Part shown: in pieces, positions 1 through 64,000 of the stretch
Numbering within the stretch: the first letter of the stretch is position 1
Layout of the letters: each line of letters opens with the position of its first letter
The notes under the pieces: generated by a model
The model's database searches: none
What the model saw: the letters and a program-made list of their open reading frames with translations, nothing else
What the model was told of the DNA's origin: nothing
Translations under genes and position numbers: made by a program
Assembly (NCBI GenBank): GCA_964397045.1
Contig: CAYNHF010000049.1
Coordinates: 1,027 to 65,026, forward strand
Reading direction: 5' to 3'
Length of the DNA stretch: 64,000 nucleotides
DNA from: an uncultured Acidimicrobiaceae bacterium
GTDB taxonomy: Bacteria; Actinomycetota; Acidimicrobiia; Spongiisociales; UBA5794

Positions 1-1935
1 ACCGCGGCCCTGGCGATACCGGGGGTGGTAGCCGCCTACACGGCCGCGGACCTCCCGGGCGAACTCCGGGTGGGGATTATCCACACCGACTGGCCGGTCT
101 TCATCCCGGTTGGAGGCAGAACCTCGTACACCGGTGACGTGATCGCCATCGTCGTGGCAGAAGACGTCCAGACGGCCAGGGCCGCAGCAGATGCGATCAC
201 CGTCGAGTACAACGTCCTGGCACCGTTCACCGACCCGGCAGTCGCGGTCGCCGCCGCCGAGGACGCGGTCTGGGGACTCGATGGCAACGTCCTGTCGGTT
301 TCCAAATATGCCCGGGGCGATGTCGACGCGGCGCTGTCCACCTCGGCCCACACGGTGCACGAGGTCTTTTCGACACAACGTGTCGAACATGCCTTTCTCG
401 AACCCGAGTCAACCCTTGCCGTACCTGATCCCGACGGTCCGCTCCTCGTGTACTCGGGCGGGCAGGGCGTGTGGGACGACCGCAATCAGATTGCATCCGC
501 GCTCGGTCTGGAGACCGAAAAGGTCGTGGTCGAACTGGTATCGAACGGGGGTGCGTTCGGGGGTAAGGAAGACATGTCGAACCAGGCGCAAACGGCGCTG
601 GCCGCGCACCTTCTCGGAGTCCCCGTGAAGTGCACCTTGACTCGCGAGCAATCACTGCACATGCATCCGAAGCGACACCCGGTCCGGGTGGAGGTGTGGG
701 CCGGCTGTGACGAGGCGGGCAAGCTGAGCGCGTTGCGGGCCAGGATGCTTGGCGATTCTGGCCCGTATGCCTCCGTCGGCATGAAGGTCCTCGAACGAGC
801 AGCCGGCCATGCCAGCGGGCCCTATCTGTTCCCCAACGTCGATGTCGAGTCGGTCGCGGCTCGCACCAACAACTCCGTGTGCGGAGCCTTTCGCGGATTC
901 GGTGCCAACCAGGCCCAGTTCGCGACCGAAGGGGTGCTCGACCGGCTGGCGGATGCCGTCGGGATCTCAGGCTGGGAGATGCGGTCGCGCAACGTGGTCG
1001 AGCCGGGAGCGGTGTGGGGCCCTGGCCAAATCATGGATTCAGGAAGCGCCGGTGCCAGGCAGTGCCTGGACGCGGTCAAGCCCGCCTACGACGCGGCGCG
1101 GCGCGAAGGCAAGGCCGTCGGCCTGGGCCTGGGCCTGAAGAACTCGGGGCTCGGCAACGGCTTCGTCGAGGTGGCCCGAGCCGTCGTGCGGTTCGACGAG
1201 GACGGCACGATCGAGGTGCGCCACTGCTGGACGGAGATGGGCCAAGGTATTCACACCGTGGCCCGCCAGGTGGCGGTCGAGGAACTCGGCGTCGACCCGG
1301 AGCGGGTCAAGGTGATCGTGGATACCACCCGAGAATTCGGTGCGGGCCAGACCACCGGAAGCCGCGGCACCTTGATGGGATCCGGGGCGGTCAAGGACGC
1401 ATGCCGGGTGGCCAGGGAGAACGGCTTGGCGCCGGGCGTCGATCATGTCGGCGAATACCGGGTCGACTGGACCAATTCACTCGAAGAAGGGGTGGAGAAC
1501 CCGATTATCCACTCCGCCTTCGGCTACGCGGCGCAGTTGGTGATCGCAGACAAGGCCACCGGGTCGATCGAGCGGGTTGTCGCCGCCCACGACGTGGGAA
1601 AGGCGATGAATCCGCTGTTGTGCGAGGGCCAGATTGAAGGTGCGGTTCACATGGGTCTCGGTTACGCCCTGAGCGAGGACTTTCCGTGTGATGAGGAGGG
1701 GCGACCGGTCAACCTGACGCTGCGCTCGCTCGGAATCATCCGGCCGAAGGATGTACCGCAGGTGGAAGTGATCCTGGTGGAGGTGCCGCAGCCCGACGCT
1801 CCTTACGGGGTGAAGGGGGTCGGCGAGATCGGGCTCGTCCCGACTGCGGGTGCGGTCGCCGCCGCCTTCCGGGAGGTAGACGGGAAATGGCGGAGGGACC
1901 TTCCGCTGCTGGCACACGAGCCCCTGGAAGTGTGA
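1..1935 (+). CDS. Xanthine dehydrogenase / aldehyde oxidase family molybdopterin-binding subunit, 5'-truncated by the window edge
   Basis: The reading frame is open from base 1. The translation matches the middle and C-terminal parts of Mo-hydroxylase large subunits (a/b-hammerhead region AAYTAADLPG...DVIAIVVAED, then the MoCo-binding domains). It is paralogous to the complete 745-aa subunit at 6863..9100, and about 100 N-terminal residues are missing. Confidence 0.85.
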   Translation, partial: TAALAIPGVVAAYTAADLPGELRVGIIHTDWPVFIPVGGRTSYTGDVIAIVVAEDVQTARAAADAITVEYNVLAPFTDPAVAVAAAEDAVWGLDGNVLSVSKYARGDVDAALSTSAHTVHEVFSTQRVEHAFLEPESTLAVPDPDGPLLVYSGGQGVWDDRNQIASALGLETEKVVVELVSNGGAFGGKEDMSNQAQTALAAHLLGVPVKCTLTREQSLHMHPKRHPVRVEVWAGCDEAGKLSALRARMLGDSGPYASVGMKVLERAAGHASGPYLFPNVDVESVAARTNNSVCGAFRGFGANQAQFATEGVLDRLADAVGISGWEMRSRNVVEPGAVWGPGQIMDSGSAGARQCLDAVKPAYDAARREGKAVGLGLGLKNSGLGNGFVEVARAVVRFDEDGTIEVRHCWTEMGQGIHTVARQVAVEELGVDPERVKVIVDTTREFGAGQTTGSRGTLMGSGAVKDACRVARENGLAPGVDHVGEYRVDWTNSLEEGVENPIIHSAFGYAAQLVIADKATGSIERVVAAHDVGKAMNPLLCEGQIEGAVHMGLGYALSEDFPCDEEGRPVNLTLRSLGIIRPKDVPQVEVILVEVPQPDAPYGVKGVGEIGLVPTAGAVAAAFREVDGKWRRDLPLLAHEPLEV

Positions 1936-1942
1936 GGACACG

Positions 1943-2965
1943 ATGACGTCGGTCACTCCCGGTCTGGTCTGTGCCCACCATCACCTCTACTCGGTGCTGG
2001 CACGCGGCATGCCTGCGCCGCCGAGGACCCCGCAGAACTTCCTCGAGATTCTGGAGCAGATCTGGTGGCGCCTCGATCGAGCGCTCGACCTCGACATGCT
2101 CTACTGGTCGGCGAAGCTGGGTGCGCTCGAAGCACTCGAGTCCGGCACTACGGCCATCATCGACCACAACGAGACGCCCAATGCCATCGAGGGGAGCCTC
2201 GACGTCATTGCCAGGGCTTGTGCCGAGGTCGGCGTACGAGTGGTGTGCGCCTACGGTGTGAGCGACCGCAACGGGGCGGAAGGTGCGCAGCGAGGGCTCG
2301 AGGAGAACCAGCGCTTCCTCTCCGCAGGCGGGCGTGGTCTCGTCGGGATCCACGCTGCGTTCACGTGCTCAGACGACTTGCTGGCCGCCGCCTCGGAACT
2401 GGCGCGCGGTCAGGGTGTCGGCGTCCATATCCATGTTGCAGAGGGGATCGAAGACATCGATGCCCCTGCTCGGTTGGAAGGCCTCACCGAAGCGAGCTGG
2501 CTGCTGGCGCATTGTGTCCACCTGCCCACGGAGAACGCGCTTACGGGCACGATCCTCCACAACCCCCGGTCGAATCTGAACAACGCGGTCGGGTACGCCG
2601 CTCCGGCTCGTTTCGCTCAGCCGGTGGCGCTGGGAACAGATGGCATCGGGGCCAATGTGCTCGAGTCCATGCGTCTTGCCTACGCCATGGCCCGCTCGGT
2701 TGATGTCACCTCGACCCCGGATGAGGCTTGGGAATGGCTGGAGGAAGGCTGGAATCTCGTGCCGGAGGCGCGCGACGACCGGGTGACCTGGTCGTACGAA
2801 CCGATGGATCCTTGGTACGTGGCTTTCACTCCGGGAATCCGTCCGCTCGAGGTGGTGGTCGACGGAGAGACCGTCCTCGACGAAGGGGTGGCAACGAAGG
2901 TCGAGGCTTTGGAGATACGCGCCAAAGCCGCAGAGCAGGCAAAGCGATTGCACGCGAAGTTGTGA
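1943..2965 (+). CDS. ssnA: SsnA-like cyclic amidohydrolase (chlorohydrolase/aminohydrolase superfamily), lacking the usual N-terminal beta-sandwich
   Basis: The HxH metal motif sits at residues 11-13 (VCAHHHLYSVLARG). There is a long colinear match to E. coli SsnA as I recall it (WWRLDRAL, IIDHNETP, EENQRF, HNPRSNLNN, LGTDG). A GAGGA RBS lies upstream of the ATG at 1943, and the stop of the upstream gene is 8 nt before it. Confidence 0.6.
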   Translation: MTSVTPGLVCAHHHLYSVLARGMPAPPRTPQNFLEILEQIWWRLDRALDLDMLYWSAKLGALEALESGTTAIIDHNETPNAIEGSLDVIARACAEVGVRVVCAYGVSDRNGAEGAQRGLEENQRFLSAGGRGLVGIHAAFTCSDDLLAAASELARGQGVGVHIHVAEGIEDIDAPARLEGLTEASWLLAHCVHLPTENALTGTILHNPRSNLNNAVGYAAPARFAQPVALGTDGIGANVLESMRLAYAMARSVDVTSTPDEAWEWLEEGWNLVPEARDDRVTWSYEPMDPWYVAFTPGIRPLEVVVDGETVLDEGVATKVEALEIRAKAAEQAKRLHAKL

Positions 2966-2981
2966 GAAGAGGAGGGTTGCG

Positions 2982-4802
2982 ATGTCCAATGTGAGCACCA
3001 CCGAGCTCAGGCCTCCGGAAGCGGCACCACTCACGCCGTATCCGCTCGACGTCCTTCTCGGCCGCATCGTCGAAGAATGGGAGACCAGGCAGCGCATCTT
3101 CGATCTCCTGAAGGCGCGCATCTACAAGGCAGGCACCGGGCCCGATCTGTCCATCGACTTCATGGGTCGCAAGGCGGCCACCCCGCTCGGCCCCGCCGCC
3201 GGGCCCCACAGCCAGTTGGCGGAGAACATCGTGCTCGGGTGGCTCGCCGGAGCACGTCTGTTCGAGTTGAAGACGGTCCAGATTCTCGACGAGCTCGAGA
3301 TCGCACGGCCCTGCATCGACATGCAGACCATCGGCTACAACATCGAGTGGAGCCAGGAACTGAAGATCCCGCAGTCTCTCGAGGAATACGTGAAGGCCTG
3401 GATGATCATCGACATCATCAAGGACTGGGAGCCGGTGAAGCAGCTCGTGGGCGATACGCCGGGGCCGCACATCTTCGACATTTCCGTGGGGTACGACCTT
3501 GCAGGAATCTCCACCCCAGAGGTGGGGGGGTTCATCGACCGCATGATGGACGCCACTGCCGAGATCGATCGACTCCGGCCGTCGATCCCTGAGCCGTTCA
3601 CCGCGTACCGCGACTACGCGTTTGACCCGAGAGTTGCGAGCACGGCCACGCTGTCAACGTTCCACGGATGTCCACCAGACGAGATCGAGGCCATCACCAA
3701 ACACCTGATGACGCGCCACGGCCTAGACGTGATCGTGAAGCTGAACCCGACGCTGCTGGGTTACGAGAAGGTGGACGAAATCATTCACGACCGCCTCGGC
3801 TACGACTACGTGCGGCTGGTGCGCGACGCCTTCGACGAAGACCTGCAGTTCCCCAGGGCACTGGAGTTGATCGGCGAATTGGGCGACTTCGCAGCCGCGC
3901 AGGGGCGCCGCTTCGGTATCAAGCTGACCAACACGCTGGTGGTGGAGAACCACAAGGGTTTCATGCCTGAGGAACGTATGTATCTATCCGGTGCCCCACT
4001 CCACACGCTGGCGATCAGCATCCTCAACGAGCTGGTCACGGCGCTTCCCGGCACATTCGCCGTCGGGAGTGCGACGTCTGGTGCACAGGTGAGTTTTTCG
4101 GCAGGGGTGAGCAAGGACAACGTCACGGACGCGGTGGGACTCGGGCTGGCGCCGGTGACGGTGTGCTCCGACCTGCTCAAGCCCGGCGGCTACGGCCGAA
4201 TCGCTCCGATGCTCAAGGAGCTGGAGAAGACACTCAGCGCAGCCGACTGCAGCTCGGTCGCTGAGTGGAGGGCAAGCCGCCACGATGCCGCGGTCGCAGC
4301 CGGCTATCGCGATGCGATCGAGGCGCACACGGTGGCGATCACAGCTGCCGCCGCGGGCAATCCGTATGCCGCGATCGCCAATGCCAAGCTGCCGCGAGAG
4401 GTGGATCACACGCTCGAGATGTGGGGCTGCGTGGCCTGCAACTTCTGTGTGACGGTGTGCCCCAACAACGCGGTCCTCAAGCTGAAGACTCCGGAGGACA
4501 TGGAGCAACTGGAAGACCGCTGGCAGTACTTCATTCTGGCCGAGTTGTGCAACGAGTGCGGCAACTGCATGGTGTTCTGTCCCGAGGTCGGCGACCCGGC
4601 GAAGATCAAGCCCCGTCTGTTCATCGACGACGATCGGTTCGCGCTCGAATCGGCGCAAGCACAGGCGTTTCTCATAACAGAAGGCGGCGCCGGTGCCTTC
4701 ACAGTGACCCCGACGGAAGCAACGGATAGCGAGGCAGAGACGCTCGCAACGATCCTCAATTCTGCGGAAGGTCTGCCGCTGGCGAAGGCGTCGCCGGGGT
4801 GA
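2982..4802 (+). CDS. DHOD/PreA-like TIM-barrel flavoprotein with C-terminal 2x[4Fe-4S] ferredoxin domain (YgfK N-terminal-like), plus a ~100-aa C-terminal extension
   Basis: The N-terminal region resembles the class-1 dihydroorotate / dihydropyrimidine dehydrogenase fold (TPLGPAAGPHSQLAENIVLGWLAGARLFELKTVQ). It carries two CxxCxxCxxxCP clusters (CVACNFCVTVCP, CNECGNCMVFCP). A strong RBS GAGGAGGG precedes the ATG at 2982. Confidence 0.5.
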   Translation: MSNVSTTELRPPEAAPLTPYPLDVLLGRIVEEWETRQRIFDLLKARIYKAGTGPDLSIDFMGRKAATPLGPAAGPHSQLAENIVLGWLAGARLFELKTVQILDELEIARPCIDMQTIGYNIEWSQELKIPQSLEEYVKAWMIIDIIKDWEPVKQLVGDTPGPHIFDISVGYDLAGISTPEVGGFIDRMMDATAEIDRLRPSIPEPFTAYRDYAFDPRVASTATLSTFHGCPPDEIEAITKHLMTRHGLDVIVKLNPTLLGYEKVDEIIHDRLGYDYVRLVRDAFDEDLQFPRALELIGELGDFAAAQGRRFGIKLTNTLVVENHKGFMPEERMYLSGAPLHTLAISILNELVTALPGTFAVGSATSGAQVSFSAGVSKDNVTDAVGLGLAPVTVCSDLLKPGGYGRIAPMLKELEKTLSAADCSSVAEWRASRHDAAVAAGYRDAIEAHTVAITAAAAGNPYAAIANAKLPREVDHTLEMWGCVACNFCVTVCPNNAVLKLKTPEDMEQLEDRWQYFILAELCNECGNCMVFCPEVGDPAKIKPRLFIDDDRFALESAQAQAFLITEGGAGAFTVTPTEATDSEAETLATILNSAEGLPLAKASPG

Positions 4803-5398
4803 GCGGGAGACGTCTTCCGCTGCGCACCGAACTCGTCCTGCCGGACTGGTTCGCCGACGTGGAGGTACCGGAGTCCAGCGACGGGGACGAGGCTCGAATG
4901 GCGTTTGTGGTCGACCTGGCGCGGCGCAACGTTGAGCACGGCACCGGCGGCCCTTTCAGCTCTGCAGTGTTCTCTCTCGAAGAGGGAGCACTGGTGTCGG
5001 TTGGAGTCAACCTCGTCGAGCCGAGCCTGGCTGCGATCGCGCACGCCGAGATCGTCGCGATCGCACTCGCGGGCCGAGCGCTCGGATCTTTCGACTGCGG
5101 AGCGCGCGGGCCAACCGAACTCGTCGCGTCGACCGAGCCGTGTGCGATGTGCCTCGGCGCTGTCCCGTGGTCCGGGGTGGAGCGACTGGTGTGCGGGGCC
5201 AGCGATGCGGATGCGCGGGCGGTTGGGTTCGACGAGGGCAACAAGCCGGCAGGCTGGGAGCGGCTGCTGGAGAAGCAAGGAATCGAGGTCGTGACCGGGG
5301 TGCTGCGAGACTTGTCGGTGTCGGTGCTCACCGACTACGCCGCGGGCGGAGGCACGATCTACAACAGCGGTACGGCGGAAGGGGTGCGCGGTGCATGA
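4799..5398 (+). CDS. CDA-fold zinc deaminase, guanine deaminase (GuaD)-like
   Basis: HAE...PCxxC zinc-binding signature (AHAEIVAIALAG ... TEPCAMCLGAVPWSG) with a colinear match to B. subtilis GuaD. The GTG start overlaps the upstream stop (GTGA); an alternative ATG at 4895 is possible. Confidence 0.7.
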   Translation: MSGRRLPLRTELVLPDWFADVEVPESSDGDEARMAFVVDLARRNVEHGTGGPFSSAVFSLEEGALVSVGVNLVEPSLAAIAHAEIVAIALAGRALGSFDCGARGPTELVASTEPCAMCLGAVPWSGVERLVCGASDADARAVGFDEGNKPAGWERLLEKQGIEVVTGVLRDLSVSVLTDYAAGGGTIYNSGTAEGVRGA

Positions 5399-6866
5399 GG
5401 TTCAGGTAGCGGGAGTCGGGGTGGCGGAGCACGCCACCGTCGCCTCTGTGGATGAGGCGCTGCAACTTCTCGCCGAATCCGGGGAAGCGGCGCGCCTGGT
5501 TGCCGGCGGCACCGATCTCCTGCTCGAACTTGCCCGCAACGTTCGCCCCGGTATCACCAGACTCATCGATATCAGCCGGGTTCCCGGGCTCGCCAGTATC
5601 GGAGTCGACGCAGACAGAACCGTGCACGTCGGCCCCCTGGTGACGCACAACGACGCGGTCGCCTCGCCCCTGCTGCGAGAAAGCGCGCTGCCGCTGGCGC
5701 AGGCGTGCTGGGAGGTGGGGTCGCCGCAGTTGCGCAACCGGGCCACCATCGCCGGAAACCTCGTGACCGCCAGTCCTGCCAACGACACCATCTCGGCTTT
5801 GCGAGCCCTCGGTGCCGACGTCACACTGCAGTCGGTGCGGGGGGAGCGCACGGTGGCACTGCGAGATTTCTACACCGGGGTGCGCCGGACAGTGATGCAG
5901 CAGGACGAGATGCTGGTAGACATCTCGTTTCCTGCGATGACGCCTGCGCAGCGGGGCATTTTCGTCAAGCTTGGGCTGCGGCGGGCCCAGGCGATCTCGG
6001 TGGTTCACCTCGCGATCGTCGGCGAGTTCGAAGGGGCCAAGGTGACGAAAGCTACGATCGCGCTCGGCAGCGTGGCTCCGACCATCGTCACCGCAGACGC
6101 CGCAGCCGACATGCTGGTCGGCTCCGAACTCGATGAGACGACGATCGAACGAGCCGCAGCCGCGGCCGGTGCGCTACCTACTCCAATCGACGATCTGCGG
6201 GCAACCGCCGAGTATCGGGCTGAGTTGATACCCACCATGGTCACCCGGGGGCTGCGAGCACTACGAGACGGGACCGAGGCAGCCCACCTGCCTGCGACTC
6301 CGGCGCGATTGGCGCCGCACCCGGTAGCCGCCACGGCGACGTCCGCACGGCATGGTCAGACAGAGCCGGTGGTGGCCACGGTGAACGGACTCACCATCGA
6401 GGCACCGGGAGCCGCCGGGGTGACGCTCCTCGACTGGCTCCGAGACGTGGCGGCACCTGAGGCGGCGGCTTCGCTGTATGGCACCAAGGAAGGTTGTGCC
6501 GAGGGTGAATGCGGTGCTTGCACCGTGGTGCTCGACGGCGCCGCGGTGATGGCGTGCCTGGTGCCTGCCGCCCGCGCCCATCGCGCCGAAGTCATCACCA
6601 TCGAGGGGCTGCGAGACCCATCCGATCCGGACCGGTTGCACCCACTTCAGCAGGCGTTCGTAGATCAGGGTGCTGTGCAATGTGGCTTCTGCATTCCCGG
6701 CTTCCTGATGTCGGGTGCGATGCTGCTCGACGAGTTTCCGGAGCCCACTGCGGACCAGGTGCGTCAGGGTTTTGCGGGCAACCTGTGTCGCTGCACCGGC
6801 TACTACAAGATGTTCACCGCGGTCGACCAGGCAGCCCGTGACCTCGCGGCGGGGGGGCGGTCATGA
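5391..6866 (+). CDS. Fused molybdenum-hydroxylase FAD-binding subunit (CoxM/XdhB-like) and [2Fe-2S] subunit (CoxS/XdhC-like)
   Basis: The N-terminal ~290 aa is a CO-dehydrogenase flavoprotein-type domain (LVAGGTDLLLEL, AGNLVTASPANDT). The C-terminal part has plant-type and second 2Fe-2S motifs (CAEGECGACTVVLDG, CGFCIPGF, CRCTGY). The GTG start overlaps the upstream stop, and its own stop overlaps the next ATG (ATGA). Confidence 0.85.
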   Translation: MHEVQVAGVGVAEHATVASVDEALQLLAESGEAARLVAGGTDLLLELARNVRPGITRLIDISRVPGLASIGVDADRTVHVGPLVTHNDAVASPLLRESALPLAQACWEVGSPQLRNRATIAGNLVTASPANDTISALRALGADVTLQSVRGERTVALRDFYTGVRRTVMQQDEMLVDISFPAMTPAQRGIFVKLGLRRAQAISVVHLAIVGEFEGAKVTKATIALGSVAPTIVTADAAADMLVGSELDETTIERAAAAAGALPTPIDDLRATAEYRAELIPTMVTRGLRALRDGTEAAHLPATPARLAPHPVAATATSARHGQTEPVVATVNGLTIEAPGAAGVTLLDWLRDVAAPEAAASLYGTKEGCAEGECGACTVVLDGAAVMACLVPAARAHRAEVITIEGLRDPSDPDRLHPLQQAFVDQGAVQCGFCIPGFLMSGAMLLDEFPEPTADQVRQGFAGNLCRCTGYYKMFTAVDQAARDLAAGGRS

Positions 6867-9100
6867 CGGTTGGTGCTTCCTCGACCCGCATCGACGCCCC
6901 GGGAAAGGTCACCGGAGCCACGCGGTATCCCGCCGACCTGGCTCACGACGGCCTGCATGCTCAGGTCGTCTTCACCGACCAGCCGCATGCCCGGATGCTG
7001 AGTATGGATCTCACCGCGGCACGGGCGGTGCCCGGGGTTGTTGAAATCTTCACCGCGGCCGACGTGCCGGTGAACGAGTACGGGCTGACCATGTTCGATC
7101 AGCCCGTCTTCGTAGGGGTCGGCGCAACCGGCCGCAGCGAGGTTCCCTCCGACGTGAGCAGGTGGGAGGCGGATCACGTCGCCCTCGTCGTTGCGGAGAC
7201 ACCTGCCGCTGCCAACAAGGCAGCCGGTGCGATTGCGATCGAATGGGAGCCGTTGCGCCTTGTTGCCGACCTGGATGCGGCACTGAATGGCTCGACCCTG
7301 GTGCACCCTGAAAACGGCATTGGATCCAACATCTATGTGCACCAGAGGATCCGGAAGGGTGACGTCGCCGCGGCCTGGGAGCGAGCCGAGGTGATCATCG
7401 AAGGCACCTACGAGCTGCCCCATCAAGAGCATGCCTACCTGCAACCGGAAGCCGCCGTCAGCTACGTCGATGAACAGGGGCGGGTGACGGTCGAGATTGC
7501 CGGTCAATGGACCCACGAGGACCAGGAACAGATCGCCCACGCCCTCGATCTACCCGCGGAACAGGTCCGAGTGATCTACCCGGCGATCGGCGGCGCGTTC
7601 GGTGGTCGCGAGGACATGACGCTGCAGATCGTGATGGCACTGGCCTCATGGCGGCTCGCGGAGCGTGGCGAGCTGCGCCCGATCCGCACCACTTGGTCGC
7701 GCGAGGAGAGCATCGTCGGACATCACAAGCGACACCGTGGTCGGATCCACACCCGGTGGGGAGCGACCCGGGAGGGTGAACTGATCGTCGTCGAGGCGGA
7801 CGCGTATCTCGACGCCGGTGCCTACAACTACACCACGAACAAGGTGCTCGGCAATCTCCACCTCAGCGTTGCGGGCCCCTACCGGGTGCCGAATGCGCGT
7901 ATTGACAGCATGGGGGTCTACACCACCTCCGTCCCCGGTGGCGCGTTCCGGGGGTTCGGTGCGCCGCAGGGGGCGTTTGCTGCCGAGAGCCAGATGAACA
8001 AGCTGGCCGCTGAGCTCCAAATGGACCCGGTCGAGCTCCGCCTGAAGAACGCGCTGCGCGAGGGGAGCATCGGGATCACGATGGTGGAGATGCCCGCGGG
8101 CGTGAGTCTTCCTACGGTCATCGAGGAGTGCGCCGTAGCGTCGAGCTGGTCGACGCCACGGGAGCCGGTTCCAACGTTTCGCCCCTTTCAATCGCTTCCC
8201 GCGGAGCCCGGTGCGATTCGGATCGGCAGGGGGTTTGCGTGCTCCTACAAGAATGTCGGCTTCTCGTTCGGTTTCCCGGAGAACTCCACGGCACGGATCG
8301 AACTCGAGGGGGACACGGCCATCGAACTGGTGCGCCTCTTCTATGCCGGGGCAGACGTCGGTCAGGGTGGCCACACTGCATGGATCCAGATGGCCGCGGA
8401 AGCGACCGGAGTCGACCCGGAGCTGGTCCAGGCAGAGTTCTCCGACACTGCGTCAGCGGACAACTCGGGCTCGGCTTCGGCATCCCGGCTCACCTGGATG
8501 ACAGGCAACGCGATCCTCGGGGCCGCCGAAGAAGCAGGCAAAGCGTGGGTCGATGGTGACCGCCCCGCGATCGGCGACTTCAAGTTCGTCCCGCCTCCAA
8601 CCCAGGCACTCGACCCAGACACCGGGTTCGGCCAGCCGAACTTCGCGTACGGATACGTGGCAGAGGCAGTCGAGGTCGCGGTCGACATCGAAACCGGGCA
8701 CGTCGAGGTCCGCGATGTCACCTGCGCGGTCGACGTCGGGAAGGCGATCAACCCGAACCTGGTCGAGGGCCAGATCGAGGGAGCCGTGGTCCAGGCCCAC
8801 GGGTACGCCGTCACCGAGAACCTCCAGGTTGCCGAGGGACGAGTCCTGAATCCGCGACTGTCGACGTATCTCATCCCGGGAATCATGGACATTCCGGTCC
8901 GGGTGCACAGTGTGATCGTGGAGGAGCCAGACCCGCGGGGTCCGTGGGGAGCCAGGGGCATGGCCGAGATGCCGTTCATACCGTTCGCACCCGCCGTGGT
9001 CGCCGCGCTCTACGACGCGACCGGTGTCTGGTTCCACGGGTTCCCGCTAACGCCCCCACGAGTCAGGGCTGCCTTGGTCGCGGCAGGCGTCACCGGCTGA
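6863..9100 (+). CDS. Xanthine dehydrogenase family molybdopterin-binding subunit (complete, 745 aa)
   Basis: Full-length Mo-hydroxylase large-subunit architecture (N-terminal a/b hammerhead, GGAFGGRED-type MoCo motifs, C-terminal dimerisation domain). It is translationally coupled to the FAD/Fe-S gene. Confidence 0.9.
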   Translation: MTVGASSTRIDAPGKVTGATRYPADLAHDGLHAQVVFTDQPHARMLSMDLTAARAVPGVVEIFTAADVPVNEYGLTMFDQPVFVGVGATGRSEVPSDVSRWEADHVALVVAETPAAANKAAGAIAIEWEPLRLVADLDAALNGSTLVHPENGIGSNIYVHQRIRKGDVAAAWERAEVIIEGTYELPHQEHAYLQPEAAVSYVDEQGRVTVEIAGQWTHEDQEQIAHALDLPAEQVRVIYPAIGGAFGGREDMTLQIVMALASWRLAERGELRPIRTTWSREESIVGHHKRHRGRIHTRWGATREGELIVVEADAYLDAGAYNYTTNKVLGNLHLSVAGPYRVPNARIDSMGVYTTSVPGGAFRGFGAPQGAFAAESQMNKLAAELQMDPVELRLKNALREGSIGITMVEMPAGVSLPTVIEECAVASSWSTPREPVPTFRPFQSLPAEPGAIRIGRGFACSYKNVGFSFGFPENSTARIELEGDTAIELVRLFYAGADVGQGGHTAWIQMAAEATGVDPELVQAEFSDTASADNSGSASASRLTWMTGNAILGAAEEAGKAWVDGDRPAIGDFKFVPPPTQALDPDTGFGQPNFAYGYVAEAVEVAVDIETGHVEVRDVTCAVDVGKAINPNLVEGQIEGAVVQAHGYAVTENLQVAEGRVLNPRLSTYLIPGIMDIPVRVHSVIVEEPDPRGPWGARGMAEMPFIPFAPAVVAALYDATGVWFHGFPLTPPRVRAALVAAGVTG

Positions 9101-9147
9101 CGGTTGGCCCCTATCTGCCGTGGTCGCCGGCATGCCAGGATGGACCC

Positions 9148-9951
9148 ATGGGCAACCCGGAACAGAGTCGAGCCCGGACGAATCGAGCTCGCGGCATCTC
9201 GGTACGGCCGTTTCCCGCCCGCCGCAAGGCGGTGCTTCAGGCGATGCGGGTGGGCAGGCGCATGGCGCCGATGCATGGACTACTCGACGTTGATGTGACG
9301 CGTGCCGTGCGGCGGGTGTCCGATGCAGAAGAACCTGCCAGCTTCACGGCGTTCATCGTGGCGGCGGTGGCTCGCGCTGCGGCAGAGCACCCCGAGGTCC
9401 ACGCCTACCGGGACTACCGCGGCCGGCTGGTGACACACGGCCATGTCGATGTGACGACGATGATCGAAGTGCCTACGGTCGACGGCGCGTTTCCGCTCGG
9501 CCACGTCATCCGTGACGCGGATGTGAGGTCGGTTGCCGACATCACACGCGAGCTGCGAGGTGTCCAGGCAGATCCGGCTTCGAGTCCGAGCGGGTACCTG
9601 CTTCAGCGCGTCGGCGGCGTGGCATCGCGGGTCCCCTTCTTCTTCGGCGCCTTCTATCGCGTCGCGGCTCGGTCGCGTCGTATCCGCGCCTCGATCGGTA
9701 CCGTTGCAGTGACTTCGGTGGGCATGTTCGGGGGTGGTAGTGGCTTTGGGATCGGTGTCCCTACGGTGATGACACTCACTGTTCTGGTTGGGGGGCGCAG
9801 CCGGAGGCCCAGGGCCGTCGGGGACGTAGTGGAATTGCGCGACGTCTTGGATCTCACCATCACCATCGATCACAACGTCGTAGACGGCGCTCCGGCGGCC
9901 CGGTTTGGCGCCGAGTTGCGGCGAAGACTCGAGACGGCAGACCTTCCCTAG
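9148..9951 (+). CDS. Stand-alone 2-oxoacid dehydrogenase E2-type acyltransferase catalytic domain protein (no lipoyl or E3-binding domains)
   Basis: Carries the catalytic-domain signature DHNVVDGAPAARF (DHRxxDG(A)xAARF) plus upstream conserved blocks (MHGLLDVDVT, VPTVMTLTVL). I chose the ATG at 9148 inside the longer 8944 ORF because the sequence upstream of it overlaps the Mo-subunit gene. Confidence 0.65.
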   Translation: MGNPEQSRARTNRARGISVRPFPARRKAVLQAMRVGRRMAPMHGLLDVDVTRAVRRVSDAEEPASFTAFIVAAVARAAAEHPEVHAYRDYRGRLVTHGHVDVTTMIEVPTVDGAFPLGHVIRDADVRSVADITRELRGVQADPASSPSGYLLQRVGGVASRVPFFFGAFYRVAARSRRIRASIGTVAVTSVGMFGGGSGFGIGVPTVMTLTVLVGGRSRRPRAVGDVVELRDVLDLTITIDHNVVDGAPAARFGAELRRRLETADLP

Positions 9952-10118
9952 TGAATCGTTGCCCGAGGGGGGTGGCCCAGCGCGATCGGCCCTTCGGATT
10001 TCCTGCCAGAATGGGATCTCCCGGCGTTCACGGCCTCTCTGCGGTCGCGCCGGATCTTGTCACGGGCGCCCGGGCCCCTCCCGGGATCGGACTGTTGGAA
10101 TGTTCGGAGGAACACACA

Positions 10119-11068
10119 TGAGGAGCTTCGCAGGCAGAGACATCTTGTCACTGAAGGATATGGAACGAGCCGAGTTCTTCCACATCTTCGATGTCGCTGC
10201 CGAACTCGAACCAATCGCACGAGAGCGACGCAACGTCGATCTCCTTGCAGACAAGACGCTGGTCACCGCCTTCTATCAGCCATCGACCCGAACCCGGTTG
10301 GCTCATGAGGCCGCCATGCATCGCCTCGGCGGCGCCGTCCTCGGGTTCTCAGACGCCAAGATGACCAGGGCAGGCGACTTCTACCAGGAGTCGATCAAAG
10401 ACACCGTCCACATGCTCGAGTATTACGGCGACGTCATGGTCATGCGCCACTTCCAGCAGGGGGCGCCCCAGGAAGCCGCCCGCTGGGCGAGCATCCCGGT
10501 GATCAATGCCGGCGACGGCTGGGGTGAGCACCCGACCCAGGTGTTGACCGACCTGTACACCATCTTGCAGGAGAAGGGCACCATCGACGGCTTGAAGATC
10601 GTGTGCATCGGGGACATGCGGATGCGCACCATGCATTCCATCGGCTACGCCCTGAGCCAGTTCGACGCCGAGGCGATCTTCATCGCCCCGCCTGAGATGA
10701 ACCTCACCGATGAATTCAAAGAGGAACTCGTTGCCAAGGACACCAACTTCCGCGAGGCGGAGCACATCATGGACGTGATCGGCGAGGCGGACGTCGTCTA
10801 CATGGAGCCCGTGGTGCAGCCCGACTACACGAAGCCGCGCGATGAGAGAACCGGCGATATCGGACTCACCCCGGACAACTACAAGGTGACCCGCGAAGTC
10901 ATGAAGAGCGCCAAGAGCGACGCCATCGTGCTCCATTCCTTGCCCCGCATGGATGAGCTGCTCATGGACGTAGACGAGACCCGCCACGCCCGCTATTGGG
11001 AAGAGGCGTTCTACGGCGTCGTCATGCGCATGGCGCTGCTGTCGCTGGTGCTCGGCGCCGCCGAGTGA
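10119..11068 (+). CDS. Aspartate carbamoyltransferase (PyrB)-like transcarbamylase, ~316 aa
   Basis: STRTR, HPTQ and HSLPR motifs, and colinear similarity to E. coli PyrB along the whole length (PSTRTRLAHEAAMHRLGGAVLGFSD; INAGDGWGEHPTQVLTDLYTI; VLHSLPRMDEL). GGAGGA RBS 6 nt upstream of the ATG at 10119. It is not in a pyr-operon context. Confidence 0.75.
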
Positions 11069-11132
11069 GCCGAGTGAGCCGGGCGGCGAGCTGCCGCACC
11101 CCGACCATCTGGTATTGAGAGAGGAAATAGAC

Positions 11133-12107
11133 GTGCAAACAGGCTTGCGTGGTCGTGACATGATCACGACCCAGGAATGGACCAAGAACGAACTCGATAC
11201 CGTGCTGGACGTGGCGCTCGATCTCAAGCGCCGCAGGGCGCTCGGCGAGCTCCATCCGCTGCTGCGGGACAAGGTGCTTGCCATGTTGTTCTTCTTCTCC
11301 TCGACCCGCACCCGTGCCAGCTTCGAGGCCGGGGTGGCTCAGCTCGGGGGGCACGCCCAGTTCATCGAGTCGAAGAGCACCCAGATCTCCCACGGCGACA
11401 CCGCGAAGGAGATCGGCGACATCCTCGGCCGGTACAACGACGGCATTGCCATCCGGCAGGTCGACTGGGGAGTGGGCAACGGCTACATCCGCGACGTGGC
11501 TGCGGCCTCCCGCACCCCGGTGTTGAACATGCAGTGTGACTGGTACCACCCGTTCCAGGCGTTGGCTGATCTGCTCACGATCATCGAGTACAAGGGCGAC
11601 CCGCGGGGCCTCACGATCGACGTCAGCTGGGCCTACGCCGACAGCTATCAGAAGCCGTTGAGTGTTCCCCAGAGCCTCATCACGCTGATGACCCGCTACG
11701 GGATGAACGTGCGGCTGACCCGGCCGCCCGAGTTCAAGCTCATGCCGGAGGTGATGGCCCAAGCGGAGGCCAATGCCGCAGCTGCAGGCGGCTCCTTCGA
11801 GGTCGTCGAAGACTTCGATGCCGGGTTCCGGGATGCAGACGTGGTGTACGCCAAGAGCTGGGGCGCCATGCTCACGACGACAGATGACGAGGATTCGGCG
11901 CAGATCGGGGCGCAGTACACCGACTGGATCACAGACGAGCGGCGCATGGCGCTGGCTAAGCCGGACTCGATGTATATGCACCCGCTGCCTGCCGATCGCA
12001 ACATCGAGGTGACGGACGCGGTGATCGACGGACCCAATAGCGCCGTCTTCGATGAGGCGGAGAATCGGCTCCATGTACAGAAGGCGGTAATGGCGCTCAC
12101 CATGTGA
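11133..12107 (+). CDS. ygeW: YgeW-like transcarbamylase (knotted ATC/OTC-superfamily carbamoyltransferase of purine-ureide catabolic clusters)
   Basis: SSTRTRASFE, NMQCDWYHPFQ, WAYADSYQKPLSVPQSLITLMTRYGMNV and MHPLPADRN blocks match my memory of E. coli YgeW. The start is uncertain: TTG at 11115, GTG at 11133 (preceded by a GAGAGGAAA RBS) or ATG at 11160. Confidence 0.65.
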   Translation: MQTGLRGRDMITTQEWTKNELDTVLDVALDLKRRRALGELHPLLRDKVLAMLFFFSSTRTRASFEAGVAQLGGHAQFIESKSTQISHGDTAKEIGDILGRYNDGIAIRQVDWGVGNGYIRDVAAASRTPVLNMQCDWYHPFQALADLLTIIEYKGDPRGLTIDVSWAYADSYQKPLSVPQSLITLMTRYGMNVRLTRPPEFKLMPEVMAQAEANAAAAGGSFEVVEDFDAGFRDADVVYAKSWGAMLTTTDDEDSAQIGAQYTDWITDERRMALAKPDSMYMHPLPADRNIEVTDAVIDGPNSAVFDEAENRLHVQKAVMALTM

Positions 12108-12185
12108 GCGCTCCGCAGGCAACGGGACGGGGCAGTACAGCTCCGGCGGCGTGCGTACAACCGAGCAGCAAGTCTGGAGGACAGC

Positions 12186-13127
12186 GTGGCACGAAGAGCA
12201 GTAGTTGCGATCGGGGGAAACTCCCTGATCAGAGATGCAAGTCGGCAGAGTGTCGAGGATCAGTACCTCGCGGCTGCGGAGACCGATCACCACATCGCGG
12301 CGCTTATCCGCGAGGGGTGGGAGATCTGTATTACCCACGGGAACGGGCCTCAGGTTGGTTTCATCATGCGCCGCTCCGAGCTAGCGGCCCATGAGCTCCA
12401 CGAGGTGCCGCTCGAGGTATGCGTCGCAGACACCCAGGGAGCCATCGGCTACGCCCTGCAGCAGACGCTGGGGCATGACTTGAGCCGGCTCGGTATCGAA
12501 AAGGGGGTCGTGACCGTCGTCACGCAGGTCGAGGTCGACGAAAACGATCCTGCGTTCGCCAAACCGGGCAAGCCGATTGGGTCATTTCTCGACGAGGACA
12601 CTGCTGCACAACGGACCCTGGAGAACGGCTGGACCTGCATCGAAGACGCAGGGCGAGGCTGGCGTCGTGTCGTCGCCTCGCCGGCCCCGGTACGCGTGGT
12701 AGAGGCAGGCGCCATCAAGTTCCTGATGGACTCCGGATTCGTGGTGATTGCGGCAGGTGGCGGGGGGATTCCCGTGGCTGAGCGAGACGGTGATCTCGTG
12801 GGAGTGGCCGCGGTGATCGACAAGGACCTGGCGTCTGCTCTGCTCGCAGGCGATATCGGGGCGGACACGTTCCTCATTACGACGGCGGTCGAGCAGGTGG
12901 CGCTGAACTGGGGAACTCCAGAGCAGGAGTGGGTGAGCCACATGACACTCGACGAGGTCAAGGGATATCTCGCGGAGGGCGGCCACTTCGCAGAAGGGTC
13001 GATGGCGCCGAAGATGCGTGCGGTCGTACAGTTCCTCGAACAGGGCGGCCGCGAGGCCATCATCACCGATCCCGACAACATGCAACGCGCCATGGCAGGC
13101 GAGACCGGTACCCGGATCACTGCGTAG
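12186..13127 (+). CDS. arcC: Carbamate kinase
   Basis: Starts VVAIGGNSL and carries the HGNGPQVG motif of the amino-acid kinase fold of carbamate kinases. GTG start with GGAGGA RBS. Confidence 0.85.
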   Translation: MARRAVVAIGGNSLIRDASRQSVEDQYLAAAETDHHIAALIREGWEICITHGNGPQVGFIMRRSELAAHELHEVPLEVCVADTQGAIGYALQQTLGHDLSRLGIEKGVVTVVTQVEVDENDPAFAKPGKPIGSFLDEDTAAQRTLENGWTCIEDAGRGWRRVVASPAPVRVVEAGAIKFLMDSGFVVIAAGGGGIPVAERDGDLVGVAAVIDKDLASALLAGDIGADTFLITTAVEQVALNWGTPEQEWVSHMTLDEVKGYLAEGGHFAEGSMAPKMRAVVQFLEQGGREAIITDPDNMQRAMAGETGTRITA

Positions 13128-13306
13128 CTGCGCGGTCTGGCGACCGCACTTGCCCACATCTGCGCCGGCCGATGCAGGTGCCCGGAAAGGCGAAACCGCC
13201 TGATACCACTGCCGTTCGCCATGACCGCCTCCTCAAGCCTCCAGACACGAACGTCGATAGAGAGGTGACGGGTACCGAATCTGGTAGGCGAAGCGAGGTT
13301 GCTTGG

Positions 13307-15829
13307 ATGGGCTGGAGTCCCGACCCTGAACTCCGTCAGATGTTCATGGACGAGCTGAACGAAAGGTCGTCTCGGCTGGTTGAGGGTGCGCGCGCCATGC
13401 GCAATGGGCCGGTGGACTCGGAGTACGCAGGCGGCATGATGCGCGAGGGCCACACGATCAAGGGCACTGCACGTGTCCTCGGGTTTGAGGCGGTTTCGGT
13501 CGGCGGTCTGCTGGTCGAAGAGATCTGGAAGCGGATCCAGCACGGTGACCTCGAGCCGACTGAAGAGCTCGCGTTGGCGCTCGAGGCACTGGCAGAAACG
13601 GTGGTTGGCGCCGGTGAGGCCGATCCGGACACCGGTACCGTCGAGCACTACCAAGCAATGACCCGACTTTCCGCCCTGGTCCCAGATGTCGCACTTCCCG
13701 CGGTCACGCCACCAGACCCGACGGCAGTCGCCGCGACCACGCCACTGGAGCCCTTGGTCTCGGTGGACCTGATCACGGACCCGACCGTCGTGGAACCGAC
13801 CACCATGGCCCCGGCCGTTGCAGAGCCGATTGTCGCCGCCCCAATCGTCGAGGAAGAGCCGGTCGCCACCAGCGCGTCACCCCAGGAGATCGCGGCTGCT
13901 CCCGAGGAGCCTGCAGTTGAGTCCGCGCCACCACCACAGCCTGAGGCCGCGTCTCCCCCTGGAGGGGGCGTCGATCCGCGCCCGCCTTTGGGCCGAAGTC
14001 CGAGTGGAGAGTATCCGGTGGGAGCCATGTCCGCGGTGCGGAGGCTACGGGGCCAGGAGGACCACGGGGCGGAGGCTCCGGTCCCGGTACCCGTCGAACC
14101 TGCGGCCCCGATACCCGTCGCCGCGGTTGCGGTCGCCACGTCACACGAAGCACCTGCTGCGAGCGAGCCGGTGGCCATGCCGGACCCGACTCCCCCGCTC
14201 GTCGCCGCGGCATCTGAGCCGGGGAGGCCCGCTTCTCGCTCCAGTGATGTCGACTATCTGATCGAGTCGATTGGGCGCTGGGTGGTCGAACCCTCGATGG
14301 TCAACGCCGGGTCGCTGAATCGTCTCGTCAACGGTTTGTCCGAAACGCGTTCGCAGGCAGACATCCTCGTCAACCTCGTCGGCCAGCTCGGTGACTCGGT
14401 GCCGGCAGACATCGCCGATCATCTCAACCGCGTATCGACTTGGCTCCAGCAGTCGGCGGCAGGCATGCTCGACGAGTCGCTCGGCCTGGCGGCCGTGCCG
14501 GTCACCAACATCACCAACACGCTGCCGCAGCTGGTTCGACTGCTGTCGGGCAAGCTCGGCAAGGACGTTGCCTTCGAGATCACGGGCGATGAGAGCATCT
14601 CAGTAGACCGCCAGATCCTTGAACAGCTGAGCGAGCCGGTTCGCCACGTCATTGTCAACGCCCTCATCCATGGGATCGAGTCGCCGCAGGCCCGGGCCGC
14701 AGCCCGCAAGCCTGAGGAGGCCAGTCTCGAGATGCGCGTTGGGCTTCGCGACGGCACGTTCGAAATCGAGATCGCAGACGACGGCGCCGGGGTCGACCTG
14801 GCGGCAGTACGCCGCGTAGCCGTGGAGCGGGGCCTCATCGACGAGGCGGCAGTCTCCGACGAATCCCTTGAACGGTTGGTATTCCTTGATGGACTCAGCA
14901 CAGGAAGTGAGGCGGAGTCCACCGGTTCCGGACATGGCCTCTCGGTTGTGGCGCAAACCGTCGAAGGGCTATTCGGACGCGTCCGGATGGTGTCGGAACC
15001 AGCCGTCGGTACGACGGTCACGCTTGCCGTACCTTCGGCTAGGGCACTCGAGAAGCTGCTGCTGGTCGAGGCCGGGGGAGGACTATGGGCTGTGCCCTCG
15101 GCTGCGGTCGAGGCGGTGCATCCCATCAAGGATGTCACCGTATTCGAAGACGGGGACGCACGCGAGATTGAGTGGAACGCTTCCCGGATCCCGCTGCGCT
15201 CACTGGCGGTGACCGCCGGCGTTGCGCCCGGACGACGGGATCAGACGCTGCTCGTGATGTCGCACCGGACGGGTCGAGCCGCATTCACTTGCGGCGGTGC
15301 GCGTGGTACGTACGAACTCTGGGTGAGGCACCTGGGGGCATCGCACGCCGCGCCTCGCCATGTTTTCGGGATGTCGTTTCTCGCCAACCGCGAGGCGGTG
15401 CTCGTACTCGACGCTGGCCGGATGGTCGAACGCGCCAGCAGTCTCCCCGACGACGACCGACACCGTGAGGTTCGGGTGCTCGTAGTCGACGACTCGCGGG
15501 GTGCGCGGGCGGTGGTTTCGAGTGCCTTGGCCTCGGCAGGGCTCACTCCAAGCGTGGCAGGATCGGTGTCCGAAGCACTCGAGGTGCTCGACGAGCACGA
15601 AGTCGATGCACTGGTCGTCGATTTCTCGATGCCAAACGCCGATGGAGTTGCGCTCGTCAAGGAGGTCAGGGCTCGCAAAGACCCGATGCCGATCGTGATG
15701 CTTTCGGCAGTTGCCAACGAGGAAGACCAGACCCGCGCGAAACGGGCCGGGGTCGACGCCTTCTTTGCCAAGGGATCCTTTCAGGAGGGAGTGCTCGCCG
15801 ACGCGCTCTGGGAGATGCTCGACGCCTGA
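13307..15829 (+). CDS. CheA-like hybrid histidine kinase (HPt, Pro/Ala/Glu-rich linker, HATPase, CheW-like domain, C-terminal receiver)
   Basis: HPt motif EGHTIKGTARVLG, kinase G-boxes (DDGAGVDL, GSGHGLSVV), a CheW-like domain, and a REC domain (VLVVDDSRGARAV...DALVVDFSMPNADG...PIVMLSA). The long 12929 ORF overlaps carbamate kinase, so I chose the ATG at 13307. Confidence 0.75.
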   Translation: MGWSPDPELRQMFMDELNERSSRLVEGARAMRNGPVDSEYAGGMMREGHTIKGTARVLGFEAVSVGGLLVEEIWKRIQHGDLEPTEELALALEALAETVVGAGEADPDTGTVEHYQAMTRLSALVPDVALPAVTPPDPTAVAATTPLEPLVSVDLITDPTVVEPTTMAPAVAEPIVAAPIVEEEPVATSASPQEIAAAPEEPAVESAPPPQPEAASPPGGGVDPRPPLGRSPSGEYPVGAMSAVRRLRGQEDHGAEAPVPVPVEPAAPIPVAAVAVATSHEAPAASEPVAMPDPTPPLVAAASEPGRPASRSSDVDYLIESIGRWVVEPSMVNAGSLNRLVNGLSETRSQADILVNLVGQLGDSVPADIADHLNRVSTWLQQSAAGMLDESLGLAAVPVTNITNTLPQLVRLLSGKLGKDVAFEITGDESISVDRQILEQLSEPVRHVIVNALIHGIESPQARAAARKPEEASLEMRVGLRDGTFEIEIADDGAGVDLAAVRRVAVERGLIDEAAVSDESLERLVFLDGLSTGSEAESTGSGHGLSVVAQTVEGLFGRVRMVSEPAVGTTVTLAVPSARALEKLLLVEAGGGLWAVPSAAVEAVHPIKDVTVFEDGDAREIEWNASRIPLRSLAVTAGVAPGRRDQTLLVMSHRTGRAAFTCGGARGTYELWVRHLGASHAAPRHVFGMSFLANREAVLVLDAGRMVERASSLPDDDRHREVRVLVVDDSRGARAVVSSALASAGLTPSVAGSVSEALEVLDEHEVDALVVDFSMPNADGVALVKEVRARKDPMPIVMLSAVANEEDQTRAKRAGVDAFFAKGSFQEGVLADALWEMLDA

Positions 15830-15887
15830 CGAGCAGCCACGCGGCCCAATCACACAGGTGTAGTTCGGTCCGTATACTCAGCGGCCC

Positions 15888-18071
15888 ATGCCTGACACCA
15901 TGCTGCTCGACGATCTCAACGCGACCCAACGCGAGGCGGTAGCCGCTACCGAAGGGCCCGTTCTGGTCGTTGCGGGCGCCGGATCCGGTAAAACCCGCGT
16001 GTTGACTCGAAGAGTCGCTCATCTGATCCGAGACCTCGACGTGTCACCCTTCTCGATCCTGGCGATCACATTCACCAACAAGGCCGCCTCCGAGATGAAG
16101 GACCGGGTCGCGGGCCTCGTCGGCCCGGTCGCACACAACATGTGGGTGTCGACATTCCACTCCGCCTGCTCGCGAATCCTTCGAAGGGAGGCGCCGCGAT
16201 TGGGCTACCGATCTGCATTCTCGATCTACGACGCTGCAGACTCGCTGCGACTGATCACACTCTGCGTCAAGGATCTCGATCTCGACCCCAAGCGGTTCCC
16301 ACCGCGCAACCTTCGAGCCGTCATATCGAATGCCAAGAACGAACTGGTGGACTACGAGACCTACGCCACCACGGGTACCGGGATCTATCACGAGAAGGTT
16401 GCCGATGTGTACCGGCTGTACCAGCAGCGGCTCGTCGAGGCTTCCGCGATGGATTTCGATGATCTCCTGATGGTGACGGTGGAACTTCTGCAGGCGTTCC
16501 CTGAGGTGCTCGCGCACTATCAGGAGCGCTTCCAGTACGTCCTGGTCGATGAATACCAGGACACGAATCACGCGCAGTACATGCTCGTGAAGCTGCTCAC
16601 CGAGCGGCACCGCAATCTCTGTGTGGTGGGAGACTCCGACCAGAGCATCTATGCGTTCCGGGGCGCAGACCTGCGCAACATCATGGAGTTCGAGAAGGAC
16701 TTCCCCGACGCCCGTGTCGTCCTGCTCGAGCAGAACTACCGGTCTACGCAGACCATTCTGGAAGCGGCCAACGCCGTCATATCCAACAACGCGGGCCGCA
16801 AACCGAAGCGGCTCTGGACCGATCTGGGTGAGGGTGAACCGCTGGTTGTGTTCGAGGCTGAAGACGAACACGACGAAGCCGCCTACCTCGCCGAGGTAGT
16901 GACCGAACTCGAGAAGACGGACCGCAGACGCAGCGAGATTGCTGTGTTCTATCGCACCAACGCCCAGAGCCGGGTGATCGAGGAGGTGATGGTCAAGTTC
17001 GGCGTGCCCTATCAGGTGGTGGGGGGGCTCAAGTACTACGACAGGCGCGAGGTGAAGGACGTACTCGGCTACCTGCGGGCCATCGTGAACCCGGACGACA
17101 CGGTCGCCCTCAAGCGGGTCGTGAACGTACCCAAGCGCAGCATCGGAGCCACCAGCGTTGCTCATGTCGACCGGTTTGCGGATGGCGAGGGTTTGAGCTT
17201 CTACGAAGCTCTGGCCCGCAGCGACGAGAACCCCCGACTTGCGGCGAGAGCGCAGCGGTCGATCGCTGAGTTCGTGGCACTGCTGGAGCATCTGACCCTC
17301 CAGGCGGCAGCCGGACCGCGTGCCGCGCTGGAGGCTATCACCACCGACACGGGGTATATGGATTGGGTCCGGAGCGAGCGGACCATCGAAGCGATGGGGC
17401 GCGAAGAGAACCTCAAAGAGCTCATCTCGGCCGCAGCCGACTTCGAGGAGACCGGGCCGGCTTCGATGGGGCCGGCCGAGTGGGAGGCGATCGACGGCCT
17501 GCGGCGGGTGGAGATGTTCCTCGAGGCAATCAGCCTCGTCACCGACGTCGACAGCATGGACAACTCCGAGGCGGTGACCTTGATGACGCTTCACAACGCC
17601 AAGGGTCTCGAGTTCCCCGTAGTGTTCATCACCGGCATGGAGGACGGGGTCTTTCCGCACATGCGTTCGCTCGGGGAACCGGCGGAACTCGAGGAAGAAC
17701 GTCGGCTGGCGTACGTGGGAATCACTCGCGCGATGGAGGAGCTCTACCTGACTCGAGCGTGGAGCCGCAACCTGTGGGGGGGGAACAACTTCAACCCACC
17801 TTCGCGGTTTCTGCGCGAGATCCCGGAGCACCTCACTTCGCAGGCGACACGGCGCTCCCGACGGGGCGTCCTGGAGTCGGTCACCCGGCAGACGAGCACC
17901 GTGGCCGACGGATCGATCGCGTCGGGCGATCGGGTACGCCACGCCCACTGGGGCGAAGGGACCGTCCGTGAGGTGATCGGCACAGGAGACCGGGCAGAGG
18001 CCGTTGTCAGTTTCGACGCGGAGGGAGTCAAGCGACTGCTCCTCGCATGGGCGCCGCTGGAGCAGGTCTGA
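15888..18071 (+). CDS. pcrA: ATP-dependent DNA helicase PcrA/UvrD
   Basis: Walker A AGAGSGKTRVLTRRVAHL and UvrD helicase motifs throughout; 727 aa. Confidence 0.9.
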   Translation: MPDTMLLDDLNATQREAVAATEGPVLVVAGAGSGKTRVLTRRVAHLIRDLDVSPFSILAITFTNKAASEMKDRVAGLVGPVAHNMWVSTFHSACSRILRREAPRLGYRSAFSIYDAADSLRLITLCVKDLDLDPKRFPPRNLRAVISNAKNELVDYETYATTGTGIYHEKVADVYRLYQQRLVEASAMDFDDLLMVTVELLQAFPEVLAHYQERFQYVLVDEYQDTNHAQYMLVKLLTERHRNLCVVGDSDQSIYAFRGADLRNIMEFEKDFPDARVVLLEQNYRSTQTILEAANAVISNNAGRKPKRLWTDLGEGEPLVVFEAEDEHDEAAYLAEVVTELEKTDRRRSEIAVFYRTNAQSRVIEEVMVKFGVPYQVVGGLKYYDRREVKDVLGYLRAIVNPDDTVALKRVVNVPKRSIGATSVAHVDRFADGEGLSFYEALARSDENPRLAARAQRSIAEFVALLEHLTLQAAAGPRAALEAITTDTGYMDWVRSERTIEAMGREENLKELISAAADFEETGPASMGPAEWEAIDGLRRVEMFLEAISLVTDVDSMDNSEAVTLMTLHNAKGLEFPVVFITGMEDGVFPHMRSLGEPAELEEERRLAYVGITRAMEELYLTRAWSRNLWGGNNFNPPSRFLREIPEHLTSQATRRSRRGVLESVTRQTSTVADGSIASGDRVRHAHWGEGTVREVIGTGDRAEAVVSFDAEGVKRLLLAWAPLEQV

Positions 18072-18172
18072 GCCCACGGCCGGCGCGATGACCCAGTCGA
18101 TGCCAGATCGGAGGACGAGAAGGCATCGGATCGAGCTGAATCCGACCCGGTTGCCCCGACTAACCTCGCGGC

Positions 18173-18565
18173 ATGCCACGCCGGGTCCTCATCGCCAAAC
18201 CAGGCCTCGATGGCCACGACCGCGGGGCCAAGGTCGTGGCCAGAGCGCTGCGAGACTCCGGCTGCGAGGTCATCTACTCGGGACTGCATCAAACTCCTGA
18301 GCAAATCGTCGAAACCGCGCTCCAGGAAGACGTGTCCGGGGTTGGGCTCTCGGTGTTGTCCGGCGCTCACATGACCCTGTTTCCCCGCGTCGTCGAATTA
18401 CTGCGCGAGCGAGGTGCAGAGGACGTCGTGGTGTTCGGGGGCGGCATCATCCCCGACGACGACATTCCACTGCTGGAAGCGGCAGGCCTCGCTGCCGTCT
18501 TCACCCCCGGTACGCCACTCTCCGAGATCTCGGACTGGGTCGACAACAACCTGGACGAATACTGA
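18173..18565 (+). CDS. Cobalamin (B12)-binding domain protein, methylmalonyl-CoA mutase C-terminal-domain-like, stand-alone
   Basis: 130 aa. B12-binding Rossmann-like domain with the DxHxxG-type motif ([26 protein letters not shown]). No mutase large subunit is adjacent. Confidence 0.7.
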
Positions 18566-18634
18566 GCGAGATGGCGGCGCACACCCGAGGCAGACCGGGA
18601 GAAGCAATCGGTTTCCACGTGTCCGGAGGAGAAC

Positions 18635-19858
18635 GTGAAGGTTCATGAGTACCAGGCCAAAGCCTTGATGCAATCCTTCGGGATCCCGGTGCCGCTCGGC
18701 AGCCCGGCAACCACCGTTCAGGAGGCGGTGGAGGCGGTGCGGCCGCTCATTGAGGAAAGCGGCAATCCGGTCGTGGTCGTGAAGACCCAGATACACGCCG
18801 GAGGACGCGGCAAAGGCCGGTTCGTCGAACACCCGGACCTCGGTGGCGTCACCGTGGTCACCGCAGGGATCGAGGGAGGCGTCGCGGCGGCGGAGACCGA
18901 GGTGCGCTCCCTGGCCGAGCAGATGCTGGGCAGCACACTGGTCACCGTCCAGACTGGGTCGGCAGGCAAACGAGTGAACCGGCTGTACATCGAGCAGGGC
19001 ATCGACATCGATCGCGAACTCTATCTGTCCGTGCTGCTCGACCGTGCCGTGAGTCGCAACATCATCATGGCCTCCACCGAGGGAGGGACCGAGATCGAAG
19101 AGGTCGCGGCATCAACCCCGGAGAAGATCTTGCGAGCCGAGATCGACCCTGCGTACGGATTGCTCGACTATCAGGCGCGGGACCTTGCTCACAGCCTGGG
19201 ACTCACCGGGCAAGCGGCCCGCAATGGAGCAGAGTTCATGGCGACCCTCGCCGCGGCGGCGGTTGATCTCGACTCGGATTTGATCGAGATCAACCCGCTC
19301 GTCGTCACCACCGAAGGCGAGGTGATGGCGCTCGACGCCAAGATGGGGTTCGATCCGAACGCGCTGTATCGCCATGCCGCGGTCGAAGCCATGCGAGATG
19401 AGAGTGAAGAGGACCCTGCCGAGCGCGAAGCTGCGGAGTTCGACCTTTCGTTCATCAAGCTGGATGGCAGCATCGGGTGCATGGTCAATGGCGCCGGCCT
19501 GGCCATGGCGACCATGGACATCATCAAGTACGTCGGGGGTGAGCCGGCCAACTTCCTCGACGTGGGAGGTGGCGCCACGGCAGAGAAGGTGGCCGCAGCA
19601 TTCAAGATCATCACCCGTGATCCCAATGTGAAGGGCATCTTCGTGAACATCTTCGGTGGCATCATGCGCTGCGACACGATCGCAGAAGGGATCGTGGACG
19701 CGGTCAGGGAAGTGGGGCTCGAGGTGCCACTGGTAGTGAGGCTCGAAGGCACCAATGTCGAACTCGGCAAGCAGATTCTGGACGAGTCGGGCCTTGCTGT
19801 GGTGAGTGCCACAGACATGAAGGACGGGGCGAACAAGATCCTGGAACTGGCGCCATGA
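18635..19858 (+). CDS. sucC: Succinyl-CoA synthetase beta subunit
   Basis: N-terminal [12 protein letters not shown]-grasp and CoA-ligase domains. GTG start after a GGAGGA RBS. Confidence 0.9.
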
Positions 19859-20784
19859 GCGTGCTGGTAGACAAGGACACCCGGGTCATCGTGCAGGGAA
19901 TGGGCAACACCGGCCGGTTCCACACCGACACCGCAATCGCATACGGCACGCAGATGGTGGGTGCGGTCCACCCTTCGAAAGCAGGAACGACCGAACGGTT
20001 CACCGGTCCCACCGACCACTCGGGGGTGCCGGGACGTCCCGACACGTACGACGTGGAGGTTCCGATCTATCGCACCGTCGGCGAAGCAGTGGCGGCGACG
20101 GGGGCGACGGCGTCGGTCATCTATGTGCCGCCACCGTTCGCAGCCGATGCGATCGCCGAAGCTGCAGCTGCGGGAGTAAGTCTCGTAGTTTGCATCACCG
20201 AAGGCATTCCGGTGGCAGACATGGTCGTGACCAAGCGGATTCTCAGCGACACCGCGACCCGCCTGGTGGGCCCCAACTGCCCCGGCGTCATCACACCCGA
20301 GGAATGCAAAATCGGCATCATGCCGGGGTACATTCACAACCCGGGTCGCGTCGGGGTGGTCAGCCGCTCCGGCACGCTCACGTACGAGGCGGTTCATCAG
20401 CTCACCCGCAACGGCCTCGGCCAGACCACCGCAATCGGAATCGGTGGCGATCCCGTCAACGGGACCAACTTCATCGACTGCCTGGACCTGTTCAACCAGG
20501 ACCCGGCGACCCACGGGGCGATCATGATCGGTGAGATCGGGGGCACCGCTGAGGAGGAAGCGGCAGCATGGATCGCAACCAACATGACCAAACCCGTCGC
20601 CGCGTTCATCGCGGGTACGACGGCACCTGCCGGCAAACGAATGGGCCATGCCGGGGCGATCATCTCAGGCGGCAAGGGCACGGCTGCAGACAAGATCCGC
20701 GCCCTGGAAGGTGCCGGCGTCCTGATGGCCGCCACCCCGACCGACATGGGCAGCGCCATGCTCGAGGCTATGAACGGCAGATGA
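19855..20784 (+). CDS. sucD: Succinyl-CoA synthetase alpha subunit
   Basis: CoA-binding and catalytic-His region (GTNFIDC...; SRSGTLTYE). The start overlaps the sucC stop (ATGA). Confidence 0.9.
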
Positions 20785-20794
20785 GTACCACTCG

Positions 20795-21406
20795 ATGACC
20801 CAGCTGCTGGCCGGGCTTTCGCTCGGCCTTGCTGCCGGCCTCAGCCCGGGTCCGCTCCAGACCCTGATCGTGACATCGACGCTGCAGCGCGGCTTCAGCG
20901 CCGGCTGGCGGGTCGCGATCGCGCCCCTCGTCACCGACGTCCCCATCGTGCTGCTCTCGCTCTTCCTCGTCGGCACGATCCCCACACCGTGGGCTCGCGG
21001 CCTGGGTATTGCAGGCGGCATCCTCGTTGTCTCCTTCGGTGTATGGGAGATCAGTCGAGCGCGCCAATCGGCGCAACAGCCCGAGACGGTGGATACGGGT
21101 TCGTCCGGTGACGTCTGGCGAGGCGCGGCAGTGAACCTATTCAGCCCCCATCCCTGGCTGTTCTGGATAGCTGCCGGGGCCCCTTTCCTCCTCGAGGCGT
21201 GGGAGGAGTCGCCTTCGCTCGCAGTCGCATTCCTGGCGGGCTTCTACGCGACCCTGATCGGCTCCAAGCTCGGTTTGGCATGGGTTGTGGCTGTAGGCCG
21301 CAGGCACCTATCGCCCGTCTGGCGCTTCCGGTTGGTCGTGCTGGGAGGTGGATTGCTCATCGTCGGCGGCGCGCTGTTGTTGGTGGCGGGTCTGCAATCG
21401 GCATGA
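20795..21406 (+). CDS. LysE/RhtB-family amino-acid exporter
   Basis: 203 aa, six predicted TM segments, N-terminal GLSPGP motif typical of the LysE translocator family. Confidence 0.65.
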   Translation: MTQLLAGLSLGLAAGLSPGPLQTLIVTSTLQRGFSAGWRVAIAPLVTDVPIVLLSLFLVGTIPTPWARGLGIAGGILVVSFGVWEISRARQSAQQPETVDTGSSGDVWRGAAVNLFSPHPWLFWIAAGAPFLLEAWEESPSLAVAFLAGFYATLIGSKLGLAWVVAVGRRHLSPVWRFRLVVLGGGLLIVGGALLLVAGLQSA

Positions 21407-21455
21407 GCGGTCGTGGATAGGCCGGGGACCCTCGTAGCATCTGGCTCGATCCACC

Positions 21456-22514
21456 TTGGCACTTTCCAACGCATCCCGTGTAGCTCTTCTGGCCGTAGTT
21501 GCCGCTGTTCTCTTGGCGGCTTGCAGCGACGCGGATGCTGTGCCCTCTCCCAGTGCCACCACCTCACCGACCGCACCTGCATCGACGACGACAACGTCCA
21601 CGGCGGCTCCGGTGACGACCACGTCTCCTCCTCCCACCCCGACGACTGCTACGTCGGAGCCGCCTCCCCCCACCACAACATCGACGACCACCAGCACGAC
21701 GACCACGACGACCCTCTCGCCCCCTGAGGCCCGTACCGAGCGCCTCACCCTGCAGGTGGGTGGCCGCAGCCGCGAGTACGTGCTCTTCATTCCTGAGGGC
21801 CTTGGGCCCGGACCCCATCCCCTCGTGGTCGACTTCCACGGGCTCACCGACTCCGGCGAAGGCCACGATTCACTTTCCAGGATGCGAGCGAAAGGCGAGG
21901 CGGAGGGATTCATCGTGGCGCAGCCGGACGGTGCTCTGCTCGGCAACAGCTGGGATGTCCTGGCTGACTCCTCTGACGTGCCCTTCGTGCGCACATTGCT
22001 CGCAGACGTCGAGAGTCGAGTACCGATCGACCCGAAGCGCACCTTTGCCACCGGATTCTCGGCGGGTGGGGGACTGGTCAACCGTCTGGCTTGCGAGGCA
22101 TCCGATATGTTTGCTGCCGTCGGCGCCGTCGCCGGGAGCTACCTCGCGCCGGGGAACTGCGTTCCGACCCGTCCTGTACCGTTCGCCGCCTTCCATGGGG
22201 ACGAGGATCTCGTGGTTCCTTACAACGGCGGCCTCGCCGTCTTTCCCTCGGTGCCCGCCTGGGCCCAGGCATGGGCGGATCGCAACGGCTGCACCTCGGC
22301 GCCTGCGCGTTCTGAAGTCACGAGCGATGTGGTTGTGGACGAGTGGCAGGACTGCAGCAACCGCGCCACCGTCAGGTTCTACACGGTGCGAGGCGGGGGC
22401 CACGATTGGCCGGGTCCCGGTTCGAGTGGAGGGATCCTCCAGACGACGGAGTCGATTTCGGCGACGGATCTTCTGTGGGAGTTCTTCATTGCTCACCCGC
22501 GGCAGGACGGCTGA
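21456..22514 (+). CDS. Secreted lipoprotein esterase, PHB-depolymerase/feruloyl-esterase-like alpha/beta hydrolase with Thr/Pro-rich linker
   Basis: TTG start; signal peptide with lipobox LLAACS; ~60-aa T/P/S low-complexity linker; GFSAGGG nucleophile elbow (GxSxG). Confidence 0.6.
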   Translation: MALSNASRVALLAVVAAVLLAACSDADAVPSPSATTSPTAPASTTTTSTAAPVTTTSPPPTPTTATSEPPPPTTTSTTTSTTTTTTLSPPEARTERLTLQVGGRSREYVLFIPEGLGPGPHPLVVDFHGLTDSGEGHDSLSRMRAKGEAEGFIVAQPDGALLGNSWDVLADSSDVPFVRTLLADVESRVPIDPKRTFATGFSAGGGLVNRLACEASDMFAAVGAVAGSYLAPGNCVPTRPVPFAAFHGDEDLVVPYNGGLAVFPSVPAWAQAWADRNGCTSAPARSEVTSDVVVDEWQDCSNRATVRFYTVRGGGHDWPGPGSSGGILQTTESISATDLLWEFFIAHPRQDG

Positions 22515-22562
22515 ACCCACCAGATTCGGGCCCAAACTCGGCCGCCTAGTCTGACATCACCA

Positions 22563-23195
22563 ATGGTTGACGACGTATCCGCCCGCCTACCCATCGCCGT
22601 CCTTGCCTCGGGCAGCGGCAGCAACCTGCAGGCGCTGGTAGACGCTTGCGCAGCTCCCGACTTCGGTGCCACGGTCACCGTGGTGATTGCAGACCGCCCG
22701 GAGATTCGGGCCCTGTATCGTGCGACAGCAGCCGGGATCCCCGCGCGTGTCGTGCCTTGGCAGGACTTCGCGAACCGCGAGGAGTTCACTACAGCCGTGT
22801 GCGACGCCGCCGCGGCGTCCGGAGCCGAGGTGCTCGTCCTCGCCGGGTTCATGCGGGTGCTCTCCGGGGTGGCTATGGAGCGCTTCCCGAATCGAATTCT
22901 CAACACCCATCCCTCCCTGCTTCCCTCCTTCCCTGGGGCCCATGCGGTCGAGGATGCGCTGGCCCACGGCGTGAAATGCACCGGCATGACCATCCATTTC
23001 GTGGACGAGCAGGTCGACCACGGCGCGATCGTCTATCAGGAGGCGGTGGCGGTGCACCCAGATGACACCGCGGCATCGGTGACCGCCCGCATTCAGGCGA
23101 TCGAACATCGGGCATACCCGCAAGTTGTACGAGCGCTCGCCGCAGGAAAACTCCGGGTCGAGGGCCGCATCGTCTCCTGGGAGGGAGCACCATGA
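22563..23195 (+). CDS. purN: Phosphoribosylglycinamide formyltransferase
   Basis: IAVLASGSGSNLQAL N-terminus and formyl-transferase catalytic region (HPSLLPSFPG). Confidence 0.9.
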   Translation: MVDDVSARLPIAVLASGSGSNLQALVDACAAPDFGATVTVVIADRPEIRALYRATAAGIPARVVPWQDFANREEFTTAVCDAAAASGAEVLVLAGFMRVLSGVAMERFPNRILNTHPSLLPSFPGAHAVEDALAHGVKCTGMTIHFVDEQVDHGAIVYQEAVAVHPDDTAASVTARIQAIEHRAYPQVVRALAAGKLRVEGRIVSWEGAP

Positions 23196-24724
23196 GTCGA
23201 CTGATCGTTCGCCGGGCCTTGCTCAGTGTCTCGGACAAGTCGGGGCTGGTTCCATTCGCCACCGGGCTGAACGCCGCCGGGGTCACTCTGGTCTCTTCCG
23301 GCGGCACCGCCGCGGCGCTCGTCGAAGCCGGGATTCCTGTTATCCCGGTTGCAGAGGCCACCGGATCACCCGAGATGCTCGGGGGTCGCGTCAAGACGCT
23401 ACATCCCCGCATCCATGGCGGCATCCTGGCGGACCCGACCAATCCAGACCATCTCGAGGATCTTCAAGCAGCCGGCATCGAGCCGTTTCAACTCGTCGTG
23501 GTGAACCTCTACCCCTTCGAAGTGACCGCGGCCTCCGCCGATGCCACCGCAGGCGATGTCATCGAGCAGATCGACATCGGTGGACCTGCCATGATCCGGT
23601 CCGCCGCGAAGAACCATCGCCATGTCGCAGTTGTCACCGACCCCGGCCAGTACGCCCCCGTGCTCGGAGCCATAACCAGCGGCGGGATCGACGTAGCATT
23701 TCGGCAGGACCTGGCCACTGCAGCGTTCTACCGTACCGGCCGCTACGACGCAGCCATCCTCAGTTGGTTCGAGCGTGATACTGAGCCCCCGTCGCGCATG
23801 ATTCTGGCCCTCGAGCGACGCGATGAGCTGCGCTACGGGGAGAACCCCCATCAAGCAGCCGCCGCCTACGCGGCCGCCTCCGCCGGTCCGTGGTGGGTAG
23901 AGGCAGATCAGCTCCAGGGCAAGGCGATGTCGTTCAACAACTACCTCGACGCCGAGGCTGCCTGGCGGATGGCCAATGACTTCGAAGCGCCCGCCGCGGT
24001 GGTGGTGAAACACGCCAACCCGTGCGGGTTGGCCGTTCGGCCGGACCTGGAGGAGGCGTTCAGGGCCGCATGGGAGTGCGATCCACTCTCTGCATTCGGC
24101 GGCATCGTTGCTGTGAACCGGGCACTCGACGCCCCAACCGCCGCACGAATCGCTGCGGCGGGGTTCGTCGAGGTGGTCGTAGCCCCAGACGTGACGACCG
24201 GCGCCCGTGAGGAGCTGGCCGGCAAGCAGAATCTGCGTCTGCTGCAGGCACCACCCCCCGACCCCGCAGACTCCGACTTGCGTCGAATCGAGGGTGGATT
24301 CGTGATCCAGGGGCGCGATCGGTTGCGCCCGGGCCGCGAGCACTGGGAAGTGGTCAGCCGCCGAGCACCCGAACCGGAGGAGGCGGAGAGCCTGGACTTC
24401 GCCTGGACGGTGGCCGCGCACGCGAAGTCCAATGCGATCGTTGTGGCCAAGGACCTGGCCGCGGTCGGCGTCGGAGCCGGCGATCAGAGCAGGGTGGGCG
24501 CCGCGGAGCGGGCCATCGCCAAGGCAGGCGAGCGAACCCGCGGAGCGGTGGCGGCGAGTGATGCATTCCTTCCGTTTCGCGACACGCTCGATACGCTGGC
24601 ATCATCAGGGGTCACCGCGGTCATTGAACCGGGTGGCTCAAAACGTGACGCCGAGGTGATCGCCGCCGCCGATGAGCACGGTGTTGCCCTGGTATTCACC
24701 GGGAGGAGGCATTTCAGACATTGA
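23192..24724 (+). CDS. purH: Bifunctional AICAR transformylase / IMP cyclohydrolase
   Basis: MGS-like N-terminal domain (ALLSVSDKSGL) followed by the AICARFT domain; 510 aa. Overlaps purN and folD by 4 nt each. Confidence 0.9.
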   Translation: MSRLIVRRALLSVSDKSGLVPFATGLNAAGVTLVSSGGTAAALVEAGIPVIPVAEATGSPEMLGGRVKTLHPRIHGGILADPTNPDHLEDLQAAGIEPFQLVVVNLYPFEVTAASADATAGDVIEQIDIGGPAMIRSAAKNHRHVAVVTDPGQYAPVLGAITSGGIDVAFRQDLATAAFYRTGRYDAAILSWFERDTEPPSRMILALERRDELRYGENPHQAAAAYAAASAGPWWVEADQLQGKAMSFNNYLDAEAAWRMANDFEAPAAVVVKHANPCGLAVRPDLEEAFRAAWECDPLSAFGGIVAVNRALDAPTAARIAAAGFVEVVVAPDVTTGAREELAGKQNLRLLQAPPPDPADSDLRRIEGGFVIQGRDRLRPGREHWEVVSRRAPEPEEAESLDFAWTVAAHAKSNAIVVAKDLAAVGVGAGDQSRVGAAERAIAKAGERTRGAVAASDAFLPFRDTLDTLASSGVTAVIEPGGSKRDAEVIAAADEHGVALVFTGRRHFRH

Positions 24725-25584
24725 GCGCCATCATGCTCTCGGGCAAGGAAGTGGCCGCATCGGTCAGAGCAGACGTGAAAGACAGGGTCGCGGCGCTCGC
24801 CGCGCAAGATCGCACTGTTGGACTCGCCACCGTGATGGTCGGTGAAGATCCGGCCTCGCAGGTGTATGTCCGTAACAAGCACCGGGCAGCAGAGGCGGCG
24901 GGAATGCTGTCGTTCGATATCCACTTGCCCATCGATTCGTCCCAAGCACAGATCGAGGATCAGATTCGGGTACTCAACGCGGACCCTCAGGTCGATGGGA
25001 TGATCGTCCAACTGCCGCTTCCCGGTGACCTGGACGGGAACCACGCCGTAGCCACCGTCGATCCCGCGAAGGACGCAGACGGCCTGCATCCGTACAACCT
25101 GGGACTGCTGGTACTCGAACGAGAAGGTCCCCGTCCGGCGACCCCGAGCGGGATCATGCGCATCCTCGACTACTACGACATCGACGTGGCAGGGAAGTTC
25201 GCGGTGGTGGTGGGGCGGTCGTTTCTGGTTGGTCGTCCCATCGTACTGATGCTGGGAGCCAAGGGCACGGATGCCACTGCGGTCCAGGCCCACTCTCGCA
25301 CCGCAGATCTCACGAACCTCACGCGGGCCGCGGACCTTCTGGTGGTTGCTGTGGGTAGGGCAGAGATGATCAAGGGTGAGGATGTGAAACCGGGGGCAAC
25401 GGTCATCGACGTCGGGATCAACCGCACCGAGGCCGGCCTCGTGGGCGATATCCACTTCGACTCCGTGGCGCAGGTGGCAGGAGCCATCACGCCCGTTCCC
25501 GGCGGGGTCGGCCCGATGACTATCGCCTCGCTGCTCGCCAACACCGTCGAGGCCGCCGAGCGCACCGCGGGTGTAGCCCCCTAA
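24721..25584 (+). CDS. folD: Methylenetetrahydrofolate dehydrogenase / methenyl-THF cyclohydrolase
   Basis: Typical FolD blocks (YVRNKHRAAEAAG, GRSFLVGRPI, PGGVGPMT). The start may be TTG at 24721 or ATG at 24733. Confidence 0.9.
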   Translation: MSAIMLSGKEVAASVRADVKDRVAALAAQDRTVGLATVMVGEDPASQVYVRNKHRAAEAAGMLSFDIHLPIDSSQAQIEDQIRVLNADPQVDGMIVQLPLPGDLDGNHAVATVDPAKDADGLHPYNLGLLVLEREGPRPATPSGIMRILDYYDIDVAGKFAVVVGRSFLVGRPIVLMLGAKGTDATAVQAHSRTADLTNLTRAADLLVVAVGRAEMIKGEDVKPGATVIDVGINRTEAGLVGDIHFDSVAQVAGAITPVPGGVGPMTIASLLANTVEAAERTAGVAP

Positions 25585-25942
25585 CACCCATGGAGCCCTA
25601 CCGCGAAGCGCGGCGGTACCAGCGGGACTGGCCCCGGATCCCTATCCGAGGCCCCTCGCGTGGGTCCCGGTGGGTTCCGACAGCAGAGGTGAGCCCGCTC
25701 CAACCCGGCTCCGGCAGTGCTCCCTGCTCGTCTGTCACGATGAGCAGGCAACCGCGATCGAATTCATGAGTTCTGTCCCGCACGGCTCAGCGCGAGGCCG
25801 ACGGTTGGTCGAAACCGCCAACCACCCGCCTTCCGGGACGTGGCTATTCACAAATGGCTCTTAGGAACCACGGTTTCTGCTGCCGATCTCACTAGTGAAC
25901 ACGCGGCAATTGAGGGCCACGTTCGACCGCCAAGGAGCACTC

Positions 25943-27676
25943 ATGGACGACTCGCTGTCCGATTCACGAATCGCAATCGTTGGGATGACGACCGACAGAC
26001 AGGATTGGGCGTTCATCGCGCTGATTGGAGCATCGATCCTGTCCGGGCTCATTCTGGGCTTCCCAATCCTCGAATCGGACTTCGCCTTTGACTTCTCTCA
26101 AATCGCGTATCTCGTGATTCCCCTCGCGGCCGGCGTGGGGATGATTGCCGCGGCAGCTCAGCTGAGAGGGCAGGACCGGATCGCCTGGGTCACGATCGGT
26201 GCCGGTGTGCTGTTGTGGGGTGTGGGTGAGATCATCTGGGTGTGGTACGAGTATGTGCTCTCGAGCGAGGTCCCCTATCCGGGATGGGCCGATGTTGCGT
26301 ATGTCGCGGGTTATCCGGTCATGTTGGTGGGTATTCTTCTCCTTCCCCACGTCAGGCCTCTCCGGCTCGAACGGATTCGGATCACGGTTGATGCCATGGC
26401 CGGCACGGTGGCGGTGGCGGCCGTCATGTGGGTCACCTACCTGGCCGACCAGATCTACCTCGATCCCGACGCCGGCTTCTTCGAGCAGTTCGTCAACCTG
26501 ATGTATCCCCTGGGTGATGTGATCCTGCTCATCGCGGTGATGATTCTCGCGACCCGGCGCAGTATCCATCGGTTCGATATCCGTCTCCTCGCACTTGCCG
26601 TCGGCTTGCTCGTTACCGTGTTTGCCGACATCGTGTATGTGCTCCAGGTCGACGCCGGCACCTACGTGTCCGGTGGCGGGCTCGATTCATTGTGGTTGTT
26701 CGCCTACGGCGCCTTTGCTCTGGCGGGCTGGTACTTGCTGCGGCCGATCGCCGATCACGAGCAAACCGACCGTTCGCCTCACTACTGGCAGTTGGTGGCT
26801 CCGTACAGCGCGATCGCCATCCTCGTCGTTCTCACCCTGTGGCACGTCGGGGGGAATGGCTCGGTTTTGGAGATCGCCACCGCGCTTGTCGTATTGCTTG
26901 TAATTGTGCGCCAGGGAGTATCAATCAGAGAGAATCGGGAGCTGGTGGAGCAGCAACGGAACGATTTGATCGCCTCGATATCTCATGAGCTGCGTACTCC
27001 CATGACGTCGGTTAGCGGGTTTACCTCGCTCCTCGACGAAGACTGGGAGACGCTCGACCCGGCCGAAAGTGCCGAGATGGTGTCGATCGTCAACCGCCAG
27101 GCTCAGCACGTCAACCGGATCGTTACCGATCTCGTTGGTCTGGCTCGCGACACTCTCGATTTCCCCGATATCGAACTGGAGCCATGTGATCTAGCGAACA
27201 TCGTTGTGGATGCCGAGGCGATGCTCGGGAACCGGCTTCACGCGACCATTTCCGCAGACACCCACCTCGAATCCGGTCTCTGGGTCGAGGCCGACCTCCA
27301 CCGTCTCACCCAGGTCGTGATCAATCTGCTGACCAATGCGGTCCGGTACGGCAATGGCGAGATCCGTGTCGATGGTTTCGAAACGAACGGCAGCGTCATC
27401 CTGGAGATTCACGACGACGGACCGGGTATTCCCAAGCGATTCGAAGAGAGCATCTGGGAACGCTTCGAGCGGGGAGCGCACCGCTACGATGCAACAATTC
27501 CTGGCTCCGGGGTCGGTCTCCCGATCGCCCGCGCCCTGGTGGAAGCCCACGGTGGCAGGATCAGCCAGCGGCGCTCAGACCACCTCGGTGGCGCGTGTTT
27601 CGTCGTATCGCTGCCGATCGGCGGGTCTGATACCGCCGCGCTGGCTTCGACCGCGACTGCTCCCACCTCGATCTAA
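25943..27676 (+). CDS. Membrane sensor histidine kinase (multi-TM sensor, HisKA, HATPase), orphan
   Basis: About 8 TM helices N-terminally, H-box ISHELRTPMTS, N/G boxes (NLLTNAVRYG, GSGVGLPIARAL). AAGGAG RBS 7 nt before the ATG at 25943. No cognate response regulator is adjacent. Confidence 0.8.
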   Translation: MDDSLSDSRIAIVGMTTDRQDWAFIALIGASILSGLILGFPILESDFAFDFSQIAYLVIPLAAGVGMIAAAAQLRGQDRIAWVTIGAGVLLWGVGEIIWVWYEYVLSSEVPYPGWADVAYVAGYPVMLVGILLLPHVRPLRLERIRITVDAMAGTVAVAAVMWVTYLADQIYLDPDAGFFEQFVNLMYPLGDVILLIAVMILATRRSIHRFDIRLLALAVGLLVTVFADIVYVLQVDAGTYVSGGGLDSLWLFAYGAFALAGWYLLRPIADHEQTDRSPHYWQLVAPYSAIAILVVLTLWHVGGNGSVLEIATALVVLLVIVRQGVSIRENRELVEQQRNDLIASISHELRTPMTSVSGFTSLLDEDWETLDPAESAEMVSIVNRQAQHVNRIVTDLVGLARDTLDFPDIELEPCDLANIVVDAEAMLGNRLHATISADTHLESGLWVEADLHRLTQVVINLLTNAVRYGNGEIRVDGFETNGSVILEIHDDGPGIPKRFEESIWERFERGAHRYDATIPGSGVGLPIARALVEAHGGRISQRRSDHLGGACFVVSLPIGGSDTAALASTATAPTSI

Positions 27677-27792
27677 CGTCTGAGCTCGAATCGGCTCCGA
27701 GTGGGATCGGTTCTCGCAAAAGGCGTCTCGCGGAGGCGAGCTAGCCTGACACTTCGACCGGATTCAACCAGCTACAGGCGCGCGACAGGGGA

Positions 27793-29001
27793 GTGACGAT
27801 GGCAGATGTGATCACGATGGGACCCGAAGGCCTGGAGGTCCCCGACCAGCCGGTGCTGCCGTATATCGAGGGTGATGGGATCGGTCCCGACATCTGGCGC
27901 GCCGCCCGGCACGTGTTCGATTCGGCGGTGTCCACCGTCCACGGCGTTGAGCGCAAGGTGGAATGGCTCGAGGTGCTGGCAGGCCAGAAGGCGTTCGACG
28001 AAACCGGCGAGTGGTTGCCCGAAGCCACGGTCGACACGTTCCGTTCCCACCTGGTGGGGATCAAGGGTCCGTTGACGACACCGGTCGGCGGCGGGATCCG
28101 AAGCCTCAACGTTGCGCTCCGACAGATTCTCGACCTGTACGTATGCTTGCGCCCGGTCAAGTGGTACCAGGGTGTGCCGTCACCTGTGAAACACCCGGAG
28201 CTGGTGGACATGGTCATCTTTCGGGAGAACACCGAGGATGTGTACGCAGGTAAGGAACTCGAGGCGGACACCGAGGGTGCCCGACAGCTTCTTGACTTCG
28301 TGCGGGAAACCTACGGTTGGGACATCCGTCCGGACAGCGGTCTGGGCCTGAAGCCGATCTCGCGGGAGGGGTCGCGCCGGCTGATTCGGGCCGCTCTCCA
28401 ATACGCCCTGACCAATCACCGCGATTCGTTGACGCTGGTACACAAGGGCAACATCATGAAATTCACCGAGGGTGCCTTTCGCGAGTGGGGGTATGAGTTG
28501 GTGGCCGAAGAGTTCTCGGAAGTCGCGGTGTCCTGGGCGGACTCCGGGGGAGCTTCCGGAGAGAAGCTGCTGGTGAAGGACTCGATCGCAGATGCGTTTC
28601 TGCAGCAGATCCTGACCAGGCCCGCCGAATACGACGTGGTGGCCACCATGAACCTCAACGGCGACTACATCTCCGACGCCCTGGCCGCTCAGGTCGGTGG
28701 GATCGGCATCGCTCCCGGCGGCAATATCAACTACGAGACGGGCCACGCCATCTTCGAGGCGACCCACGGCACCGCCCCGAAGTACGCCGGCATGGACAAG
28801 GTGAACCCGGGGTCGGTGATCCTGTCTGGGGCCAACATGTTCCGCTACATGGGCTGGAACGAGGTGGCGGACCGCATCGAGGCCAGCCTGGAGGCCGCAG
28901 TGATGGACGGCATCGTCACCTACGACTTTGCCCGGCTCATGGAGGAAGCCACCGAGGTCAAGACCAGCGAGTTTGCCGAGGCGATGGTCGATCGTATCTA
29001 G
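27793..29001 (+). CDS. icd: Isocitrate dehydrogenase (NADP-dependent, prokaryotic homodimeric type)
   Basis: [11 protein letters not shown]-terminal motif and the isocitrate/isopropylmalate dehydrogenase signature region ([25 protein letters not shown]). Confidence 0.9.
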
Positions 29002-29167
29002 ACGATTGCGGTGGGGAACCGACAGGGGCGCCGGCGCGGCAACCGGCGACGCCTCGTTTTGCGGGCCCCCTCGTGGGGTTTCCGGTAGCTGCCTCGAGCG
29101 ACGGATTTGGCCGCCTCCAGCCGAACTAGCCTGCGCGTGTCCCTGAAGTGACACGAGGAGTTGGCTC

Positions 29168-30103
29168 ATGAGCAAAGTCACGGTGGTCGGTGCTGGGAAG
29201 TACGGTTCAACAACCGTCCAGCGGTTGGCCGGAGCCGACATCGTCGATGAAGTGGTGATGACCGACATCGTCGAGGGCCTGCCGCAAGGCTTGGCGCTCG
29301 ACATGAACCAGTCGCGTCCGATCGAGCGCTATCGCACGCTCGTCACCGGCACGAACGACTATGCAGATACCGCGGGCAGCGATGTGGTGGTCATCACCGC
29401 CGGGCTGCCGCGGAAGCCGGGGATGAGCCGGATGGATCTGCTGTCGGTGAACGCCGGCATCGTCAAGGGTGTCACCGAGGCCGTGATGGCGGGGTCGCCG
29501 GACGCCGTGATCATCGTCGTCACCAATCCGCTCGACCAGATGACCACCCTGGCAGCGGACGTGGCGGGTGTGGTTCGGAGCAGGGTGATCGGGCAGGCCG
29601 GTATTCTCGACAGCGCTCGCTTCGCCCACTTCATCGCCGAAGCCACCAACACCGATGTCCTCGCGGTGCAAGCCGTGACGCTCGGTTCGCACGGTGACAC
29701 GATGGTGCCGGTGCCCTCGCTCTGCAGGGTCGGTGACCAGCCGCTCACCGACGTACTCGACACCGCCACGATCGAGGCGTTGGTGCAGCGCACCCGCGCC
29801 GGTGGAGGGGAGATCGTCGGTCTATTGAAGACGGGCAGCGCCTACTACGCACCATCTGCCGCGGCGGCTGCCATGGTGCAGGCGGTGATCACCGACTCGA
29901 ATGAGACCATGCCGGTTTGCGCCTGGATGACTGGCCAGTACGGCATTTCCGACGTCTACCTCGGCGTGGTCGGCACACTCGGCGCCGGTGGGCTCACCGG
30001 AATCGACGAACTTCCCTTGACAGACCAGGAACTCGCGGGGTTGCGGGAAGCTGCAGAGGGGGTGCGAGCCAAGGTGGCCGATCTCGACGAGATCGAGTTG
30101 TAG
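29168..30103 (+). CDS. mdh: Malate dehydrogenase (LDH-like MDH family)
   Basis: VTVVGAGKYGSTT dinucleotide fold and an LDH/MDH catalytic region (GSHGDTMVP); 311 aa. Confidence 0.85.
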   Translation: MSKVTVVGAGKYGSTTVQRLAGADIVDEVVMTDIVEGLPQGLALDMNQSRPIERYRTLVTGTNDYADTAGSDVVVITAGLPRKPGMSRMDLLSVNAGIVKGVTEAVMAGSPDAVIIVVTNPLDQMTTLAADVAGVVRSRVIGQAGILDSARFAHFIAEATNTDVLAVQAVTLGSHGDTMVPVPSLCRVGDQPLTDVLDTATIEALVQRTRAGGGEIVGLLKTGSAYYAPSAAAAAMVQAVITDSNETMPVCAWMTGQYGISDVYLGVVGTLGAGGLTGIDELPLTDQELAGLREAAEGVRAKVADLDEIEL

Positions 30104-30134
30104 AGGGCGCGCGGCAGCGATCGGTGAAGCGGCG

Positions 30135-31124
30135 TCAGGCGTCTGCGGACGGCGCCGCGCCGATCCCGGCAGCGACGCGAGCTTCTTCGATCTCTCTGGC
30201 GCTTTCCTCGGCGGCGATCCGCTGTCGCTCCGCCCGTGCCTGACTGTCCAGGATGTCCTTGCGTCGCGCCCACATTGCCACCGAACCGAGGAAGATCAGG
30301 AACATCCCTCCGAGGGCAACGAAGTAGCCGGCGGCCACCTGGGTGTCGTCGTAGTCTGCAGTGGGGCCCTCGGCGGCCTCCACCTGTGCCTCAACCAGCG
30401 ACGTACGCATGGCACCCGCCATCGTCAGCATGATGATGGCCGCAAACACCACCATCAACACCAGCATGCGACTGGGTGCCAGCTTGCGCGGGGCGGCAGT
30501 CACCGAATAGGCAGCCATGATCAGGCCCGCGACGAGAACGGCGAACCACACTTCGAGCGCCACGTCGATGGTGTTGAACACCCAGATCAAGCCAAATGCC
30601 GACAGAACCATTGAGAGCACCCAGATGAGGAATCTTCCCGGTCCACGCTCCACGAGCAGCGGCGCTTCGCCGTGTTTGCCGATCTTCAGCGGCACTCCCA
30701 TGCTCCCACGGATGGTCCGTTCCAGGGCAGCCAGCCCGGGCCTGATGACCCGCGACAGCGCGGTGCCGGTGAAAAGGATGGTGATGACCCTGGCAAGAAG
30801 GCCGGCGAGCCCTTCGGTCACCTCTACTTGGTCTTCGCCGAAGATCAGGCCGATGACGACCCCGGCGCCGATCATGTAGAAGATGATCGCGATGCCGATC
30901 CCGAGTTTCTCCGAACCAGGCCACAGTACGAGGAGAACACCTGTGAGCAGGGCGATGCCGATAGCCATGTAGGCCCATCCGTTGACGAACTCGTGGGCCC
31001 GGAGAACCCAGGGGCTCACCAGGAAGCGGTAATCGGGTTTCATGCGCACCAGTTCCCACACGATGGTCTGGATCACGATGAGCGAACCGATGATCGCAAG
31101 AGCGCGGGTCCAGCTGGTAGTCAA
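30135..31124 (-). CDS. Integral membrane protein of unknown function with a charged coiled-coil-like C-terminal tail
   Basis: 329 aa with about 8 hydrophobic segments and a C-terminal RAERQRIAAEESAREIEEAR tail. I recognise no family. Confidence 0.4.
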   Translation of the reverse strand: MTTSWTRALAIIGSLIVIQTIVWELVRMKPDYRFLVSPWVLRAHEFVNGWAYMAIGIALLTGVLLVLWPGSEKLGIGIAIIFYMIGAGVVIGLIFGEDQVEVTEGLAGLLARVITILFTGTALSRVIRPGLAALERTIRGSMGVPLKIGKHGEAPLLVERGPGRFLIWVLSMVLSAFGLIWVFNTIDVALEVWFAVLVAGLIMAAYSVTAAPRKLAPSRMLVLMVVFAAIIMLTMAGAMRTSLVEAQVEAAEGPTADYDDTQVAAGYFVALGGMFLIFLGSVAMWARRKDILDSQARAERQRIAAEESAREIEEARVAAGIGAAPSADA

Positions 31125-31203
31125 CGTTGAGGGCCTCTCCTGGCGAGTGGACGTACTCTAATTGGTTTCTGAGCGCGGTTCCTGATGGGCGCCCTTCCCA
31201 CCT

Positions 31204-31342
31204 CGATTCACCCAGAACCGCGGCGTCGCGGCGCCGCGAGAATCGTGGGGCGGGGCGAACGGCGGCTGTCGGGGCACTTCGTGAATCGATGCTAGGTCTC
31301 CCGCAGGGAGAATCGTTTTGTGCCTCTGCGCATTGTGAATCG
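31204..31342. promoter_or_regulatory. Array of five GAATCG-core repeats (gagaatcgt / gtgaatcg, one inverted) upstream of the HU gene
   Basis: Copies at 31204-31210 (inverted), 31238-31245, 31281-31288, 31308-31315 and 31335-31342. The last three are spaced exactly 27 nt apart. The array lies 90-220 nt upstream of the HU start. Confidence 0.3.
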
Positions 31343-31429
31343 CTCGAATGCCTTGACCCACAACGCCTTGCGGCTAGTGTTTCACGCGTGTAATTCACCT
31401 CGATAGGGGTTTTCCAAGGAGGTTCCGCT

Positions 31430-31705
31430 GTGAACAAAGCTGATCTCATCGACTCTGTTGCCGGTACCACCGGCGAGTCGAAGGCGACCGTCGGCAAGGT
31501 TGTCGACGCAACGCTAGACACGATCACCGGCGCCCTGCAGCAGGGCGACAAGGTCACATTCACCGGTTTCGGCACGTTTGAGCGCCGTCACCGTGAGGCT
31601 CGGATGGGCCGCAACCCGCAAACGGGTGAGCCGGTACCGATCAAGGCCGCCAATGTCCCCGCCTTCAAGGCGGGCAAGGGCCTGAAGGACGCCGTCAACA
31701 GCTGA
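31430..31705 (+). CDS. hup: Nucleoid-associated protein HU
   Basis: 91 aa with the MNKADLID...FTGFGTFERRHREARMGRNPQTGE...VPAFKAGK HU/IHF signature. GTG start after an AAGGAGG RBS. Confidence 0.9.
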   Translation: MNKADLIDSVAGTTGESKATVGKVVDATLDTITGALQQGDKVTFTGFGTFERRHREARMGRNPQTGEPVPIKAANVPAFKAGKGLKDAVNS

Positions 31706-31726
31706 CGGGTCTTCGGATTCGACGAG

Positions 31727-31752
31727 AAGGGGCGCCCCTCGGGGCGCCCCTT
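31727..31752. terminator. GC-rich palindromic hairpin between the convergent HU and SCP2 genes (bidirectional terminator candidate)
   Basis: aaggggcgcccc-tc-ggggcgcccctt forms a perfect 12-bp palindromic stem, followed by ttccactttct. Confidence 0.5.
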
Positions 31753-31837
31753 CCACTTTCTGGAGTAGGCACTTCTGGTGCGGTGGCGGCCTCGCTGGTG
31801 CGAGATCTACTTCGGCTGGCGAAGACCGCCTGCTGGG

Positions 31838-32221
31838 TCAGTAGTCGATGTCCATATCACCCAGGGCGTGGGCGTACTCGCTCAGCATGGCCTGGTTCAT
31901 CAGAAGCTTCGCCATGTTGCCTTCTACCTTGAGTTTGCCGGTCATGAACGCCATCTGGGTGTTGATCTCTCCTTTGGAGATGCCGACCGCGGTCTCGTAG
32001 GTGCTCCGGATGGTGACGTCTGCGGTTTCCAGGGTTCCTCGGGCCATGTCGGCGTTACCGTCCGCCACGGAGACGTAGTAGGGGATCTCCCCTTCCGGGC
32101 TGTCGGTCACGACGAATTGCAGTTCGAGCGCGGTATTGGCGATGGCGGTGGCGAATCCGGCGTGATCTGCCAATGACGCCGTGGCCTCGCTCATGAACTG
32201 GTCGCTCAGGAACTGAGCCAT
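31838..32221 (-). CDS. SCP2 sterol-carrier-like domain protein
   Basis: MAQFLSDQFMSE... with the MTGKLKVEGNMAKLLM SCP-2 signature. I chose the internal ATG at 32221 (GAAAGGA RBS) over the 167-aa ORF. Confidence 0.6.
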   Translation of the reverse strand: MAQFLSDQFMSEATASLADHAGFATAIANTALELQFVVTDSPEGEIPYYVSVADGNADMARGTLETADVTIRSTYETAVGISKGEINTQMAFMTGKLKVEGNMAKLLMNQAMLSEYAHALGDMDIDY

Positions 32222-32294
32222 TGCGGGTCCTTTCGGATGGTCGACTGCTGGAAGTGGAAGTCTAAACGCCCGCCGCAGAGCGGCAGCTTCCGGC

Positions 32295-33062
32295 TCAGAG
32301 GTTGTTCTGGCCGCTCCGTCTGCGGTCCTTCCACTGTCCAACGAGGTAGTCGCGGTTCATGAACGCGATGTTGTTGACCGAGATGCTCTTGGGGCATGCG
32401 ATTTCACACTCGCCGTGGTTCGTACACGACCCGAAGAACTCCTCCATCTTGTTGACCATCGCGACCGCCCGTTCGTAGCGTTCGGCCTGGCCCTGGGGGA
32501 GCAGATTCAGGTGGGCCAGTTTCGCAGACGTGAAGAGCTGGCCCGCGCTGTTCGGGCACGCGGCAACGCAAGCACCACAGCCGATGCAGGCGGCGGCATC
32601 CATCGCGGCTTCTGCCGCATATTTCGGGACGGGGATGTCGTTGGCGTCCGGCGCGGCACCGGTGGGAACCGAGATGTAGCCCCCGGCTTCGATGATGCGG
32701 TCGAGCGGGGAGCGGTCGACCATGAGGTCCTTGATGACGGGAAAGGCGGAGGCTCGCCACGGCTCGATGACGATGGTGTCGCCGTCGCTGAATTTGCGCA
32801 TGTGAAGCTGGCAGGTGGCGGTGCCGAGCTGAGGACCGTGAGGTTGTCCGTCGATCATGAGCCCACACGTACCGCAGATTCCTTCCCGGCAGTCGTGATC
32901 GAAGACAATTGGCTCTTCCCCCGACTCGATCAGCCGCTCGTTCACCACATCGAGCATCTCCAGGAAGGACGCCTCCTCGGAGATTCCAGTGGCCTGGTAG
33001 CTCTGGAACGAGCCGGTCGTGGTCGGGCCCGACTGTCGCCACACTCGCAGCGTGACGTCCAT
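32295..33062 (-). CDS. sdhB: Succinate dehydrogenase / fumarate reductase iron-sulfur subunit
   Basis: 2Fe-2S cluster ([15 protein letters not shown]) and 4Fe-4S/3Fe-4S clusters ([24 protein letters not shown]). Confidence 0.9.
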
Positions 33063-35012
33063 CTACTTGTAGCTCCGCTGTGTGAGGGCGACGTACTCGA
33101 ACTCGAGGTCCTCCACGTGTTTGGCCGGTTCGGCGCCTTGTCCTCGCCATTCCCAGGCGGACACATTGGAGAAGTCTTCGTCGTCGCGCAGGGCTTCACC
33201 CTCGGGCGTCTGGTGTTCGATACGAAAGTGGCCCCCGCACGATTCCTCGCGATCGAGCGCATCACGGCACATCAGTTCCGCTAGTTCGAAGAAGTCGGCC
33301 ACGCGACCTGCCTTCTCCAGTGACTGATTGACCGTCTCGTTCTGACCGAGGACGCGAGCGTCCTTCGCGAAATCAGCTTTCAGCAGTGGGATTTCCGTGA
33401 GTGCCTTCTCGAGGCCTTCCGTGCTGCGCGACATGCCGCAGTACTCGATCATGATGTTGCCGAGTTCGCGATGGAACGAGTCGACCGTCCTGGTGCCTTT
33501 GGTGTCGAGACGGCGCCGGATCTCGCGGTTGATCTCGTCTTCGACCTCGGTGAAGGCTCGGTCGCTCGTGGGGACAGGATCGGCGTTCAGGTAATCGGCC
33601 AGGTAGTCGCCGATCGTGTACGGCAGTACGAAATAGCCGTCTGCCAGTCCCTGCATGAGTGCGGAGGCCCCGAGCCGATTGGCGCCGTGATCTGAGAAAT
33701 TCGCTTCGCCGATCGCATAGAGGCCGGGGATGGTCGTCATCAGGTTGTAGTCCACCCAGAGGCCGCCCATCGTGTAGTGCGGCGCCGGGTAGATGCGCAT
33801 CGGCGTTTCGTATGGGTTCTCGTCTGTGATGCGTTCGTACATCTCGAACAGGTTGCCGTAGCGGGCCTCGATGGCATCGCGGCCGAGGCGTTCGATGGAG
33901 TCTGCAAAGTCCAGATAGACACCGTTATTGAGGGGACCCACACCCCGCCCCGCATCGATCATGCGCATCGCGGCTCGCGACGCCACGTCGCGCGGGACCA
34001 GGTTTCCGAAAGCCGGGTAGACGCGTTCGAGGTAGTAGTCGCGTTCGTCTTCGGGTATGTCTGCCGCAGGCCTGGTTTCGTCCGCAGATTCGGGCACCCA
34101 GATCCTGCCATCGTTGCGCAAGGACTCGGACATGAGGGTCAGCTTGGATTGGAATTCGTCGCTGGCGGGAATGCAGGTCGGGTGGATCTGGGTGAAAGAC
34201 GGATTGGCGAAAAGCGCGCCTTTCTTGTGGGCTCGCCAGATCGCGGTGGCGTTGCATGCCATCGCGTTGGTGGAGAGGTAGTACGCGTTGGCGTAGCCGC
34301 CGGTTGCCAGGACCACCGCATGAGCCGAGTACGAGCTGATCTCTCCTGTTACCAGGTCACGCACGACGATTCCTACCGCGTGCCCGTCCTTCACGACGAT
34401 GTCGAGCATCTCGGTTCGGTGGTGGACGTTGACGGACCCTGCCGCTACCTGCCGCTCCAGTGCCTGGTACGCGCCGAGCAGGAGCTGCTGGCCGGTCTGT
34501 CCTCTGGCGTAGAACGTGCGGGATACCTGGGCCCCGCCGAAGGATCGGTTCGCCAATTGGCCGCCGTATTCGCGGGCGAAGGGCACCCCCTGGGCGGTGC
34601 ACTGGTCGATGATCTCGTTCGCCACCTGGGCGAGCCGATAAACGTTCGACTCGCGAGAGCGGTAGTCGCCACCCTTCACCGTGTCGTAGAACAGCCGGAA
34701 AATGGAGTCACCGTCGTTGGGGTAGTTCTTGGCTGCATTGATCCCGCCCTGGGCCGAGATCGAATGCGCCCGCCGCGGGGAGTCGTTGTAGGTGAACGCA
34801 TCGACGTGATAGCCGAGCTCGCCGAAGGTGGCCGCCGCAGACGCGCCTGCGAGGCCGGTTCCGACGACGATGATGCGGTACTTGCGCTTGTTGGCCGGGT
34901 TGACGAGACGGATGTTGAACTTGTGCTCGTCCCACTGCTGCGAGATGTCACCCGCCGGCGTCCGGGCATCGAGGCTGCGCATGCCGGCTTCGGACTGTAC
35001 GAAATCGCTCAT
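33063..35012 (-). CDS. sdhA: Succinate dehydrogenase / fumarate reductase flavoprotein subunit
   Basis: FAD-binding N-terminus ([14 protein letters not shown]) and the [14 protein letters not shown] covalent-FAD histidine region. The ATG at 35012 was chosen inside an 865-aa ORF; the start overlaps the sdhC stop. Confidence 0.85.
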
Positions 35013-35791
35013 GAGATGATGCCGGTGAGGACGGCGATGGGAATGCTGAGGTTCCCGATCACGATGATCGCCGTGAACACCCAGGCAAAAGTGCGCCGGG
35101 AATGGTTGTAGCGGGAGTTGTTGGAGCCGACGCTCTGGAAGAGGCTCCAAGCGCCGTGGAAGATATGAAAGCCGAGAGCGATATTGGCCGCGATGTAGAT
35201 TGCGGAGACAAGAGGACGACTCAGGCTGGCTACCAGGTTGCCGTACACGTCGCCCCGTTCGAAGGCGGTGGTGGCTGGTGGTGCTGGGGTGCCCCAGGTG
35301 AGATCCGCCAGGTGGAAGAGCAGGAACAGCAGAACGATGGTGCCGGTCCAACGCATGGTGCGCGAAGCGTAGTTCGAGGCAACCCAGTGCCGCGAGGCCT
35401 CGTATTTCACCGGGCCGCGGGTCTGCCTGGCCCGAATCGCCAATTGGTAGGCGGCCACAATGTGCACTGCAAAGGTGAATGTGAGTCCGATCCGCATGAT
35501 CCACAGCAGGTGGGTAGACGGGACCAGATGGCCACCGAGGTCGCGGAGGGCTTCGCCATACTCGTTGATCTCTTCGGGGCCGAAGAAGACCTTCAAGTTG
35601 CCGAGCATGTGGGCGAATACGTACAACAGGAGGAAGATGCCGGTGATCGCCATGATCCACTTCTTGCCGACCTCAGAGCGATAGAAGGTGACGACCCAGG
35701 GCTCGCGGCGGCGGGTTTTGCCGGCTCCTGGAGTTGCGGTCGTCGTCACCTGCCTCGTTCCTCCTCGTGGCGTGACCGTGGTCGGCCGCAT
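35009..35791 (-). CDS. sdhC: Succinate dehydrogenase cytochrome b subunit (b558-type, 5-TM)
   Basis: [34 protein letters not shown] matches b558-family membrane anchors. The ATG at 35791 is verified on the minus strand; the start is uncertain. Confidence 0.65.
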
Positions 35792-35900
35792 TATGCCCGG
35801 CGGGAGGGGATTGTTCGAATTCGTAGGCTCGGGCCCCGCGACTCTGCCCGCGAACGCATCGTCCGTTGTCGATAATCGTTGTGTCTCAAGCCTTTCGGGG

Positions 35901-35929
35901 TTGACAGGCGCGCGGCAGGTTGTTTGAAT
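35901..35929 (+). promoter_or_regulatory. Candidate sigma-70-type promoter for whiB (TTGACA-17nt-TTGAAT)
   Basis: TTGACA at 35901-35906, a 17-nt spacer, then TTGAAT at 35924-35929, about 38 nt before the whiB GTG start. It sits in the divergent sdhC/whiB intergenic region. Confidence 0.3.
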
Positions 35930-35966
35930 CACACCGGCGTAATTACAACCGTGTAGGAGTTACAGC

Positions 35967-36248
35967 GTGTTCACGCAATTGCTTGAGGTCCTCGGATCCA
36001 ATGATCTCGCTTGGCAGGACCTGGCGAATTGCCGAGGGGCGGATCCGGATCTCTTCTTCCCCGAGCGGGGCGCGTCCACGCGCACTGCCAAAGGGATTTG
36101 CCGAGAATGCTCGGTACAAGGTGAGTGTCTCGAATTTGCGATCGTCTCGAGCGAGAAGTTCGGGATCTGGGGAGGGATGTCGGAGCGCGAGCGGCGACGG
36201 ATCCGGCGCCAGCGTGCGGTAGCCGCCGCGCAGCGGCAGGCTGGGTAG
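35967..36248 (+). CDS. whiB: WhiB-family (Wbl) Fe-S transcription factor
   Basis: 93 aa with four conserved Cys (C-x-C...C-x2-C...C: ANCRGADPDLFF...CRECSVQGECL) and the GIWGG turn followed by an Arg-rich tail. Confidence 0.85.
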   Translation: MFTQLLEVLGSNDLAWQDLANCRGADPDLFFPERGASTRTAKGICRECSVQGECLEFAIVSSEKFGIWGGMSERERRRIRRQRAVAAAQRQAG

Positions 36249-36418
36249 TTTCTCGATCGTCTCGGTTTGGTCTCGGCTACGCTTCGATAGCATCGTTTGA
36301 GACGTCCACGAAGGGTGCTGATGCCGGAGACCGCGCGTCCGCTGAGAGTCGATGACCAGGTCATTTGGCGCTCCGGCCGTGCGTGTTGTGGTTCAGTCGC
36401 CCACCAAGAGGAGTAGCC

Positions 36419-37345
36419 ATGTCGTTTGCGGTTGTTGTCGTCCTCGTGGTGATCGCCGCGGTCGTGATCGCAGCGGTGATTCGAAGTCGGCGGTCGTCGT
36501 CCGACGACGGGGCCGGTGCCGAAGCCGGGCCCGCCTCGAAGGGCCCCATCCCAGATGACTACAACCGGCTGCGGCCCCGGTACCGCGAGTTCCACGTCGA
36601 GGGATCCGTGGCACACGTGACCTTTGACGTGCCGCTGGGTCAGGATGGTGCCGACGAGGTCCTCTCCTCGCTTCTGGTGCGAGAGGCCGTCGAGGTGTTG
36701 CGCGAAAAGCAACGTGAAGACACGGTGCTCGGAGGTATCGAGGAGGTCAAGGCGTACGGCCGTCGTGCCGGAGCCGACGTCTTCGTCGGTGAGGTCGAGG
36801 TCGCTGTTTCGGACGAGCTCCCCGATTACGGCTTCCCCATGGCTGAGCTTCACGATGTCGAGGTCGACCCAGAGGCCCCTGCAACATCGGGCAGGTCGGA
36901 ATTCGCGGCACGTGCGGAAGGCGACCGCCTCGACCCAATCGGAGAAGACATCGAACTGACCTCCGGGATCGAGGCCGGGCTGCGGGCACAAGGCGTCGAT
37001 CCGGAAACGATGTCTGCCGGTGATTTGATCCTGGGACTGCTCCGCCTCTCGGACCACCAAGTGACTCCGGGGACGGCCCCAGACACGTATCTGGCACGTC
37101 GCCCCGGCGTGTCGCTGTTCGTGAAAGTGGTAGACCACACGGCGGGCTCCTACCCGGAGCTGGATGAGGCGGACATGCGAGCCTTCGTAGCAGGCTTCAC
37201 TCACTCCAAGGCGGAGCGGGGGTGGCTGGTGACCGACAAGTTCGGTCCATTCTCGGTCTACGAGAAGGAGCGCAGGATGCCGGAGTGCCGCTTCGTCACC
37301 CGGGAGCGTTTGCAGGGAGTGGTGGACGGCTTCGCGTTGTCGTGA
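36419..37345 (+). CDS. Membrane-anchored hypothetical protein (N-terminal TM, acidic central region, conserved C-terminal domain)
   Basis: ATG at 36419 after an AAGAGGAG RBS. A single N-terminal TM helix (FAVVVVLVVIAAVVIAAVI); I recognise no family. It lies between whiB and tatA. Confidence 0.4.
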   Translation: MSFAVVVVLVVIAAVVIAAVIRSRRSSSDDGAGAEAGPASKGPIPDDYNRLRPRYREFHVEGSVAHVTFDVPLGQDGADEVLSSLLVREAVEVLREKQREDTVLGGIEEVKAYGRRAGADVFVGEVEVAVSDELPDYGFPMAELHDVEVDPEAPATSGRSEFAARAEGDRLDPIGEDIELTSGIEAGLRAQGVDPETMSAGDLILGLLRLSDHQVTPGTAPDTYLARRPGVSLFVKVVDHTAGSYPELDEADMRAFVAGFTHSKAERGWLVTDKFGPFSVYEKERRMPECRFVTRERLQGVVDGFALS

Positions 37346-37423
37346 GGCGACATTGGGCTGCCGGCCCAGCTACCGGTGCCAGAGCGGCGCCTCACTACAC
37401 TGGGGTTGTCGAAGGAGGCAGCA

Positions 37424-37603
37424 GTGCTCCAGAACATCCAGCCGATGGAAATCCTGCTTGTCGTGCTCGTGATCGTTCTCTTCTTCACGGCCCGGAAGCT
37501 TCCCGACCTCGCCCGATCGATTGGAGCTTCCCGCAAGGAGTTCCGCAAGGGCCGCGACGAAGGTGCCGAGGATCCTGAGGATGAGAACAACTCCGCGAGC
37601 TGA
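37424..37603 (+). CDS. tatA: Sec-independent protein translocase TatA/E
   Basis: MEILLVVLVIVLFFTARKLPDLARSIGASRKEFRKG is a typical TatA TM helix plus amphipathic helix. GTG at 37424 lies 5 nt after a GAAGGAGG RBS; the ATG at 37445 is an alternative start. Confidence 0.7.
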   Translation: MLQNIQPMEILLVVLVIVLFFTARKLPDLARSIGASRKEFRKGRDEGAEDPEDENNSAS

Positions 37604-37611
37604 TGCCCCCG

Positions 37612-37637
37612 GGAACCGCAGCGTGCGTGCATTCGTT
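37612..37637 (+). promoter_or_regulatory. ECF (SigE/SigH-type) autoregulatory promoter candidate GGAACC-N17-GTT
   Basis: GGAACC at 37612-37617 and GTT at 37635-37637, about 26 nt upstream of the sigma-factor ATG. This matches the actinobacterial SigE/SigH promoter consensus. Confidence 0.45.
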
Positions 37638-37662
37638 ACCCCATTCGTGAACAGGGGAAGAC

Positions 37663-38172
37663 ATGGCTGACGACCTGGTTCCGAGCTGGGAAGACGTAGC
37701 GCGACTGTATGGGCGCAAGATCTACAACTTTGCATATCGCCTCACCGGCAACCCGGACGATGCTGCCGACCTGGTCCAGGAGGTGCTCCTCAGAGTCCGC
37801 AAGGGCCTCGCGGGCTACACCCCGGGATCATTCGAGGGCTGGCTCTGGCGAATCACCCGAAACGCCTTCCTCGATTCTGTTCGGAAGAAGAAGCGACGTC
37901 CCGAATCGCCCCTACCCGACGAGGATCGATGGACGATGGCCACCAGCCCGTCGCCGGATGAGGTGCTGGCTTCGGTTCGCCTCAGCGAGAACGTGCAGGC
38001 TGCGCTGCTCAAGCTACCGATGGAGTTTCGCGAATCTGTGGTCCTCTGCGACGTGGTCGGACTCAGTTATGAGGAGATCGCCACGGCCATCGATGCGCCC
38101 ATCGGGACCGTTCGCAGCCGGATCCACCGCGGTCGCAAACTGCTCAGGGAGATGCTGACGTGGCCGGTCTGA
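37663..38172 (+). CDS. sigE: ECF RNA polymerase sigma factor (SigE-like)
   Basis: Sigma-70 regions 2 and 4 (YNFAYRLTGNPDDAADLVQEVLLRV; VVLCDVVGLSYEEIATAIDAPIGTVRSRIHRGRKLL); 169 aa. Confidence 0.8.
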   Translation: MADDLVPSWEDVARLYGRKIYNFAYRLTGNPDDAADLVQEVLLRVRKGLAGYTPGSFEGWLWRITRNAFLDSVRKKKRRPESPLPDEDRWTMATSPSPDEVLASVRLSENVQAALLKLPMEFRESVVLCDVVGLSYEEIATAIDAPIGTVRSRIHRGRKLLREMLTWPV

Positions 38173-38774
38173 TTCCCAATCGCCACGTCTCAGGGGAGGT
38201 GCTTTCTGCCTATTTGGACGGCGAACTGCAGTCGGGAGAGCTCGACGTCGTAGTGGATCATTTGGGTGGATGTCAGGCCTGCATCGCCGAGTTTCACGAA
38301 CTCAAGGAGACGAGAGCCTGGCTGCGCACGCTGCCGGAACTTGCAGTGCCTGATCGTGTCGTGCGCTCGGTCCACTACGGACCCGAACTGTCTGCGTTCC
38401 TGGATGGTGAACTCGGTCTGGTTGAGCAGCGCGAGGTGACCGATCATCTCGCCGGCTGCCTGTACTGCCGCGAGGAACTGCAGGAACTGGACGCGGCCCG
38501 GGTTGCGATTCGTTCGTTGCCCCGCCTCGAGCCACCAGTTTTGCTCGAGGTAGCAGCGCGTCGCACTGGCCACACCCGGCGCTGGAGATTGGTCACGGTG
38601 ACGGCAGGTGTTGCTGCCGCGTTGATCGTCGCGCTCGGCGTCGCGGCTTCGGGGCCGGAGCAGGTTGCAGACATCGACCTGGATTCGTTCGCCGATCGCC
38701 ACGTGGCCCGGGCTTCTGTAGAACCCGGCTTCGCGGTGATTCCCGCAGTCGGCCCGACGGGGGCGACGCCGTGA
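38160..38774 (+). CDS. Anti-sigma factor with duplicated zf-HC2 (ZAS-like) motif and a C-terminal TM helix
   Basis: Overlaps the sigma gene by 13 nt. Two tandem copies of the LSAYLDGEL...HLGGCQAC...EL / LSAFLDGEL...HLAGCLYC...EL module, then a TM segment (WRLVTVTAGVAAALIVALGV). Confidence 0.7.
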   Translation: MAGLIPNRHVSGEVLSAYLDGELQSGELDVVVDHLGGCQACIAEFHELKETRAWLRTLPELAVPDRVVRSVHYGPELSAFLDGELGLVEQREVTDHLAGCLYCREELQELDAARVAIRSLPRLEPPVLLEVAARRTGHTRRWRLVTVTAGVAAALIVALGVAASGPEQVADIDLDSFADRHVARASVEPGFAVIPAVGPTGATP

Positions 38775-39703
38775 GGCGGGCAAGGCACCTCGGTTGGGTA
38801 ACGCTGCTGGTTGCGGCGGCACTTGTGCTGACGGCATCACCGGCCTCGGCCGATCTCGAGGAGTACCTGGAGGAGGCTGAGGAGGCCGACTACACCGGGC
38901 GCCGGCTGGTGGTGACCTTCTGGGCCGATGGCTCCGAGGTGGGCGTATTCGACGTGACACATGCCGGCGACATGACGATGATCGAGGGCGGGCAGACGGC
39001 CAACGTGAGTGACGGGCGCGTGACAGGCGGCCAGGACCGAGATGCGGTGGTGCTCCAGGGCTGGTCACGTTCGTCGCTGACGGATCGCTACACCACCGCC
39101 GCGCCCGAGGCAGTCACCCGTCTGGGTAGAGCGGCTGAGAGTGTTGATGTGCTCGAGGATGGTCTGGTGCGGGCAAGGATCGTTTTCGACCTCGACACGC
39201 GGGTGCCGCTCCTCACCGAGATCTTCGACGGAGAAGGTGAGTTGTTCCGTTACTCGGCGATGATCGACTTCGACCCGAACCCTTCGCTCCGATACGCCGA
39301 CCTTGTTCCGGCGGCCGGCGAGTACGACGTGATGCTTCCCGCTGAATCAGCGACCATGCCGTCGACGGCTGCGGGATATGTACGCGCCGATACGTACGGC
39401 GGTCCGGATACCACCGTTCAGACGTTCTACACAGACGGCTTGTTCAAGTTTTCGATCTTCGAGATCGCGGGTGACGCATCGCCGGAGCGGTTCGAGGCAG
39501 CGGGAGTACTCGAAGTCAACGAAGCCACGTACCTGCAACTGGTCACTCCAAGCGAGTTGTGGGTGATGTGGAGTGCAGCCGGATCGACGTACGTTCTGGT
39601 GGGAGATCTCCCCCCCGACCATCTGGCGTTGGTGCTGGCAGAGTTGCCGCAGCCGGACGGCGACGGGTTGTTCAACCGTATCTGGCACGGCATCTTCGGA
39701 TAA
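38771..39703 (+). CDS. Secreted protein, possibly MucB/RseB-like (LolA-fold) sigma-E pathway component
   Basis: Signal peptide (LLVAAALVLTASPASA). The position immediately after the sigma / anti-sigma pair is suggestive, but I recognise no diagnostic motif. Confidence 0.3.
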   Translation: MRRARHLGWVTLLVAAALVLTASPASADLEEYLEEAEEADYTGRRLVVTFWADGSEVGVFDVTHAGDMTMIEGGQTANVSDGRVTGGQDRDAVVLQGWSRSSLTDRYTTAAPEAVTRLGRAAESVDVLEDGLVRARIVFDLDTRVPLLTEIFDGEGELFRYSAMIDFDPNPSLRYADLVPAAGEYDVMLPAESATMPSTAAGYVRADTYGGPDTTVQTFYTDGLFKFSIFEIAGDASPERFEAAGVLEVNEATYLQLVTPSELWVMWSAAGSTYVLVGDLPPDHLALVLAELPQPDGDGLFNRIWHGIFG

Positions 39704-39767
39704 CCGCCGGTGGCGCGGTGCAGCTGCATTCGCCGAGAGCGACCCTGGGTACGCAGCCGGAGAAGAG

Positions 39768-41783
39768 TCAGCCGACCTTGATGGCGGCCAGTGCTGGATG
39801 GAGCACCTTTGCCACGTACTCGTCGTGGAGTTCCGGCACGGTCAGCAGCATCACGATGTAGAGGAAACCGCCGTCCTCCGCGAGCGCTACGTCGTACAGC
39901 AGATCGCCATCGGTGGCTGCGTGGATCGTCCACGACCGGTCGTCCTCGTAGAAGCTGGTCTCCCACGGTTCGGTGATCTCGAACTGGGAGCCGAGGTCGG
40001 TGATGAGCGAGTCGTACGTGACCAAACCTGCAGGCAAGGCCTGTTGGATGATTCCGCTGTCTCCCAGGCCTGGTGCCACGTACGCTCCGAAGCCCTGGCT
40101 CGACCATTCCTCGGGAACGACGCCGCTGATGACCACGTTGAGGAAGTCCTCGGAGAACGGTATGAGCACGATCTCGACGTTGCCGGGCACGAAGTAGACA
40201 GGACCCTCCAGCGTGTCGACGCAGGTGGCATCCGGTGGCGTGGTGGGATCTTCGAGAAACTCCAGGGTGATGCCGAGCGGGCAGGCCGAGGCCGTACTCA
40301 CCCCGTGTGCCAGTCCGGGGAACTCGTAGAAGAAGCTCGCTTCGAGGTCGGCAGCCACCGTTTCCCCATACGACGGTGGGGTGATGGGATCGAATTGCCC
40401 GCCGACGATCAGCGTCGGGATCGAACTGATCACCGGCTGGGTCTCGATGGGGTCTGCCAAACCGGCCCCCCAGACGTCGCACTCGTGGTACTCACCCTGT
40501 GGGTCAGCGTAGATGTACTCGACTTCGGGGTACGCCTGGGCCGCCGCTTCGGCGGCCTCCACAGACGTGAAGGCGTATTCCTCGGCACACTGCACCGACA
40601 CGTACATGCCGAGGCTGAAGAAGTCGCCCTGAGTAAAGAACGCGGACGCAACCCGTTCGGCCAGTGCCAGATCCCCTGCCTCGGCGTCGGCAATCATGTC
40701 CGGCAGGAGTGGAATGATCTCCTCCGAGTACAAACCCTGAAACAACAGCCCTGTGATGTCGTCACCCGACAGTCGGGCCGGGTGCTTGTCGCCTGTGGTG
40801 AAGTTCTGTATCTCGACCGCGGCTGGGGCTTCGTTGAGGGCCGCAACGAGCGCGAAGTACCGTTCCTCGAGGTCGGGGAAAGCTGCCGCGCAACGAGCGT
40901 CATCTGCGCAGTCCTCGAAGAAGGTATCGATGGCACGCTGCGCTGCCGCCGGCCCAGTGACCAGCATCTCATTCTGGAGCGGCACGGTGCTGTCCAGGAT
41001 CACACTACGGATGCCTGCGGGATGGTCACGCATCGTGGTCAGACCGAGTCGAGTGCCGTAGGAAATGCCGTAGAGGTTCCACATGTCGTACCCGAGCGCG
41101 ACCCGGAGGTCGGCGACGTCTGCGGCATTGTCTGCACTGGTGTAGGCGGTGACATCGACGCCACCTGCCGCCAGCCGCTGCGAACAAGCCGCGATGGCGG
41201 GCGCTTCCCTTTCGTTATAGGCCTCTGCCGACATTGGTTCATCGAGCAACTCGATCGTTACCTCGCGCACCTCGGGGCAGCTCAGGTTCGGTTCGCTGAA
41301 ACCGACGCCTCGCTGGTCGAACAGGATCAGGTCCCGGTTCTCGGTGAAGGGAGCAAAGCGATCTTCGAATGCGAACTGGAGCTGCTCGAGCGTGTAGCCG
41401 CCGGGGCCGCCGTCGAGGTACACCACCGGGTCTGGCTCCGGGTTATTTCCCATTGCAGGGAAGATCGCCACGTGCAAGCGAACCTGCTGGCCGGTGGGGT
41501 CGTCACGATCCTCGGGAACGACGAGATACCCACAGCGCGGCGAGTGGTCGACCGGGACGTCGAAGGCACATGACGCATCTTCGAACACGGGAGTGTATGC
41601 AGCGGTAACGGCACCGGTAGCCGGCGGGGGAGCGTCGGATGAAGCTGTCCCCTGGTCCGGCTGAGAGGGGTTGGGCGTGGCAGCAGGCTGAGTGGTCGCG
41701 GTGGTCGTCGGGGCGGAGGTGGTGGGGCTACATGCCGCGACGACGAGCGCGATGACAACGAGAAACGGTGCGAGGAGTTTCAC
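39768..41783 (-). CDS. Secreted lipoprotein alpha/beta-hydrolase peptidase (S33 family, tripeptidyl-aminopeptidase-like) with Thr/Pro-rich N-terminal linker
   Basis: Lipobox VAACS, T/P/A-rich linker, GISYGTRLG nucleophile elbow; 671 aa. Confidence 0.6.
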   Translation of the reverse strand: MKLLAPFLVVIALVVAACSPTTSAPTTTATTQPAATPNPSQPDQGTASSDAPPPATGAVTAAYTPVFEDASCAFDVPVDHSPRCGYLVVPEDRDDPTGQQVRLHVAIFPAMGNNPEPDPVVYLDGGPGGYTLEQLQFAFEDRFAPFTENRDLILFDQRGVGFSEPNLSCPEVREVTIELLDEPMSAEAYNEREAPAIAACSQRLAAGGVDVTAYTSADNAADVADLRVALGYDMWNLYGISYGTRLGLTTMRDHPAGIRSVILDSTVPLQNEMLVTGPAAAQRAIDTFFEDCADDARCAAAFPDLEERYFALVAALNEAPAAVEIQNFTTGDKHPARLSGDDITGLLFQGLYSEEIIPLLPDMIADAEAGDLALAERVASAFFTQGDFFSLGMYVSVQCAEEYAFTSVEAAEAAAQAYPEVEYIYADPQGEYHECDVWGAGLADPIETQPVISSIPTLIVGGQFDPITPPSYGETVAADLEASFFYEFPGLAHGVSTASACPLGITLEFLEDPTTPPDATCVDTLEGPVYFVPGNVEIVLIPFSEDFLNVVISGVVPEEWSSQGFGAYVAPGLGDSGIIQQALPAGLVTYDSLITDLGSQFEITEPWETSFYEDDRSWTIHAATDGDLLYDVALAEDGGFLYIVMLLTVPELHDEYVAKVLHPALAAIKVG

Positions 41784-41970
41784 GGGCGGCAGCCTACCGG
41801 TGGTTGTCGGCTATGCCCGTGGATGCCGGCGCCAAAGCGGGCAGTATTGCGGTCTGGGTTCGGGGGTCCATGGGCACTTTTCGGTCTGGTGCTTTGCGCG
41901 CCTGAGCTATTGGGGCCGGCGGTGCTTCCCCGTGGCGACGGGACAGGCCCCAACTCGGCGCGGCCCCGGC

Positions 41971-42429
41971 TCAGAATCCGGCCAGCGCCGCGGTGTAGGC
42001 CTCGAATTCGCGAGCGACCCCGATCGAGTCGGTCGCGATGATGTCGCGTACCACGCCGGTCTCGTCCAATACGAAGGTGGACCGGTAGGCAACTCCGCCC
42101 TTCTCGCTGAACGTGCCGTATTCCCTGGCCACCTCGCCGTGCGGCCAGTAGTCGGACAGCACTGGGAAATCGAAGCTGTTCTCCTCAGCCCAGTGCTTGT
42201 TGGTCGATACCGCGTGGGTCGTGATGATGACTGCGCCCGCGCCGAGGTCGGACAGGCCGGCGAGGTTGTCACGGATCAGGCAGGACTCGCCGTCGCAGAT
42301 GCCGGTGAAGGGGAACGGGATGAACACCACCAGCGCCTTGCGGCCCCGGAAAGACGCATCGGACACCAGGTTGCGGTCCTGGTCGTACAGTTCGAATTGA
42401 GGGGCGGGCGATCCGACGGCGACGGCCAT
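41971..42429 (-). CDS. ahpE: Peroxiredoxin, AhpE-like 1-Cys (AhpC/TSA family)
   Basis: 152 aa, PFPFTGICDGE peroxidatic-Cys motif, thioredoxin fold. Confidence 0.75.
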   Translation of the reverse strand: MAVAVGSPAPQFELYDQDRNLVSDASFRGRKALVVFIPFPFTGICDGESCLIRDNLAGLSDLGAGAVIITTHAVSTNKHWAEENSFDFPVLSDYWPHGEVAREYGTFSEKGGVAYRSTFVLDETGVVRDIIATDSIGVAREFEAYTAALAGF

Positions 42430-42462
42430 GGCACGGTCCTTTCGGTGGACGCTACCGAGACG

Positions 42463-43587
42463 TTAGTCCTCAGTCCCGTTGGGGAGTCCCTCCGGGAAGT
42501 CGTCCAGCAGCACCCGCGCTGCCCAACCGACCGGGTCCGTGAGTTCGTCGAGTCTTGGCATGTTGCGGGGCTCCTGCCAGATGCGCACCAGCGCTTCATC
42601 ACCCCAGCGTCGGACGACTTCGATGCAGAACTGTGCGCCGTCACGAGCCCGGTGCCTGTCGAGTTCGAGGCCGAGGATCTGCTGGAGGAACTGCTCTGCC
42701 TGCGTCGGCTCCGTCCGTCTGCGGCCGTTGGCTTCCTCGATTCGATCGAGGTCCGGCAGCACCGCAGCCCCTGCCAGGCGGACCGCATAATCTCCGTACC
42801 CCTCCAGGAAGGCGACCAATGCTTGGATATCGGCCACGTCCTCGGGCCGGCTGGTGGCTCCGAGCATCGAGGCCATGGCACCAGGAGCCGCGAGGCTGGA
42901 TTCGAGTTGCTCCGGGTTCTGGAGGTCGTTCAAGGTGTCCATCAACCCGGATTGATCTATCTCGACACCCTCGAAGAATTGGTCGATCGTCTCAGTGATG
43001 TGGTCGCGGATGCCGTCCAAAGAGAGCACGGCCTGGTGGACCATCTCGTGGAGCGTTGCCCAGAGACGCACTTGCCTGCGATCGACGCCGTGGTCGGCTG
43101 CGAAGGCCTCGACGTTCGGTACGACCAGGATCGACCGGTCGATCTCCAACGGAGGCAGGCCGGCATCGAATTGGCCCATCACCCGATGACTCATGAAGCC
43201 GAGCATCGTGCCGGCTTGCATACCAAGGATCGCAGGTGCCAGGGGCTGCAACATGGCTGCCATCGGTCCCGCAGTATCGAGCTGGCCGGCGCCGAGTTTG
43301 TCCGCCATCGGCTCCATCAAGTAGCTGAATGCCTGCTGATTGGCCTCAACCCACGCAGTTCGGTCGTACGGCTCGGGACAGTCGAGAGAGGCAATGCCCG
43401 GGGTCGGTCCATCTGCCAGGCGCAGCTCGGCGGCTAGGCCCAGCTCGAGATACTCCTCGGCGAGCAGCGGCTCCAGCGGCTCCGGCTGGCCTGCGATCGA
43501 CTTGGTGACCTCACGGGCGAGCCGCCAGTTCACCTTTCCGGGCGACTGCAGAAGCTCGAAGAGCTGTTCGAACAGATTGTCACTCAC
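42463..43587 (-). CDS. Putative zinc-dependent metalloprotease/hydrolase (HExxH)
   Basis: HEMVHQ zinc-binding motif at about residue 220; 374 aa. It resembles the actinobacterial conserved 'zinc-dependent metalloprotease' family. Confidence 0.5.
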   Translation of the reverse strand: MSDNLFEQLFELLQSPGKVNWRLAREVTKSIAGQPEPLEPLLAEEYLELGLAAELRLADGPTPGIASLDCPEPYDRTAWVEANQQAFSYLMEPMADKLGAGQLDTAGPMAAMLQPLAPAILGMQAGTMLGFMSHRVMGQFDAGLPPLEIDRSILVVPNVEAFAADHGVDRRQVRLWATLHEMVHQAVLSLDGIRDHITETIDQFFEGVEIDQSGLMDTLNDLQNPEQLESSLAAPGAMASMLGATSRPEDVADIQALVAFLEGYGDYAVRLAGAAVLPDLDRIEEANGRRRTEPTQAEQFLQQILGLELDRHRARDGAQFCIEVVRRWGDEALVRIWQEPRNMPRLDELTDPVGWAARVLLDDFPEGLPNGTED

Positions 43588-43595
43588 GATTCACC

Positions 43596-45104
43596 TCAGA
43601 GGTCGGCAGGGCGTTCACCCAATACGACGTCGAATTCCAGGGTGGCGCCATCTCGAATCACGATGAAATGCACCGGCTCGCCGACCCGGTACCGGCGCAG
43701 TTTGATGATGATGTCTTCCTTGGTGTCCACCGGGTTGCCTTCGAAGCCAATGATCTGATCACCGACGTGGAGGCCGGCAGCCTCGGCTGCCGAGTCATCA
43801 ACGAACTGAGAGATGGCTGCTCCTGCCGGGGTCTGTAGTGGGCCCTCGGTTACAAAGACATCTTCCAGCAGGACGCCGAGGAAAGCGTGCCGCACCTCAC
43901 CCTTCTCCACGATCTCATCTGTCACTCTGGTGACCAGTTCCACCGGTATTGCGAAGCCGATTCCCTCCGCACCTGCGTCGCTGACACCGATCGCCGTCGT
44001 AATGCCGATGAGGCGCCCCTGCTGATCCACGAGCGCACCCCCGCTCGACCCCCGGGTGATGGGAGCATCCGTCTGCAACATACCGTAGAGGATCCCGTTG
44101 GCGTCGCTCGAGACGATGACTTCGCGATCGAGGGCAGATACCACCCCGGCGGTCAGGGAAGGGCCGCCTGAAAGGCCGAGCGGACTGCCGACTGCAATAG
44201 CGGTGTCACCGATCACCAGGGCGTCGCTCGAACCGCGATCGATCGGGACCAAAGAATCACCTTCGATCCGGAGCACGGCCAGGTCGGTGACCGGATCCGA
44301 CCCGACGATCTCGGCTTCGAAGATCCGTCCATCCAGGAAGACGACTTGAGTCTGCGCGGCATCCTCGATGACGTGATGGTTCGTGACGACGAGGCCGTCT
44401 GCGGTAAGGACGACCCCGGACCCCGAGGCGGCGATGACGAAGTCTCCGCTCGAGTCGTTGCCGCCGATCTCGACCGTAACGATCGAGGGGAGCACCTTGA
44501 CGCCTACTGCGGCGGCAGTGGGCGGGTCGCCGGCAGGCGTGACGATTTCTGTCCGTATCGGGGGCAACGCTTCGGTGGGTGGAGGTGCAACGACGGTGGC
44601 GTTCACGACTGGTGCGGCAACTGTGGTGTCGGTTGCCTGAAACGCATCTGATCCGAGGAGCGCTATCGCGGTCAGGGCCGCACCGGCGATACCTGCGAGC
44701 AGACCCACGACGGCGACCGTGCCGAGCTGTACCCCACGGCGCTCGGGCGCGGCCGGGGTTGGGCGTGTGGTGAGGCGGGGAGCAGCAGGCAGGTAGGTGC
44801 GGCCTGTCAGGTCGGGGTACTGACGGCCCGGTACGCGTTCGAGGGGTGCGTCGGGTGGGGGCGTGCCATAACGTACGGTGGCGGGCCCGATTGGTCTTCC
44901 GGCATCAGCAGGCAGCGTGCGCGCCGGCTGCGAAGGCTCGGCGGCCTCGGGGCCGGAGTAGACGGGACCGGATGACTCCGACGGCTGGTCTTCCCAGAGC
45001 TTGCCCACTGTGGGTTCGGCGGGCGGAGTCGTGTCTAATGCCGGCTCTCCAAGGGGTCCGGGAACCGTCTCTGGCGTCGCGGTGTCGGGGGTAGGCTCGT
45101 CCAC
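43596..45104 (-). CDS. htrA: HtrA/DegP-family trypsin-like serine protease with PDZ domain, Pro-rich N-terminal region and TM anchor
   Basis: Catalytic blocks (TNHHVIED, GSSGGALVD) followed by a PDZ domain. The N-terminal ~170 aa is Pro/Thr-rich with a TM helix. The start codon is uncertain. Confidence 0.8.
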   Translation of the reverse strand: MDEPTPDTATPETVPGPLGEPALDTTPPAEPTVGKLWEDQPSESSGPVYSGPEAAEPSQPARTLPADAGRPIGPATVRYGTPPPDAPLERVPGRQYPDLTGRTYLPAAPRLTTRPTPAAPERRGVQLGTVAVVGLLAGIAGAALTAIALLGSDAFQATDTTVAAPVVNATVVAPPPTEALPPIRTEIVTPAGDPPTAAAVGVKVLPSIVTVEIGGNDSSGDFVIAASGSGVVLTADGLVVTNHHVIEDAAQTQVVFLDGRIFEAEIVGSDPVTDLAVLRIEGDSLVPIDRGSSDALVIGDTAIAVGSPLGLSGGPSLTAGVVSALDREVIVSSDANGILYGMLQTDAPITRGSSGGALVDQQGRLIGITTAIGVSDAGAEGIGFAIPVELVTRVTDEIVEKGEVRHAFLGVLLEDVFVTEGPLQTPAGAAISQFVDDSAAEAAGLHVGDQIIGFEGNPVDTKEDIIIKLRRYRVGEPVHFIVIRDGATLEFDVVLGERPADL

Positions 45105-45116
45105 ATAGGAGATTGT

Positions 45117-45575
45117 ATGACTTCGACCGGCCTATCCGGGCGTTCCGACGACTACATCGAGGTGACGGATCACGAGATCGATCCGACTGTTGTAATCGGT
45201 CATGCCCATCATCAGCGGGCGGGGGCCGTGGTGCTGTTTCTCGGCACCGTCCGTGACCATGCGCCGGGTCGTGACGGCGTGACCCACCTCGAGTACGAGG
45301 CCTACGAGGGTGTGGTGGAGCCCAAGATCGCCGAGGTCGTGGCCGAGGCGAGGGAAGCGTGGCCATTGGAGCGCGCCGCAGCCGTCCACCGCACCGGATC
45401 TCTCGGCGTCGGCGAGACCGCGGTGGCGGTAGCCGTCTCGTCCGCGCATCGCGAAGACGCATTTGCCGCAGGCAGCTACATCATCGACGAACTCAAGGCC
45501 CGTGCCCCCATCTGGAAGAAGGAGCACTGGCCGGGAGGAGCTGAGTGGGTGCGCGAGGATCACCAGCGCGGGTGA
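45117..45575 (+). CDS. moaE: Molybdopterin synthase catalytic subunit
   Basis: MoaE signature (HLEYEAYEGVVEPKIAE...AAAVHRTGSLGVGETAVAVAVSSAHREDAF...RAPIWKKE). Confidence 0.8.
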   Translation: MTSTGLSGRSDDYIEVTDHEIDPTVVIGHAHHQRAGAVVLFLGTVRDHAPGRDGVTHLEYEAYEGVVEPKIAEVVAEAREAWPLERAAAVHRTGSLGVGETAVAVAVSSAHREDAFAAGSYIIDELKARAPIWKKEHWPGGAEWVREDHQRG

Positions 45576-45601
45576 GTACCGGATCATCGGGCCGGGCGGG
45601 T

Positions 45602-46219
45602 TCAATGGTGACGGTCGGGATTCCGATCTTGGCTGCCCTCGATCGGGCGACCGACAAGCATTTCCGCGACCTCTCGCACCATGGGATTTCGATCGGTGGC
45701 AGCCGCCCCGATCGCGGCTTGCACCGCTTCACCCTCGAAGGCGGTGAGCGCCACGACTGCACGCCGCCGCACCTGGGGTGGCCCGGAGGCAGCGAGATCG
45801 AGTAGAACCCGTGTAGCTCGGGGGTCCCCGATGGCGCCCAGCGCGGCCACCGCGGCTTCGCGGACCAGACGATCGTCATTGCTGGCTGCGGCATCTATGA
45901 GCCACGGCACTGCGGCGCGCGACTCGACCTCACCGAGACCGGTCGCAACTGCCTCCGCGACCGCGGGGTTCGTTGTGGACCGGTGTTCCAGGAGGCTTTC
46001 CTGCACCTCCGGACCGGCCAGCGCCAGCACCTCCGCAGCTTCGGCGCGGACCCGGGGCTCGGGGTCAAACGCGAGGACGTGCTCCAGGGCAGCGACGGTG
46101 GCGGCATCGCCGGTGTGGGTTGCACATGAGGACGCAGCCAGCCGCCGGATCGCAGGATCCGGGTCTTCCAGGAACGGAGTGGGGTCGTCGACCAGAGCGA
46201 CGAGTCGGGAGCGGTCCAT
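45602..46219 (-). CDS. HEAT/PBS-lyase repeat protein
   Basis: Repeated DPxxRVRxxAAxALGxIG-type HEAT repeats (VREAAVAALGAIGDPRA, VRRRAVVALTAFEG). Confidence 0.6.
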   Translation of the reverse strand: MDRSRLVALVDDPTPFLEDPDPAIRRLAASSCATHTGDAATVAALEHVLAFDPEPRVRAEAAEVLALAGPEVQESLLEHRSTTNPAVAEAVATGLGEVESRAAVPWLIDAAASNDDRLVREAAVAALGAIGDPRATRVLLDLAASGPPQVRRRAVVALTAFEGEAVQAAIGAAATDRNPMVREVAEMLVGRPIEGSQDRNPDRHH

Positions 46220-46311
46220 GCCTTCGCAGGGTAACTCTTGTGACGGGGCGCTCCGTGCGACAGCAGGCGGCGGCGTAGGCTGGGGCCAGGTTGCGGTCCC
46301 GGAGGAGCAGA

Positions 46312-47103
46312 ATGTCGGACGAGATCATCTACACGGTCGATTCAGGGGTTGCCACCATCACTCTGAACCGTCCGGAGAAGCTCAATGCCACGACGGCTTC
46401 GATGCTGCTGGCGCTGCAAGAGGCGATCGGTGCTGCGGTAGCCGCCGAAGACGTGCGTGCCGTGCTCCTGACGGGGGCAGGGCGGGGATTCTGCGCAGGG
46501 CAGGACTTGGGGGATCGGCGAGTGGCGGGTGATTCGTCAACTCCGCCGAACCTTGCTGAGTCGCTCGACACGCTCTACAACCCGATCGTGCGGGCGATCA
46601 CGACGATGCCCAAGCCCGTGGTGTGCAGCGTGAACGGCGTCGCCGCAGGAGCCGGTGCCAACCTGGCACTGGCGTGCGACATCGTGATTGCGGCACGTTC
46701 GGCGAAGTTCATCGAGGTGTTCTCGAGAGTCGGGCTGATCCCGGACGCCGGAGGTACGTGGCTGCTTCCCCGGCTGATCGGTCGAGCCCGCGCGATGGGG
46801 GCTGCGCTACTGGCCGAGCCGATACCCGCCGAGACGGCACACGAGTGGGGCCTGATCTGGGACGTGGTGGAGGACGACGTCCTCGCCGATCACGCATGGG
46901 CATTGACCTTGCGACTGGCGAGCGGTCCGACCCGGGGTTACGGCTACGTCAAGCAGGCCCTGCTGGCGTCGACCGCCCCCTCCCTCGACGCTCATCTGGA
47001 CCTGGAGAGAGATCTCCAGGGTGAGGCAGGTCGCTCGAATGACTACCGAGAAGGTGTCGACGCCTTTCTGGGGAAGCGTGAGCCGCGCTTCGAGGGCCGA
47101 TGA
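46312..47103 (+). CDS. paaG: Enoyl-CoA hydratase/isomerase (PaaG-like)
   Basis: Crotonase fold (VATITLNRPEKLNA; GAGRGFCAGQDL). GGAGGAG RBS 4 nt before the ATG at 46312. It is followed by paaH/paaJ/paaN-like genes. Confidence 0.7.
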   Translation: MSDEIIYTVDSGVATITLNRPEKLNATTASMLLALQEAIGAAVAAEDVRAVLLTGAGRGFCAGQDLGDRRVAGDSSTPPNLAESLDTLYNPIVRAITTMPKPVVCSVNGVAAGAGANLALACDIVIAARSAKFIEVFSRVGLIPDAGGTWLLPRLIGRARAMGAALLAEPIPAETAHEWGLIWDVVEDDVLADHAWALTLRLASGPTRGYGYVKQALLASTAPSLDAHLDLERDLQGEAGRSNDYREGVDAFLGKREPRFEGR

Positions 47104-48671
47104 CTGGTCCCGGCCCCGCGTCCGATGCCCGGGTTCGCATCGGGGTGATCGGTGCGGGCGCGATGGGGGCTGGGATCGCGCTCGTTGCGGCAAGGGCAGG
47201 CCACGAGGTCGGCTTGTTCGACTCCTCTGACGACGCTCTGGAGCGGGCCACCCGTGAGATCGAAGAACGCCTGCGGCGGGAGGTCGCCAGGGACCGCCTC
47301 ACCAATGCGGAGGCGGAGGCGATCGATGCCAGAGTCCACCCGCTCGGCAGCGTGTCAGATCTGGCAGGTACCGGCCTGGTGGTCGAGGCAATTGTCGAGG
47401 ATCTCGCCACCAAGCAAGCCTTGTTCCAGCAGCTGGAGGATATCGTCGACCCGACCACGCTCCTGGCCACGAACACGTCTTCATTGTCGGTGACCGCGAT
47501 CGCAGGTGCGTTGCAGCGCCCGGAGCGTGTCATCGGGATGCACTTCTTCAACCCGCCTGCGGTCATGCCGTTGGTGGAGGTCGTCAGGGGTGAAGCCTCT
47601 GCCGATGCGGTGGTCGACCGAGTCGTGTCTTTGGCCGCGAATTGGGGGAAGACGCCCGTGGTTTGCACGTCAACACCAGGGTTCATCGTGAACCGGGTTG
47701 CCAGACCTTTCTACGGCGAGGCGTTGCGGCTCCTGGCGGAGGGGACCGCGAACGCGCCCACCATCGACGCCGTTGTGCGCGAGGCGGGCGGGTTTCGCAT
47801 GGGCCCCCTCGAGTTGATGGATCTCATCGGCATCGACATCAATCTCGCCGTGTCGAAGTCTGTGTACGAGCAGACCTTCCACGACTCGCGGTTCGCGCCA
47901 AGCGTGGTCCAACAGTCCATGGTCGATGCGGGTCGGCTCGGCCGCAAGACGGGCTCGGGCTTCTATCGCTACCAGGAAGGCGACCCAGACTCACCCCGCG
48001 TTGGCACGTACGTGGCGGTCACCGACCGGCAGGTCCCCGCCGTTCGGGTGGTCGGCGATCTGCGGCACGCCGCCGGTCTCGTCCCTCGCCTCGAAGCCGG
48101 CGGAGTCCCGGTCGAGCGTGCCTCTGATTCGAGCTCATTCGGTTACCTCGTGGTAGGCGACACGTTGGTGGCACCGACCGATGGGCGTACTGCTACTTCG
48201 CTCCAGGCGGCAGGCGTCCTGGCGGGGAGTCGGGTGGTGGTCATCGACCTGGCGAGGGATTGGGCGAAGACGGGCCGAGTTGCAGCAGCTCAGGCGGACG
48301 GTGTCGATGCTGACACCGGTTCTGGCTCGCCGCTACAGGACCTGGCACGAGTGCTGGGTGCCGCTTCGATCGATGTGGCTCCGGTCGACGATACGCCCGG
48401 TCTCGTCTTGATGCGGATCATGGTCCAGCTGGCCAGCGTGGCTGCGGACGCCGCCGCCATTGGGGTGGCGGCCCCAGCAGACATCGACCTCGCGATGCGA
48501 ACCGGCACCAACTACCCCGAAGGTCCACTGGAGTGGACAGCACGGATCGGTGCGGGAACGGTCGTCTCCGTACTCGATCACATGCGCGAGCATTACCGGG
48601 AAGAGCGCTATCGCGTCGCGGCCAATCTGCGACGAGCGGCACTCACCAATTCCGACCCCAAGGAGGGATGA
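47100..48671 (+). CDS. paaH: 3-hydroxyacyl-CoA dehydrogenase (PaaH-like, two-domain)
   Basis: NAD-binding IGVIGAGAMGAGIA, 3HCDH N- and C-terminal domains with a duplicated C-terminal domain. Overlaps paaG by 4 nt. Confidence 0.8.
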   Translation: MTGPGPASDARVRIGVIGAGAMGAGIALVAARAGHEVGLFDSSDDALERATREIEERLRREVARDRLTNAEAEAIDARVHPLGSVSDLAGTGLVVEAIVEDLATKQALFQQLEDIVDPTTLLATNTSSLSVTAIAGALQRPERVIGMHFFNPPAVMPLVEVVRGEASADAVVDRVVSLAANWGKTPVVCTSTPGFIVNRVARPFYGEALRLLAEGTANAPTIDAVVREAGGFRMGPLELMDLIGIDINLAVSKSVYEQTFHDSRFAPSVVQQSMVDAGRLGRKTGSGFYRYQEGDPDSPRVGTYVAVTDRQVPAVRVVGDLRHAAGLVPRLEAGGVPVERASDSSSFGYLVVGDTLVAPTDGRTATSLQAAGVLAGSRVVVIDLARDWAKTGRVAAAQADGVDADTGSGSPLQDLARVLGAASIDVAPVDDTPGLVLMRIMVQLASVAADAAAIGVAAPADIDLAMRTGTNYPEGPLEWTARIGAGTVVSVLDHMREHYREERYRVAANLRRAALTNSDPKEG

Positions 48672-48673
48672 GA

Positions 48674-49878
48674 TGGCTGAAGCCTTCGTGTGCGACACGA
48701 TTCGTACCCCGATTGGGCGTTTTGGCGGCAGCCTCGCCGCAGTCAGGACCGATGACCTCGCTGCCATCCCTATCCGAGCCCTCATGGAACGGAACCCCGG
48801 GGTCGACTGGGATGTCACAGACGACGTGGTGATGGGCTGCGCGAATCAGGCGGGTGAGGACAACCGGAATGTTGCCAGGATGGCCACCTTGCTCGCGGGC
48901 CTGCCCTTCGAAGTGCCCGCGAGCACGGTCAACCGGCTTTGTGGATCCGGCATGGAGGCGATTGGACTCGCGGCGCGCGCCATCAAAGTGGGGGAGGCCG
49001 ATCTCATGATCGGCGGTGGGGTCGAGTCGATGAGCCGGGCGCCGAAGGTGATTCCGAAGGCAGAAACGGCGTTCTCGCGCAGTGCCGAGATCTACGACAC
49101 GACTCTTGGCTGGCGATTCGTGAACCCTGCGCTCGAGGCGCGGGTGGGGCGCGACGAGATGTCCGGCACAGCTGAGAACGTTGCCACGGAGTTCGAAGTG
49201 TCTCGTGAGGACCAGGACGCCTTCGCTTTGCGCAGCCAGGAGCGCGCCGCGAAGGCGATCGCGGCGGGAAGGCTGGCAGACGAGATTGTCGCGGTCGAGG
49301 TTCCGCGCCGCCGCGGTGCCCCGGCACTGGTCGACACCGACGAACATCCCCGGCCGGATACGTCGCTGGACAAGCTCAGTGCGTTGCGGACGATCTTCCC
49401 GGACGGAGGGACCGTTACCGCAGGCAATGCCAGCGGCATCAACGACGGTGCTGCGGCAGCAATCGTTGCATCCGAGGCATCCGTTGCGCGCCACCAGCTG
49501 GAACCCATGGCCCGAGTGGTGGGAATGGCGGTAGCCGGCGTGCCACCGCGGATCATGGGCATCGGTCCCGCACCGGCCACCCGCAAGTTGCTCGACCGCA
49601 CCGGAGTTGCGCTCGAGGACATCGGCGTGATCGAGTTGAACGAGGCGTTTGCTTCGCAGTCGCTGGCGGTCCTCCGCATGCTCGGCCTGCCGGACGACGC
49701 GGAACACGTCAACCCGAACGGTGGTGCGATAGCGCTAGGCCATCCACTGGGGATGAGCGGGGCTCGATTGGTAACCACCGCGGTGCGGGAGATGCGGCTG
49801 CGTGACACGCGATACGGCCTAACGACCATGTGCATCGGGGTGGGTCAGGGGATCGCGATGCTCCTCGAGCGAGTATGA
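48674..49878 (+). CDS. paaJ: Acetyl-CoA C-acyltransferase / 3-oxoadipyl-CoA thiolase (PaaJ-like)
   Basis: Thiolase active-site Cys (VNRLCGSGMEA), the NEAFASQ block and C-terminal GHPLGMSGARL. AAGGAGGG RBS before the ATG at 48674. Confidence 0.85.
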
Positions 49879-49943
49879 GTCGGCGCCGCGATCGAGGACG
49901 CGCCGGAACACGGAATCAATCAGAACGAGAGAAGTAGGAGACG

Positions 49944-51605
49944 ATGGCCACCGACTACTACGACACCCATCGAAGCACTTTCAAGAAGGCACGGGGGGCC
50001 CTCCAGACACGTGAGTACTGGTCTCCGTACGCCGAGAGCCCTCGGGCCTATGAAGACGCTGCCCCCAAGGAAGGTGAAGCTGCGTATTCCGCAAGACTCG
50101 GAAAGCCGTTCGTGTTGGAAGGCCACCCGGGCGAGGGCTTCATCGAGGTCGCCGAATCCTCCCCCTACGGGGTAGAGCTCGGGATCAGCTATCCCAAGGC
50201 CGATCCGGGCGAACTGATCGCCGGGGCGCAGGCAGCGATGGCGGAATGGGGCCTGGCGAGCGCCAAAACCCGCGCCGGTGTGTGCTTGGAGATCCTGGAT
50301 CGCCTGTCTGCTGCCAGTTTCGAGATGGCGCATGCGGTGATGCAAACAACGGGGCAAGCGTTTCTGATGGCGTTCCAGGCAGGTGGGCCGCACGCACTGG
50401 ACCGGGGCCTCGAGGCCACCGCGTACGGGTTCAACGAACTGCGTCGGATGCCTCGCGAGATGCAGTGGGAGAAGCCGCAGGGCAAGCGCGATCCGATTGT
50501 CATCGACAAGACTTGGCGGACCCGCCCTGCCGGCATCGCCGTGACGGTTGGTGTGTCCACATTCCCCACCTGGAATGGCTATCCGGGGGTTTTTGCCAGC
50601 CTCGTGACCGGCAATGTCGTGATCGTGAAGCCACACCCGGAGACGATCCTGCCGTTCGCCTTGTTTGTGGAGACGGCGCGCGGGGTGCTGGCAGAGGCGG
50701 GCTTCGACCCGAACGTAGTCACACTCGCTGCCGATACCCCCGACCGTCCGATCGCCAAAGATCTGGTGAAGGATCCGGCAGTGGCGATCGTCGACTACAC
50801 GGGTGGCGCTGCTTTCGGCAACTGGCTCGAGGAGAACGCGACCCATGCCGCTGTGTTCACCGAGAAGTCGGGCGTGAACTCCGTGGTCCTCGATTCGGCG
50901 CCGGACCTGAAGGGCGTGTTCCGCAACCTGAGCGTCTCCATGTCGATGTACTCGGGTCAGATGTGCACGACGCCGCAGAACGTCTACATACCTCGAGATG
51001 GCATCGTTGTGGGCGACGAAGTGGTGCCTTTCGACGCGGTGCTGGACGCTTTCTCTGGGGCGATTGAGGGCCTGCTGGCAGACGACGCCAGAGCCAGCGA
51101 CATTCTCGGTTCCATCAAGGGTACGGCCACGATGGAGCGGATCGACGCGGCGGGTTCAGGAGGCGAGGTCGTCCTGGAGTCACGGACGGTGGTCAACCCG
51201 ACCTTCCCGGCCGCCGTCGTCCGCACGCCGGTAGTCGTCGCAGTAGACGCGGCGGACCAGGCGCTCTACATGCGAGAGATGTTCGGGCCCGTTATCTACG
51301 TGGTGGCGACCGATTCCACCGAGCAAAGCCTGGCGCTTGCCCGCGAGTCTGCTCGGTCGCACGGTGCGCTCACCTGGCTGGTCTACACCACGGACGCGGA
51401 CATGATGGAGGCGGCGATCGACGCTGCCGTCGACGCCGGTGTATCGGTGGCGTTCAATCTGACCGGTGCCCTTTTCGTGAACCAGTCTGCTGCCTTCAGC
51501 GATTTCCACGTGACCGGGGCAAATCCGTCCGGTAATGCATCTTTGACCGATCCGGCGTTCATCGCGGGGCGCTTCCGCGTGATCGGGGTCAGGACGCCGG
51601 CCTAG
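49944..51605 (+). CDS. paaN: Phenylacetic acid degradation protein PaaN (ring-opening aldehyde dehydrogenase family)
   Basis: 553-aa ALDH-superfamily protein with the PaaN-type N-terminus (REYWSPYAESP) and a catalytic Cys region (YSGQMCTTP). Confidence 0.65.
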   Translation: MATDYYDTHRSTFKKARGALQTREYWSPYAESPRAYEDAAPKEGEAAYSARLGKPFVLEGHPGEGFIEVAESSPYGVELGISYPKADPGELIAGAQAAMAEWGLASAKTRAGVCLEILDRLSAASFEMAHAVMQTTGQAFLMAFQAGGPHALDRGLEATAYGFNELRRMPREMQWEKPQGKRDPIVIDKTWRTRPAGIAVTVGVSTFPTWNGYPGVFASLVTGNVVIVKPHPETILPFALFVETARGVLAEAGFDPNVVTLAADTPDRPIAKDLVKDPAVAIVDYTGGAAFGNWLEENATHAAVFTEKSGVNSVVLDSAPDLKGVFRNLSVSMSMYSGQMCTTPQNVYIPRDGIVVGDEVVPFDAVLDAFSGAIEGLLADDARASDILGSIKGTATMERIDAAGSGGEVVLESRTVVNPTFPAAVVRTPVVVAVDAADQALYMREMFGPVIYVVATDSTEQSLALARESARSHGALTWLVYTTDADMMEAAIDAAVDAGVSVAFNLTGALFVNQSAAFSDFHVTGANPSGNASLTDPAFIAGRFRVIGVRTPA

Positions 51606-51646
51606 GGCGCCCGGGTCGACGTAATCTGAACGATTGACGTCCTAAG

Positions 51647-51674
51647 ACCCCCGTAATCCAAGGATTTCGGGGGT
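51647..51674 (+). terminator. Hairpin downstream of paaN (acccccg-N14-cgggggt) followed by a T-rich stretch
   Basis: 7-bp GC stem at 51647-51653 and 51668-51674, then tcgatccctattctct. Confidence 0.3.
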
Positions 51675-51718
51675 TCGATCCCTATTCTCTGCGTCATTCC
51701 ATAGAAAGGGAGGCAACC

Positions 51719-52423
51719 GTGTCGTTCTGGGACCGGCTAGTCGAAGAATTGCGATCACTCGCCGAGTTGATCGTCGAGTGGGCGATCATCCTTGCGGTCG
51801 CGCTGTTAGTACTGATCATCGGTCGATGGATCCTGCAATGGGTGCGGCGCATCATCGTGAAGCTCCTGGGGGCCAATTGGCTCGACGGGGTCTGGCAACG
51901 GTCTGGCGTCAACGCGGCCCTTGCCCCTTCGGGTCAGACTGCTGCCTCAATCACCGGGACCATCGTCTACGCGTATCTGATGCTGGGTCTGTGGACCGTG
52001 GTAGTAAGGATTCTGAACCTGCAGACGATTGAGATCTTGCTGATACGGTTGCTGGCATGGATCCCGGTGTTGCTCCTGGGGGCAGTCATCATCATCGTTG
52101 CCGCTGCCGTGGCGAGCTGGACGGCGGATCTGGTGCGGCCGTTCGCAGACAACCGCGGGATTCCGTGGCTGACTTGGGCCATCCAGATCGGGATCATCGT
52201 CTTTGGTGTGCTGTTCGCACTCGACATCCTGCAGGTCAGGTTTGCCGAGGACGTGGTCAAGATCGTGACGGCCGCCTTCGGGATCGCGCTAGCGATCGCG
52301 TTCGGGGTTGGCGGCATCGACGCAGCCAAGCAGTGGTGGGAGAAGTACGCCACGCCAGGCGTCTCGCAGCGTGACGCCACAGCCCATCAGCCTCCGCCGC
52401 AGCCAGAGGCTCCGCAGGGCTGA
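51719..52423 (+). CDS. Small multi-TM membrane protein (conserved-TM-helix / MscS-associated-repeat-like)
   Basis: 234 aa, four or five TM segments, repeated hydrophobic-helix architecture. GTG start after an AAGGGAGG RBS. Confidence 0.35.
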   Translation: MSFWDRLVEELRSLAELIVEWAIILAVALLVLIIGRWILQWVRRIIVKLLGANWLDGVWQRSGVNAALAPSGQTAASITGTIVYAYLMLGLWTVVVRILNLQTIEILLIRLLAWIPVLLLGAVIIIVAAAVASWTADLVRPFADNRGIPWLTWAIQIGIIVFGVLFALDILQVRFAEDVVKIVTAAFGIALAIAFGVGGIDAAKQWWEKYATPGVSQRDATAHQPPPQPEAPQG

Positions 52424-52449
52424 CCGCTTCCGGTACGGACACAGACCGA

Positions 52450-52479
52450 AGAGAGGGGGAGGCTGACCTCCCCCTCTCT
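52450..52479 (+). terminator. Perfect 13-bp GC-rich hairpin (agagagggggagg-ctga-cctccccctctct) 27 nt downstream of the membrane-protein gene
   Basis: The inverted repeat can be read directly from the sequence. Intrinsic-terminator-like, but it lacks a clear U-tract. Confidence 0.5.
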
Positions 52480-52595
52480 CTGTGAGCGCTCGCGAATTCT
52501 CTCCGACATCGCGGAACCGATTTCTCTAACGTAAGCGCACCTCGCCTCAGGTGAGATACAACCGGTGCGGAGAGGCCGCGAGCTTGGGAGGGCCG

Positions 52596-54467
52596 ATGAC
52601 CTCGACGATCGATCGTTCGCAGGCACCCGAAGTCGGCCGCGGTTATCCGACGGTGGCCAGCCGGATGCGCGACCGTGCCGCTCAGTCCCCGGATCTCGTG
52701 GCGATGCGAGAGAAGGACTTCGGTATCTGGCAGGAATACACCTGGGCCGCGACCTGGGATGACGTCCGGATTGCAGCTCATGGACTACTCGCACTCGGCG
52801 TCGGGTTGGGCGACGTGGTGGCGGTCCATTCAGAAGACCGTCCCGAATGGGTCATCCTGGACCTTGCTGCGGTCGCGATTCGCGCCATCACCACCGGCAT
52901 GTATCCCACCAATCCAACCGCCGAGACTCAATACCTGCTCGCGGACTCGGGTGCCAGAGTGCACTTGGCGGAGGATCAGGAGCAGGTGGACAAGGTGATG
53001 GAGATCCCGGACGCGGAGATTCCGGGAGTTTCCACGATTCTGTACGTTGAACCGCGCGGCCTTCTTCGTTACGAGGATCCGCGGCTCATGTCCTGGGATT
53101 CGTTCATGGATCTCGGCCGCGAGCATCGGGCACAACACGACGGGGCCGTGGAAGCACTGATGGCGGCCGCAGAGGGCTCAGACGTGGTGACGCTCGTGTA
53201 CACGTCCGGCACTACCGGACCTCCGAAGGGCGCGATGCTCACAAATGAGAACGCGGCCTACTGCATCGACCAGGTGGTAAACGTCGACGGCCGCATCATC
53301 ACCGGCCCACCCCGCCTCGGGGATCAGGTGGTCACTTACCTCCCGCTGTGCCACGTCGCGGAACGGATCTTCTCCACCTGGACAATGGCAGGCAACGGCA
53401 TCACATTGAATTTCGCAGAGTCGATCGAGACGGTGCAGGTCAATCTGCGCGAGATCCAGCCGACCCTGTTCTTCGCGGTGCCCCGGATCTGGGAGAAGAT
53501 CCACGCCACGGTGCTGATCAAGTTGCAGGACGGCACCCGGTTCAAACGCACGGTCAGCAGGTTCGGTCTCAAGATGGCGGCTTCGATTGGCCGGAAACGG
53601 GTGGCCAACGGCGGGGATCACACCGTATCGAGTCGCTTGATGTACTGGGTGGGCAACGTACTGGTCTATCGGGCGCTGAAGGAGCGGATCGGGCTGCGGC
53701 GCGCCCGCTGGGCGGCATCGGGGGCCGCTCCGATCGCACCGGAGGTCCTCGAGTTCTTCATGGGTCTCGGAGTCCCGATCTACGAGCTCTACGGCATGAC
53801 GGAAAACGCAGCGGTGGCGACGAACAACTTCCCCCACCGCGTGAAGCTCGGGACCGTCGGAGAAGCGTATCCCGGAATCGGATTGCGGATCGACGAGGAG
53901 ACGGGCGAGATCCAGACCAAACATCCTGCGGTGTTCATCGGATACTGGAACAAGCCGGAGCAAACCGCAGAGGCGTTCACCGAAGACGGCTGGCTGCGAA
54001 CCGGTGATGTGGGGATCTGGGTGGACGGCACCCACGTGAAGATCGTCGACAGGGTCAAGGACATCATCATCACGTCCGGCGGCAAGAACATCTCGCCCTC
54101 CGAGATCGAGAACAGCCTCAAGACGTCGCCTTATGTGAAAGAGGCCATGGTGATCGGGGACGGCCGGAAGTATCTCACGGCGCTGATCGGCATCGAACTG
54201 GACACGGTCGGCAATTGGGCACTCCGGAAAGGCATCCCTTACACCACGTATCGCGACCTTTCCGAGAAACCGCAGGTCATAGAGCTGATTCAGGGCGTGG
54301 TGACCGATACGAACGACAAGTTCGCCAGGGTGGAACACGTACGCAAGTTCCGGCTGCTGCCCAAAGAACTTGACCACGAGGACGGCGAACTCACCGCCAC
54401 TCAGAAGTTGAAGCGCGACTCGATGACGGCCATGTTCGGCGATCTGGTGGAGGGCCTGTACCGATGA
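52596..54467 (+). CDS. AMP-dependent long-chain acyl-CoA synthetase (FadD-like)
   Basis: AMP-binding motif LVYTSGTTGPPKGAML and the ANL-superfamily motifs (GEIQTKHPAVFIGYWN; ITSGGKNISP). The ATG at 52596 was chosen inside the 52551 ORF. Confidence 0.8.
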   Translation: MTSTIDRSQAPEVGRGYPTVASRMRDRAAQSPDLVAMREKDFGIWQEYTWAATWDDVRIAAHGLLALGVGLGDVVAVHSEDRPEWVILDLAAVAIRAITTGMYPTNPTAETQYLLADSGARVHLAEDQEQVDKVMEIPDAEIPGVSTILYVEPRGLLRYEDPRLMSWDSFMDLGREHRAQHDGAVEALMAAAEGSDVVTLVYTSGTTGPPKGAMLTNENAAYCIDQVVNVDGRIITGPPRLGDQVVTYLPLCHVAERIFSTWTMAGNGITLNFAESIETVQVNLREIQPTLFFAVPRIWEKIHATVLIKLQDGTRFKRTVSRFGLKMAASIGRKRVANGGDHTVSSRLMYWVGNVLVYRALKERIGLRRARWAASGAAPIAPEVLEFFMGLGVPIYELYGMTENAAVATNNFPHRVKLGTVGEAYPGIGLRIDEETGEIQTKHPAVFIGYWNKPEQTAEAFTEDGWLRTGDVGIWVDGTHVKIVDRVKDIIITSGGKNISPSEIENSLKTSPYVKEAMVIGDGRKYLTALIGIELDTVGNWALRKGIPYTTYRDLSEKPQVIELIQGVVTDTNDKFARVEHVRKFRLLPKELDHEDGELTATQKLKRDSMTAMFGDLVEGLYR

Positions 54468-54534
54468 CGCCGGGGGGTCGCCAGCGAACACTGCTGCCGC
54501 ACGCTGCCGGCCGCAACTCCAGAAACCAACGCAG

Positions 54535-55518
54535 TTGATGTTCCTCGATCCCATGCTGGCCCAGGCCGCACAAGGGGGGGTCGAGAAGTTCGCCAACGCC
54601 ACACTCAGCGGCCTCGCACTAGGTGCGATCTATGCCCTGCTCGCCTTGGGCCTGGTGATGATCTACAAGTCGACACAAGTGTTGAACTTCGCCCACGGAG
54701 CACTGGCGGCGCTCGGCGCCTATTTCGCCGCCTACTTCGCGGTGACGCTCAACTTCCCCGGCCGCTACATGGACGGTGCCCCACAGACACTGCAGTGGAT
54801 CCTGTCTGGTGCCACTGCAGTCCTTGTCGTGGCCGCGCTGGGCTTCGTCATCGAACGGCTGACCATTCGGCCGATGATCGGCGAGCCGCTGTTCGCCGTT
54901 GTCATGATCACCATTGCGCTCGACATCATTCTGCGCACCTTCGTGCGCGATCTCGTGGGAGACGATCCGCGTCCACTCGGGAGCCCATGGGGTTCGGACG
55001 TTCTCGAGTTCGGGACCGGGATCATCGCCAAGGCCGAGGTGGCAACGATCGTGGCCGCGATCCTCACGTTCGGCGCCGTGGCCTGGTTCTTCCGCTCGCG
55101 ACTCGGCATCGCGATGCGGGCCACCGCCTTCGACCAGGAAGCGGCTATGGCCCAGGGCATCAGCGCCGGCCGCATCTTCACACTGGCGTGGGTCATCGGC
55201 GCCGGGTTGGCGGCGCTGGCGGGGATCTTCTCTTCGCTGTTTCCCCGATCCATCGGTGCCAGTGAGCTCACGGCGTTCTTCGCGTTCCGTGCACTTCCGG
55301 CGGTGGTGATCGGCGGGCTCGACTCGATCACGGGCGCAATCATCGGCGGGTTCATCGTTGGTCTCGCCGAGGTGTACGCCGGGGCCTACCTCACTGGAGA
55401 CACCTTCTCGTTCCTGGGACTCGGCTTCGCCGGCATCTGGCCATACATCGTCATGCTGATCGTCTTGCTCGTACGCCCCTATGGATTGTTCGGCACAGAG
55501 GAGATCCGGAGGGTATGA
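54535..55518 (+). CDS. Branched-chain-amino-acid-type ABC transporter permease (LivH-like)
   Basis: About 8 TM segments and the LivH-family conserved loop (IMIYKSTQVLNFAHGAL). Confidence 0.8.
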   Translation: MMFLDPMLAQAAQGGVEKFANATLSGLALGAIYALLALGLVMIYKSTQVLNFAHGALAALGAYFAAYFAVTLNFPGRYMDGAPQTLQWILSGATAVLVVAALGFVIERLTIRPMIGEPLFAVVMITIALDIILRTFVRDLVGDDPRPLGSPWGSDVLEFGTGIIAKAEVATIVAAILTFGAVAWFFRSRLGIAMRATAFDQEAAMAQGISAGRIFTLAWVIGAGLAALAGIFSSLFPRSIGASELTAFFAFRALPAVVIGGLDSITGAIIGGFIVGLAEVYAGAYLTGDTFSFLGLGFAGIWPYIVMLIVLLVRPYGLFGTEEIRRV

Positions 55519-56813
55519 GAGGACGTCCGAACCTCTACGTGTCGTACTCGGCGGAGATGTCGCTCCTGCCAACGTGGACCCAGCGGGTGGCCGCGATCGT
55601 GTTCCTCGGGTTCCTGGTCCTCATCCCACTGCAAAGCGCAGACGGCGGCGGCATCATCCCCGGCCTCGGTTTCCTGGGTGACTCGGGATGGATGCGGATT
55701 CTGAGCGAGGTGTTGATCCTCGCCATTGGTGCCCTCGGGCTACACATCCTGACCGGCCTCACGGGTCAGGTGTCGCTGGGCCATGCATTCTTCATGGGCG
55801 TGGGCGCCTTCACCGCAGCGGTACTCGGTGGCGAGACTGGGAAAGCGACGTGGGGTCTCGGACTCCCCATCTGGATCTGGCTGCCTGCCGCGGGCATCGT
55901 CGCAGCGCTGGTGGGTGCCCTCGTTGCCCCCACCGCGGTTCGGGTTCGCGGGATCTACCTGGCGATTGTGACGTTGGGTTTGGTCTTCATTGGAGAGTGG
56001 TTGTGGCGCAGTCTGCCGGACATCACGGGTGGATCACAGTCGGGCAGGGAGTTTCCCGGGATGACGCTGCGGGTCTGGCAGGAGGAGGAGCCGCTGATCG
56101 ACTTCGGCTCGGATGGGCCGTTATGGATCATCCTCAAGCCAATCGACTGGCTGATCCCCTGGGTCAGCGTCGAGGAGATGTCCGGGGAGGCGAAGACCTA
56201 TCTGTTCCTGCTCCTGCTCACGGTGATTGCTGTCGTTGTGACCAAGAACGTTCAAAGGACCCGGCCCGGCCGCAGCTTCATGGCGATTCGCGACCGTGAT
56301 GTAGCTGCCGAAATCATGGGGGTGCCCGAAGCACGCAGCAAGGCCGTGTCGTTCGCCCTCTCCTCGTTCTATGCAGGTGTCGCCGGTGCCCTGCTCGGAG
56401 CGTTCACCCTGAGGCTGATACCCGAGAGCTTCGGACTGTTCCTCTCCGTGCAGTTCCTGGCGATCCTTTTGATCGGCGGGGTAGGCACTGTGGCAGGCAC
56501 CCTCATGGGCGCGGTGCTCGTCGGGGTGCTGCCCAGGATCGTCCAGGATCTCACCGACACCCTGGACCGCACCGTTGAGACCGGTACCGGGTTCTTCGCC
56601 CCGGTCGCAGACGTTGTGATGTCCACAGGTCCGGATGACTTCGGGCTGGTATCGACGCTGGCAGGCAAGTCCCCCGGGTTCAACGTTTCGCAGCTCAACA
56701 TCTTCCTGTACGGCATCATCCTGATCGTGTTCCTGATCTTCGAGCCACTCGGGCTTTATGGGATCTGGCTGCGGATCCGCAACTACTGGAAGGGCTGGCC
56801 ATTCACGTATTGA
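55515..56813 (+). CDS. Branched-chain-amino-acid-type ABC transporter permease (LivM-like)
   Basis: 432 aa; the multi-TM LivM family with GQVSLGHAFFMGVGAF. Confidence 0.8.
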   Translation: MRGRPNLYVSYSAEMSLLPTWTQRVAAIVFLGFLVLIPLQSADGGGIIPGLGFLGDSGWMRILSEVLILAIGALGLHILTGLTGQVSLGHAFFMGVGAFTAAVLGGETGKATWGLGLPIWIWLPAAGIVAALVGALVAPTAVRVRGIYLAIVTLGLVFIGEWLWRSLPDITGGSQSGREFPGMTLRVWQEEEPLIDFGSDGPLWIILKPIDWLIPWVSVEEMSGEAKTYLFLLLLTVIAVVVTKNVQRTRPGRSFMAIRDRDVAAEIMGVPEARSKAVSFALSSFYAGVAGALLGAFTLRLIPESFGLFLSVQFLAILLIGGVGTVAGTLMGAVLVGVLPRIVQDLTDTLDRTVETGTGFFAPVADVVMSTGPDDFGLVSTLAGKSPGFNVSQLNIFLYGIILIVFLIFEPLGLYGIWLRIRNYWKGWPFTY

Positions 56814-56907
56814 CAGATCTCCGGGCGAGGCGAGCGGTACTCCGTTCCACCATCGACCCGGATGGCAAGAAAACAACCAAGACACCCAAACGAGGAGGAG
56901 GTTGCAG

Positions 56908-58290
56908 ATGAAACGCAGATACAGCGTGCTCATTCTGCTGGTCGTGTTCGCTCTGGTGGCCGCGTCGTGCGGTGATGACTCGAGTGATACCACAACCACG
57001 GCAGGGGAAACGACAACTACTACAGCCGCGAGCGGCGGAGAGACGACCACGACGGCTGCGAGCGGTGGAGAGACCACCACCACGGCGGGCGAGATGATGG
57101 ATATCGCGACGGACGTTGGTGTCGACCTCGAGGCCGGCACTATCAAGGTCGGCCTGCTCGCCGACCTGAGCGGTCCCTTCGCGGGCCTGGTCAATCCGAT
57201 TGTGGCAGGCCAGGAGGCCTACTGGGCGGCACTGAACGCGGCAGGGGGCATCAATGGACTGATGGTGGAGCCAATCACCCGGGACACGGGTTACGAAGCG
57301 CCCCGCCACATCAGCCTCTATGAGGAGCTCAAGGAAGAGGTCGTGGCGTTCTCGCAGTCGACCGGCACCCCGCAGACCCTCGCCATCAACGAGGCCCTGC
57401 AGAGTGACGGCGTCCTCGCCATCCCGTTGACGTGGTACTCCGGGTGGACCGACCCTTCGATCAACGCCAACCTATTGCATCACGGTGTGCCGTATTGCGT
57501 CGAGGCGATGAACGCCATCGAGTGGCTCAGTGGACAGATGGACATCCAGACGATGGCGGTTGCCTCGCTGGGAGGCGACTACGGGCTCGACTCGACTGCG
57601 GGTGCCTTGATGGCTGCAGCTGAGCTCGGGATCGAAGTCGTGTACGACGGCTCCGGTGCCATAACCGGCGCCGAAGCGCTGAAGCCGGTCTCGGACGCGA
57701 TCGTGGCAAGCGGGGCAGACCTTGTATTCGTCACCGCGACGTCGGGAACCTTCGGACCCATCTACCAGAACGCAATTGCCCAAGGCTTCGACGCCGCGGC
57801 CTGGACCGGCGCGTTTGTGACCTACAGCCCTGCGTACCTCACGTCGGACTTCGCGGAGCAGTTCGTCGGCGACTGGTACGGCTCGGCCTATCTGCGGCCG
57901 TGGGGGGCGGACACGCCCGGTAACGCTGCGGTGCGCGACCTCATGACTGCCGCAGGCGCCACTCAGGCGACGTCCTACTACGGAGAAGGAGTCATCGAGG
58001 CCCAGATGATTGAGGAAGCGCTGCGGATCGCCTACGACAACGGCGATATGACCCAGGCCGGTGTGCTGGCCGCGGCCAAGTCCATTACGGACCTCGACTT
58101 CGGCGGCCTGGCGCCGAACGAGTCGTACGCGGGAACTCCCAATGAACAGCTGCAGCGGGTGTCGATCATCTACAACACGTCGATCGAGAACCTCGCAGCA
58201 GGCGGCGACGGAATCGTCATGATCGAGGACTCCTACGTGGGCACCCTTGCCGAGAACTTCGACTTCCAGCAAGCCTGCTACCAGCTGTGA
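56908..58290 (+). CDS. ABC transporter substrate-binding lipoprotein (Liv/amide-type periplasmic binding protein) with Thr-rich repeat linker
   Basis: MKRRYSVLILLVVFALVAASCGDD signal plus lipobox, a TTTAASGGETTTT tandem-repeat linker, then a type-I periplasmic binding fold. Confidence 0.75.
   Translation: MKRRYSVLILLVVFALVAASCGDDSSDTTTTAGETTTTTAASGGETTTTAASGGETTTTAGEMMDIATDVGVDLEAGTIKVGLLADLSGPFAGLVNPIVAGQEAYWAALNAAGGINGLMVEPITRDTGYEAPRHISLYEELKEEVVAFSQSTGTPQTLAINEALQSDGVLAIPLTWYSGWTDPSINANLLHHGVPYCVEAMNAIEWLSGQMDIQTMAVASLGGDYGLDSTAGALMAAAELGIEVVYDGSGAITGAEALKPVSDAIVASGADLVFVTATSGTFGPIYQNAIAQGFDAAAWTGAFVTYSPAYLTSDFAEQFVGDWYGSAYLRPWGADTPGNAAVRDLMTAAGATQATSYYGEGVIEAQMIEEALRIAYDNGDMTQAGVLAAAKSITDLDFGGLAPNESYAGTPNEQLQRVSIIYNTSIENLAAGGDGIVMIEDSYVGTLAENFDFQQACYQL
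57001..57087 (+). repeat. Three imperfect copies of a ~30-nt tandem repeat encoding (A/S)GGETTTTA in the SBP linker
   Basis: gcgagcggcggagagacgaccacgacggct, then gcgagcggtggagagaccaccaccacggcg, with a more diverged upstream copy. Confidence 0.6.
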
Positions 58291-58369
58291 GTCGAGTTGA
58301 CTGAGTAACTGACCATCCGGTGGGGTGGCCGGCAGACCGGCCACCCCACCTCAAACCAGAAACAGAGAG

Positions 58370-59161
58370 ATGCTCGAAATCGCCAACCTGGAGGTCGTGT
58401 ACAACGACGTGATTCTTGTCCTGCGCGGGATATCGCTCGAGGTGCGCGACGGACAGATCGTGGCACTACTCGGCGCCAACGGTGCAGGCAAGACCACCAC
58501 GCTGCGGGCGGTCGGGGGGCTGCTCGACGTGCACGAGGGCGATATCACCAAGGGTTCGATCACCTGGAACGATGAGCAGATCAACGACAAGGACCCCTCC
58601 GCAATCGTGCGCTCTGGGATCGGTCAGGTGTTGGAGGGTCGCCGGATCTTCGTCGAGATGAACGTCGACGACAACCTGCGGGCCGGGGCCTTCACCAACG
58701 GAAGTCGCTCCAGCGTGAAGGCGTCGTACGAGCGGGTGATGGATCTGTTTCCCGTGCTCAAGACCCGCAGGAAGGACACGGCAGGCTACCTCTCCGGCGG
58801 CGAGCAGCAAATGCTGGCGATCGGTCGCGCTCTGATGGCGGATCCCAAGCTGCTGGTGCTCGATGAGCCATCCCTCGGGCTGGCTCCGCTACTCGTGCAG
58901 CAGATCAGGGACATCATCGTCGACATCAACCAGCAGGGCACGAGCGTCCTGCTGATCGAGCAGAACGCCACGATGGCCCTGTCGGTCGCCGACTACGGCT
59001 ACATCATGGAGACCGGCAAGATCGTCATGGACGGCGATCCTGAGAAGCTGCTGCGCGACGAGGATGTCCAAGAGTTCTACCTCGGCCTGCACGGTGAAGG
59101 GGAACGGAAGTCCTTCCGAGACGTGAAGCACTACAAGCGGCGCAAGCGGTGGCTCTCATGA
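58370..59161 (+). CDS. ABC transporter ATP-binding protein (LivF-like)
   Basis: Walker A GANGAGKTT, signature LSGGEQQML, Walker B LLVLDEPS. Confidence 0.85.
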   Translation: MLEIANLEVVYNDVILVLRGISLEVRDGQIVALLGANGAGKTTTLRAVGGLLDVHEGDITKGSITWNDEQINDKDPSAIVRSGIGQVLEGRRIFVEMNVDDNLRAGAFTNGSRSSVKASYERVMDLFPVLKTRRKDTAGYLSGGEQQMLAIGRALMADPKLLVLDEPSLGLAPLLVQQIRDIIVDINQQGTSVLLIEQNATMALSVADYGYIMETGKIVMDGDPEKLLRDEDVQEFYLGLHGEGERKSFRDVKHYKRRKRWLS

Positions 59162-59967
59162 CGGCAAGCCCCCAAGCTGCGACGGACGTATCGGGTCCCG
59201 GCTACACCCACCTGTTGGAGTTCGAACACGTGGGATTGTCGTTCAAGGGAGTCCATGCGCTCAGCGACGTGACCTTCCACGTCGATGACAAGGAACTCTT
59301 CGCCATCATCGGGCCAAATGGGGCGGGCAAGACGTCCAGCTTCAACGTCATCAACGGGGTCTACAAGCCGCAGCACGGCAACGTCAGGTGGAAGGGCAAG
59401 AGCATCCTGGGCAGGCGACCAGACAAAGTGGCCCAGCTCGGCATCGCCCGTACCTTCCAGAACATCGAGTTGTTTCCTCATATGACGGTGCTGCAGAACA
59501 TCTCGCTCGGCCAGTACGTGCGCACCAAGACCTCGTGGTTCACCGGGGCTCTCTGGATGGGCCCGGCGAAGCAGGAAGAGATGGTCGTACGGAGGAAGGT
59601 GGAGGACATCATCGACTTGCTCGAAATCGAGCAATGGCGGTCCTACCCGGTGGCGCTGCTGCCGTACGGCATCCAGAAACGGGTCGAGCTGGGCAGGGCG
59701 CTGGCAATGGAGCCCCAACTCCTGCTGCTGGACGAACCGGTTGCCGGCATGAATCTGGAGGAGACCGAGGACATGGCCAGGTTCATTCTCGACATCCGGG
59801 AGGACCTGGGCATCTCGATGATCCTCGTGGAGCACGACATGGGGCTGGTCATGGATATCGCGGATCGGATCATGGTGCTCGACTTCGGCCAGCCGATCGC
59901 GACCGGACTCCCCGAGGAGATTCAGCGGGATCCCGAGGTCATCCGGGCGTACCTCGGAGAGGAATGA
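59158..59967 (+). CDS. ABC transporter ATP-binding protein (LivG-like)
   Basis: Walker A GPNGAGKTS, GIARTFQN, Walker B LLLLDEP. The ATG at 59158 overlaps the upstream stop (ATGA); the GTG at 59149 is an alternative start. Confidence 0.85.
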   Translation: MTASPQAATDVSGPGYTHLLEFEHVGLSFKGVHALSDVTFHVDDKELFAIIGPNGAGKTSSFNVINGVYKPQHGNVRWKGKSILGRRPDKVAQLGIARTFQNIELFPHMTVLQNISLGQYVRTKTSWFTGALWMGPAKQEEMVVRRKVEDIIDLLEIEQWRSYPVALLPYGIQKRVELGRALAMEPQLLLLDEPVAGMNLEETEDMARFILDIREDLGISMILVEHDMGLVMDIADRIMVLDFGQPIATGLPEEIQRDPEVIRAYLGEE

Positions 59968-59982
59968 GTCGAGCCAAACGGC

Positions 59983-60375
59983 TCAACTGACGTGGACCGT
60001 GCCGGTGAAGAGCCCGCACACCCTGTCGTCGTCGCGGCTCACCACTACCCGGTAGGTGGCCACGGTGCGGCCGCGGGTGACCTCTTCAGCGACCGCGGTG
60101 AGCATGGCGCCCTCGGTAGTCCCTGCGGTGAGCGCCAGGTGGGTGTCGATGGCAACCGCACGCTCACCATGGGCGTTCGAAGCCAGGCTGAATGCGCAGT
60201 CGGCGATCGAGAACAGCGCTCCGCCGTGGGTCACGTCGTAGAAGTTGAGGTGGTCTGGGGTGATCGGCATCCGCACCGTCACCCGTGTGGGGTCCGCATC
60301 GATCAGTTCGATCCCGAGGCGTCGCGCGTAGGCATCTGCGGCGAAGAGATCTTCGACTCGCTGCGGGGACGTCAC
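59983..60375 (-). CDS. paaI: PaaI-type hotdog-fold acyl-CoA thioesterase
   Basis: 130 aa with the 4HBT/PaaI signature (NFYDVTHGGALFSIADCAFSLASN). Confidence 0.7.
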   Translation of the reverse strand: MTSPQRVEDLFAADAYARRLGIELIDADPTRVTVRMPITPDHLNFYDVTHGGALFSIADCAFSLASNAHGERAVAIDTHLALTAGTTEGAMLTAVAEEVTRGRTVATYRVVVSRDDDRVCGLFTGTVHVS

Positions 60376-60388
60376 CGGCCGGTCCGGC

Positions 60389-60976
60389 TCACTTGCGGAC
60401 CGCGCCGACCAGCCTCCAAGCCGCCGGGAGCAGCAGGCCGGCGAGCACGATCTTCAGCAAATCACCGATGATGAAGGGTACGAGCCCGAGGGTGGCTGCC
60501 TCCTGCCACGACACCTCGAGGTAGTACGCCAGCCAGGTGACTCCGCAGGCGTAGATCACCGCGTTGCCTGCCAGGAACGCTGGGATGGCGGTGCTCACCT
60601 TGCGGTCCTGTTGCCGCTCTGCGAGGAACCCGACGACCCAGGCAGCCGCAATGAAGCCGAGCAGGTAGCCGGCCGTGGCACCGGTGGCTGCCTCCCATCC
60701 GCCGCCACCTTCCGCATAGAAGGGCAATCCGAGGGCCCCGAGCGATAGATACAGCAGCTGGCTGGCAGACCCGAGCCACTTGCCGAGCGCGGCCCCGGAG
60801 AGCAGCACCGCGAAGGTTTGGCCCGTAATCGGCACCGGAGTTCCCGGGACCGGGATCACAATTTGGGCCGCAACCCAGGTCAGGAGGGCAAAAGCAGTGA
60901 CGAGCAGCACATTGGCTACGAGTGTCCTCGGGAGCACCACTGCGGTGATCACCCTGCCCGGATATGTCGTCTGCAC
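60389..60976 (-). CDS. bioY: Biotin transporter BioY (ECF-type S component)
   Basis: 195 aa, BioY-family pattern (VIPVPGTPVPITGQTFAVLLSGAALG) and six TM segments. Confidence 0.8.
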   Translation of the reverse strand: MQTTYPGRVITAVVLPRTLVANVLLVTAFALLTWVAAQIVIPVPGTPVPITGQTFAVLLSGAALGKWLGSASQLLYLSLGALGLPFYAEGGGGWEAATGATAGYLLGFIAAAWVVGFLAERQQDRKVSTAIPAFLAGNAVIYACGVTWLAYYLEVSWQEAATLGLVPFIIGDLLKIVLAGLLLPAAWRLVGAVRK

Positions 60977-61048
60977 GTTTGCTCCCTTCGCAACCCGGCG
61001 ATTCTATCGGCAAGGAACCGAGCAGGTCGGCATCGACGTCAATACGCC

Positions 61049-62218
61049 ATGGCCCCAAGTACCATCGCCGCCATGGACGGCACCGGAACCCCGGAAACCT
61101 CGACTGTAGACGTCGACCCCACCGAAGAGTGGGACGGAATTCCGGCTTCACTCCAACCCCGCAAGAAGCTCCCGAAGTGGCCGTTCATCCTCGCCGGGTT
61201 GGTCGGGCTGCTCGTGACCGCCGTATTGATGGTGACGGTGATAACGCCGATCAACGTCCCCTACTACGCCTTCGCACCCGGACCGGCGAGCGACGCCAGC
61301 GACTTCGTCACGGTTCCCGAGGCCAACCCGACCGAGGGCGAACTGTTCTTCCTCACCGTGTCGCTGCAGGAAGTGAACGTGCTCGAGTATGTCGCTGCCC
61401 TGATCGACGACGAGGTAGATCTGGCCCCCCAGGAGAACGTGCGACCGGCCGGAGTGAGCCCCGAGGAACTCCGCCAGCAGAACCTGACTCTGATGGAGCG
61501 CTCCAAAGACAACGCGATCTTCGTCGCCTTGACTCGCGCCGGCTACGAGGTGACCTATGACGGCACAGGTGCCGCGATCACCAGCATCGTCGAGGACACA
61601 GCAGCCGAGGCAGCACTGCAGCCGGGAGACGTCATCGTCGCGGTCGACGGTAAATCGGTGGAGTTCTCAACCGATGCAGCCAACCTCATCGGAGGCAGGG
61701 CGCCCGGCGACAGCATCACCCTGTTGATCCAGCGACCGATCGCGGACTCCGAAGGAGAGGTCGAGGAACTCGAGGTGGTGGCGGTGCTCGGCCCGTATTC
61801 GGTGATCGACGAGAGCGGCGAGCTGATCGAAGACCCAGAGCGGGGCATGCTCGGCGTGTTTCTGGAGGATGCCGAGAACTTCGTCGTTTTTCCGGTCGAC
61901 GTAGAGATCGACAGTCAGAACATCGGCGGGCCATCGGCCGGGATGATGTTCACACTCGAGATCTTGAACCAGCTCACCGAGGACGACCTCACCAAGGGAT
62001 ACCGGATCGCAGGCACCGGCACCATCGACCAGGATGGCGTCGTAGGTTCCATCGGCGGCATCCGACAGAAGATCTTCGGTGCGATCGACATGGGAGCAAC
62101 CCACGTCCTCGTGCCTGCAGGGAACTACGACGATGCAATCCTGGCAGCAGGCGACGACATCGTTGTGGTCCGGGTTGCCACCATCGACGATGCGCTGGCC
62201 TTCTTCGAGATGCTCTAG
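61049..62218 (+). CDS. PDZ domain-containing Lon-C-terminal (S16) protease-domain protein (YlbL/SdrC-like), N-terminal TM anchor
   Basis: TM helix (WPFILAGLVGLLVTAVLMVTVI), a PDZ domain, then the Lon proteolytic-domain block (GPSAGMMFTLEILNQLT...GYRIAGTGTIDQDGVVGSIGGIRQKIFGA). The ATG at 61049 was chosen because the 60818 ORF overlaps bioY. Confidence 0.7.
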   Translation: MAPSTIAAMDGTGTPETSTVDVDPTEEWDGIPASLQPRKKLPKWPFILAGLVGLLVTAVLMVTVITPINVPYYAFAPGPASDASDFVTVPEANPTEGELFFLTVSLQEVNVLEYVAALIDDEVDLAPQENVRPAGVSPEELRQQNLTLMERSKDNAIFVALTRAGYEVTYDGTGAAITSIVEDTAAEAALQPGDVIVAVDGKSVEFSTDAANLIGGRAPGDSITLLIQRPIADSEGEVEELEVVAVLGPYSVIDESGELIEDPERGMLGVFLEDAENFVVFPVDVEIDSQNIGGPSAGMMFTLEILNQLTEDDLTKGYRIAGTGTIDQDGVVGSIGGIRQKIFGAIDMGATHVLVPAGNYDDAILAAGDDIVVVRVATIDDALAFFEML

Positions 62219-62387
62219 CCGGCCCCCGTCGAACCGGCGGAAACGCTGATTCGGGGCTGTGGCTCTGCCCGGCGACTGAGTCCTCGTCTTCTTGGCGGCG
62301 CTCCCTCAGGTGGGCTCCGCAGCACCCCGCGGCGGTATCGAGGACCGCGAGACGTTGGTCTCGAGCCGAGGGTGGGTATCGTGCCAG

Positions 62388-64000
62388 ATGATGACCGACG
62401 AATTCACGCCTGAGGCGCCAGCCGCGCCCGCTTTCCCCTCTGCGTTACGCGGCTACGACCGGGCCGCAGTTGATGCCCACGTCCGCGAACTTCAGGCGCG
62501 TCTGCGCGCGGCCGAGGCAGAACTGGAGGACGCAGGCAATGGGCCGGACGGCACCGCGGTCGACCAGGAAGCTGTGAAGCGGGAGCTGGAAGCTGTCGGA
62601 TCCGAAGTCGCAGCCATCCTCGACGCGGCGCGGCTCGCAGCAGACAACATGCGAGCGCGAGCGGCTGAAGATGCGGCCCGCTGGCGGGCCGATGCCGATC
62701 GAGGAGCCAGGGACATGCGCGAATCGGCAGAAACGGCCACTCAGGCTGCCCGCGGTGACGCATGGGAAACCAGCGCCGAAATGCTCGACCAGGCATCACA
62801 CGAGTCGGCCGCCCTGCTCGAAAGCGCTCGCCAGGACGCCCTGTACATCCGCGCCGAAGCCGAGCGAGAAGCGGTGCGGCTCACCGGTGATGCCAGACGT
62901 GACGCCGAGGAGGCAGTCCGGGCAGGCCGCGGGGAAGCGGAACGACTGGTCGCGAACGCCCAGGCCGAGGCACAGACGACACTCGAGAACGCGGGTCGGT
63001 CTGCGGAGCTGGCCCAAGAAAGAGCTCGCGCGCTCGAACGGCGTCGCGGCGAGCTGATGGAGGAGCTGGAACTGGCCAGGCGCTCGATCGGCGAGGTCGA
63101 GGAGGGTCAGGCTCCTCCCGCAGGCGTTCCGCCGGTGGTTCCCCTCGCGGAATCGGTTGAACCGATGCCGGCGCCCGACAAGTCGCCGACCGATTGGCTC
63201 GACCACGATGCTTCAGTCAAGATCGTGCCTGCCGCCAAGTTGCGTGCAGAGGAACCGGTCGACGCCGATAGCTTTGTCGCCGAGGTCGAACAACTCCGGG
63301 CGGCCCCGCCGCCTCCGCCGGAGCCCGCACCGGTCACGGCCGGGGGGGAATGGCTCGACGCGCTCGACGAGTCTGAAGACGAATCGCGAGACAGATCCGA
63401 AGACGACGTCATGCCGCTGGCCGACACGGCGCCGGCAGACCTGGGAGACGAGGCTGAAGGCCCGACGGACACCGAGTCGCCCGCGGTGATGTTCCCGGTG
63501 GACGATGGGCCGGAGGCTGATGACAAACCCGCCGAGGTGGCCGCTCCGTTCGAACCTGCCCCCGCCGAAGCCGCCGAAGCCGCCGAAGCCGCCGCGCCGG
63601 CCGAGCCCGGACCCGAACCTGAGGACGGGGACCTCGACAGCTTGTTCGCCACTCTGCGCGAGCCGGAGCCGGATACTGCACCGACAGAGCTGGGACCCGA
63701 GGTGGCCGAGGAGGCAGCGGTGCCGCCTGCGGCATGGATCGACTCGTCGCCCGACCCCGCCGCGCAACCGGTGCTCGCGGTGGAATCTGGCGCCGTCATC
63801 GACCCGTTCGATCTCAAAGAACGTATGTTGCTTCCGATCGAGAACCGGGCGTTGCGCGCCCTCAAGCGTCGCATTGTGGATCTGCAGAACCGGGTATTAG
63901 AGGAACTGCGCATGGGTGACGAGGGGTGGCAACCGGACCGGGCGCTCTTCGCGGCATCGATCGGCGACGAGGTGGCCATGCTGACACAGGAGTCGTATGT
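62388..64000 (+). CDS. DivIVA-domain protein with long acidic, Pro/Ala-rich C-terminal region, 3'-truncated by the window edge
   Basis: I translated it by hand. The frame is open from the ATG at 62388 to the window end with no stop, and it is absent from the ORF track. The N-terminus carries the DivIVA motif (SALRGYDRAAVDAHVRELQARL) and coiled-coil heptads. Confidence 0.65.
   Translation, partial: MMTDEFTPEAPAAPAFPSALRGYDRAAVDAHVRELQARLRAAEAELEDAGNGPDGTAVDQEAVKRELEAVGSEVAAILDAARLAADNMRARAAEDAARWRADADRGARDMRESAETATQAARGDAWETSAEMLDQASHESAALLESARQDALYIRAEAEREAVRLTGDARRDAEEAVRAGRGEAERLVANAQAEAQTTLENAGRSAELAQERARALERRRGELMEELELARRSIGEVEEGQAPPAGVPPVVPLAESVEPMPAPDKSPTDWLDHDASVKIVPAAKLRAEEPVDADSFVAEVEQLRAAPPPPPEPAPVTAGGEWLDALDESEDESRDRSEDDVMPLADTAPADLGDEAEGPTDTESPAVMFPVDDGPEADDKPAEVAAPFEPAPAEAAEAAEAAAPAEPGPEPEDGDLDSLFATLREPEPDTAPTELGPEVAEEAAVPPAAWIDSSPDPAAQPVLAVESGAVIDPFDLKERMLLPIENRALRALKRRIVDLQNRVLEELRMGDEGWQPDRALFAASIGDEVAMLTQESY

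Follow-up and report, generated by a model that had tools for sequence, protein, structure and literature searches.

A reductive route of purine degradation that proceeds via 2,8-dioxopurine was solved in gut anaerobes in 2025; in E. coli it is encoded by a cluster of xdhD-ygfM, ygfK, ssnA, hyuA, ygeW, yqeA, ygeY and ygeX, and it also occurs in Clostridium sporogenes and Clostridium difficile (PMC12507026; bioRxiv 10.1101/2025.04.24.650524). The initial annotation of the DNA analysed here, which had called the ygf/yge chemistry incompletely assigned, is therefore out of date on this point, and carbamoyl-phosphate-driven ATP formation, with which it had let a possibly distinct pathway end, is already part of the known one, whose chemistry is now fully assigned (PMC12507026; bioRxiv 10.1101/2025.04.24.650524). 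A second relevant system is that of the pseudo-ATCases, which are defined by the loss of aspartate-binding residues; an activity, that of a ureidoglycine carbamoyltransferase, has been demonstrated for subgroup 1 alone, and in Nocardioides sp. JS614 a subgroup 2 member is encoded beside a ygeW homologue, xdhABC and hyuA (PMC4016543).

In the window, i.e. the whole 64-kb stretch of DNA that was analysed, ten consecutive genes on the + strand occupy the coordinates originally given for them when rechecked. We propose, with a probability of roughly 0.6, that this operon encodes a variant of reductive (2,8-dioxopurine) purine/urate degradation in an uncultured Acidimicrobiia-like actinobacterium, a reading supported by homology to YgfK, SsnA, YgeW and YqeA of E. 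coli, which have been characterized experimentally and whose roles in the pathway are established (PMC12507026; bioRxiv 10.1101/2025.04.24.650524). Its interest would lie in the earlier view that only anaerobes use this route. The actinobacterial host is supported by the pcrA-sucCD-purNH-folD synteny 3' of the operon and by the nearest named homologues, which belong to Acidimicrobiia MAGs. It is an environmental organism rather than a gut anaerobe, but nothing in the window shows the aerobic physiology that had been attributed to it.

GC3 is 0.74-0.85 in each of the ten genes. Translational coupling, initially assumed for most of the cluster, holds for genes 1-6 only, which are tightly packed (7 and 16 nt apart, or overlapping by 4, 8 and 4 nt), whereas the last four genes are spaced by 47, 166, 46 and 78 nt. 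The window begins inside gene 1: on contigs of the same strain and of near strains, its true start lies about 0.6 kb upstream, and the full-length protein measures about 861-866 aa and carries a 2Fe-2S domain at its N-terminus. Since an ABC-transporter permease directly precedes the cluster in the near-strain contig L097, the cluster reaches past coordinate 1, and the operon probably consists of an ABC transporter followed by the ten genes, most of it being held in the window. Using Pfam and NCBIfam profiles with curated cut-offs, we verified every domain call almost exactly as it had been made; profiles and identities to E. coli proteins likewise bear out the claimed kinship to xdhD/ssnA/ygfK plus transcarbamylase and carbamate kinase.

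The core of the operon is a conserved triad of a TIGR03311-type hydroxylase, a shortened SsnA and a half YgfK. ORF1 (1-1935) is a Mo/2Fe-2S hydroxylase of which the 3' 644 codons are present. It finds its best NCBIfam match in TIGR03311 (‘selenium-dependent XDH’; 597 bits over profile positions 220-841 of 848), on which full-length relatives reach 825-833 (cut-off 830.45). Equivalents of E802, R880 and E1261 are retained, consistent with a role as urate/2,8-dioxopurine dehydrogenase, i.e. as an XdhD/DOPDH analogue. Two features count against this reading: unlike the E. coli enzyme, ORF1 is of the TIGR03311 type and only 27% identical to XdhD, and it lacks the insertion bearing E606, the proposed urate-orienting residue. 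Although TIGR03311 enzymes are called selenium-dependent, SelD, YqeB and YqeC were not found in the window, which is a further point against the proposed pathway and a difference from the known cluster. ORF2 (1943-2965, 340 aa; Amidohydro_1) is a cyclic amidohydrolase that matches TIGR03314 at positions 56-339 of 441 and E. coli SsnA at residues 54-352 (36% identity). Unlike SsnA it is missing the first ~52 residues, and its length of 340 aa is conserved in relatives, yet all metal ligands (HxH, HxHxxE, H, D) are kept, and it may open the ring of reduced 2,8-dioxopurine. The candidate 2,8-dioxopurine reductase, ORF3 (2982-4802, 606 aa), combines an FMN TIM-barrel of DPD/DHOD type with a C-terminal 2x[4Fe-4S] domain. 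It aligns to E. coli YgfK residues 5-406 (39% identity) and 898-1011 (31%), with no match to residues 407-897, so that it has no NAD(P)H/FAD module; thousands of homologues of about 590-610 aa exist. That ORF2 and ORF3 fall far short of the curated thresholds for SsnA and YgfK (243 against 455.5 bits for TIGR03314, 436 against 835 for TIGR03315) also counts against the purine reading.

A Mo enzyme without YgfM and a reductase without an FAD/NAD(P)H domain recall C. difficile, but here YgfK keeps only its N- and C-terminal portions and has not been swapped for the PydA-like UacX. The AF2 model of ORF3 (pLDDT 77.7) has its best structural matches in the FMN barrels of pig dihydropyrimidine dehydrogenase and DHODH, and its C-terminal 2x[4Fe-4S] domain is placed as in PreA of the reductive pyrimidine pathway (PydA/PreAT); ORF2 parallels the dihydropyrimidinase PydB in being a cyclic amidohydrolase, and the carbamoylase-like CN_hydrolases added in many relatives would, like the beta-ureidopropionase PydC, complete a Pyd-like module. 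In contrast to Pyd and PreAT, however, the two proteins resemble YgfK and SsnA in sequence and not PreA or PydB, no PreT-like partner is present, the genomic company is purine-specific and ureido cleavage in the window is proposed to be phosphorolytic.

The next three genes could feed purines into this triad. ORF4 (4799-5398; PF00383) is an NE0047-type guanine deaminase (roughly 50% identical to PDB 2G84 over 167 aa, at 151 bits; it also matches the B. subtilis enzyme 1WKQ) and thus of the CDA fold rather than the amidohydrolase fold of the known cluster. ORF5 (5391-6866) is a fused FAD/2x[2Fe-2S] electron-transfer subunit of xanthine dehydrogenase (with the domains FAD_binding_5, CO_deh_flav_C and Fer2_2 and with XdhB- and XdhC-like NCBIfam matches) and contains the sole FAD domain of the operon; the separate ygfM gene implied by the initial annotation is absent. 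ORF6 (6863-9100), a MoCoBD subunit like ORF1 by Pfam and NCBIfam, is the PucD-like molybdopterin subunit of xanthine dehydrogenase (TIGR03196, 512 bits, under the cut-off of 784) and retains the GGRED, RH and AEMP motifs.

ORF8 (10118-11068 with its corrected start, 316 aa; GGAGGA ribosome-binding site) had been called PyrB-like, and it does score above the ordinary ATCase model (TIGR00670, 264 against 237), an outcome that had been named as speaking against the cluster. Residue analysis, however, makes it a pseudo-ATCase sensu Barba et al. 2013 (PMC4016543), because the aspartate-binding RxQ motif is lost: TRxQKER has become EPVVQPDY. In addition, HPLP has become HSLP, and the protein has a remodelled 80s loop. 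Gone are the beta-carboxylate binders R229/Q231 and K84; STRTR, HPTQ and the R167 equivalent are kept, and the carbamoyl-phosphate site is preserved along with the Arg that binds the alpha-carboxylate. HSLPR is found in 120 of the 120 closest homologues and EPV[VI]Q[AP]DY in 118. ORF8 resembles the described pseudo-ATCases in its intact STRT and HPTQ, its H[ST]LP third motif and its database annotation as ATCase, and the subgroup 2 member in lying, in an actinobacterium, next to genes for xanthine dehydrogenase and a YgeW-related transcarbamylase. Its P-V-V replacement (EPVVQ[AP]DY), however, does not exactly match that of any subgroup (AIA/AIS/SIA, GX[SC], VXP), and unlike in Nocardioides it has no hyuA nearby and is linked to the SsnA/YgfK/XdhD triad, reported absent there (PMC4016543). 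ORF9 (11115-12107, 330 aa; an OTCace protein like ORF8) is indeed a relative of YgeW (36% identity to the E. coli protein) but equally close to OTC and AOTC, and remains unclassified under every curated cut-off (OTC 239.5/280.85, AOTC 254/288, YgeW 184/500, and also PTC), with an AOTC-like AKSWGA in place of the OTC motif DxxxSMG. ORF10 (12186-13127) is a carbamate kinase (carbamoyl phosphate + ADP -> ATP; TIGR00746, 370 bits against 358; 49% identity to YqeA), the one family above its cut-off in the profile searches originally suggested, the TIGR03314, TIGR03315 and YgeW models staying below theirs. Pairing a catabolic transcarbamylase with carbamate kinase for substrate-level ATP recalls the arginine and agmatine deiminase pathways, but the window holds neither deiminase, and ORF9 lacks the ornithine-binding DxxxSMG and falls below the cut-offs of both the OTC and the PTC (putrescine carbamoyltransferase) used there.

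Arranged into a pathway, ORF4 would convert guanine to xanthine and ORF5/ORF6 would oxidize hypoxanthine and xanthine to urate, from which ORF1 would remove the 6-oxo group to yield 2,8-dioxopurine, to be reduced by ORF3 and opened by ORF2. A second ring opening would fall to an enzyme encoded outside these genes. The ureido groups of 2,3-diureidopropionate may then be cleaved by phosphorolysis rather than hydrolysis, the alpha- (2-)ureido group, as an N-carbamoyl-alpha-amino acid, by ORF8 and the beta- (3-)ureido group by ORF9, with ORF10 turning each carbamoyl phosphate into ATP. Dehydroxylation, ring reduction, hydrolysis and ATP-coupled ureido cleavage would thus follow the known pathway, with which the locus shares homologues of the Mo hydroxylase, YgfK, SsnA, a YgeW-related transcarbamylase and carbamate kinase as well as neighbouring xanthine dehydrogenase and guanine deaminase functions, while adding a second transcarbamylase. 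Electrons probably reach ORF1 and ORF3, which have no NAD(P)H/FAD modules of their own, via Fe-S partners, possibly from the flavoprotein ORF5; that no reductant-binding module is encoded counts against the proposal. As initially noted, and unlike in the known cluster, homologues of HyuA, YgeX and YgeY are lacking in the 64-kb window (homology search with the E. coli proteins), and with HyuA in only 2 of 80 related loci, one obligatory step is left without a candidate, which likewise speaks against the proposal.

These 80 loci, retrieved through half-YgfK, come mostly from Acidimicrobiia MAGs. The triad is co-located in 46-49 of them, from Myxococcota, Elusimicrobiota and Chloroflexota as well as Acidimicrobiia, and has NE0047-type guanine deaminase and a complete xanthine dehydrogenase as frequent companions (deaminase, FAD/FeS subunit and PucD are adjacent in 9-13 loci). 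PnrA/Bmp-type ABC transporters adjoin in about 10 loci and in L097, and homologues of YgeX, with which the known pathway ends, are found in 13. The trio of pseudo-ATCase, OTC-like enzyme and carbamate kinase turns up next to purine genes in at least four arrangements: downstream (the window, L091/L092), upstream (L006, L013, L041, L066), after a divergent transporter with full-length YgfK (L088/L089) and beside adenine deaminase (Anaerolineaceae L087). Most half-YgfK relatives carry carbamoylase-like CN_hydrolases in its place; since L013 has both, the two systems are perhaps no simple alternatives. The initial annotation had named a lack of co-conservation as grounds for rejecting its reading; the genes are co-conserved across relatives, so the reading stands in this respect. 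Extra uncharacterized PLP enzymes are also present in half-YgfK relatives.

Could the same dehydroxylate-reduce-hydrolyse logic serve another N-heterocycle, such as a pyrimidine, a pterin, 8-oxoguanine, a nicotinate-like compound or a methylxanthine? The departure of ORF1 from the XdhD type and its missing E606, the truncated, sub-threshold SsnA and YgfK, the absence of HyuA and the PLP enzymes and CN_hydrolases of relatives would all fit. We consider this unlikely, given the consistent company of guanine deaminase, xanthine dehydrogenase, PnrA/Bmp-type transporters and adenine deaminase, and the 13 loci with YgeX homologues.

Less probable again is an assembly of three unrelated units: a purine salvage/oxidation operon (genes 1-6), the inserted acyltransferase, and pyrB, argF and arcC as ordinary genes of biosynthesis or arginine catabolism, the transcarbamylases being unconnected to purines. 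It is favoured by the ATCase score of ORF8, the annotation of its family as aspartate carbamoyltransferase in every source, the 166-nt gap and inserted gene between genes 6 and 8, and the trio accompanying only 4 of the 80 loci, which also counts against the purine-pathway reading. However, RxQ and K84 are consistently lost across the 120 homologues, ORF9 is no typical OTC by motif or score, Pfam/NCBIfam annotation of the window places no arcA, pyrC or carAB nearby, and all four independent ORF8-family contexts examined combine this family with an OTC-like gene and carbamate kinase alongside purine genes, the gene order differing between them. Least probable seems an oxidative route, with the transcarbamylases acting on allantoate (+ Pi -> ureidoglycine + carbamoyl phosphate) or oxalurate and the triad serving otherwise. 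Its precedent is the actinobacterial pseudo-ATCase Rxyl_2847 of Rubrobacter, a ureidoglycine carbamoyltransferase whose gene shares a purine cluster with that for carbamate kinase (PMC4016543), but this enzyme belongs to subgroup 1 (HPLA; AIA/AIS), whereas in ORF8 the motif reads HSLP and the substitution differs. Moreover, uricase, HIU hydrolase, OHCU decarboxylase and allantoinase were found neither among the large ORFs of the window scanned with Pfam/NCBIfam nor among annotated neighbours in a few related loci, and the trio repeatedly adjoins the triad of the reductive pathway.

Within the operon, ORF7 (9148-9951 with its corrected start, 267 aa) is a stand-alone E2-type acyltransferase catalytic domain (PF00198, 72 bits) with a DHNVVDG motif. 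It had been regarded as an added pathway gene, but it forms a strain-specific insertion of about 850 bp that is missing between PucD and pseudo-ATCase in the closest, 97%-identical relatives (L091/L092) and is present in none of the 80 half-YgfK loci; it probably stands outside the purine pathway as an unrelated insertion. Its family is common in Actinomycetes, where it appears in unrelated contexts.

The ten consecutive + strand genes at positions 1-13127 (ORF1-ORF10; GC3 0.74-0.85) probably encode a purine degradation pathway of the 2,8-dioxopurine type, an assignment to which we give a probability of roughly 0.6. They comprise a molybdopterin subunit truncated at the window edge (ORF1, <1-1935), an amidohydrolase of 340 aa (ORF2, 1943-2965), an Fe-S protein of 606 aa (ORF3, 2982-4802), a CDA-fold deaminase (ORF4, 4799-5398), an FAD plus 2Fe-2S subunit (ORF5, 5391-6866), a second molybdopterin subunit (ORF6, 6863-9100), an E2 catalytic domain (ORF7, 9148-9951), two transcarbamylases (ORF8, 10118-11068; ORF9, 11115-12107) and a carbamate kinase (ORF10, 12186-13127), and the Pfam and NCBIfam calls agree almost verbatim with the domain list of the initial annotation. 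Genes 1-6 overlap or are separated by at most 16 nt, and the gaps between genes 6 and 10 measure 47, 166, 46 and 78 nt. ORF10 is followed by the gene of a CheA-like hybrid kinase and, further downstream, by pcrA, sucCD, purN, purH, folD, icd, mdh and sdh, a housekeeping gene order typical of Actinomycetota, and the named proteins most similar to ORF3 and ORF8 come from Acidimicrobiia MAGs.

The chemistry of the corresponding E. coli ygf/yge genes, initially regarded as incompletely assigned, was in fact reconstituted in 2025, when two studies established the reductive urate pathway (PMC12507026; bioRxiv 10.1101/2025.04.24.650524). Urate is converted to 2,8-dioxopurine by XdhD-YgfM or Clostridium XdhAC, the ring is reduced by YgfK or UacX and then opened by SsnA to ureidomethyl-hydantoin, which HyuA converts to 2,3-diureidopropionate; YgeW phosphorolyses one ureido group, with the carbamate kinase YqeA making ATP, YgeY hydrolyses the other, and YgeX finally turns diaminopropionate into pyruvate (PMC12507026; bioRxiv 10.1101/2025.04.24.650524). 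Which ureido group is attacked by YgeW is a point on which the two groups disagree (same two papers), and the old 'selenate reductase' label of YgfK-like proteins has to be dropped, since selenate is neither required nor stimulatory (bioRxiv 10.1101/2025.04.24.650524). According to these papers and a commentary (PMC12990295), the pathway is confined to anaerobes, whether obligate or facultative, and the commentary lists as open questions its evolutionary origin (gut adaptation versus ancient), which physiological donor supplies the Mo enzyme XdhAC with electrons, and in what order the ureido groups are cleaved. The class of pseudo-ATCases was defined by Barba et al. 2013 (PMC4016543), with a subgroup 1 represented by the ureidoglycine carbamoyltransferase of Rubrobacter and a subgroup 2 in which the gene of Nocardioides sp. 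JS614 adjoins a ygeW homologue, xdhABC and hyuA. Both the type of pathway (2025) and the association of pseudo-ATCase, YgeW and XDH in an actinobacterium (2013) are already known. Full-text searches of a literature collection found no description of an Acidimicrobiia-wide minimal triad of short SsnA, half YgfK and a TIGR03311-type Mo enzyme without YgfM, of the linkage of this triad to a module of two transcarbamylases and carbamate kinase, or of its abundance in non-gut environments.

Within this triad, ORF3 matches E. coli YgfK in two parts, with 39% identity over residues 5-406 and 31% over residues 898-1011; it contains no counterpart of residues 407-897, i.e. the pyridine-nucleotide/FAD part, and scores 436 bits against TIGR03315 (cut-off 835). 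Its AlphaFold model (20 homologues, pLDDT 77.7) comes closest to dihydroorotate dehydrogenases and pig dihydropyrimidine dehydrogenase in their FMN barrels, which bears out its initial description as a PreA/DHOD-like Fe-S flavoprotein, for which half-YgfK is the more precise term. ORF2 finds its best family match in SsnA (TIGR03314, IPR017700), with 243 bits against a cut-off of 455.5, so that it would escape the IPR017700-based survey of PMC12507026. With SsnA it shares 36% identity and the ligands HxH, HxHxxE, His and Asp, but not the first ~52 residues and several loops; calling it a 'barrel-only SsnA' would be wrong, because the C-terminal segment still aligns with SsnA. For ORF1 the best family is TIGR03311, 'selenium-dependent xanthine dehydrogenase', on which its full-length relatives (74-80% identical) score 825-833 around the cut-off of 830.45. 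Identity to E. coli XdhD is only 27%, and E606 of XdhD cannot be used as a marker for ORF1, since this residue sits in an insertion that ORF1 does not have; equivalents of bovine E802, R880 and E1261 are retained. A separate GltD-like NAD(P)H module that could serve half-YgfK is absent from the window, and the related loci offer only full-length YgfK paralogues (~1269 aa), which accompany half-YgfK in L022 (6890-10696, - strand) and L052 (2868-6674, - strand). In two further relatives, L088 and L089, a short SsnA of 340 aa is paired with a full-length YgfK of 1185 aa (L088, 1450-5007). Taken together, these combinations indicate that the truncations of SsnA and YgfK were independent events.

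Half-YgfK is a large family, with 7972 of 8000 scored candidates being homologous at E<=1e-5 and the best 120 listed all having ~580-615 aa. For 80 loci from GTDB genomes that had been retrieved with half-YgfK, gene families were counted up to 10 kb on either side of its gene, which yields lower bounds because many contigs are short. An ORF1-like Mo enzyme was present at 46 and a short SsnA at 49 of the 80 loci; a CDA deaminase occurred at 9, an FAD/FeS subunit at 13 and a PucD-like subunit also at 13. The ORF1-like Mo/2Fe-2S enzyme adjoins half-YgfK and the short SsnA and is co-conserved with them, and the triad extends to loci from Myxococcota, Elusimicrobiota and Chloroflexota, where SsnA has its full length. 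Thousands of homologues come from marine, sediment, aquifer and other environmental Acidimicrobiia MAGs, i.e. the core triad is abundant outside the gut, which bears on the first question of the commentary, that of origin; the locus and its relatives in fact touch all three. Immediately 5' of the Mo-enzyme gene, a divergent pair encoding an HTH_22 protein and a small Thiamine_BP protein (PF01910) is found in L004 (4928-5522, - strand), L005 (5652-6301, - strand) and ~15-19 other loci and is likely to be a regulator/ligand-binding pair for the cluster.

Three further genes could feed purines into the triad. ORF4 matches PDB 2G84 (Nitrosomonas NE0047, deposited as 'Cytidine and deoxycytidylate deaminase zinc-binding region') with 151 bits over 167 residues (24-190), a similarity that includes the C-terminal extension, as compared with 59 bits for 1WKQ from B. 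subtilis, deposited as guanine deaminase. As we take NE0047 to be a characterised CDA-fold guanine deaminase, this similarity classes ORF4 as a predicted guanine deaminase of the NE0047 type. ORF5 and ORF6 together make up a complete FAD/2Fe-2S/Mo hydroxylase that is closest to xanthine dehydrogenases of the PucD/XdhA type, at scores below the curated cut-offs; a PDB sequence search with ORF6 did not separate XDH from other Mo hydroxylases. ORF7, which had been viewed as an acyltransferase added to the pathway, probably has no part in it. It consists of the PF00198 catalytic domain only, with a DHNVVDG version of the DHxxxDG motif and neither a lipoyl nor a subunit-binding domain, scores far below the cut-offs of all E2 equivalog models and genuinely belongs to a family of stand-alone E2 catalytic domains that is widespread in actinobacteria. 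The near strains L091 and L092, which share 97% pseudo-ATCase identity with the window, have the stop codon of the PucD gene directly followed by the pseudo-ATCase leader, and the window contains ~850 bp extra that carry ORF7. With the gene also being found in 0 of the 80 related loci, ORF7 appears to be a recent insertion rather than a pathway component, and in the one other context inspected its homologue has unrelated neighbours.

Of the two transcarbamylases, ORF8 has homologues that are named aspartate carbamoyltransferase by every source, and its initial designation as PyrB-like holds insofar as ORF8 passes the TIGR00670 cut-off (264.2 bits, cut-off 236.95), but it does not extend to the residues that bind aspartate. 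Alignment to the ATCases of P. abyssi and M. jannaschii shows that STRTR, HPTQ and the Arg equivalent to R167 are retained, whereas TR(229)xQ(231)KER (TRIQKER) is replaced by EPVVQPD, with loss of the aspartate-binding RxQ, the 80s-loop KKGE has become FYQE, with loss of K84, and HPLP has become HSLP. These substitutions are identical in the related loci, and among the best 120 ORF8 homologues HSLPR is found in 120 and EPV[VI]Q[AP]DY in 118. This pattern fits the signature of the pseudo-ATCase class (STRT and HPTQ kept, third motif altered to H[ST]LP or HPLA, RxQ lost; PMC4016543). The locus also draws attention to an extensive family whose annotation as aspartate carbamoyltransferase would be systematically wrong. 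Similarly, ORF9 can be called YgeW-like on account of its 36% identity to E. coli YgeW, but with 184 bits on TIGR03316 it falls far short of the cut-off of 500 and is ~65 aa shorter. In fact, it stays under the cut-offs for OTC (TIGR00658; 239.5 bits, cut-off 280.85), N-acetylornithine carbamoyltransferase (AOTC), putrescine carbamoyltransferase and YgeW alike, and its ornithine-binding motif DxxxSMG is changed to an AOTC-like AKSWGAM. ORF10 scores 370.3 bits on TIGR00746 (arcC; cut-off 358.25) and is predicted to be a bona fide carbamate kinase, so that two OTCace proteins and this enzyme would couple carbamoyl transfer to ATP formation.

Seen from half-YgfK, the trio of ORF8-ORF10 is rare, being present at only 4 of the 80 loci. 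Seen from the pseudo-ATCase, every independent context examined contains an OTC-like gene, carbamate kinase and purine genes, with gene orders that differ: the trio is located 5' of the triad in L006, L013, L041 and L066, follows a divergent Bmp transporter in L088 and L089, where short SsnA and full-length YgfK are joined by a three-subunit XDH, has genes for adenine deaminase, a GuaD-like amidohydrolase and a GntR regulator as neighbours in L087 (Anaerolineaceae), and lies 3' of the XDH in the window and its near strains L091 and L092. A linkage of trio and purine genes that is rearranged and yet persists is good evidence for a shared function. In L087, two ORFs of 695 and 651 aa without a Pfam match (11014-13101 and 13105-15060) are located between the pseudo-ATCase and the OTC-like gene with carbamate kinase, close to the adenine deaminase, amidohydrolase and regulator genes, and might be the enzymes that carry out the missing reduction or ring opening in yet another variant. 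Two sets of pseudo-ATCases, one carrying Acidimicrobiia and the other Anaerolineae/Anaerolineales MAG names, both share 77-82% identity with ORF8. For sequences from different phyla such values are unusual, and they point to mis-binning, to very strong constraint or to the trio having been transferred horizontally.

Several components of the E. coli cluster are missing: no homologue of HyuA, YgeX, YgeY (these three at E<=1e-3), YqeB, YqeC, MocA, YgfM, a GltD-like module or SelD was found in the 64-kb window. In ~80 related loci searched, HyuA was seen in 2, YgeY in 1 and YgeX in 13, and all three may be encoded elsewhere in the genome. SelD was found in none of ~95 related loci, and selD, yqeB and yqeC are absent from nearly all related loci within +/-10 kb. 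A CN_hydrolase of ~310 aa occurs in ~29 related loci, its copy in L096 containing the stretch FPELALTTFFPRW, which we take to be one known from N-carbamoyl-D-amino-acid hydrolases, and relatives also carry a second, N-carbamoylputrescine-amidase-like CN_hydrolase. Furthermore, ~22 of 80 loci, including those from Myxococcota and Elusimicrobiota, have a fold-type-II PLP protein of ~485-490 aa near the triad genes (e.g. L066 7494-8966, L088 14373-15848, L004 17041-18498), which matches PF00291 weakly, is CysK/CBS/SbnA-like in NCBIfam and is often adjoined by a ThrC-like PLP protein of ~420 aa. The larger protein is a candidate pathway member, for instance for beta-elimination from a 3-substituted alanine.

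With family assignments, domain losses, motif changes and co-location being directly observed, we infer the substrates from the homologues in E. coli and Clostridium that have been characterised and from chemical reasoning. ORF4 would convert guanine to xanthine, ORF5/ORF6 hypoxanthine and xanthine to urate, and ORF1 urate to 2,8-dioxopurine, after which ORF3 would reduce and ORF2 open the ring; a second ring opening would be the task of an enzyme without a candidate in the window. ORF8 and ORF9 would then phosphorolyse both ureido groups and ORF10 would use each carbamoyl phosphate to make ATP. Since ORF8 keeps the alpha-carboxylate Arg without the beta-carboxylate binders, it fits an N-carbamoyl-alpha-amino acid devoid of a side-chain carboxylate, its substrate possibly being 2,3-diureidopropionate or 3-amino-2-ureidopropionate. 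ORF9, being of the OTC/YgeW type, would be left with the 3-ureido group, as albizziin is the lower homologue of citrulline. This division of labour is tentative, and we would put it at somewhat less than even odds.

Could the genes have another meaning? That the triad acts on a different heterocycle would agree with ORF1 being divergent and HyuA being absent, but its genes have purine-specific neighbours, which speak against this reading and make it quite unlikely. Even less probable is a chance juxtaposition with ordinary pyrB, argF and arcC genes, which is at odds with the motif losses in ORF8 and ORF9 and with the recurrent linkage of the trio to purine genes. Least probable of the three seems a role of the trio in an oxidative allantoate/oxalurate branch, as served by the Rubrobacter enzyme, because the subgroup signature of ORF8 differs from that enzyme and no uricase or allantoinase gene was seen in the window.

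The reductive enzymes ORF1 and ORF3 have no nicotinamide-binding module, and ORF5 contributes the sole flavin domain in the operon. As four electrons are set free when hypoxanthine is oxidised to urate and the same number is consumed by the two reductive steps, an internal Fe-S electron circuit is conceivable. All elements combined, environmental and possibly aerobic Acidimicrobiia would possess a self-contained 2,8-dioxopurine pathway, in which the two reductive steps are fed via Fe-S centres from the co-encoded XDH, the pseudo-ATCase cleaves the alpha-ureido and the OTC/YgeW-like enzyme the beta-ureido group, both by phosphorolysis, and two ATP are gained per purine. It is rather unlikely that this combination is correct in every part. 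If it were, this electron supply would be redox-neutral starting from hypoxanthine, the pseudo-ATCase subgroup of ORF8 would obtain its first physiological role, and the 'gut anaerobe' pathway would turn out to be an old and widespread environmental one. In any case, a naturally minimal YgfK and a Mo enzyme without reductant modules are well suited to addressing the electron donor, and the pairing of an ATCase-derived with an OTC-like transcarbamylase represents a natural experiment on which ureido group is attacked by each type.

A consensus scan for promoters and terminators (8900-13600) gave nothing above shuffled expectation. No Rfam family reached its gathering threshold anywhere in the window, positions 9900-10200 gave no match even at E<=10, and the ~150-nt leader 5' of the pseudo-ATCase gene is kept among near-identical strains only and not in L013, L041, L066, L087 or L088; a regulatory RNA at this site was therefore discarded. 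Exact-match look-up of ORF2 and ORF6 returned no record, and a 32-nt XdhD pattern run against metagenomes returned only relatives with ~71-73% identity. The CheA-like hybrid kinase directly 3' of carbamate kinase (~13130-15829, + strand), which combines Hpt, HATPase_c, CheW-like and receiver domains, is an orphan in that further chemotaxis genes are absent from its surroundings. Between pcrA and sucC, a stand-alone B12-binding domain protein of 130 aa is encoded (18173-18565, + strand), with no mutase large subunit in view, and four sizeable high-GC3 ORFs without a Pfam match are located at 30135-31157 (- strand), 36356-37345 (+ strand), 51638-52423 (+ strand) and 62280-63998 (+ strand).

At its other end, the gene cluster extends past the left edge of the window. 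The same-strain contig L001 and the near-strain contigs L091 and L097 place the start of ORF1 ~0.6 kb 5' of coordinate 1, which gives a full protein of ~861-866 aa with an N-terminal 2x[2Fe-2S] domain. In L002, a JGI contig that otherwise represents the same strain, positions 1-~300 bear no relation to the corresponding part of L001 and L091, reflecting either an assembly chimera or a rearrangement within the Mo-enzyme gene. Upstream DNA in L091 and L097 amounts to ~0.7 kb only, i.e. an intergenic stretch and the 3' end of a permease gene, which in L097 precedes ORF1 on the same strand and encodes a BPD_transp_2 permease domain at this end; in other relatives, Bmp/PnrA-type ABC transporters belong to the cluster.

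Follow-up and report, generated by a model that had tools for sequence, protein, structure and literature searches.

Introduction

Uric acid can be broken down by a reductive, oxygen-independent pathway in which YgfK dearomatises 2,8-dioxopurine (isoxanthine). The elucidation of this 2,8-dioxopurine route in gut anaerobes reportedly dates only from 2025, and the route attracts interest as a urate-lowering activity. The forms of the ring reductase described so far are the NAD(P)H-dependent YgfK, the sequence-unrelated UacX and a putative F420 enzyme.

[quoted passage not shown] FAD-less ring reductases have also been described. PydAc from C. chromiireducens uses reduced ferredoxin or methyl viologen as donor (PMC7332683). 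For UacX from C. difficile, the donor in the assay was methyl viologen and the proposed donor is ferredoxin (PMC12507026).

Here we describe a YgfK-related protein, called short YgfK below, encoded in a 64,000-nucleotide stretch of DNA (the window) from an uncultured Acidimicrobiaceae bacterium. It is an undescribed variant of the known enzyme YgfK.

Results

The short YgfK gene

The short YgfK gene occupies exactly 2982..4802 on the + strand and encodes a product of 606 aa; it was identified by TIGR03315, BLASTP, its homologues and an AF2 model. The gene has a strong ribosome binding site (RBS), with the Shine-Dalgarno sequence AGGAGG read from the sequence at 2970-2975 (+), six bases 5' of the ATG at 2982. 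Its stop codon overlaps the start of the next gene (GTGA at 4799-4802), and the operon is tightly packed. A database search gave 7972 homologues, and the best 120 of the 7972 were all 581 to 614 aa long. With a strong RBS and thousands of homologues of equal length, the ORF is genuine and not a chance ORF.

The score of the protein against TIGR03315 lies below the family cut-off (436.5 vs 835 bits), as it would for a truncated or decaying ygfK or for an assembly artefact. However, the missing segment is an internal one, the reading frame is kept across it, and the domains on either side are complete. The same-length homologues are spread over many phyla, the cluster cysteines and barrel signatures are all invariant, and the identical protein is present on three independent metagenome contigs. 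A truncated gene or pseudogene was rejected on these conservation data (homologue lengths, three identical copies, invariant cysteines), and we give it next to no chance.

Hosts of short YgfK include Acidimicrobiia, Comamonadaceae, Myxococcota, Elusimicrobiota, Acidobacteriota, Opitutales and other groups, with Acidimicrobiia and other environmental lineages making up the most part. Of the best 150 representative clusters of the YgfK family, about half are short forms, and the clade of long forms excludes most of the short ones.

Relation to YgfK and domain layout

The TIGR03315 model (Se_ygfK) matched short YgfK with an E value of 1.4e-130 and 436.5 bits, half of the curated cut-off of 835.3, which was not reached; profile positions 4-397 matched aa 17-419. 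In BLASTP, residues 17-415 aligned with E. coli YgfK 5-406 (39% identity, E 4e-94) and residues 483-582 with YgfK 898-1011 (31% identity, E 4e-14). YgfK 407-897 was unmatched, and the missing GltD/PreT-like FAD/NAD(P)H module comprises ~475 residues. Pfam gave no Pyr_redox or Fer4_20 match in short YgfK. The first-pass annotation had correctly seen that the GltD-like NAD(P)H/FAD module is absent, but it likened the protein to the N-terminal two-thirds of YgfK. Instead, short YgfK corresponds to YgfK ~1-410 joined to ~898-1011, with the middle module taken out. Seen from the other side, long YgfK resembles the short core into which a PreT-like module has been set, after the barrel and before the ferredoxin domain.

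A DHOD/DPD-like (beta/alpha)8 barrel spans aa ~17-420 (3030..4241, +) and holds the putative FMN and substrate site. The AF2 model of short YgfK had a pLDDT of 88.5 and a pTM of 0.91. The barrel has the DHOD/DPD-type fold, the catalytic-loop Cys and the putative Lys/Asn FMN-pyrimidine ligands. Its signature residues are K97, N120, S225-T226-x-H228-G229-C230, K253/N255, N317/T318, S336/G337 and G375, and Cys230 lies in the loop in which DPD and DHOD have their catalytic Cys. At 56 barrel positions, all signature residues included, conservation was at least 90% in both the 59 short and the 55 long representatives. Two positions only were class-specific (short vs long), namely D166/N and F227/M, and F227 is within the catalytic-loop motif.

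The barrel is followed by a helical linker, aa ~421-476 (4242..4409, +), which is a gap in the BLASTP alignment with YgfK and has helices at 426-439 and 445-453 in the model. The linker occupies the site of the GltD-like FAD/NAD(P)H module of long YgfK, and its length varies among short forms. A 2x[4Fe-4S] ferredoxin domain at 4410..4604 (+) was matched by Pfam Fer4_7 and related models and aligned with YgfK 898-953; PF12838 scored 28.8 bits at aa 483-534, above its gathering score. A motif scan found two full CxxCxxCxxxCP motifs, CVACNFCVTVCP at nt 4428-4463 and CNECGNCMVFCP at nt 4548-4583. All eight cluster Cys are invariant in 121 homologues. The C-terminal tail, aa ~542-606 (4605..4799, +), shares homology with the C terminus of YgfK, the alignment reaching residue 582 (YgfK 1011), and had a pLDDT of 90-95 in the AF2 model.

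Sequence models for PreA and related enzymes gave little. No Pfam model, PF01180 included, matched aa 1-473 at E≤10, and the PreA model NF006183, whose cut-off is 335 bits, gave a score of 17.6. A PDB sequence search with short YgfK matched ferredoxin domains only. In hhalign, the profile of the 121-sequence family gave a weak local match to single-sequence E. coli PreA (probability 14.7%). Because this match was weak, we relied on the fold and on the motifs, which are colinear with those of PreA. The barrel is recognised neither by Pfam nor by the PreA model, and this counts against the explanation preferred below.

The first-pass annotation described a YgfK/PreA-like protein with an FMN-type barrel and two [4Fe-4S] clusters. 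The YgfK alignments, the fold and motifs, PF12838 and the two Cys motifs bear this out. In the domain search that it proposed, the ferredoxin domain was recovered (PF12838) and the PF01180 barrel was not; likewise, in the proposed alignments E. coli YgfK matched in two blocks (39% and 31%), while the match to PreA stayed weak.

Gene neighbourhood in the window

The genes around short YgfK lie on the + strand. The 3' part of a gene for an XdhD-like Mo dehydrogenase (1..1935; Pfam MoCoBD_1/2 and Ald_Xan_dh_C) is cut by the window start, and the partial protein matched TIGR03311 (Se_dep_XDH) with E 6e-179. Its full 875-aa orthologue, in a 75%-identical orthologous locus (L004), scored 825 bits vs the cut-off of 830 and has an N-terminal Fer2_2. 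The XdhD-like protein is thus a fused 2x[2Fe-2S] and Mo-cofactor enzyme of about 875 aa without a FAD domain, and it keeps equivalents of XDH residues Glu802, Arg880 and Glu1261. Next is a short SsnA-like amidohydrolase of 340 aa (1943..2965), which may open the ring of the reduced purine by hydrolysis. It matched NF005540 (SsnA) at profile positions 57-340 of 444 (E 2.8e-74) and shares 36% identity with E. coli SsnA residues 54-352.

Downstream of short YgfK, a CDA-fold deaminase of 199 aa (4799..5398; PF00383, E 3.9e-12), probably a purine (guanine-type) deaminase, is the first gene of a deaminase and XDH module. It is followed by a fused XDH FAD and 2x[2Fe-2S] subunit of 491 aa (5391..6866; FAD_binding_5, CO_deh_flav_C, Fer2 and Fer2_2; TIGR02963, E 1.8e-86) and by its partner, an XDH molybdenum subunit of 745 aa (6863..9100; TIGR03196 pucD, E 3.3e-153). 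The Mo subunit gene starts at 6863, before the FAD/FeS gene has ended at 6866, and the two genes encode an ordinary two-subunit XDH.

Further downstream, NCBIfam models identified an ATCase-like carbamoyltransferase (9905..11068), an OTC/YgeW-like carbamoyltransferase (11115..12107; 36% identity to YgeW in tblastn) and a carbamate kinase (12186..13127; 49% identity to YqeA in tblastn). These genes (9905..13127) likely serve phosphorolysis of ureido groups, the ATP-yielding end of the pathway. In L012 the same trio directly precedes the XdhD-like gene, and in L006 it does so in part. HyuA, YgeX and YgeY were not found in the 64-kb window, so the pathway is incomplete as seen there, a point against the explanation preferred below.

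The window also has the aerobic TCA-type genes sdhAB, icd and sucCD, from which the host appears to be aerobic. The ferredoxin-dependent precedents come from strict anaerobes, and this difference counts against the explanation preferred below. SdhB gave the only other 4Fe-4S motif match in the window. A tblastn search with the YgfK middle segment, PreT and YgfT found no GltD/PreT-like sequence in the window at E≤1.

Conservation across 81 loci

We compared 81 loci carrying short YgfK. An XdhD-like gene was near it in 50 of the 81 and SsnA in 51. Any FAD module at all was found in 10 of the 81 loci, and in 6 of the 39 that had at least 5 kb on both sides. The partners of short YgfK that are conserved across phyla are the FAD-less Fe-S/Mo enzyme and SsnA. 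The deaminase, FAD/FeS and Mo genes occurred together in L004, L008, L011, L012, L014 and L015; the set lies adjacent to short YgfK in some loci, on the other strand in L011 and at a distance of 5 kb in L012 and L015. They form a separate module that relocates independently of YgfK.

GltD-like sequence was found in 3 of the 81 loci, each time inside a full-length YgfK paralogue. No stand-alone PreT/GltD-like gene was found within ±10 kb in the 81 loci at E≤1e-3, and none upstream of the matching operon in L004. Together with the search of the window, these results uphold the first-pass statement that short YgfK has no PreT/GltD-like partner nearby. An intact long YgfK lies beside the short one in L018 and L039, and partly in L020.

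A six-frame scan of all 81 loci showed no further ORFs with 4Fe-4S ferredoxin motifs within ±10 kb beyond the YgfK paralogues. The absence of a linked ferredoxin gene also speaks against the explanation preferred below. All ORFs of at least 70 aa in the 81 loci were clustered in search of a conserved redox partner. The clusters seen again in several loci comprised hydrolases of the pathway, PLP enzymes and ABC transporters. Rosetta-stone fusions that would name the donor were sought among the longer of the best 150 representatives. One (P0150) has a C-terminal DHDPS-family domain, and the others have longer linkers or tails only, with no extra Pfam domain.

Discussion

A proposed FAD-less purine-ring reductase

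With somewhat better than even confidence, we propose that short YgfK forms the catalytic core of a reductase for reductive purine degradation and receives electrons from an external donor by way of its two [4Fe-4S] clusters. The deaminase and the canonical XDH would funnel purines to urate, and the FAD-less XdhD-like Mo enzyme would take off the 6-oxo group to give 2,8-dioxopurine. Short YgfK would then reduce the ring at an FMN in its DHOD/DPD-like barrel; that 2,8-dioxopurine is the putative substrate is suggested by the 56 barrel positions common to long YgfK. SsnA would hydrolyse the product and so pull the unfavourable reduction forward, and the carbamoyltransferases and carbamate kinase would harvest the ureido groups.

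Because the central GltD-like module is missing, short YgfK cannot read NAD(P)H in the way of YgfK. Electrons would reach the FMN singly through the two [4Fe-4S] clusters, from a donor that is predicted to be external, being neither fused, nor a neighbouring PreT/GltD protein, nor conserved in the cluster. By analogy with PydAc, and with what has been proposed for UacX, a ferredoxin-type carrier is most likely this donor. Since long and short YgfK stand side by side in some loci (L018, L039 and partly L020), a one-for-one replacement of the long by the short form is doubtful, and the two may differ in substrate or role.

Other electron routes and roles

The first-pass annotation looked for the donor two genes downstream. 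It had the XDH FAD/[2Fe-2S] subunit (5391..6866) dock on short YgfK and donate electrons, in a hybrid of a Mo hydroxylase and a DHOD-like ring reductase. The tightly packed, translationally coupled operon, seen here and also in L004, L008 and L014, would suit such a hybrid, and in L049 and L082, where the FAD subunit of an E. coli-type XdhD offers the sole entry point for NAD(P)H in the cluster, a weaker form of the idea may hold. However, a FAD module accompanies short YgfK too seldom for consistent co-occurrence (10/81 loci; 6/39 with long flanks). The FAD/FeS gene overlaps the gene of its own Mo subunit, with which it makes a complete XDH, and the deaminase, FAD/FeS and Mo set also moves without YgfK (L011, L012, L015). 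The donor is thus probably not this subunit, and we regard the hybrid as very unlikely. The XdhD-like enzyme is found near short YgfK much more widely, in 50 of the 81 loci and across phyla, and neither of these two enzymes has a flavin/NAD(P)H entry module. They might form a direct complex with the chain Mo-[2Fe-2S]2-[4Fe-4S]2-FMN, either sharing one entry point or passing electrons between hydroxylation and ring reduction. Their genes are immediately adjacent in L018, L020, L047, L070, L083 and L085; in L018 and L039, short YgfK adjoins the XdhD-like gene while SsnA adjoins long YgfK, and no separate carrier gene is linked. Yet both steps consume electrons in the published pathway, so that a closed loop of the two enzymes would have no source. 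No fusion of both proteins occurs among the best 150 representatives, and a shared pathway explains the co-location equally well. Such a complex is therefore a minor possibility. A larger version of it would join the XdhD-like enzyme and short YgfK, plus the canonical XDH in loci that have one, into one iron-sulfur-wired assembly, in which hydroxylation electrons feed both reductions. Conversion of hypoxanthine or xanthine to urate would release electrons, and the steps from urate through 2,8-dioxopurine to the dihydro compound would take them up; starting from hypoxanthine, the count is exact, with 4 out and 4 in. If this were true, purine-ring breakdown would be internally redox-balanced and independent of O2 and pyridine nucleotides, and it would be explained why a reductive pathway described from anaerobes is widespread in environmental, probably aerobic phyla. 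We put forward this assembly as a speculation, and as a rather unlikely one.

Short YgfK could also be one half of a split YgfK, pairing with an unlinked PreT/GltD-like NAD(P)H-FAD-[4Fe-4S] subunit as PreA does with PreT. It has the architecture of PreA, a subunit that depends on PreT (preT-preA in E. coli), long YgfK looks like the short core plus an inserted PreT-like module, and GltD-like proteins are common in bacterial genomes. But the genes of obligate two-subunit enzymes usually adjoin each other, and the searches of the 81 loci (±10 kb, E≤1e-3) and of the 64-kb window (E≤1) gave no stand-alone gene of this kind, which makes the split form improbable. Alternatively, the substrate of short YgfK may be another purine or a pyrimidine rather than 2,8-dioxopurine, or the protein may have another role altogether, without being functionally equivalent to YgfK. 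This would agree with the presence of short and long forms in one locus (L018, L039), with the class-specific residues D166/N and F227/M, the latter inside the catalytic-loop motif, and with the position of most short forms outside the long-form clade. However, the 56 barrel positions common to both classes include all signature residues, and the SsnA and XdhD-type neighbours are the same as those of long YgfK; we consider another substrate or role unlikely.

Significance

Short YgfK would add a fourth form of ring reductase, one that is large and deeply diverse. The curated YgfK model TIGR03315 puts it under its cut-off. Judging from the methods of the published MAG survey, its 80%-coverage BLAST filter would probably miss short YgfK too. 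Environmental surveys of the reductive uric-acid pathway may therefore undercount it. The locus also raises the question of what reduces two FAD-less enzymes, the XdhD-like protein and short YgfK, in organisms that look aerobic.

Comparison with known enzymes

Short YgfK differs from PreA and from domains IV-V of pig DPD in several respects. There is no significant sequence-model match between them, and the barrel of short YgfK has large insertions (about 400 aa vs about 310 in PreA/DPD). PreA depends on PreT, whereas short YgfK has no adjacent PreT, and its genomic context is purine, not pyrimidine.

Like PydAc and UacX, short YgfK combines an FMN-type barrel, here a putative ring-reducing one, with Fe-S clusters and lacks a NAD(P)H/FAD module (PMC7332683; PMC12507026). 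UacX serves the same pathway step as YgfK and stands beside a FAD-less XdhD (PMC12507026). However, PydAc and UacX are PF01180 members from strict anaerobes, whereas short YgfK belongs to the YgfK lineage, has no PF01180 match and occurs for the most part in Acidimicrobiia and other environmental phyla; in the window, aerobic-type TCA genes accompany it.

The closest relative is YgfK/DOPOR of E. coli and C. sporogenes (TIGR03315/IPR017701). The barrel, the 2x[4Fe-4S] domain and the tail are homologous, the conserved barrel residues are the same, and both forms have SsnA and an XdhD-type Mo enzyme as neighbours. Both ferredoxin motifs of short YgfK are canonical, whereas long forms usually carry one non-canonical motif. 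The central module of long YgfK, with its N-terminal Fe-S pair, FAD and NAD(P)H site, is absent from short YgfK.

The short YgfK gene and its domains

The ORF at 2982..4802 (+) is a genuine gene. It starts with ATG and encodes 606 aa, in agreement with the coordinates of the first-pass annotation. A Shine-Dalgarno sequence (AGGAGG, 2970-2975) is located 6 bases upstream of the ATG, right behind the stop of the upstream gene, and the stop codon overlaps the start of the next gene in GTGA (4799-4802). The same kind of overlap was found downstream at 5391-5398 and 6863-6866, and these overlaps and the close packing indicate that six genes form one compact operon. G+C content is uniform over the whole window (62-68%), giving no sign of a foreign island. 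An identical protein occurs on three independent metagenome contigs. Among database proteins, 7972 homologues were found at E<=1e-5, the best 120 of which are all 581-614 aa long; where named, they are '4Fe-4S dicluster domain-containing protein [Acidimicrobiia]' at NCBI and 'putative selenate reductase' at JGI.

The NCBIfam model TIGR03315 ('putative selenate reductase subunit YgfK') matched the product with E 1.4e-130 and 436.5 bits, below the 835-bit cut-off (aa 17-419 against profile positions 4-397 of 1012), and the PreA model gave 17.6 bits against a cut-off of 335. Pfam covered the ferredoxin part only (Fer4_7, aa 483-534, 28.8 bits, above the gathering score, and related Fer4 models), with no match in the first 473 residues at E<=10. 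BLASTP against E. coli YgfK (1032 aa, from NC_000913.3) gave two blocks: residues 17-415 aligned with 5-406 (39% identity, E 4e-94) and residues 483-582 with 898-1011 (31% identity, E 4e-14). By this alignment the protein, here short YgfK, is YgfK minus the GltD-like Fe-S/FAD/NAD(P)H module that makes up ~475 central residues; a helical linker of ~55 residues is found in its place. The first-pass annotation had correctly stated that the NAD(P)H/FAD module is absent, the central ~475 residues of E. coli YgfK having no counterpart; its description of the protein as the N-terminal two-thirds of YgfK does not hold, since the two-block match shows that the middle is missing and not the C-terminus.

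An AlphaFold2 model built on a 121-sequence alignment had a mean pLDDT of 88.5 and a pTM of 0.91, and Foldseek returned family matches at E about 1e-10 to 1e-11. All seven barrel motifs compared were colinear with E. coli PreA: FKT (LK97T in short YgfK), IGFKN (IGYN120), NFSCP (STFHGC230P), AKMTPN (VK253LN255P), INT (TN317T), SG (S336G337) and ISGIGG (FSAG375). By analogy with textbook DHOD and DPD, we take these residues to be putative FMN/substrate ligands and Cys230 to be the putative catalytic acid. Two canonical CxxCxxCxxxCP motifs (nt 4428-4463 and 4548-4583) lie C-terminal to the barrel, and all 8 cluster Cys are invariant across the 121 sequences. Of the proposed PreA/DHOD-like barrel with a dicluster ferredoxin, Pfam confirmed the ferredoxin; the HMM search found no DHOD-like TIM barrel, formally the outcome that the first-pass annotation had named as refuting, and the barrel is visible only through fold and motifs. 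With these two corrections, on barrel detection and on the missing part, the original observation is essentially right.

Gene neighbourhood in the window

Upstream of short YgfK lies the 3' part of an XdhD-like gene (1..1935) encoding a fused 2x[2Fe-2S] and Mo enzyme of the 'selenium-dependent XDH' type, whose full 875-aa orthologue scored 825 bits with TIGR03311 (cut-off 830). The enzyme has neither a FAD domain nor a FAD subunit of its own and retains the XDH catalytic Glu/Arg/Glu. Between the two genes is an SsnA-like amidohydrolase (1943..2965, +) of 340 aa, compared with 442 aa in E. coli. Its match to the SsnA profile covers positions 57-340 of 444, so that ~55 residues are missing at the N-terminus and ~100 at the C-terminus. 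In amidohydrolases these residues normally form the small beta-sandwich domain. The 340-aa length is kept across the Acidimicrobiia loci.

Downstream follow a CDA-fold deaminase of 199 aa (4799..5398, +), a fused FAD and 2x[2Fe-2S] XDH subunit (5391..6866, +) and a pucD-like Mo subunit, the last two of which together make up a complete conventional XDH. No specific NCBIfam model matched the deaminase (TadA, 38 bits, below cut-off), which is possibly a Bacillus-type guanine deaminase. The FAD domain of the fused subunit precedes 2x[2Fe-2S], mirroring the E. coli xdhB-xdhC gene order and reversing the Fe-S then FAD order of the Rhodobacter-type small subunit. The deaminase always accompanies the FAD/FeS and Mo genes as a three-gene module. 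This trio adjoins short YgfK genes in L004 (the 75%-identical orthologous locus), L008 and L014, is on the opposite strand in L011, and lies 5 kb off, beyond an ABC transporter, in L012 and L015; it behaves as a separate module.

Two carbamoyltransferases (ATCase-like and OTC/YgeW-like) and a carbamate kinase with 49% identity to YqeA are encoded at 9905..13127 (+). The ATCase-like protein scored above the TIGR00670 cut-off. The same set occurs at L012:2416-5340, directly 5' of the XdhD-like gene, and in part at L006:1-1787. The paired carbamoyltransferases suggest that diureidopropionate might lose its two ureido groups through phosphorolysis, with a gain of 2 ATP, in which case the 'pyrB' label of 9905..11068 may be wrong. 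No HyuA, YgeX or YgeY homologues were found within the 64-kb window, and the hydantoinase and diaminopropionate lyase are missing from the pathway as seen there. The genes for the XDH Mo subunit and the ATCase-like protein flank an ORF at ~9130..9951 (+) that matched only the 2-oxoacid dehydrogenase E2 acyltransferase catalytic domain (PF00198, E 2.4e-20, two stretches), with neither a lipoyl nor a subunit-binding domain detected. Behind the carbamate kinase gene comes a large CheA-like histidine kinase that ends in a receiver domain (12929..15829, +). Because its longest ORF overlaps the carbamate kinase gene by ~200 nt, translation probably starts farther downstream.

The remaining window, as sampled (15888..37204), is ordinary chromosome with the housekeeping genes pcrA (15888..18071), sucC/sucD (18635..20784), purH (23192..24724) and icd (27793..29001), a histidine kinase (25895..27676), sdhB (32295..33062, −) and sdhA (33063..35660, −). 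The sdhA ORF is unusually long (865 aa, ~260 extra N-terminal residues) and its start may be over-extended. Judged solely from sdhAB, icd and sucCD, the host looks aerobic.

Short and long forms of YgfK

Searching 1.84 billion cluster representatives exhaustively gave 1766 relatives, with E<=1e-30 for 485. Among the best 150 of the 1766, about half are short forms: they lack the GltD-like middle, are mostly about 560-790 aa (fragmentary entries set aside), vary in their linker and usually carry two canonical Cys motifs. Long forms, mostly about 1000-1220 aa, make up about the other half. One short YgfK relative (P0150, 1046 aa) has a DHDPS-family (aldolase) domain at its C-terminus (aa 750-1028), possibly a true fusion, possibly two genes called as one.

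In a rough neighbour-joining tree of the barrel, built without bootstrap support, 54 of 55 long forms fell into a single clade with 7 short forms; 59 short forms lay outside, and the group of the window's protein was sister to the long clade. An ancestor PreA-like in architecture, with a PreT-like module inserted once, would fit this rough tree. The nested short forms (library matches P0207, P0233, P0241, P0270, P0169, P0173 and P0261) probably lost the module secondarily and independently, unless their genes were split in calling; most have a single canonical Cys motif, as is typical for long forms.

At 56 barrel positions, including all signature residues, conservation was at least 90% in both classes, and only two positions were class-specific (D166 vs N and F227 vs M), which argues that the chemistry, and probably the substrate, is common to both. 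Both forms are encoded in L018 and L039, two loci of Acidimicrobiia, and partly in L020: the short form adjoins the XdhD-like gene and YgeX, and on the opposite strand an intact long YgfK with its GltD-like module is located beside a 340-aa SsnA (L018:7100-10453, −; L039:3078-6431, −; partial counterpart L020:4121-4984, −). Such co-occurrence argues against simple equivalence, and the two forms are probably not redundant.

Proposed role and electron source

YgfK was characterised in 2025 as an NAD(P)H-dependent reductase dearomatising 2,8-dioxopurine (isoxanthine, 'yanthine'), the second intermediate when uric acid is broken down reductively (10.1101/2025.04.24.650524; PMC12507026). In this pathway XdhD-type Mo enzymes first strip urate of its 6-oxo group; YgfK carries out the ring reduction, which SsnA pulls forward through hydrolysis of the product. 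The modelled YgfK has two flavin sites, one with FMN for the substrate and one with FAD for NAD(P)H. The best-supported reading of short YgfK is the catalytic core of a 2,8-dioxopurine reductase in a variant reductive purine pathway, supplied by an external donor via the [4Fe-4S] pair. The likely order is that the deaminase and XDH would yield urate, the XdhD-like enzyme 2,8-dioxopurine, and short YgfK its reduced form, whose ring SsnA would open; the carbamoyltransferases, together with the carbamate kinase, would then recover the ureido groups.

We scanned one genome per GTDB species and compared the neighbours. Of 227 confirmed relatives, 80 were taken as loci, all with the short architecture; beyond Acidimicrobiia, hosts included Comamonadaceae, Myxococcota, Elusimicrobiota, Acidobacteriota, Gemmatimonadota, Rhodospirillales, Opitutales and other groups. 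With L004 this gave 81 loci, 39 having at least 5 kb on both sides of short YgfK. An XdhD-like Fe-S/Mo gene was near short YgfK in 50 of the 81 (29 of the 39) and SsnA in 51 (27 of the 39). ORF clustering recovered, as recurrent neighbours, CN-hydrolase, M20 carbamoylase, YgeX and other PLP enzymes, YgeW, YgeY, carbamate kinase and Bmp-type ABC transporters, that is, pathway enzymes and no recurrent redox carrier.

The first-pass annotation had proposed that the XDH FAD/[2Fe-2S] subunit feeds electrons to short YgfK in a hybrid with a molybdenum hydroxylase. As a general mechanism this is unlikely, because the subunit is absent from most loci (a FAD module of any Mo enzyme was near in 10 of 81, and 6 of 39) and has a Mo partner of its own; its co-transcription with short YgfK shows a shared pathway, not a complex. 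A weaker form, with a Mo-enzyme FAD subunit as donor, is conceivable in view of two loci (L049 and L082) in which short YgfK occurs with an E. coli-type XdhD and its FAD subunit, the sole NAD(P)H entry module there. An unlinked PreT-like subunit is a live alternative. A cut-off as loose as E<=1 still gave no PreT-, GltD-, YgfT- or YgfK-middle-like sequence in the 64 kb, bearing out the earlier claim that no such partner lies nearby, and GltD/PreT-like sequence was near short YgfK in 3 of 81 loci (0 of 39), each time as part of a full-length YgfK paralogue. Likewise live is direct wiring to the XdhD-like enzyme, which is co-conserved and also FAD-less: neither of these two conserved reductive enzymes has a flavin entry module, and no gene for a carrier is linked to them. 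The analogy with PydAc and UacX leads us to favour a ferredoxin-type carrier as the probable donor. Scanning for motifs turned up no further 4Fe-4S ferredoxin ORF in any of the 81 loci, and SdhB, beside SdhA, is the only other 4Fe-4S-motif ORF in the window.

Comparison with known FAD-less enzymes

In C. difficile, YgfK is replaced by UacX (PF01180, without a FAD domain), whose gene adjoins an XdhD also without a FAD subunit; UacX was assayed with methyl viologen, and ferredoxin is its proposed donor (10.1101/2025.04.24.650524; PMC12507026). A YgfK without the NAD(P)H module is not mentioned in the consulted passages of these two papers, and apart from them a full-text search on the pathway found only two reviews. 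Short YgfK is an apparently undescribed, widespread FAD-less variant of this recently characterised enzyme, a form for which PydAc, a ferredoxin-dependent dihydropyrimidine dehydrogenase, provides a precedent (PMC7332683).

Follow-up and report, generated by a model that had tools for sequence, protein, structure and literature searches.

Two sets of earlier observations bear directly on the locus described here. In E. coli, YgeW cleaves 2,3-diureidopropionate (PMC12507026; bioRxiv 10.1101/2025.04.24.650524), YgeW and the carbamate kinase YqeA together make ATP (bioRxiv 10.1101/2025.04.24.650524), and YgeY hydrolyses the second ureido group (PMC12507026; bioRxiv 10.1101/2025.04.24.650524), although the same two papers disagree on which ureido group is removed by YgeW. 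In Nocardioides sp. JS614, a tandem of a "pseudo-ATCase" gene (encoding A1SH59) and a ygeW homologue (encoding A1SH60) was noted in 2013, and A1SH60 was labelled YTC, together with Anaerolinea E8MZ16, in the tree of that study (Barba 2013; PMC4016543). Another pseudo-ATCase, the UGTCase of R. xylanophilus (Rxyl_2847, Q1AS69), converts allantoate and phosphate to ureidoglycine and carbamoyl phosphate (PMC4016543). Thus, the tandem as such has been known since 2013 and the YgeW substrate, which a preliminary description of the present DNA had treated as open, was settled in 2025. A tandem of this kind, followed by a carbamate kinase gene, is found in the window (the whole 64-kb stretch of DNA that was analysed).

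Gene layout and purine-catabolic setting

The genes considered are as follows.

1..1935, + strand: selenium-dependent XDH/XdhD-like molybdenum subunit, incomplete at the start of the window
1943..2965, + strand: short SsnA-like amidohydrolase, 340 aa
2982..4802, + strand: YgfK-like reductase, N-terminal half and 4Fe-4S dicluster only, 606 aa
4799..5398, + strand: CDA-fold deaminase, possibly a purine base deaminase (PF00383, E-value 4e-12)
5391..9100, + strand: second XDH-family enzyme, with a fused FAD and 2Fe-2S subunit (5391-6866) and a molybdopterin subunit (6863-9100)
10118..11068, + strand: TC1, 316 aa, ATCase-fold "pseudo-ATCase" of the Nocardioides A1SH59 type, predicted carbamoyltransferase
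11133..12107, + strand: TC2, 324 aa, predicted compact YgeW-type (YTCase) carbamoyltransferase of the knotted class
12186..13127, + strand: carbamate kinase (ArcC/YqeA type), 313 aa

Three co-oriented open reading frames on the + strand, encoding TC1, TC2 and the carbamate kinase, were confirmed, with gaps of 64 nt (TC1 to TC2) and 78 nt (TC2 to the kinase). TC1 begins with ATG preceded by GGAGG, TC2 with GTG preceded by GAGAGGAA, and the kinase with GTG preceded by GGAGG. A longer TC2 frame from 11115 was rejected, being backed neither by homologues nor by the gene call in L001, and the start at 10119 given in the preliminary description is one base off and out of frame. Its placement of two transcarbamylases side by side upstream of a carbamate kinase is borne out by these frames, by the OTCace_N and OTCace domains of TC1 (Pfam E-values 1e-45/1e-26) and TC2 (1e-37/1e-39), and by the kinase, which passes TIGR00746 arcC over residues 4-312 (370.3 bits, cut-off 358.25), scores 391 bits against NF009007 (cut-off 266) and shares 49% identity with E. 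coli YqeA. TC1 and TC2 are only 28% identical to each other, and the ornithine-binding motif of OTCases, DxxxSMG, is missing from both.

The trio lies just downstream of XDH, SsnA-like and YgfK-like genes that are assigned by homology to the reductive 2,8-dioxopurine pathway. The XdhD-like protein, truncated by the window, scores 597 bits against TIGR03311 Se_dep_XDH (cut-off 830), and its counterpart on L090 is at least 824 aa long. The SsnA-like protein has NCBIfam SsnA as its best match (250 bits, cut-off 444; profile positions 57-340 of 444) and is 36% identical to E. coli SsnA; the same 340-aa form adjoins TC1/TC2 in L004, L006, L007, L009, L012 and L037. The YgfK-like protein matches positions 4-397 of 1012 of TIGR03315 Se_ygfK (436 bits, cut-off 835) and is 39% identical to residues 5-408 of E. 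coli YgfK. A deaminase gene like that at 4799..5398 occurs in the R. xylanophilus purine cluster (Rxyl_2842; PMC4016543) and in L093. The second XDH-family enzyme contains FAD_binding_5, CO_deh_flav_C, Fer2_2, MoCoBD_1 and MoCoBD_2 domains and has pucD as its best family match (512 bits, under the cut-off). The reductive-pathway members in the window comprise the XdhD-like, half-size YgfK-like and short SsnA-like proteins, TC2 and the kinase; YgeY, HyuA, YgeX and the PLP-enzyme pair are absent from its 64 kb.

The arrangement is widely conserved. Of 67 related loci, 65 (97%) have TC1 and TC2 side by side, mostly with gaps of 6-170 bp, and 61 (91%) have the carbamate kinase next to them, far beyond chance. 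These loci span Anaerolineae, Acidimicrobiia and Nitriliruptoria, and relatives of TC1 were found on at least 590 stretches in a collection with one genome per species.

Transcarbamylase equilibria favour carbamoylation, which counts against a phosphorolytic role and is consistent with a synthetic module, in which the kinase would supply carbamoyl phosphate and TC1 and TC2 would carbamoylate diaminopropionate-like amines to yield albizziin-type ureido metabolites. Diaminopropionate transcarbamylases do occur in antibiotic biosynthesis (PMC4581275). However, biosynthetic (NRPS-type) neighbours are absent, and the genes around the trio in the window and related loci encode XDH enzymes, purine deaminases, SsnA, YgfK and purine/nucleoside-type ABC transporters. 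In addition, the homologous E. coli pair is catabolic and makes ATP (bioRxiv 10.1101/2025.04.24.650524), and the HDLP motif of DAP/DAB transcarbamylases (PMC4016543) is missing from TC1 and TC2. A synthetic role is thus highly improbable.

TC2 and the YgeW family

TC2 falls within the YTC clade and joins E. coli YgeW with 100% bootstrap; its identity is 70% with Nocardioides A1SH60 and 66% with Anaerolinea E8MZ16. The knotted class is characterized by a proline-rich loop and an extended 120s loop (PMC4581275), and both signatures are present: the former reads WAYADSYQKPLSVPQ in TC2 versus WAYSPSYGKPLSVPQ in YgeW, and the latter reads IRQVDWGVGNGY. Its STRT, HPFQ and HPLP motifs (HCLP in nine family members) fit the SxRT, HPxQ and HxLP of YTCases. 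YgeW residues Q98, Q160, S200, K203 and K270, proposed to bind the second substrate (PMC4581275), are kept together with D334 and E344 in all aligned TC2-family sequences (66-68 of 68, the remainder being truncated), and the D124 position varies (H/Q/N). The AlphaFold model of TC2 averages a pLDDT of 51, too low for the trefoil knot to be judged.

The assignment of the second enzyme to the knotted YgeW family in the preliminary description thus holds for motifs, loops and tree position, and needs qualification in other respects. TC2 is compact, is only 35% identical to E. coli YgeW, and falls under both YgeW cut-offs (NF005538, 197.5 bits against 453; TIGR03316, 184 bits against 500). It is best described as a compact relative of YgeW and not as a strict YgeW equivalog, to judge from these profiles. 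An ornithine or N-acetylornithine carbamoyltransferase was considered and rejected, since TC2 is under the NCBIfam cut-offs for OTC (255 bits against 306; 239.5 against 281) and AOTC (254 against 288) and reads AKSWGAM instead of DxxxSMG; as for AOTC, its 80s loop is short and carries Gln and is not an extended loop with Trp. No arg genes were seen near TC2.

In Firmicutes, genes of the TC2 type (48% identical) also stand where ygeW would be expected in canonical uricolytic clusters (L093-L095), namely inside the complete SsnA/HyuA/YgfK/XdhD/carbamate kinase clusters of Tepidibacter, Zhaonella and Halarsenatibacter. Because the YgeW substrate-site residues are kept and the gene takes the YgeW position in canonical clusters, TC2 is predicted to be a YgeW-type phosphorolysis enzyme, a 2,3-diureidopropionate carbamoyltransferase.

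TC1 and the aspartate carbamoyltransferases

TC1 is named aspartate carbamoyltransferase in all public sources. As described previously, it is colinear with ATCase: it aligns end to end with TIGR00670 and passes it (265.2 bits, cut-off 236.95), its alignment with ATCases is full-length at 37-43% identity (43% with the P. furiosus enzyme), and its best solved relative, by sequence and by fold, is P. abyssi ATCase 1ML4 (TM 0.83). These features would be expected if TC1 were a biosynthetic PyrB lying by chance beside catabolic genes. On the other hand, TC1 fails NF002032 (239.3 bits, cut-off 263), and the substrate site departs from that of ATCase. In 86 TC1-family sequences, the carbamoyl-phosphate site (S52-T53-R54-T55, R105, H134, Q137) is invariant, and the STRTR and HPTQ motifs, R105 and R167 are retained. 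By contrast, K84 (from the neighbouring chain), R229 and Q231, which are among the ATCase binding residues (review table in PMC4581275) and bind aspartate, have given way to Y, P and V, so that the RxQ motif is lost. S80R, K83D, K84Y, K164R, Y165M, T228E, R229P, R234D and P266S occur in 86 of 86 sequences and Q231V in 85, so that D83, E228 and D234 are new invariant acidic residues. G166 is deleted relative to ATCase, the 80s loop reads TRAGDFYQE, and the ATCase HP[LG]P motif at H265-P268 (motif table in PMC4016543) is HSLP throughout the 86 sequences.

The genomic setting also argues against PyrB. As the preliminary description held, TC1 lies outside any pyr operon: no pyr gene, pyrI or second PyrB homologue is present in the 64-kb window, nor are pyrC or carAB, and pyr genes are likewise absent across 85 related loci. 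A YgeW-type gene stands beside TC1 in 97% of loci and a carbamate kinase gene in 91%, and the 75-80% identity of TC1 between Chloroflexota and Actinomycetota exceeds that of TC2 or the kinase. Moreover, pseudo-ATCases and authentic ATCases share organisms, according to Barba et al. (PMC4016543). It is thus very unlikely that TC1 is a PyrB, because K84, R229 and Q231 have been replaced while the carbamoyl-phosphate residues have been kept. On the best reading of its residues, TC1 is probably a catalytic carbamoyltransferase other than ATCase, with a substrate that we infer below.

The phylogenetic placement called for earlier agrees with this assignment. TC1 forms a clade with A1SH59 (67% identity) at 100% bootstrap, outside the authentic ATCases, which form their own clade (85%). 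With HSLP, without RxQ and placed outside the authentic enzymes near archaeal-type ATCases, TC1 has the features of the A1SH59 subgroup. The loosely defined pseudo-ATCase set, with its H[ST]LP motif, includes UGTCase as well as TC1, and a carbamate kinase adjoins TC1 in a purine cluster, as it does Rxyl_2847 (PMC4016543). TC1 might thus be UGTCase-like, or use some other ureide from the oxidative urate/allantoin route. However, identity between TC1 and Q1AS69 is only 36%, and their grouping has only 29% bootstrap support. TC1 shows neither a close relationship to Q1AS69 nor the S102*/K106*, S258 and K261 proposed for UGTCase (PMC4581275), the 80s loop of which has an ATCase-like S/K pattern (S...K.E). 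Uricase, HIU hydrolase, OHCU decarboxylase and allantoinase were unmatched among the annotated genes of the window and of L048, the one related locus with complete annotation, and the SsnA/YgfK/XdhD context is that of the reductive route. Participation of TC1 in the oxidative route is accordingly improbable.

Proposed pathway and comparison with known systems

A model to which we give about an even chance is that the two ureido groups of 2,3-diureidopropionate are shared between TC2 and TC1, each enzyme phosphorolysing one of them, so that the trio would form the energy-conserving end of reductive purine degradation. To judge by homology, purines would be converted to 2,3-diureidopropionate by the XDH homologues, the YgfK-like and SsnA-like proteins and a hydantoinase encoded outside the window. 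TC2 would then, with phosphate, release one ureido group as carbamoyl phosphate. The remaining group, most plausibly the N-alpha-ureido group of 3-amino-2-ureidopropionate, would hypothetically be phosphorolysed by TC1, whose predicted site combines an intact carbamoyl-phosphate site and the alpha-carboxylate arginine R167 with loss of the beta-carboxylate pocket; the same ureido group is taken off by YgeY in E. coli and Firmicutes, with no energy gained. From each carbamoyl phosphate and ADP, the kinase would form ATP, CO2 and NH3, and the leftover diaminopropionate would be converted to pyruvate via genes outside the window. If so, up to two ATP would be gained per purine, versus one.

The action of TC1 on the second ureido group is suggested by gene order: in the three Firmicute clusters, which lack TC1, the slot directly beside the TC2-type gene, which TC1 fills in the window, is taken by a YgeY orthologue with 52-73% identity to the E. 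coli protein. Of 48 TC1 loci with complete flanks, 34 lack YgeY. In the other 14 it lies just upstream of TC1 and is genuine by TIGR03526 (444 bits, cut-off 321.5); this co-occurrence weakens a simple replacement model, since in those loci TC1 is no plain substitute for YgeY. The L026 locus (see below) also counts against the model. So do the lack of HyuA in the window and its scarcity near TC1, for which reason the route to 2,3-diureidopropionate is a prediction for these organisms. The published pathway intermediates are R (D) configured and ATCases use an L-amino acid, which also counts against the proposal, and it is uncertain which position belongs to TC1 and which to TC2, because the two 2025 papers differ on the ureido group taken by YgeW.

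The loci in which YgeY accompanies both TC1 and TC2 are also consistent with a different role, in which TC1 acts on another ureido intermediate of the reductive pathway and YgeY or another hydrolase is still required. TC1 might then attack the ureido group left free in the cyclic intermediates ureidomethyl-hydantoin or 5-ureido-dihydrouracil, or the group used by TC2 but on the other stereoisomer. HyuA is mostly missing near TC1 (present in 2 of 48 loci), L026 carries YgeY and TC1 with neither TC2 nor a carbamate kinase nearby, and SsnA yields two cyclic ureido products in vitro (PMC12507026). However, the R167 retained in TC1 is the residue with which ATCase holds an open-chain amino acid by its alpha-carboxylate, and the hydantoin and dihydrouracil substrates offer no carboxylate of this kind. 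In addition, YgeY, which holds the corresponding Firmicute slot, acts on an open-chain mono-ureide. Such a role for TC1 is possible but rather unlikely.

The earlier suggestion of substrate-level phosphorylation, with two catabolic transcarbamylases supplying a carbamate kinase, is strengthened by the loss of the aspartate residues from TC1 and by the conservation of the trio in purine clusters, and its ATP recovery is in line with the ATP formed by E. coli YgeW and YqeA (bioRxiv 10.1101/2025.04.24.650524). The substrates suggested with it fare differently. A carbamoyl-aspartate-like substrate is unlikely for TC1, because K84, R229 and Q231 are replaced, and the context gives no support for oxamate; the strongest candidate is a ureide derived from diaminopropionate.

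Similar logic operates in the arginine deiminase pathway, in which a phosphorolytic transcarbamylase, the catabolic OTCase, is pulled by carbamate kinase towards ATP. The present locus differs in its two transcarbamylase subfamilies, the absence of arginine deiminase and its purine context. PyrB (1ML4) shares with TC1 the fold, STRTR, HPTQ, R105 and R167, and is set apart by the three replaced binding residues, the change of HPLP to HSLP, the deletion of G166, the lack of pyrI or a pyr operon and the catabolic partners. UGTCase, a catabolic phosphorolysis enzyme, resembles TC1 in being ATCase-like, in having H[TS]LP and in its place next to a carbamate kinase among purine-catabolic genes. It differs in the 80s loop, the 230 region and overall sequence, as shown by the identity and bootstrap values given above, and its context is oxidative (uricase/allantoinase; PMC4016543) whereas that of TC1 is reductive (SsnA/YgfK).

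The E. coli YgeW-YqeA cluster likewise groups XdhD-, SsnA- and YgfK-like genes with a YgeW-type gene and a carbamate kinase gene, and couples phosphorolysis of a ureide to ATP (bioRxiv 10.1101/2025.04.24.650524). E. coli YgeW has 396 aa as against 324 in TC2, which in the alignment lacks the extra N- and C-terminal helices of YgeW and part of its 240s loop (two extra helices). Compared with that cluster, the window adds the ATCase-fold TC1, lacks YgeY, HyuA and YgeX, and has a half-size YgfK and a short SsnA. A close counterpart is the Nocardioides sp. JS614 pair, A1SH59/A1SH60, which shares the HSLP motif, the loss of RxQ, the tandem order and the xdh neighbours (PMC4016543), with 67% (TC1) and 70% (TC2) identity and clades at 100% bootstrap. 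The Nocardioides cluster has hyuA nearby (PMC4016543), which the 64-kb window does not. The published description of that pair covers a single genome (PMC4016543), whereas the TC1 family extends over at least 590 stretches; the TC1-TC2 pair is thus one member of a very large and tightly conserved family that is nearly always accompanied by a carbamate kinase.

Organization of the trio and the genes around it

The three genes considered here are two transcarbamylase genes, TC1 and TC2, and a carbamate kinase gene of the ArcC/YqeA type, followed by unrelated housekeeping genes (a CheA-like kinase, pcrA, sucCD, purN, purH, folD, icd, mdh, sdh, and others). The preliminary description had placed two transcarbamylases directly upstream of a carbamate kinase, and this observation holds, as the three form a closely spaced series on the + strand, each with a strong ribosome-binding site; its start for TC1 (10119), however, is one base out of frame. 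The trio and the upstream genes with assigned coordinates are as follows.

1943-2965, + strand, short SsnA-like amidohydrolase (340 aa)
2982-4802, + strand, half-size YgfK-like reductase (606 aa)
9148-9951, + strand, E2-type acyltransferase protein (267 aa), 166 nt upstream of TC1
10118-11068, + strand, TC1, ATCase-like transcarbamylase; ATG start, preceded by GGAGG
11133-12107, + strand, TC2, YgeW-type transcarbamylase; GTG start, preceded by GAGAGGAA
12186-13127, + strand, carbamate kinase; GTG start, preceded by GGAGG

Also upstream and in the same orientation are a selenium-dependent-XDH/XdhD-like gene truncated by the window edge, a CDA-fold deaminase, and a second XDH comprising FAD/Fe-S and Mo subunits. 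The start of TC2 at 11133 is also called on an identical metagenome contig (L001), and a protein 100% identical to TC2 (P0121) is encoded on a 91,850-bp NCBI contig. TC1 and TC2 each contain two transcarbamylase domains and share an identity of only 28%, and the kinase, at 49% identity to E. coli YqeA, scores above the arcC equivalog cut-off. The 64-kb window contains no pyr gene and no second PyrB or ArgI homolog, nor does it contain HyuA, YgeY, YgeX, or a related PLP enzyme; no further PyrB, PyrI, or ArgI homolog was found in the window or in 85 related loci, a result that applies to these loci and not to whole genomes. A promoter and terminator scan of positions 9000-13600 gave no signal above shuffled expectation, and Rfam had zero matches in the window.

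Several of the upstream enzymes are variants. The SsnA-like protein, which has a predicted role in ring opening, is shorter than the 442-aa SsnA model by approximately 55 residues at the N terminus and 100 at the C terminus, and its score of 250 bits is well below the SsnA cut-off of 444; this 340-aa form is shared by the window and six related loci (L004, L006, L007, L009, L012, and L037), and an exact-protein look-up of the window's copy gave no match. The YgfK-like reductase has an N-terminal FMN/DPD-like part and a 4Fe-4S dicluster, whereas E. coli YgfK (1032 aa) and the form in L004 (1185 aa) also possess a GltD-like FAD/NAD(P)H domain; the loss of this domain suggests that the half-size form, which is also present in L009, L012, and L037, uses a different electron donor. 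Exact-protein matches to the window's reductase were on 7-kb contigs only. The protein at 9148-9951 corresponds to the catalytic domain of the 2-oxoacid-dehydrogenase E2 type alone (PF00198, E-value 2e-20) and has neither a lipoyl nor a subunit-binding domain; as no counterpart was found in the 85 related loci, it probably does not belong to the conserved module.

Relationships of the two transcarbamylases

TC1 aligns end to end with ATCases, and its closest solved structure, by both sequence and fold, is the P. abyssi ATCase (TM 0.83; the TC1 model has a pLDDT of 74, and its low-confidence parts lie mostly in the 80s and 240s loops and around HSLP). It scores above one NCBIfam ATCase cut-off and below another. 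The 86 family members from the window and the 85 related loci were aligned with the E. coli, P. furiosus, and Sphaerobacter ATCases, and the carbamoyl-phosphate residues (STRTR, R105, H134, and Q137) and R167 are invariant in all 86. By contrast, at the remaining second-substrate and 80s-loop positions listed in a review of transcarbamylases (PMC4581275), K84 is replaced by Y, R229 by P, and Q231 by V, nearly without exception. Further invariant changes are S80R, K83D, K164R, Y165M, T228E, R234D, and P266S (HPLP to HSLP), together with a one-residue deletion at G166. Judged from these residues, TC1 is an ATCase look-alike and is very unlikely to be PyrB.

Such proteins were named “pseudo-ATCases” by Barba et al. 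(2013), who reported that they coexist with authentic ATCases in the same organisms and that the R. xylanophilus member (Rxyl_2847, Q1AS69) is a ureidoglycine carbamoyltransferase (UGTCase) (PMC4016543). In Nocardioides sp. JS614, a single pseudo-ATCase (A1SH59) adjoins a ygeW homolog (A1SH60), xdhABC, and hyuA (PMC4016543). TC1 is 67% identical to A1SH59, 43% to the P. furiosus ATCase, and 36% to UGTCase (the A1SH59 and A1SH60 sequences being taken from the supplementary alignment of Barba et al., 2013). In a neighbor-joining tree with 100 bootstraps, TC1 clusters with A1SH59 at 100% support, apart from the authentic ATCases (an 85% group), and a link between TC1 and UGTCase is unsupported (29%). 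In Table 1 of PMC4016543, the motif rows of pseudo-ATCase subgroups 1-3 disagree with the labels in the paper's own tree files, in which HPLA belongs to the marine group, HTLP/HSLP to the Rubrobacter/Clostridium group, and HSLP to Nocardioides; users of the table should take care, and because of this mismatch subgroups were compared here directly by sequence.

Beyond its own family, which comprises two full-length clusters (77% and 75% identity) among 1.84 billion cluster representatives searched, the next full-length relatives of TC1 are ATCase-fold proteins at 43-50% identity (P0247, P0248, P0251, P0252, P0254, P0257, P0258, P0261, P0262, P0264, P0268, P0271, and P0274 in the protein set). 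Most of them have the unusual 80s loop of TC1, [ST]R[AS]GD.Y.E, and all lack the RxQ aspartate motif; the 230 region and the HxLP motif are variable. These proteins form a broad and apparently uncharacterized radiation of the ATCase fold. A clearly authentic ATCase is first encountered at 42% identity.

TC2 does not reach the cut-off of any NCBIfam transcarbamylase family; it is 35% identical to E. coli YgeW and 70% to A1SH60. It has a proline-rich loop almost identical to that of YgeW and retains the extended 120s loop, which together are the published signature of the knotted class (PMC4581275), and the proposed second-substrate residues of YgeW (Q98, Q160, S200, K203, K270, D334, and E344) are kept in every aligned member of the TC2 family. 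On the other hand, TC2 has neither the additional helices found at the YgeW termini nor the complete 240s loop, and its AlphaFold model, built with 24 close homologs, is poor (pLDDT 51). TC2, A1SH60, and Anaerolinea E8MZ16 form a group with 100% bootstrap support that joins E. coli YgeW, also at 100%, to the exclusion of the OTCases; AOTCase, SOTCase, and PTCase were compared through profile scores and the tree labels of Barba et al. rather than in this tree. TC2 is accordingly assigned as a compact YgeW-type enzyme.

Conservation and genomic neighbors of the trio

At least 590 matched stretches of a one-genome-per-species collection encode relatives that are 75-80% identical to TC1, and these come mostly from Anaerolineae and other Chloroflexota, Acidimicrobiia, and Nitriliruptoria; about 8000 candidate proteins were scored, nearly all of them strong matches, and the search for TC2-type proteins was of the same scale. 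When reference proteins were mapped onto the 85 related loci, TC2 adjoined TC1 in 65 of the 67 with enough downstream sequence, mostly with gaps of 6-170 bp, and the kinase was present in 61 of the 67. TC1 is the most conserved member of the trio (median identities to the window of 77%, 69%, and 62% for TC1, TC2, and kinase, respectively), and it is 75-80% identical between Chloroflexota and Actinomycetota (L003-L087), a pattern for which very strong constraint and recent horizontal spread, alone or together, are possible causes.

A minority of the loci have additional genes between TC1 and TC2, which encode large membrane proteins, small four-helix proteins, or a protein of 174 aa. Five Anaerolineae loci (L003 at 11014-15060, L029, L047, L052, and L066) have one or two multi-pass membrane proteins of ~650-700 aa with no Pfam or NCBIfam match at this position, and L029 and L066 also have a glycosyltransferase-like gene. 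Because their occurrence is sporadic, these genes were regarded as insertions and rejected as parts of the module.

Neighbors of the trio in the 48 loci that have 9 kb or more of flanking sequence on each side
GntR regulator: 38/48
8-oxoguanine-deaminase-family amidohydrolase: 36/48
Adenine deaminase: 31/48
Threonine-synthase-like PLP enzyme: 21/48
XDH genes: 14/48
Genuine YgeY: 14/48
Cysteine-synthase-like PLP enzyme: 10/48
Short SsnA-like: 6/48
YgfK-like: 6/48
D-hydantoinase: 2/48

The most constant neighbors in Chloroflexota are exemplified by L048 (6032-9229), in which an amidohydrolase above the 8-oxoguanine deaminase cut-off (671 bits versus 532), an adenine deaminase, and a GntR/UTRA regulator are followed by a Bmp-type ABC transporter; no SsnA or reductase lies within 10 kb in such loci. 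In many clusters, TC1-TC2, with or without the kinase, is followed by a pair of PLP enzymes, one threonine-synthase-like (~418 aa) and the other distantly cysteine-synthase-like (~490 aa) (L004 at 13032-15848, L006, L007, L009, L012, L035, L037, L068, L076, L078, L085, and the Firmicute cluster L095 at 6626-9362). True YgeX, the diaminopropionate ammonia-lyase, was found only in L010 and L074, both of which lack the pair; since the two were never seen together in the mapped loci, the pair suggests an alternative disposal of diaminopropionate or a ureido-alanine.

A search from a short Halanaerobium YTCase retrieved TC2-type proteins of 327 aa that form a large family in Firmicutes. In the three isolates examined (Tepidibacter aestuarii, Zhaonella formicivorans, and Halarsenatibacter silvermanii), the TC2-type gene lies inside a canonical uricolytic cluster with SsnA, an XdhD-like gene, the kinase, and variously HyuA, YgfK, or a DHO_dh-type reductase. 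It is directly adjoined in all three by an ortholog of YgeY (73%, 73%, and 52% identical to the E. coli protein), and no TC1 homolog occurs within 10 kb of it in any of them. Thus, TC2-type enzymes fill the role of YgeW in otherwise standard clusters, and TC1 sits in the position held there by YgeY. Simple replacement of YgeY by TC1 was rejected as a strict rule because 14 of the 48 loci carry both.

Proposed function and comparison with known purine pathways

The preliminary description had left the substrate of the YgeW family open; two 2025 studies identify 2,3-diureidopropionate as the compound that YgeW cleaves by phosphorolysis in the reductive (2,8-dioxopurine) urate pathway and show that YgeW and YqeA yield ATP and that YgeY then hydrolyses the second ureido group (PMC12507026; bioRxiv 10.1101/2025.04.24.650524). 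The two disagree on which ureido group YgeW removes, and a term search of both found no mention of an aspartate carbamoyltransferase, PyrB, or a second carbamoyltransferase. We propose with high confidence that the trio is a substrate-level-phosphorylation module ending a reductive purine pathway; the core of the earlier interpretation, phosphorolysis of two N-carbamoyl intermediates with ATP recovery, is thereby supported, with its details corrected. TC2 would remove one ureido group of 2,3-diureidopropionate, and TC1, as an α-amino-acid-type transcarbamylase with a β-carboxylate pocket remodeled by acidic residues, would remove the other, most plausibly the N-α-ureido group of 3-amino-2-ureidopropionate, a choice based on the step order in the preprint of Liu et al. 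Carbamoyl groups from both steps would then reach the kinase.

A more specific model is tentative, and we regard it as possible rather than probable. TC1 may represent a new transcarbamylase activity that phosphorolyses the N-α-ureido group of 3-amino-2-ureidopropionate, or 2,3-diureidopropionate itself, in place of the hydrolase YgeY, such that Chloroflexota and Actinomycetota that are widespread in the environment obtain carbamoyl phosphate from each of the two ureido groups and double the substrate-level ATP of the reductive pathway; TC1 would then be the first assigned member of the much larger [ST]R[AS]GD.Y.E radiation without an aspartate site. The functions proposed for TC1 and TC2 have weak points: YgeY accompanies TC1 in 29% of the 48 loci and in one locus does so without TC2, a hydantoinase is usually absent near TC1 and is absent from the window, and the published pathway intermediates are D-configured.

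If the model is true, a second phosphorolytic step doubles the ATP obtained from purine ureido groups, which would be relevant to slow-growing anaerobes of sediments and sludge and to the engineering of uricolytic probiotics, in which the balance between flux and energy conservation has been discussed (PMC12507026; bioRxiv 10.1101/2025.04.24.650524). Public databases name TC1 “aspartate carbamoyltransferase” and TC2 “ornithine” or “N-acetylornithine carbamoyltransferase.” Both are systematically misnamed; consequently, MAG reconstructions of Anaerolineae and Acidimicrobiia miscount genes of pyrimidine and arginine biosynthesis and miss a purine-fermentation module. TC1 also provides a defined and testable candidate substrate for one subgroup of pseudo-ATCases, among which the UGTCase subgroup alone has an assigned function so far. 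The tandem itself was already known from one genome (2013), and the YgeW half has been explained biochemically. What is new is how widely and how rigidly the TC1-TC2-kinase trio is conserved, the residue-level argument that TC1 is very unlikely to be PyrB, and the positional evidence that ties TC1 to the YgeY step.
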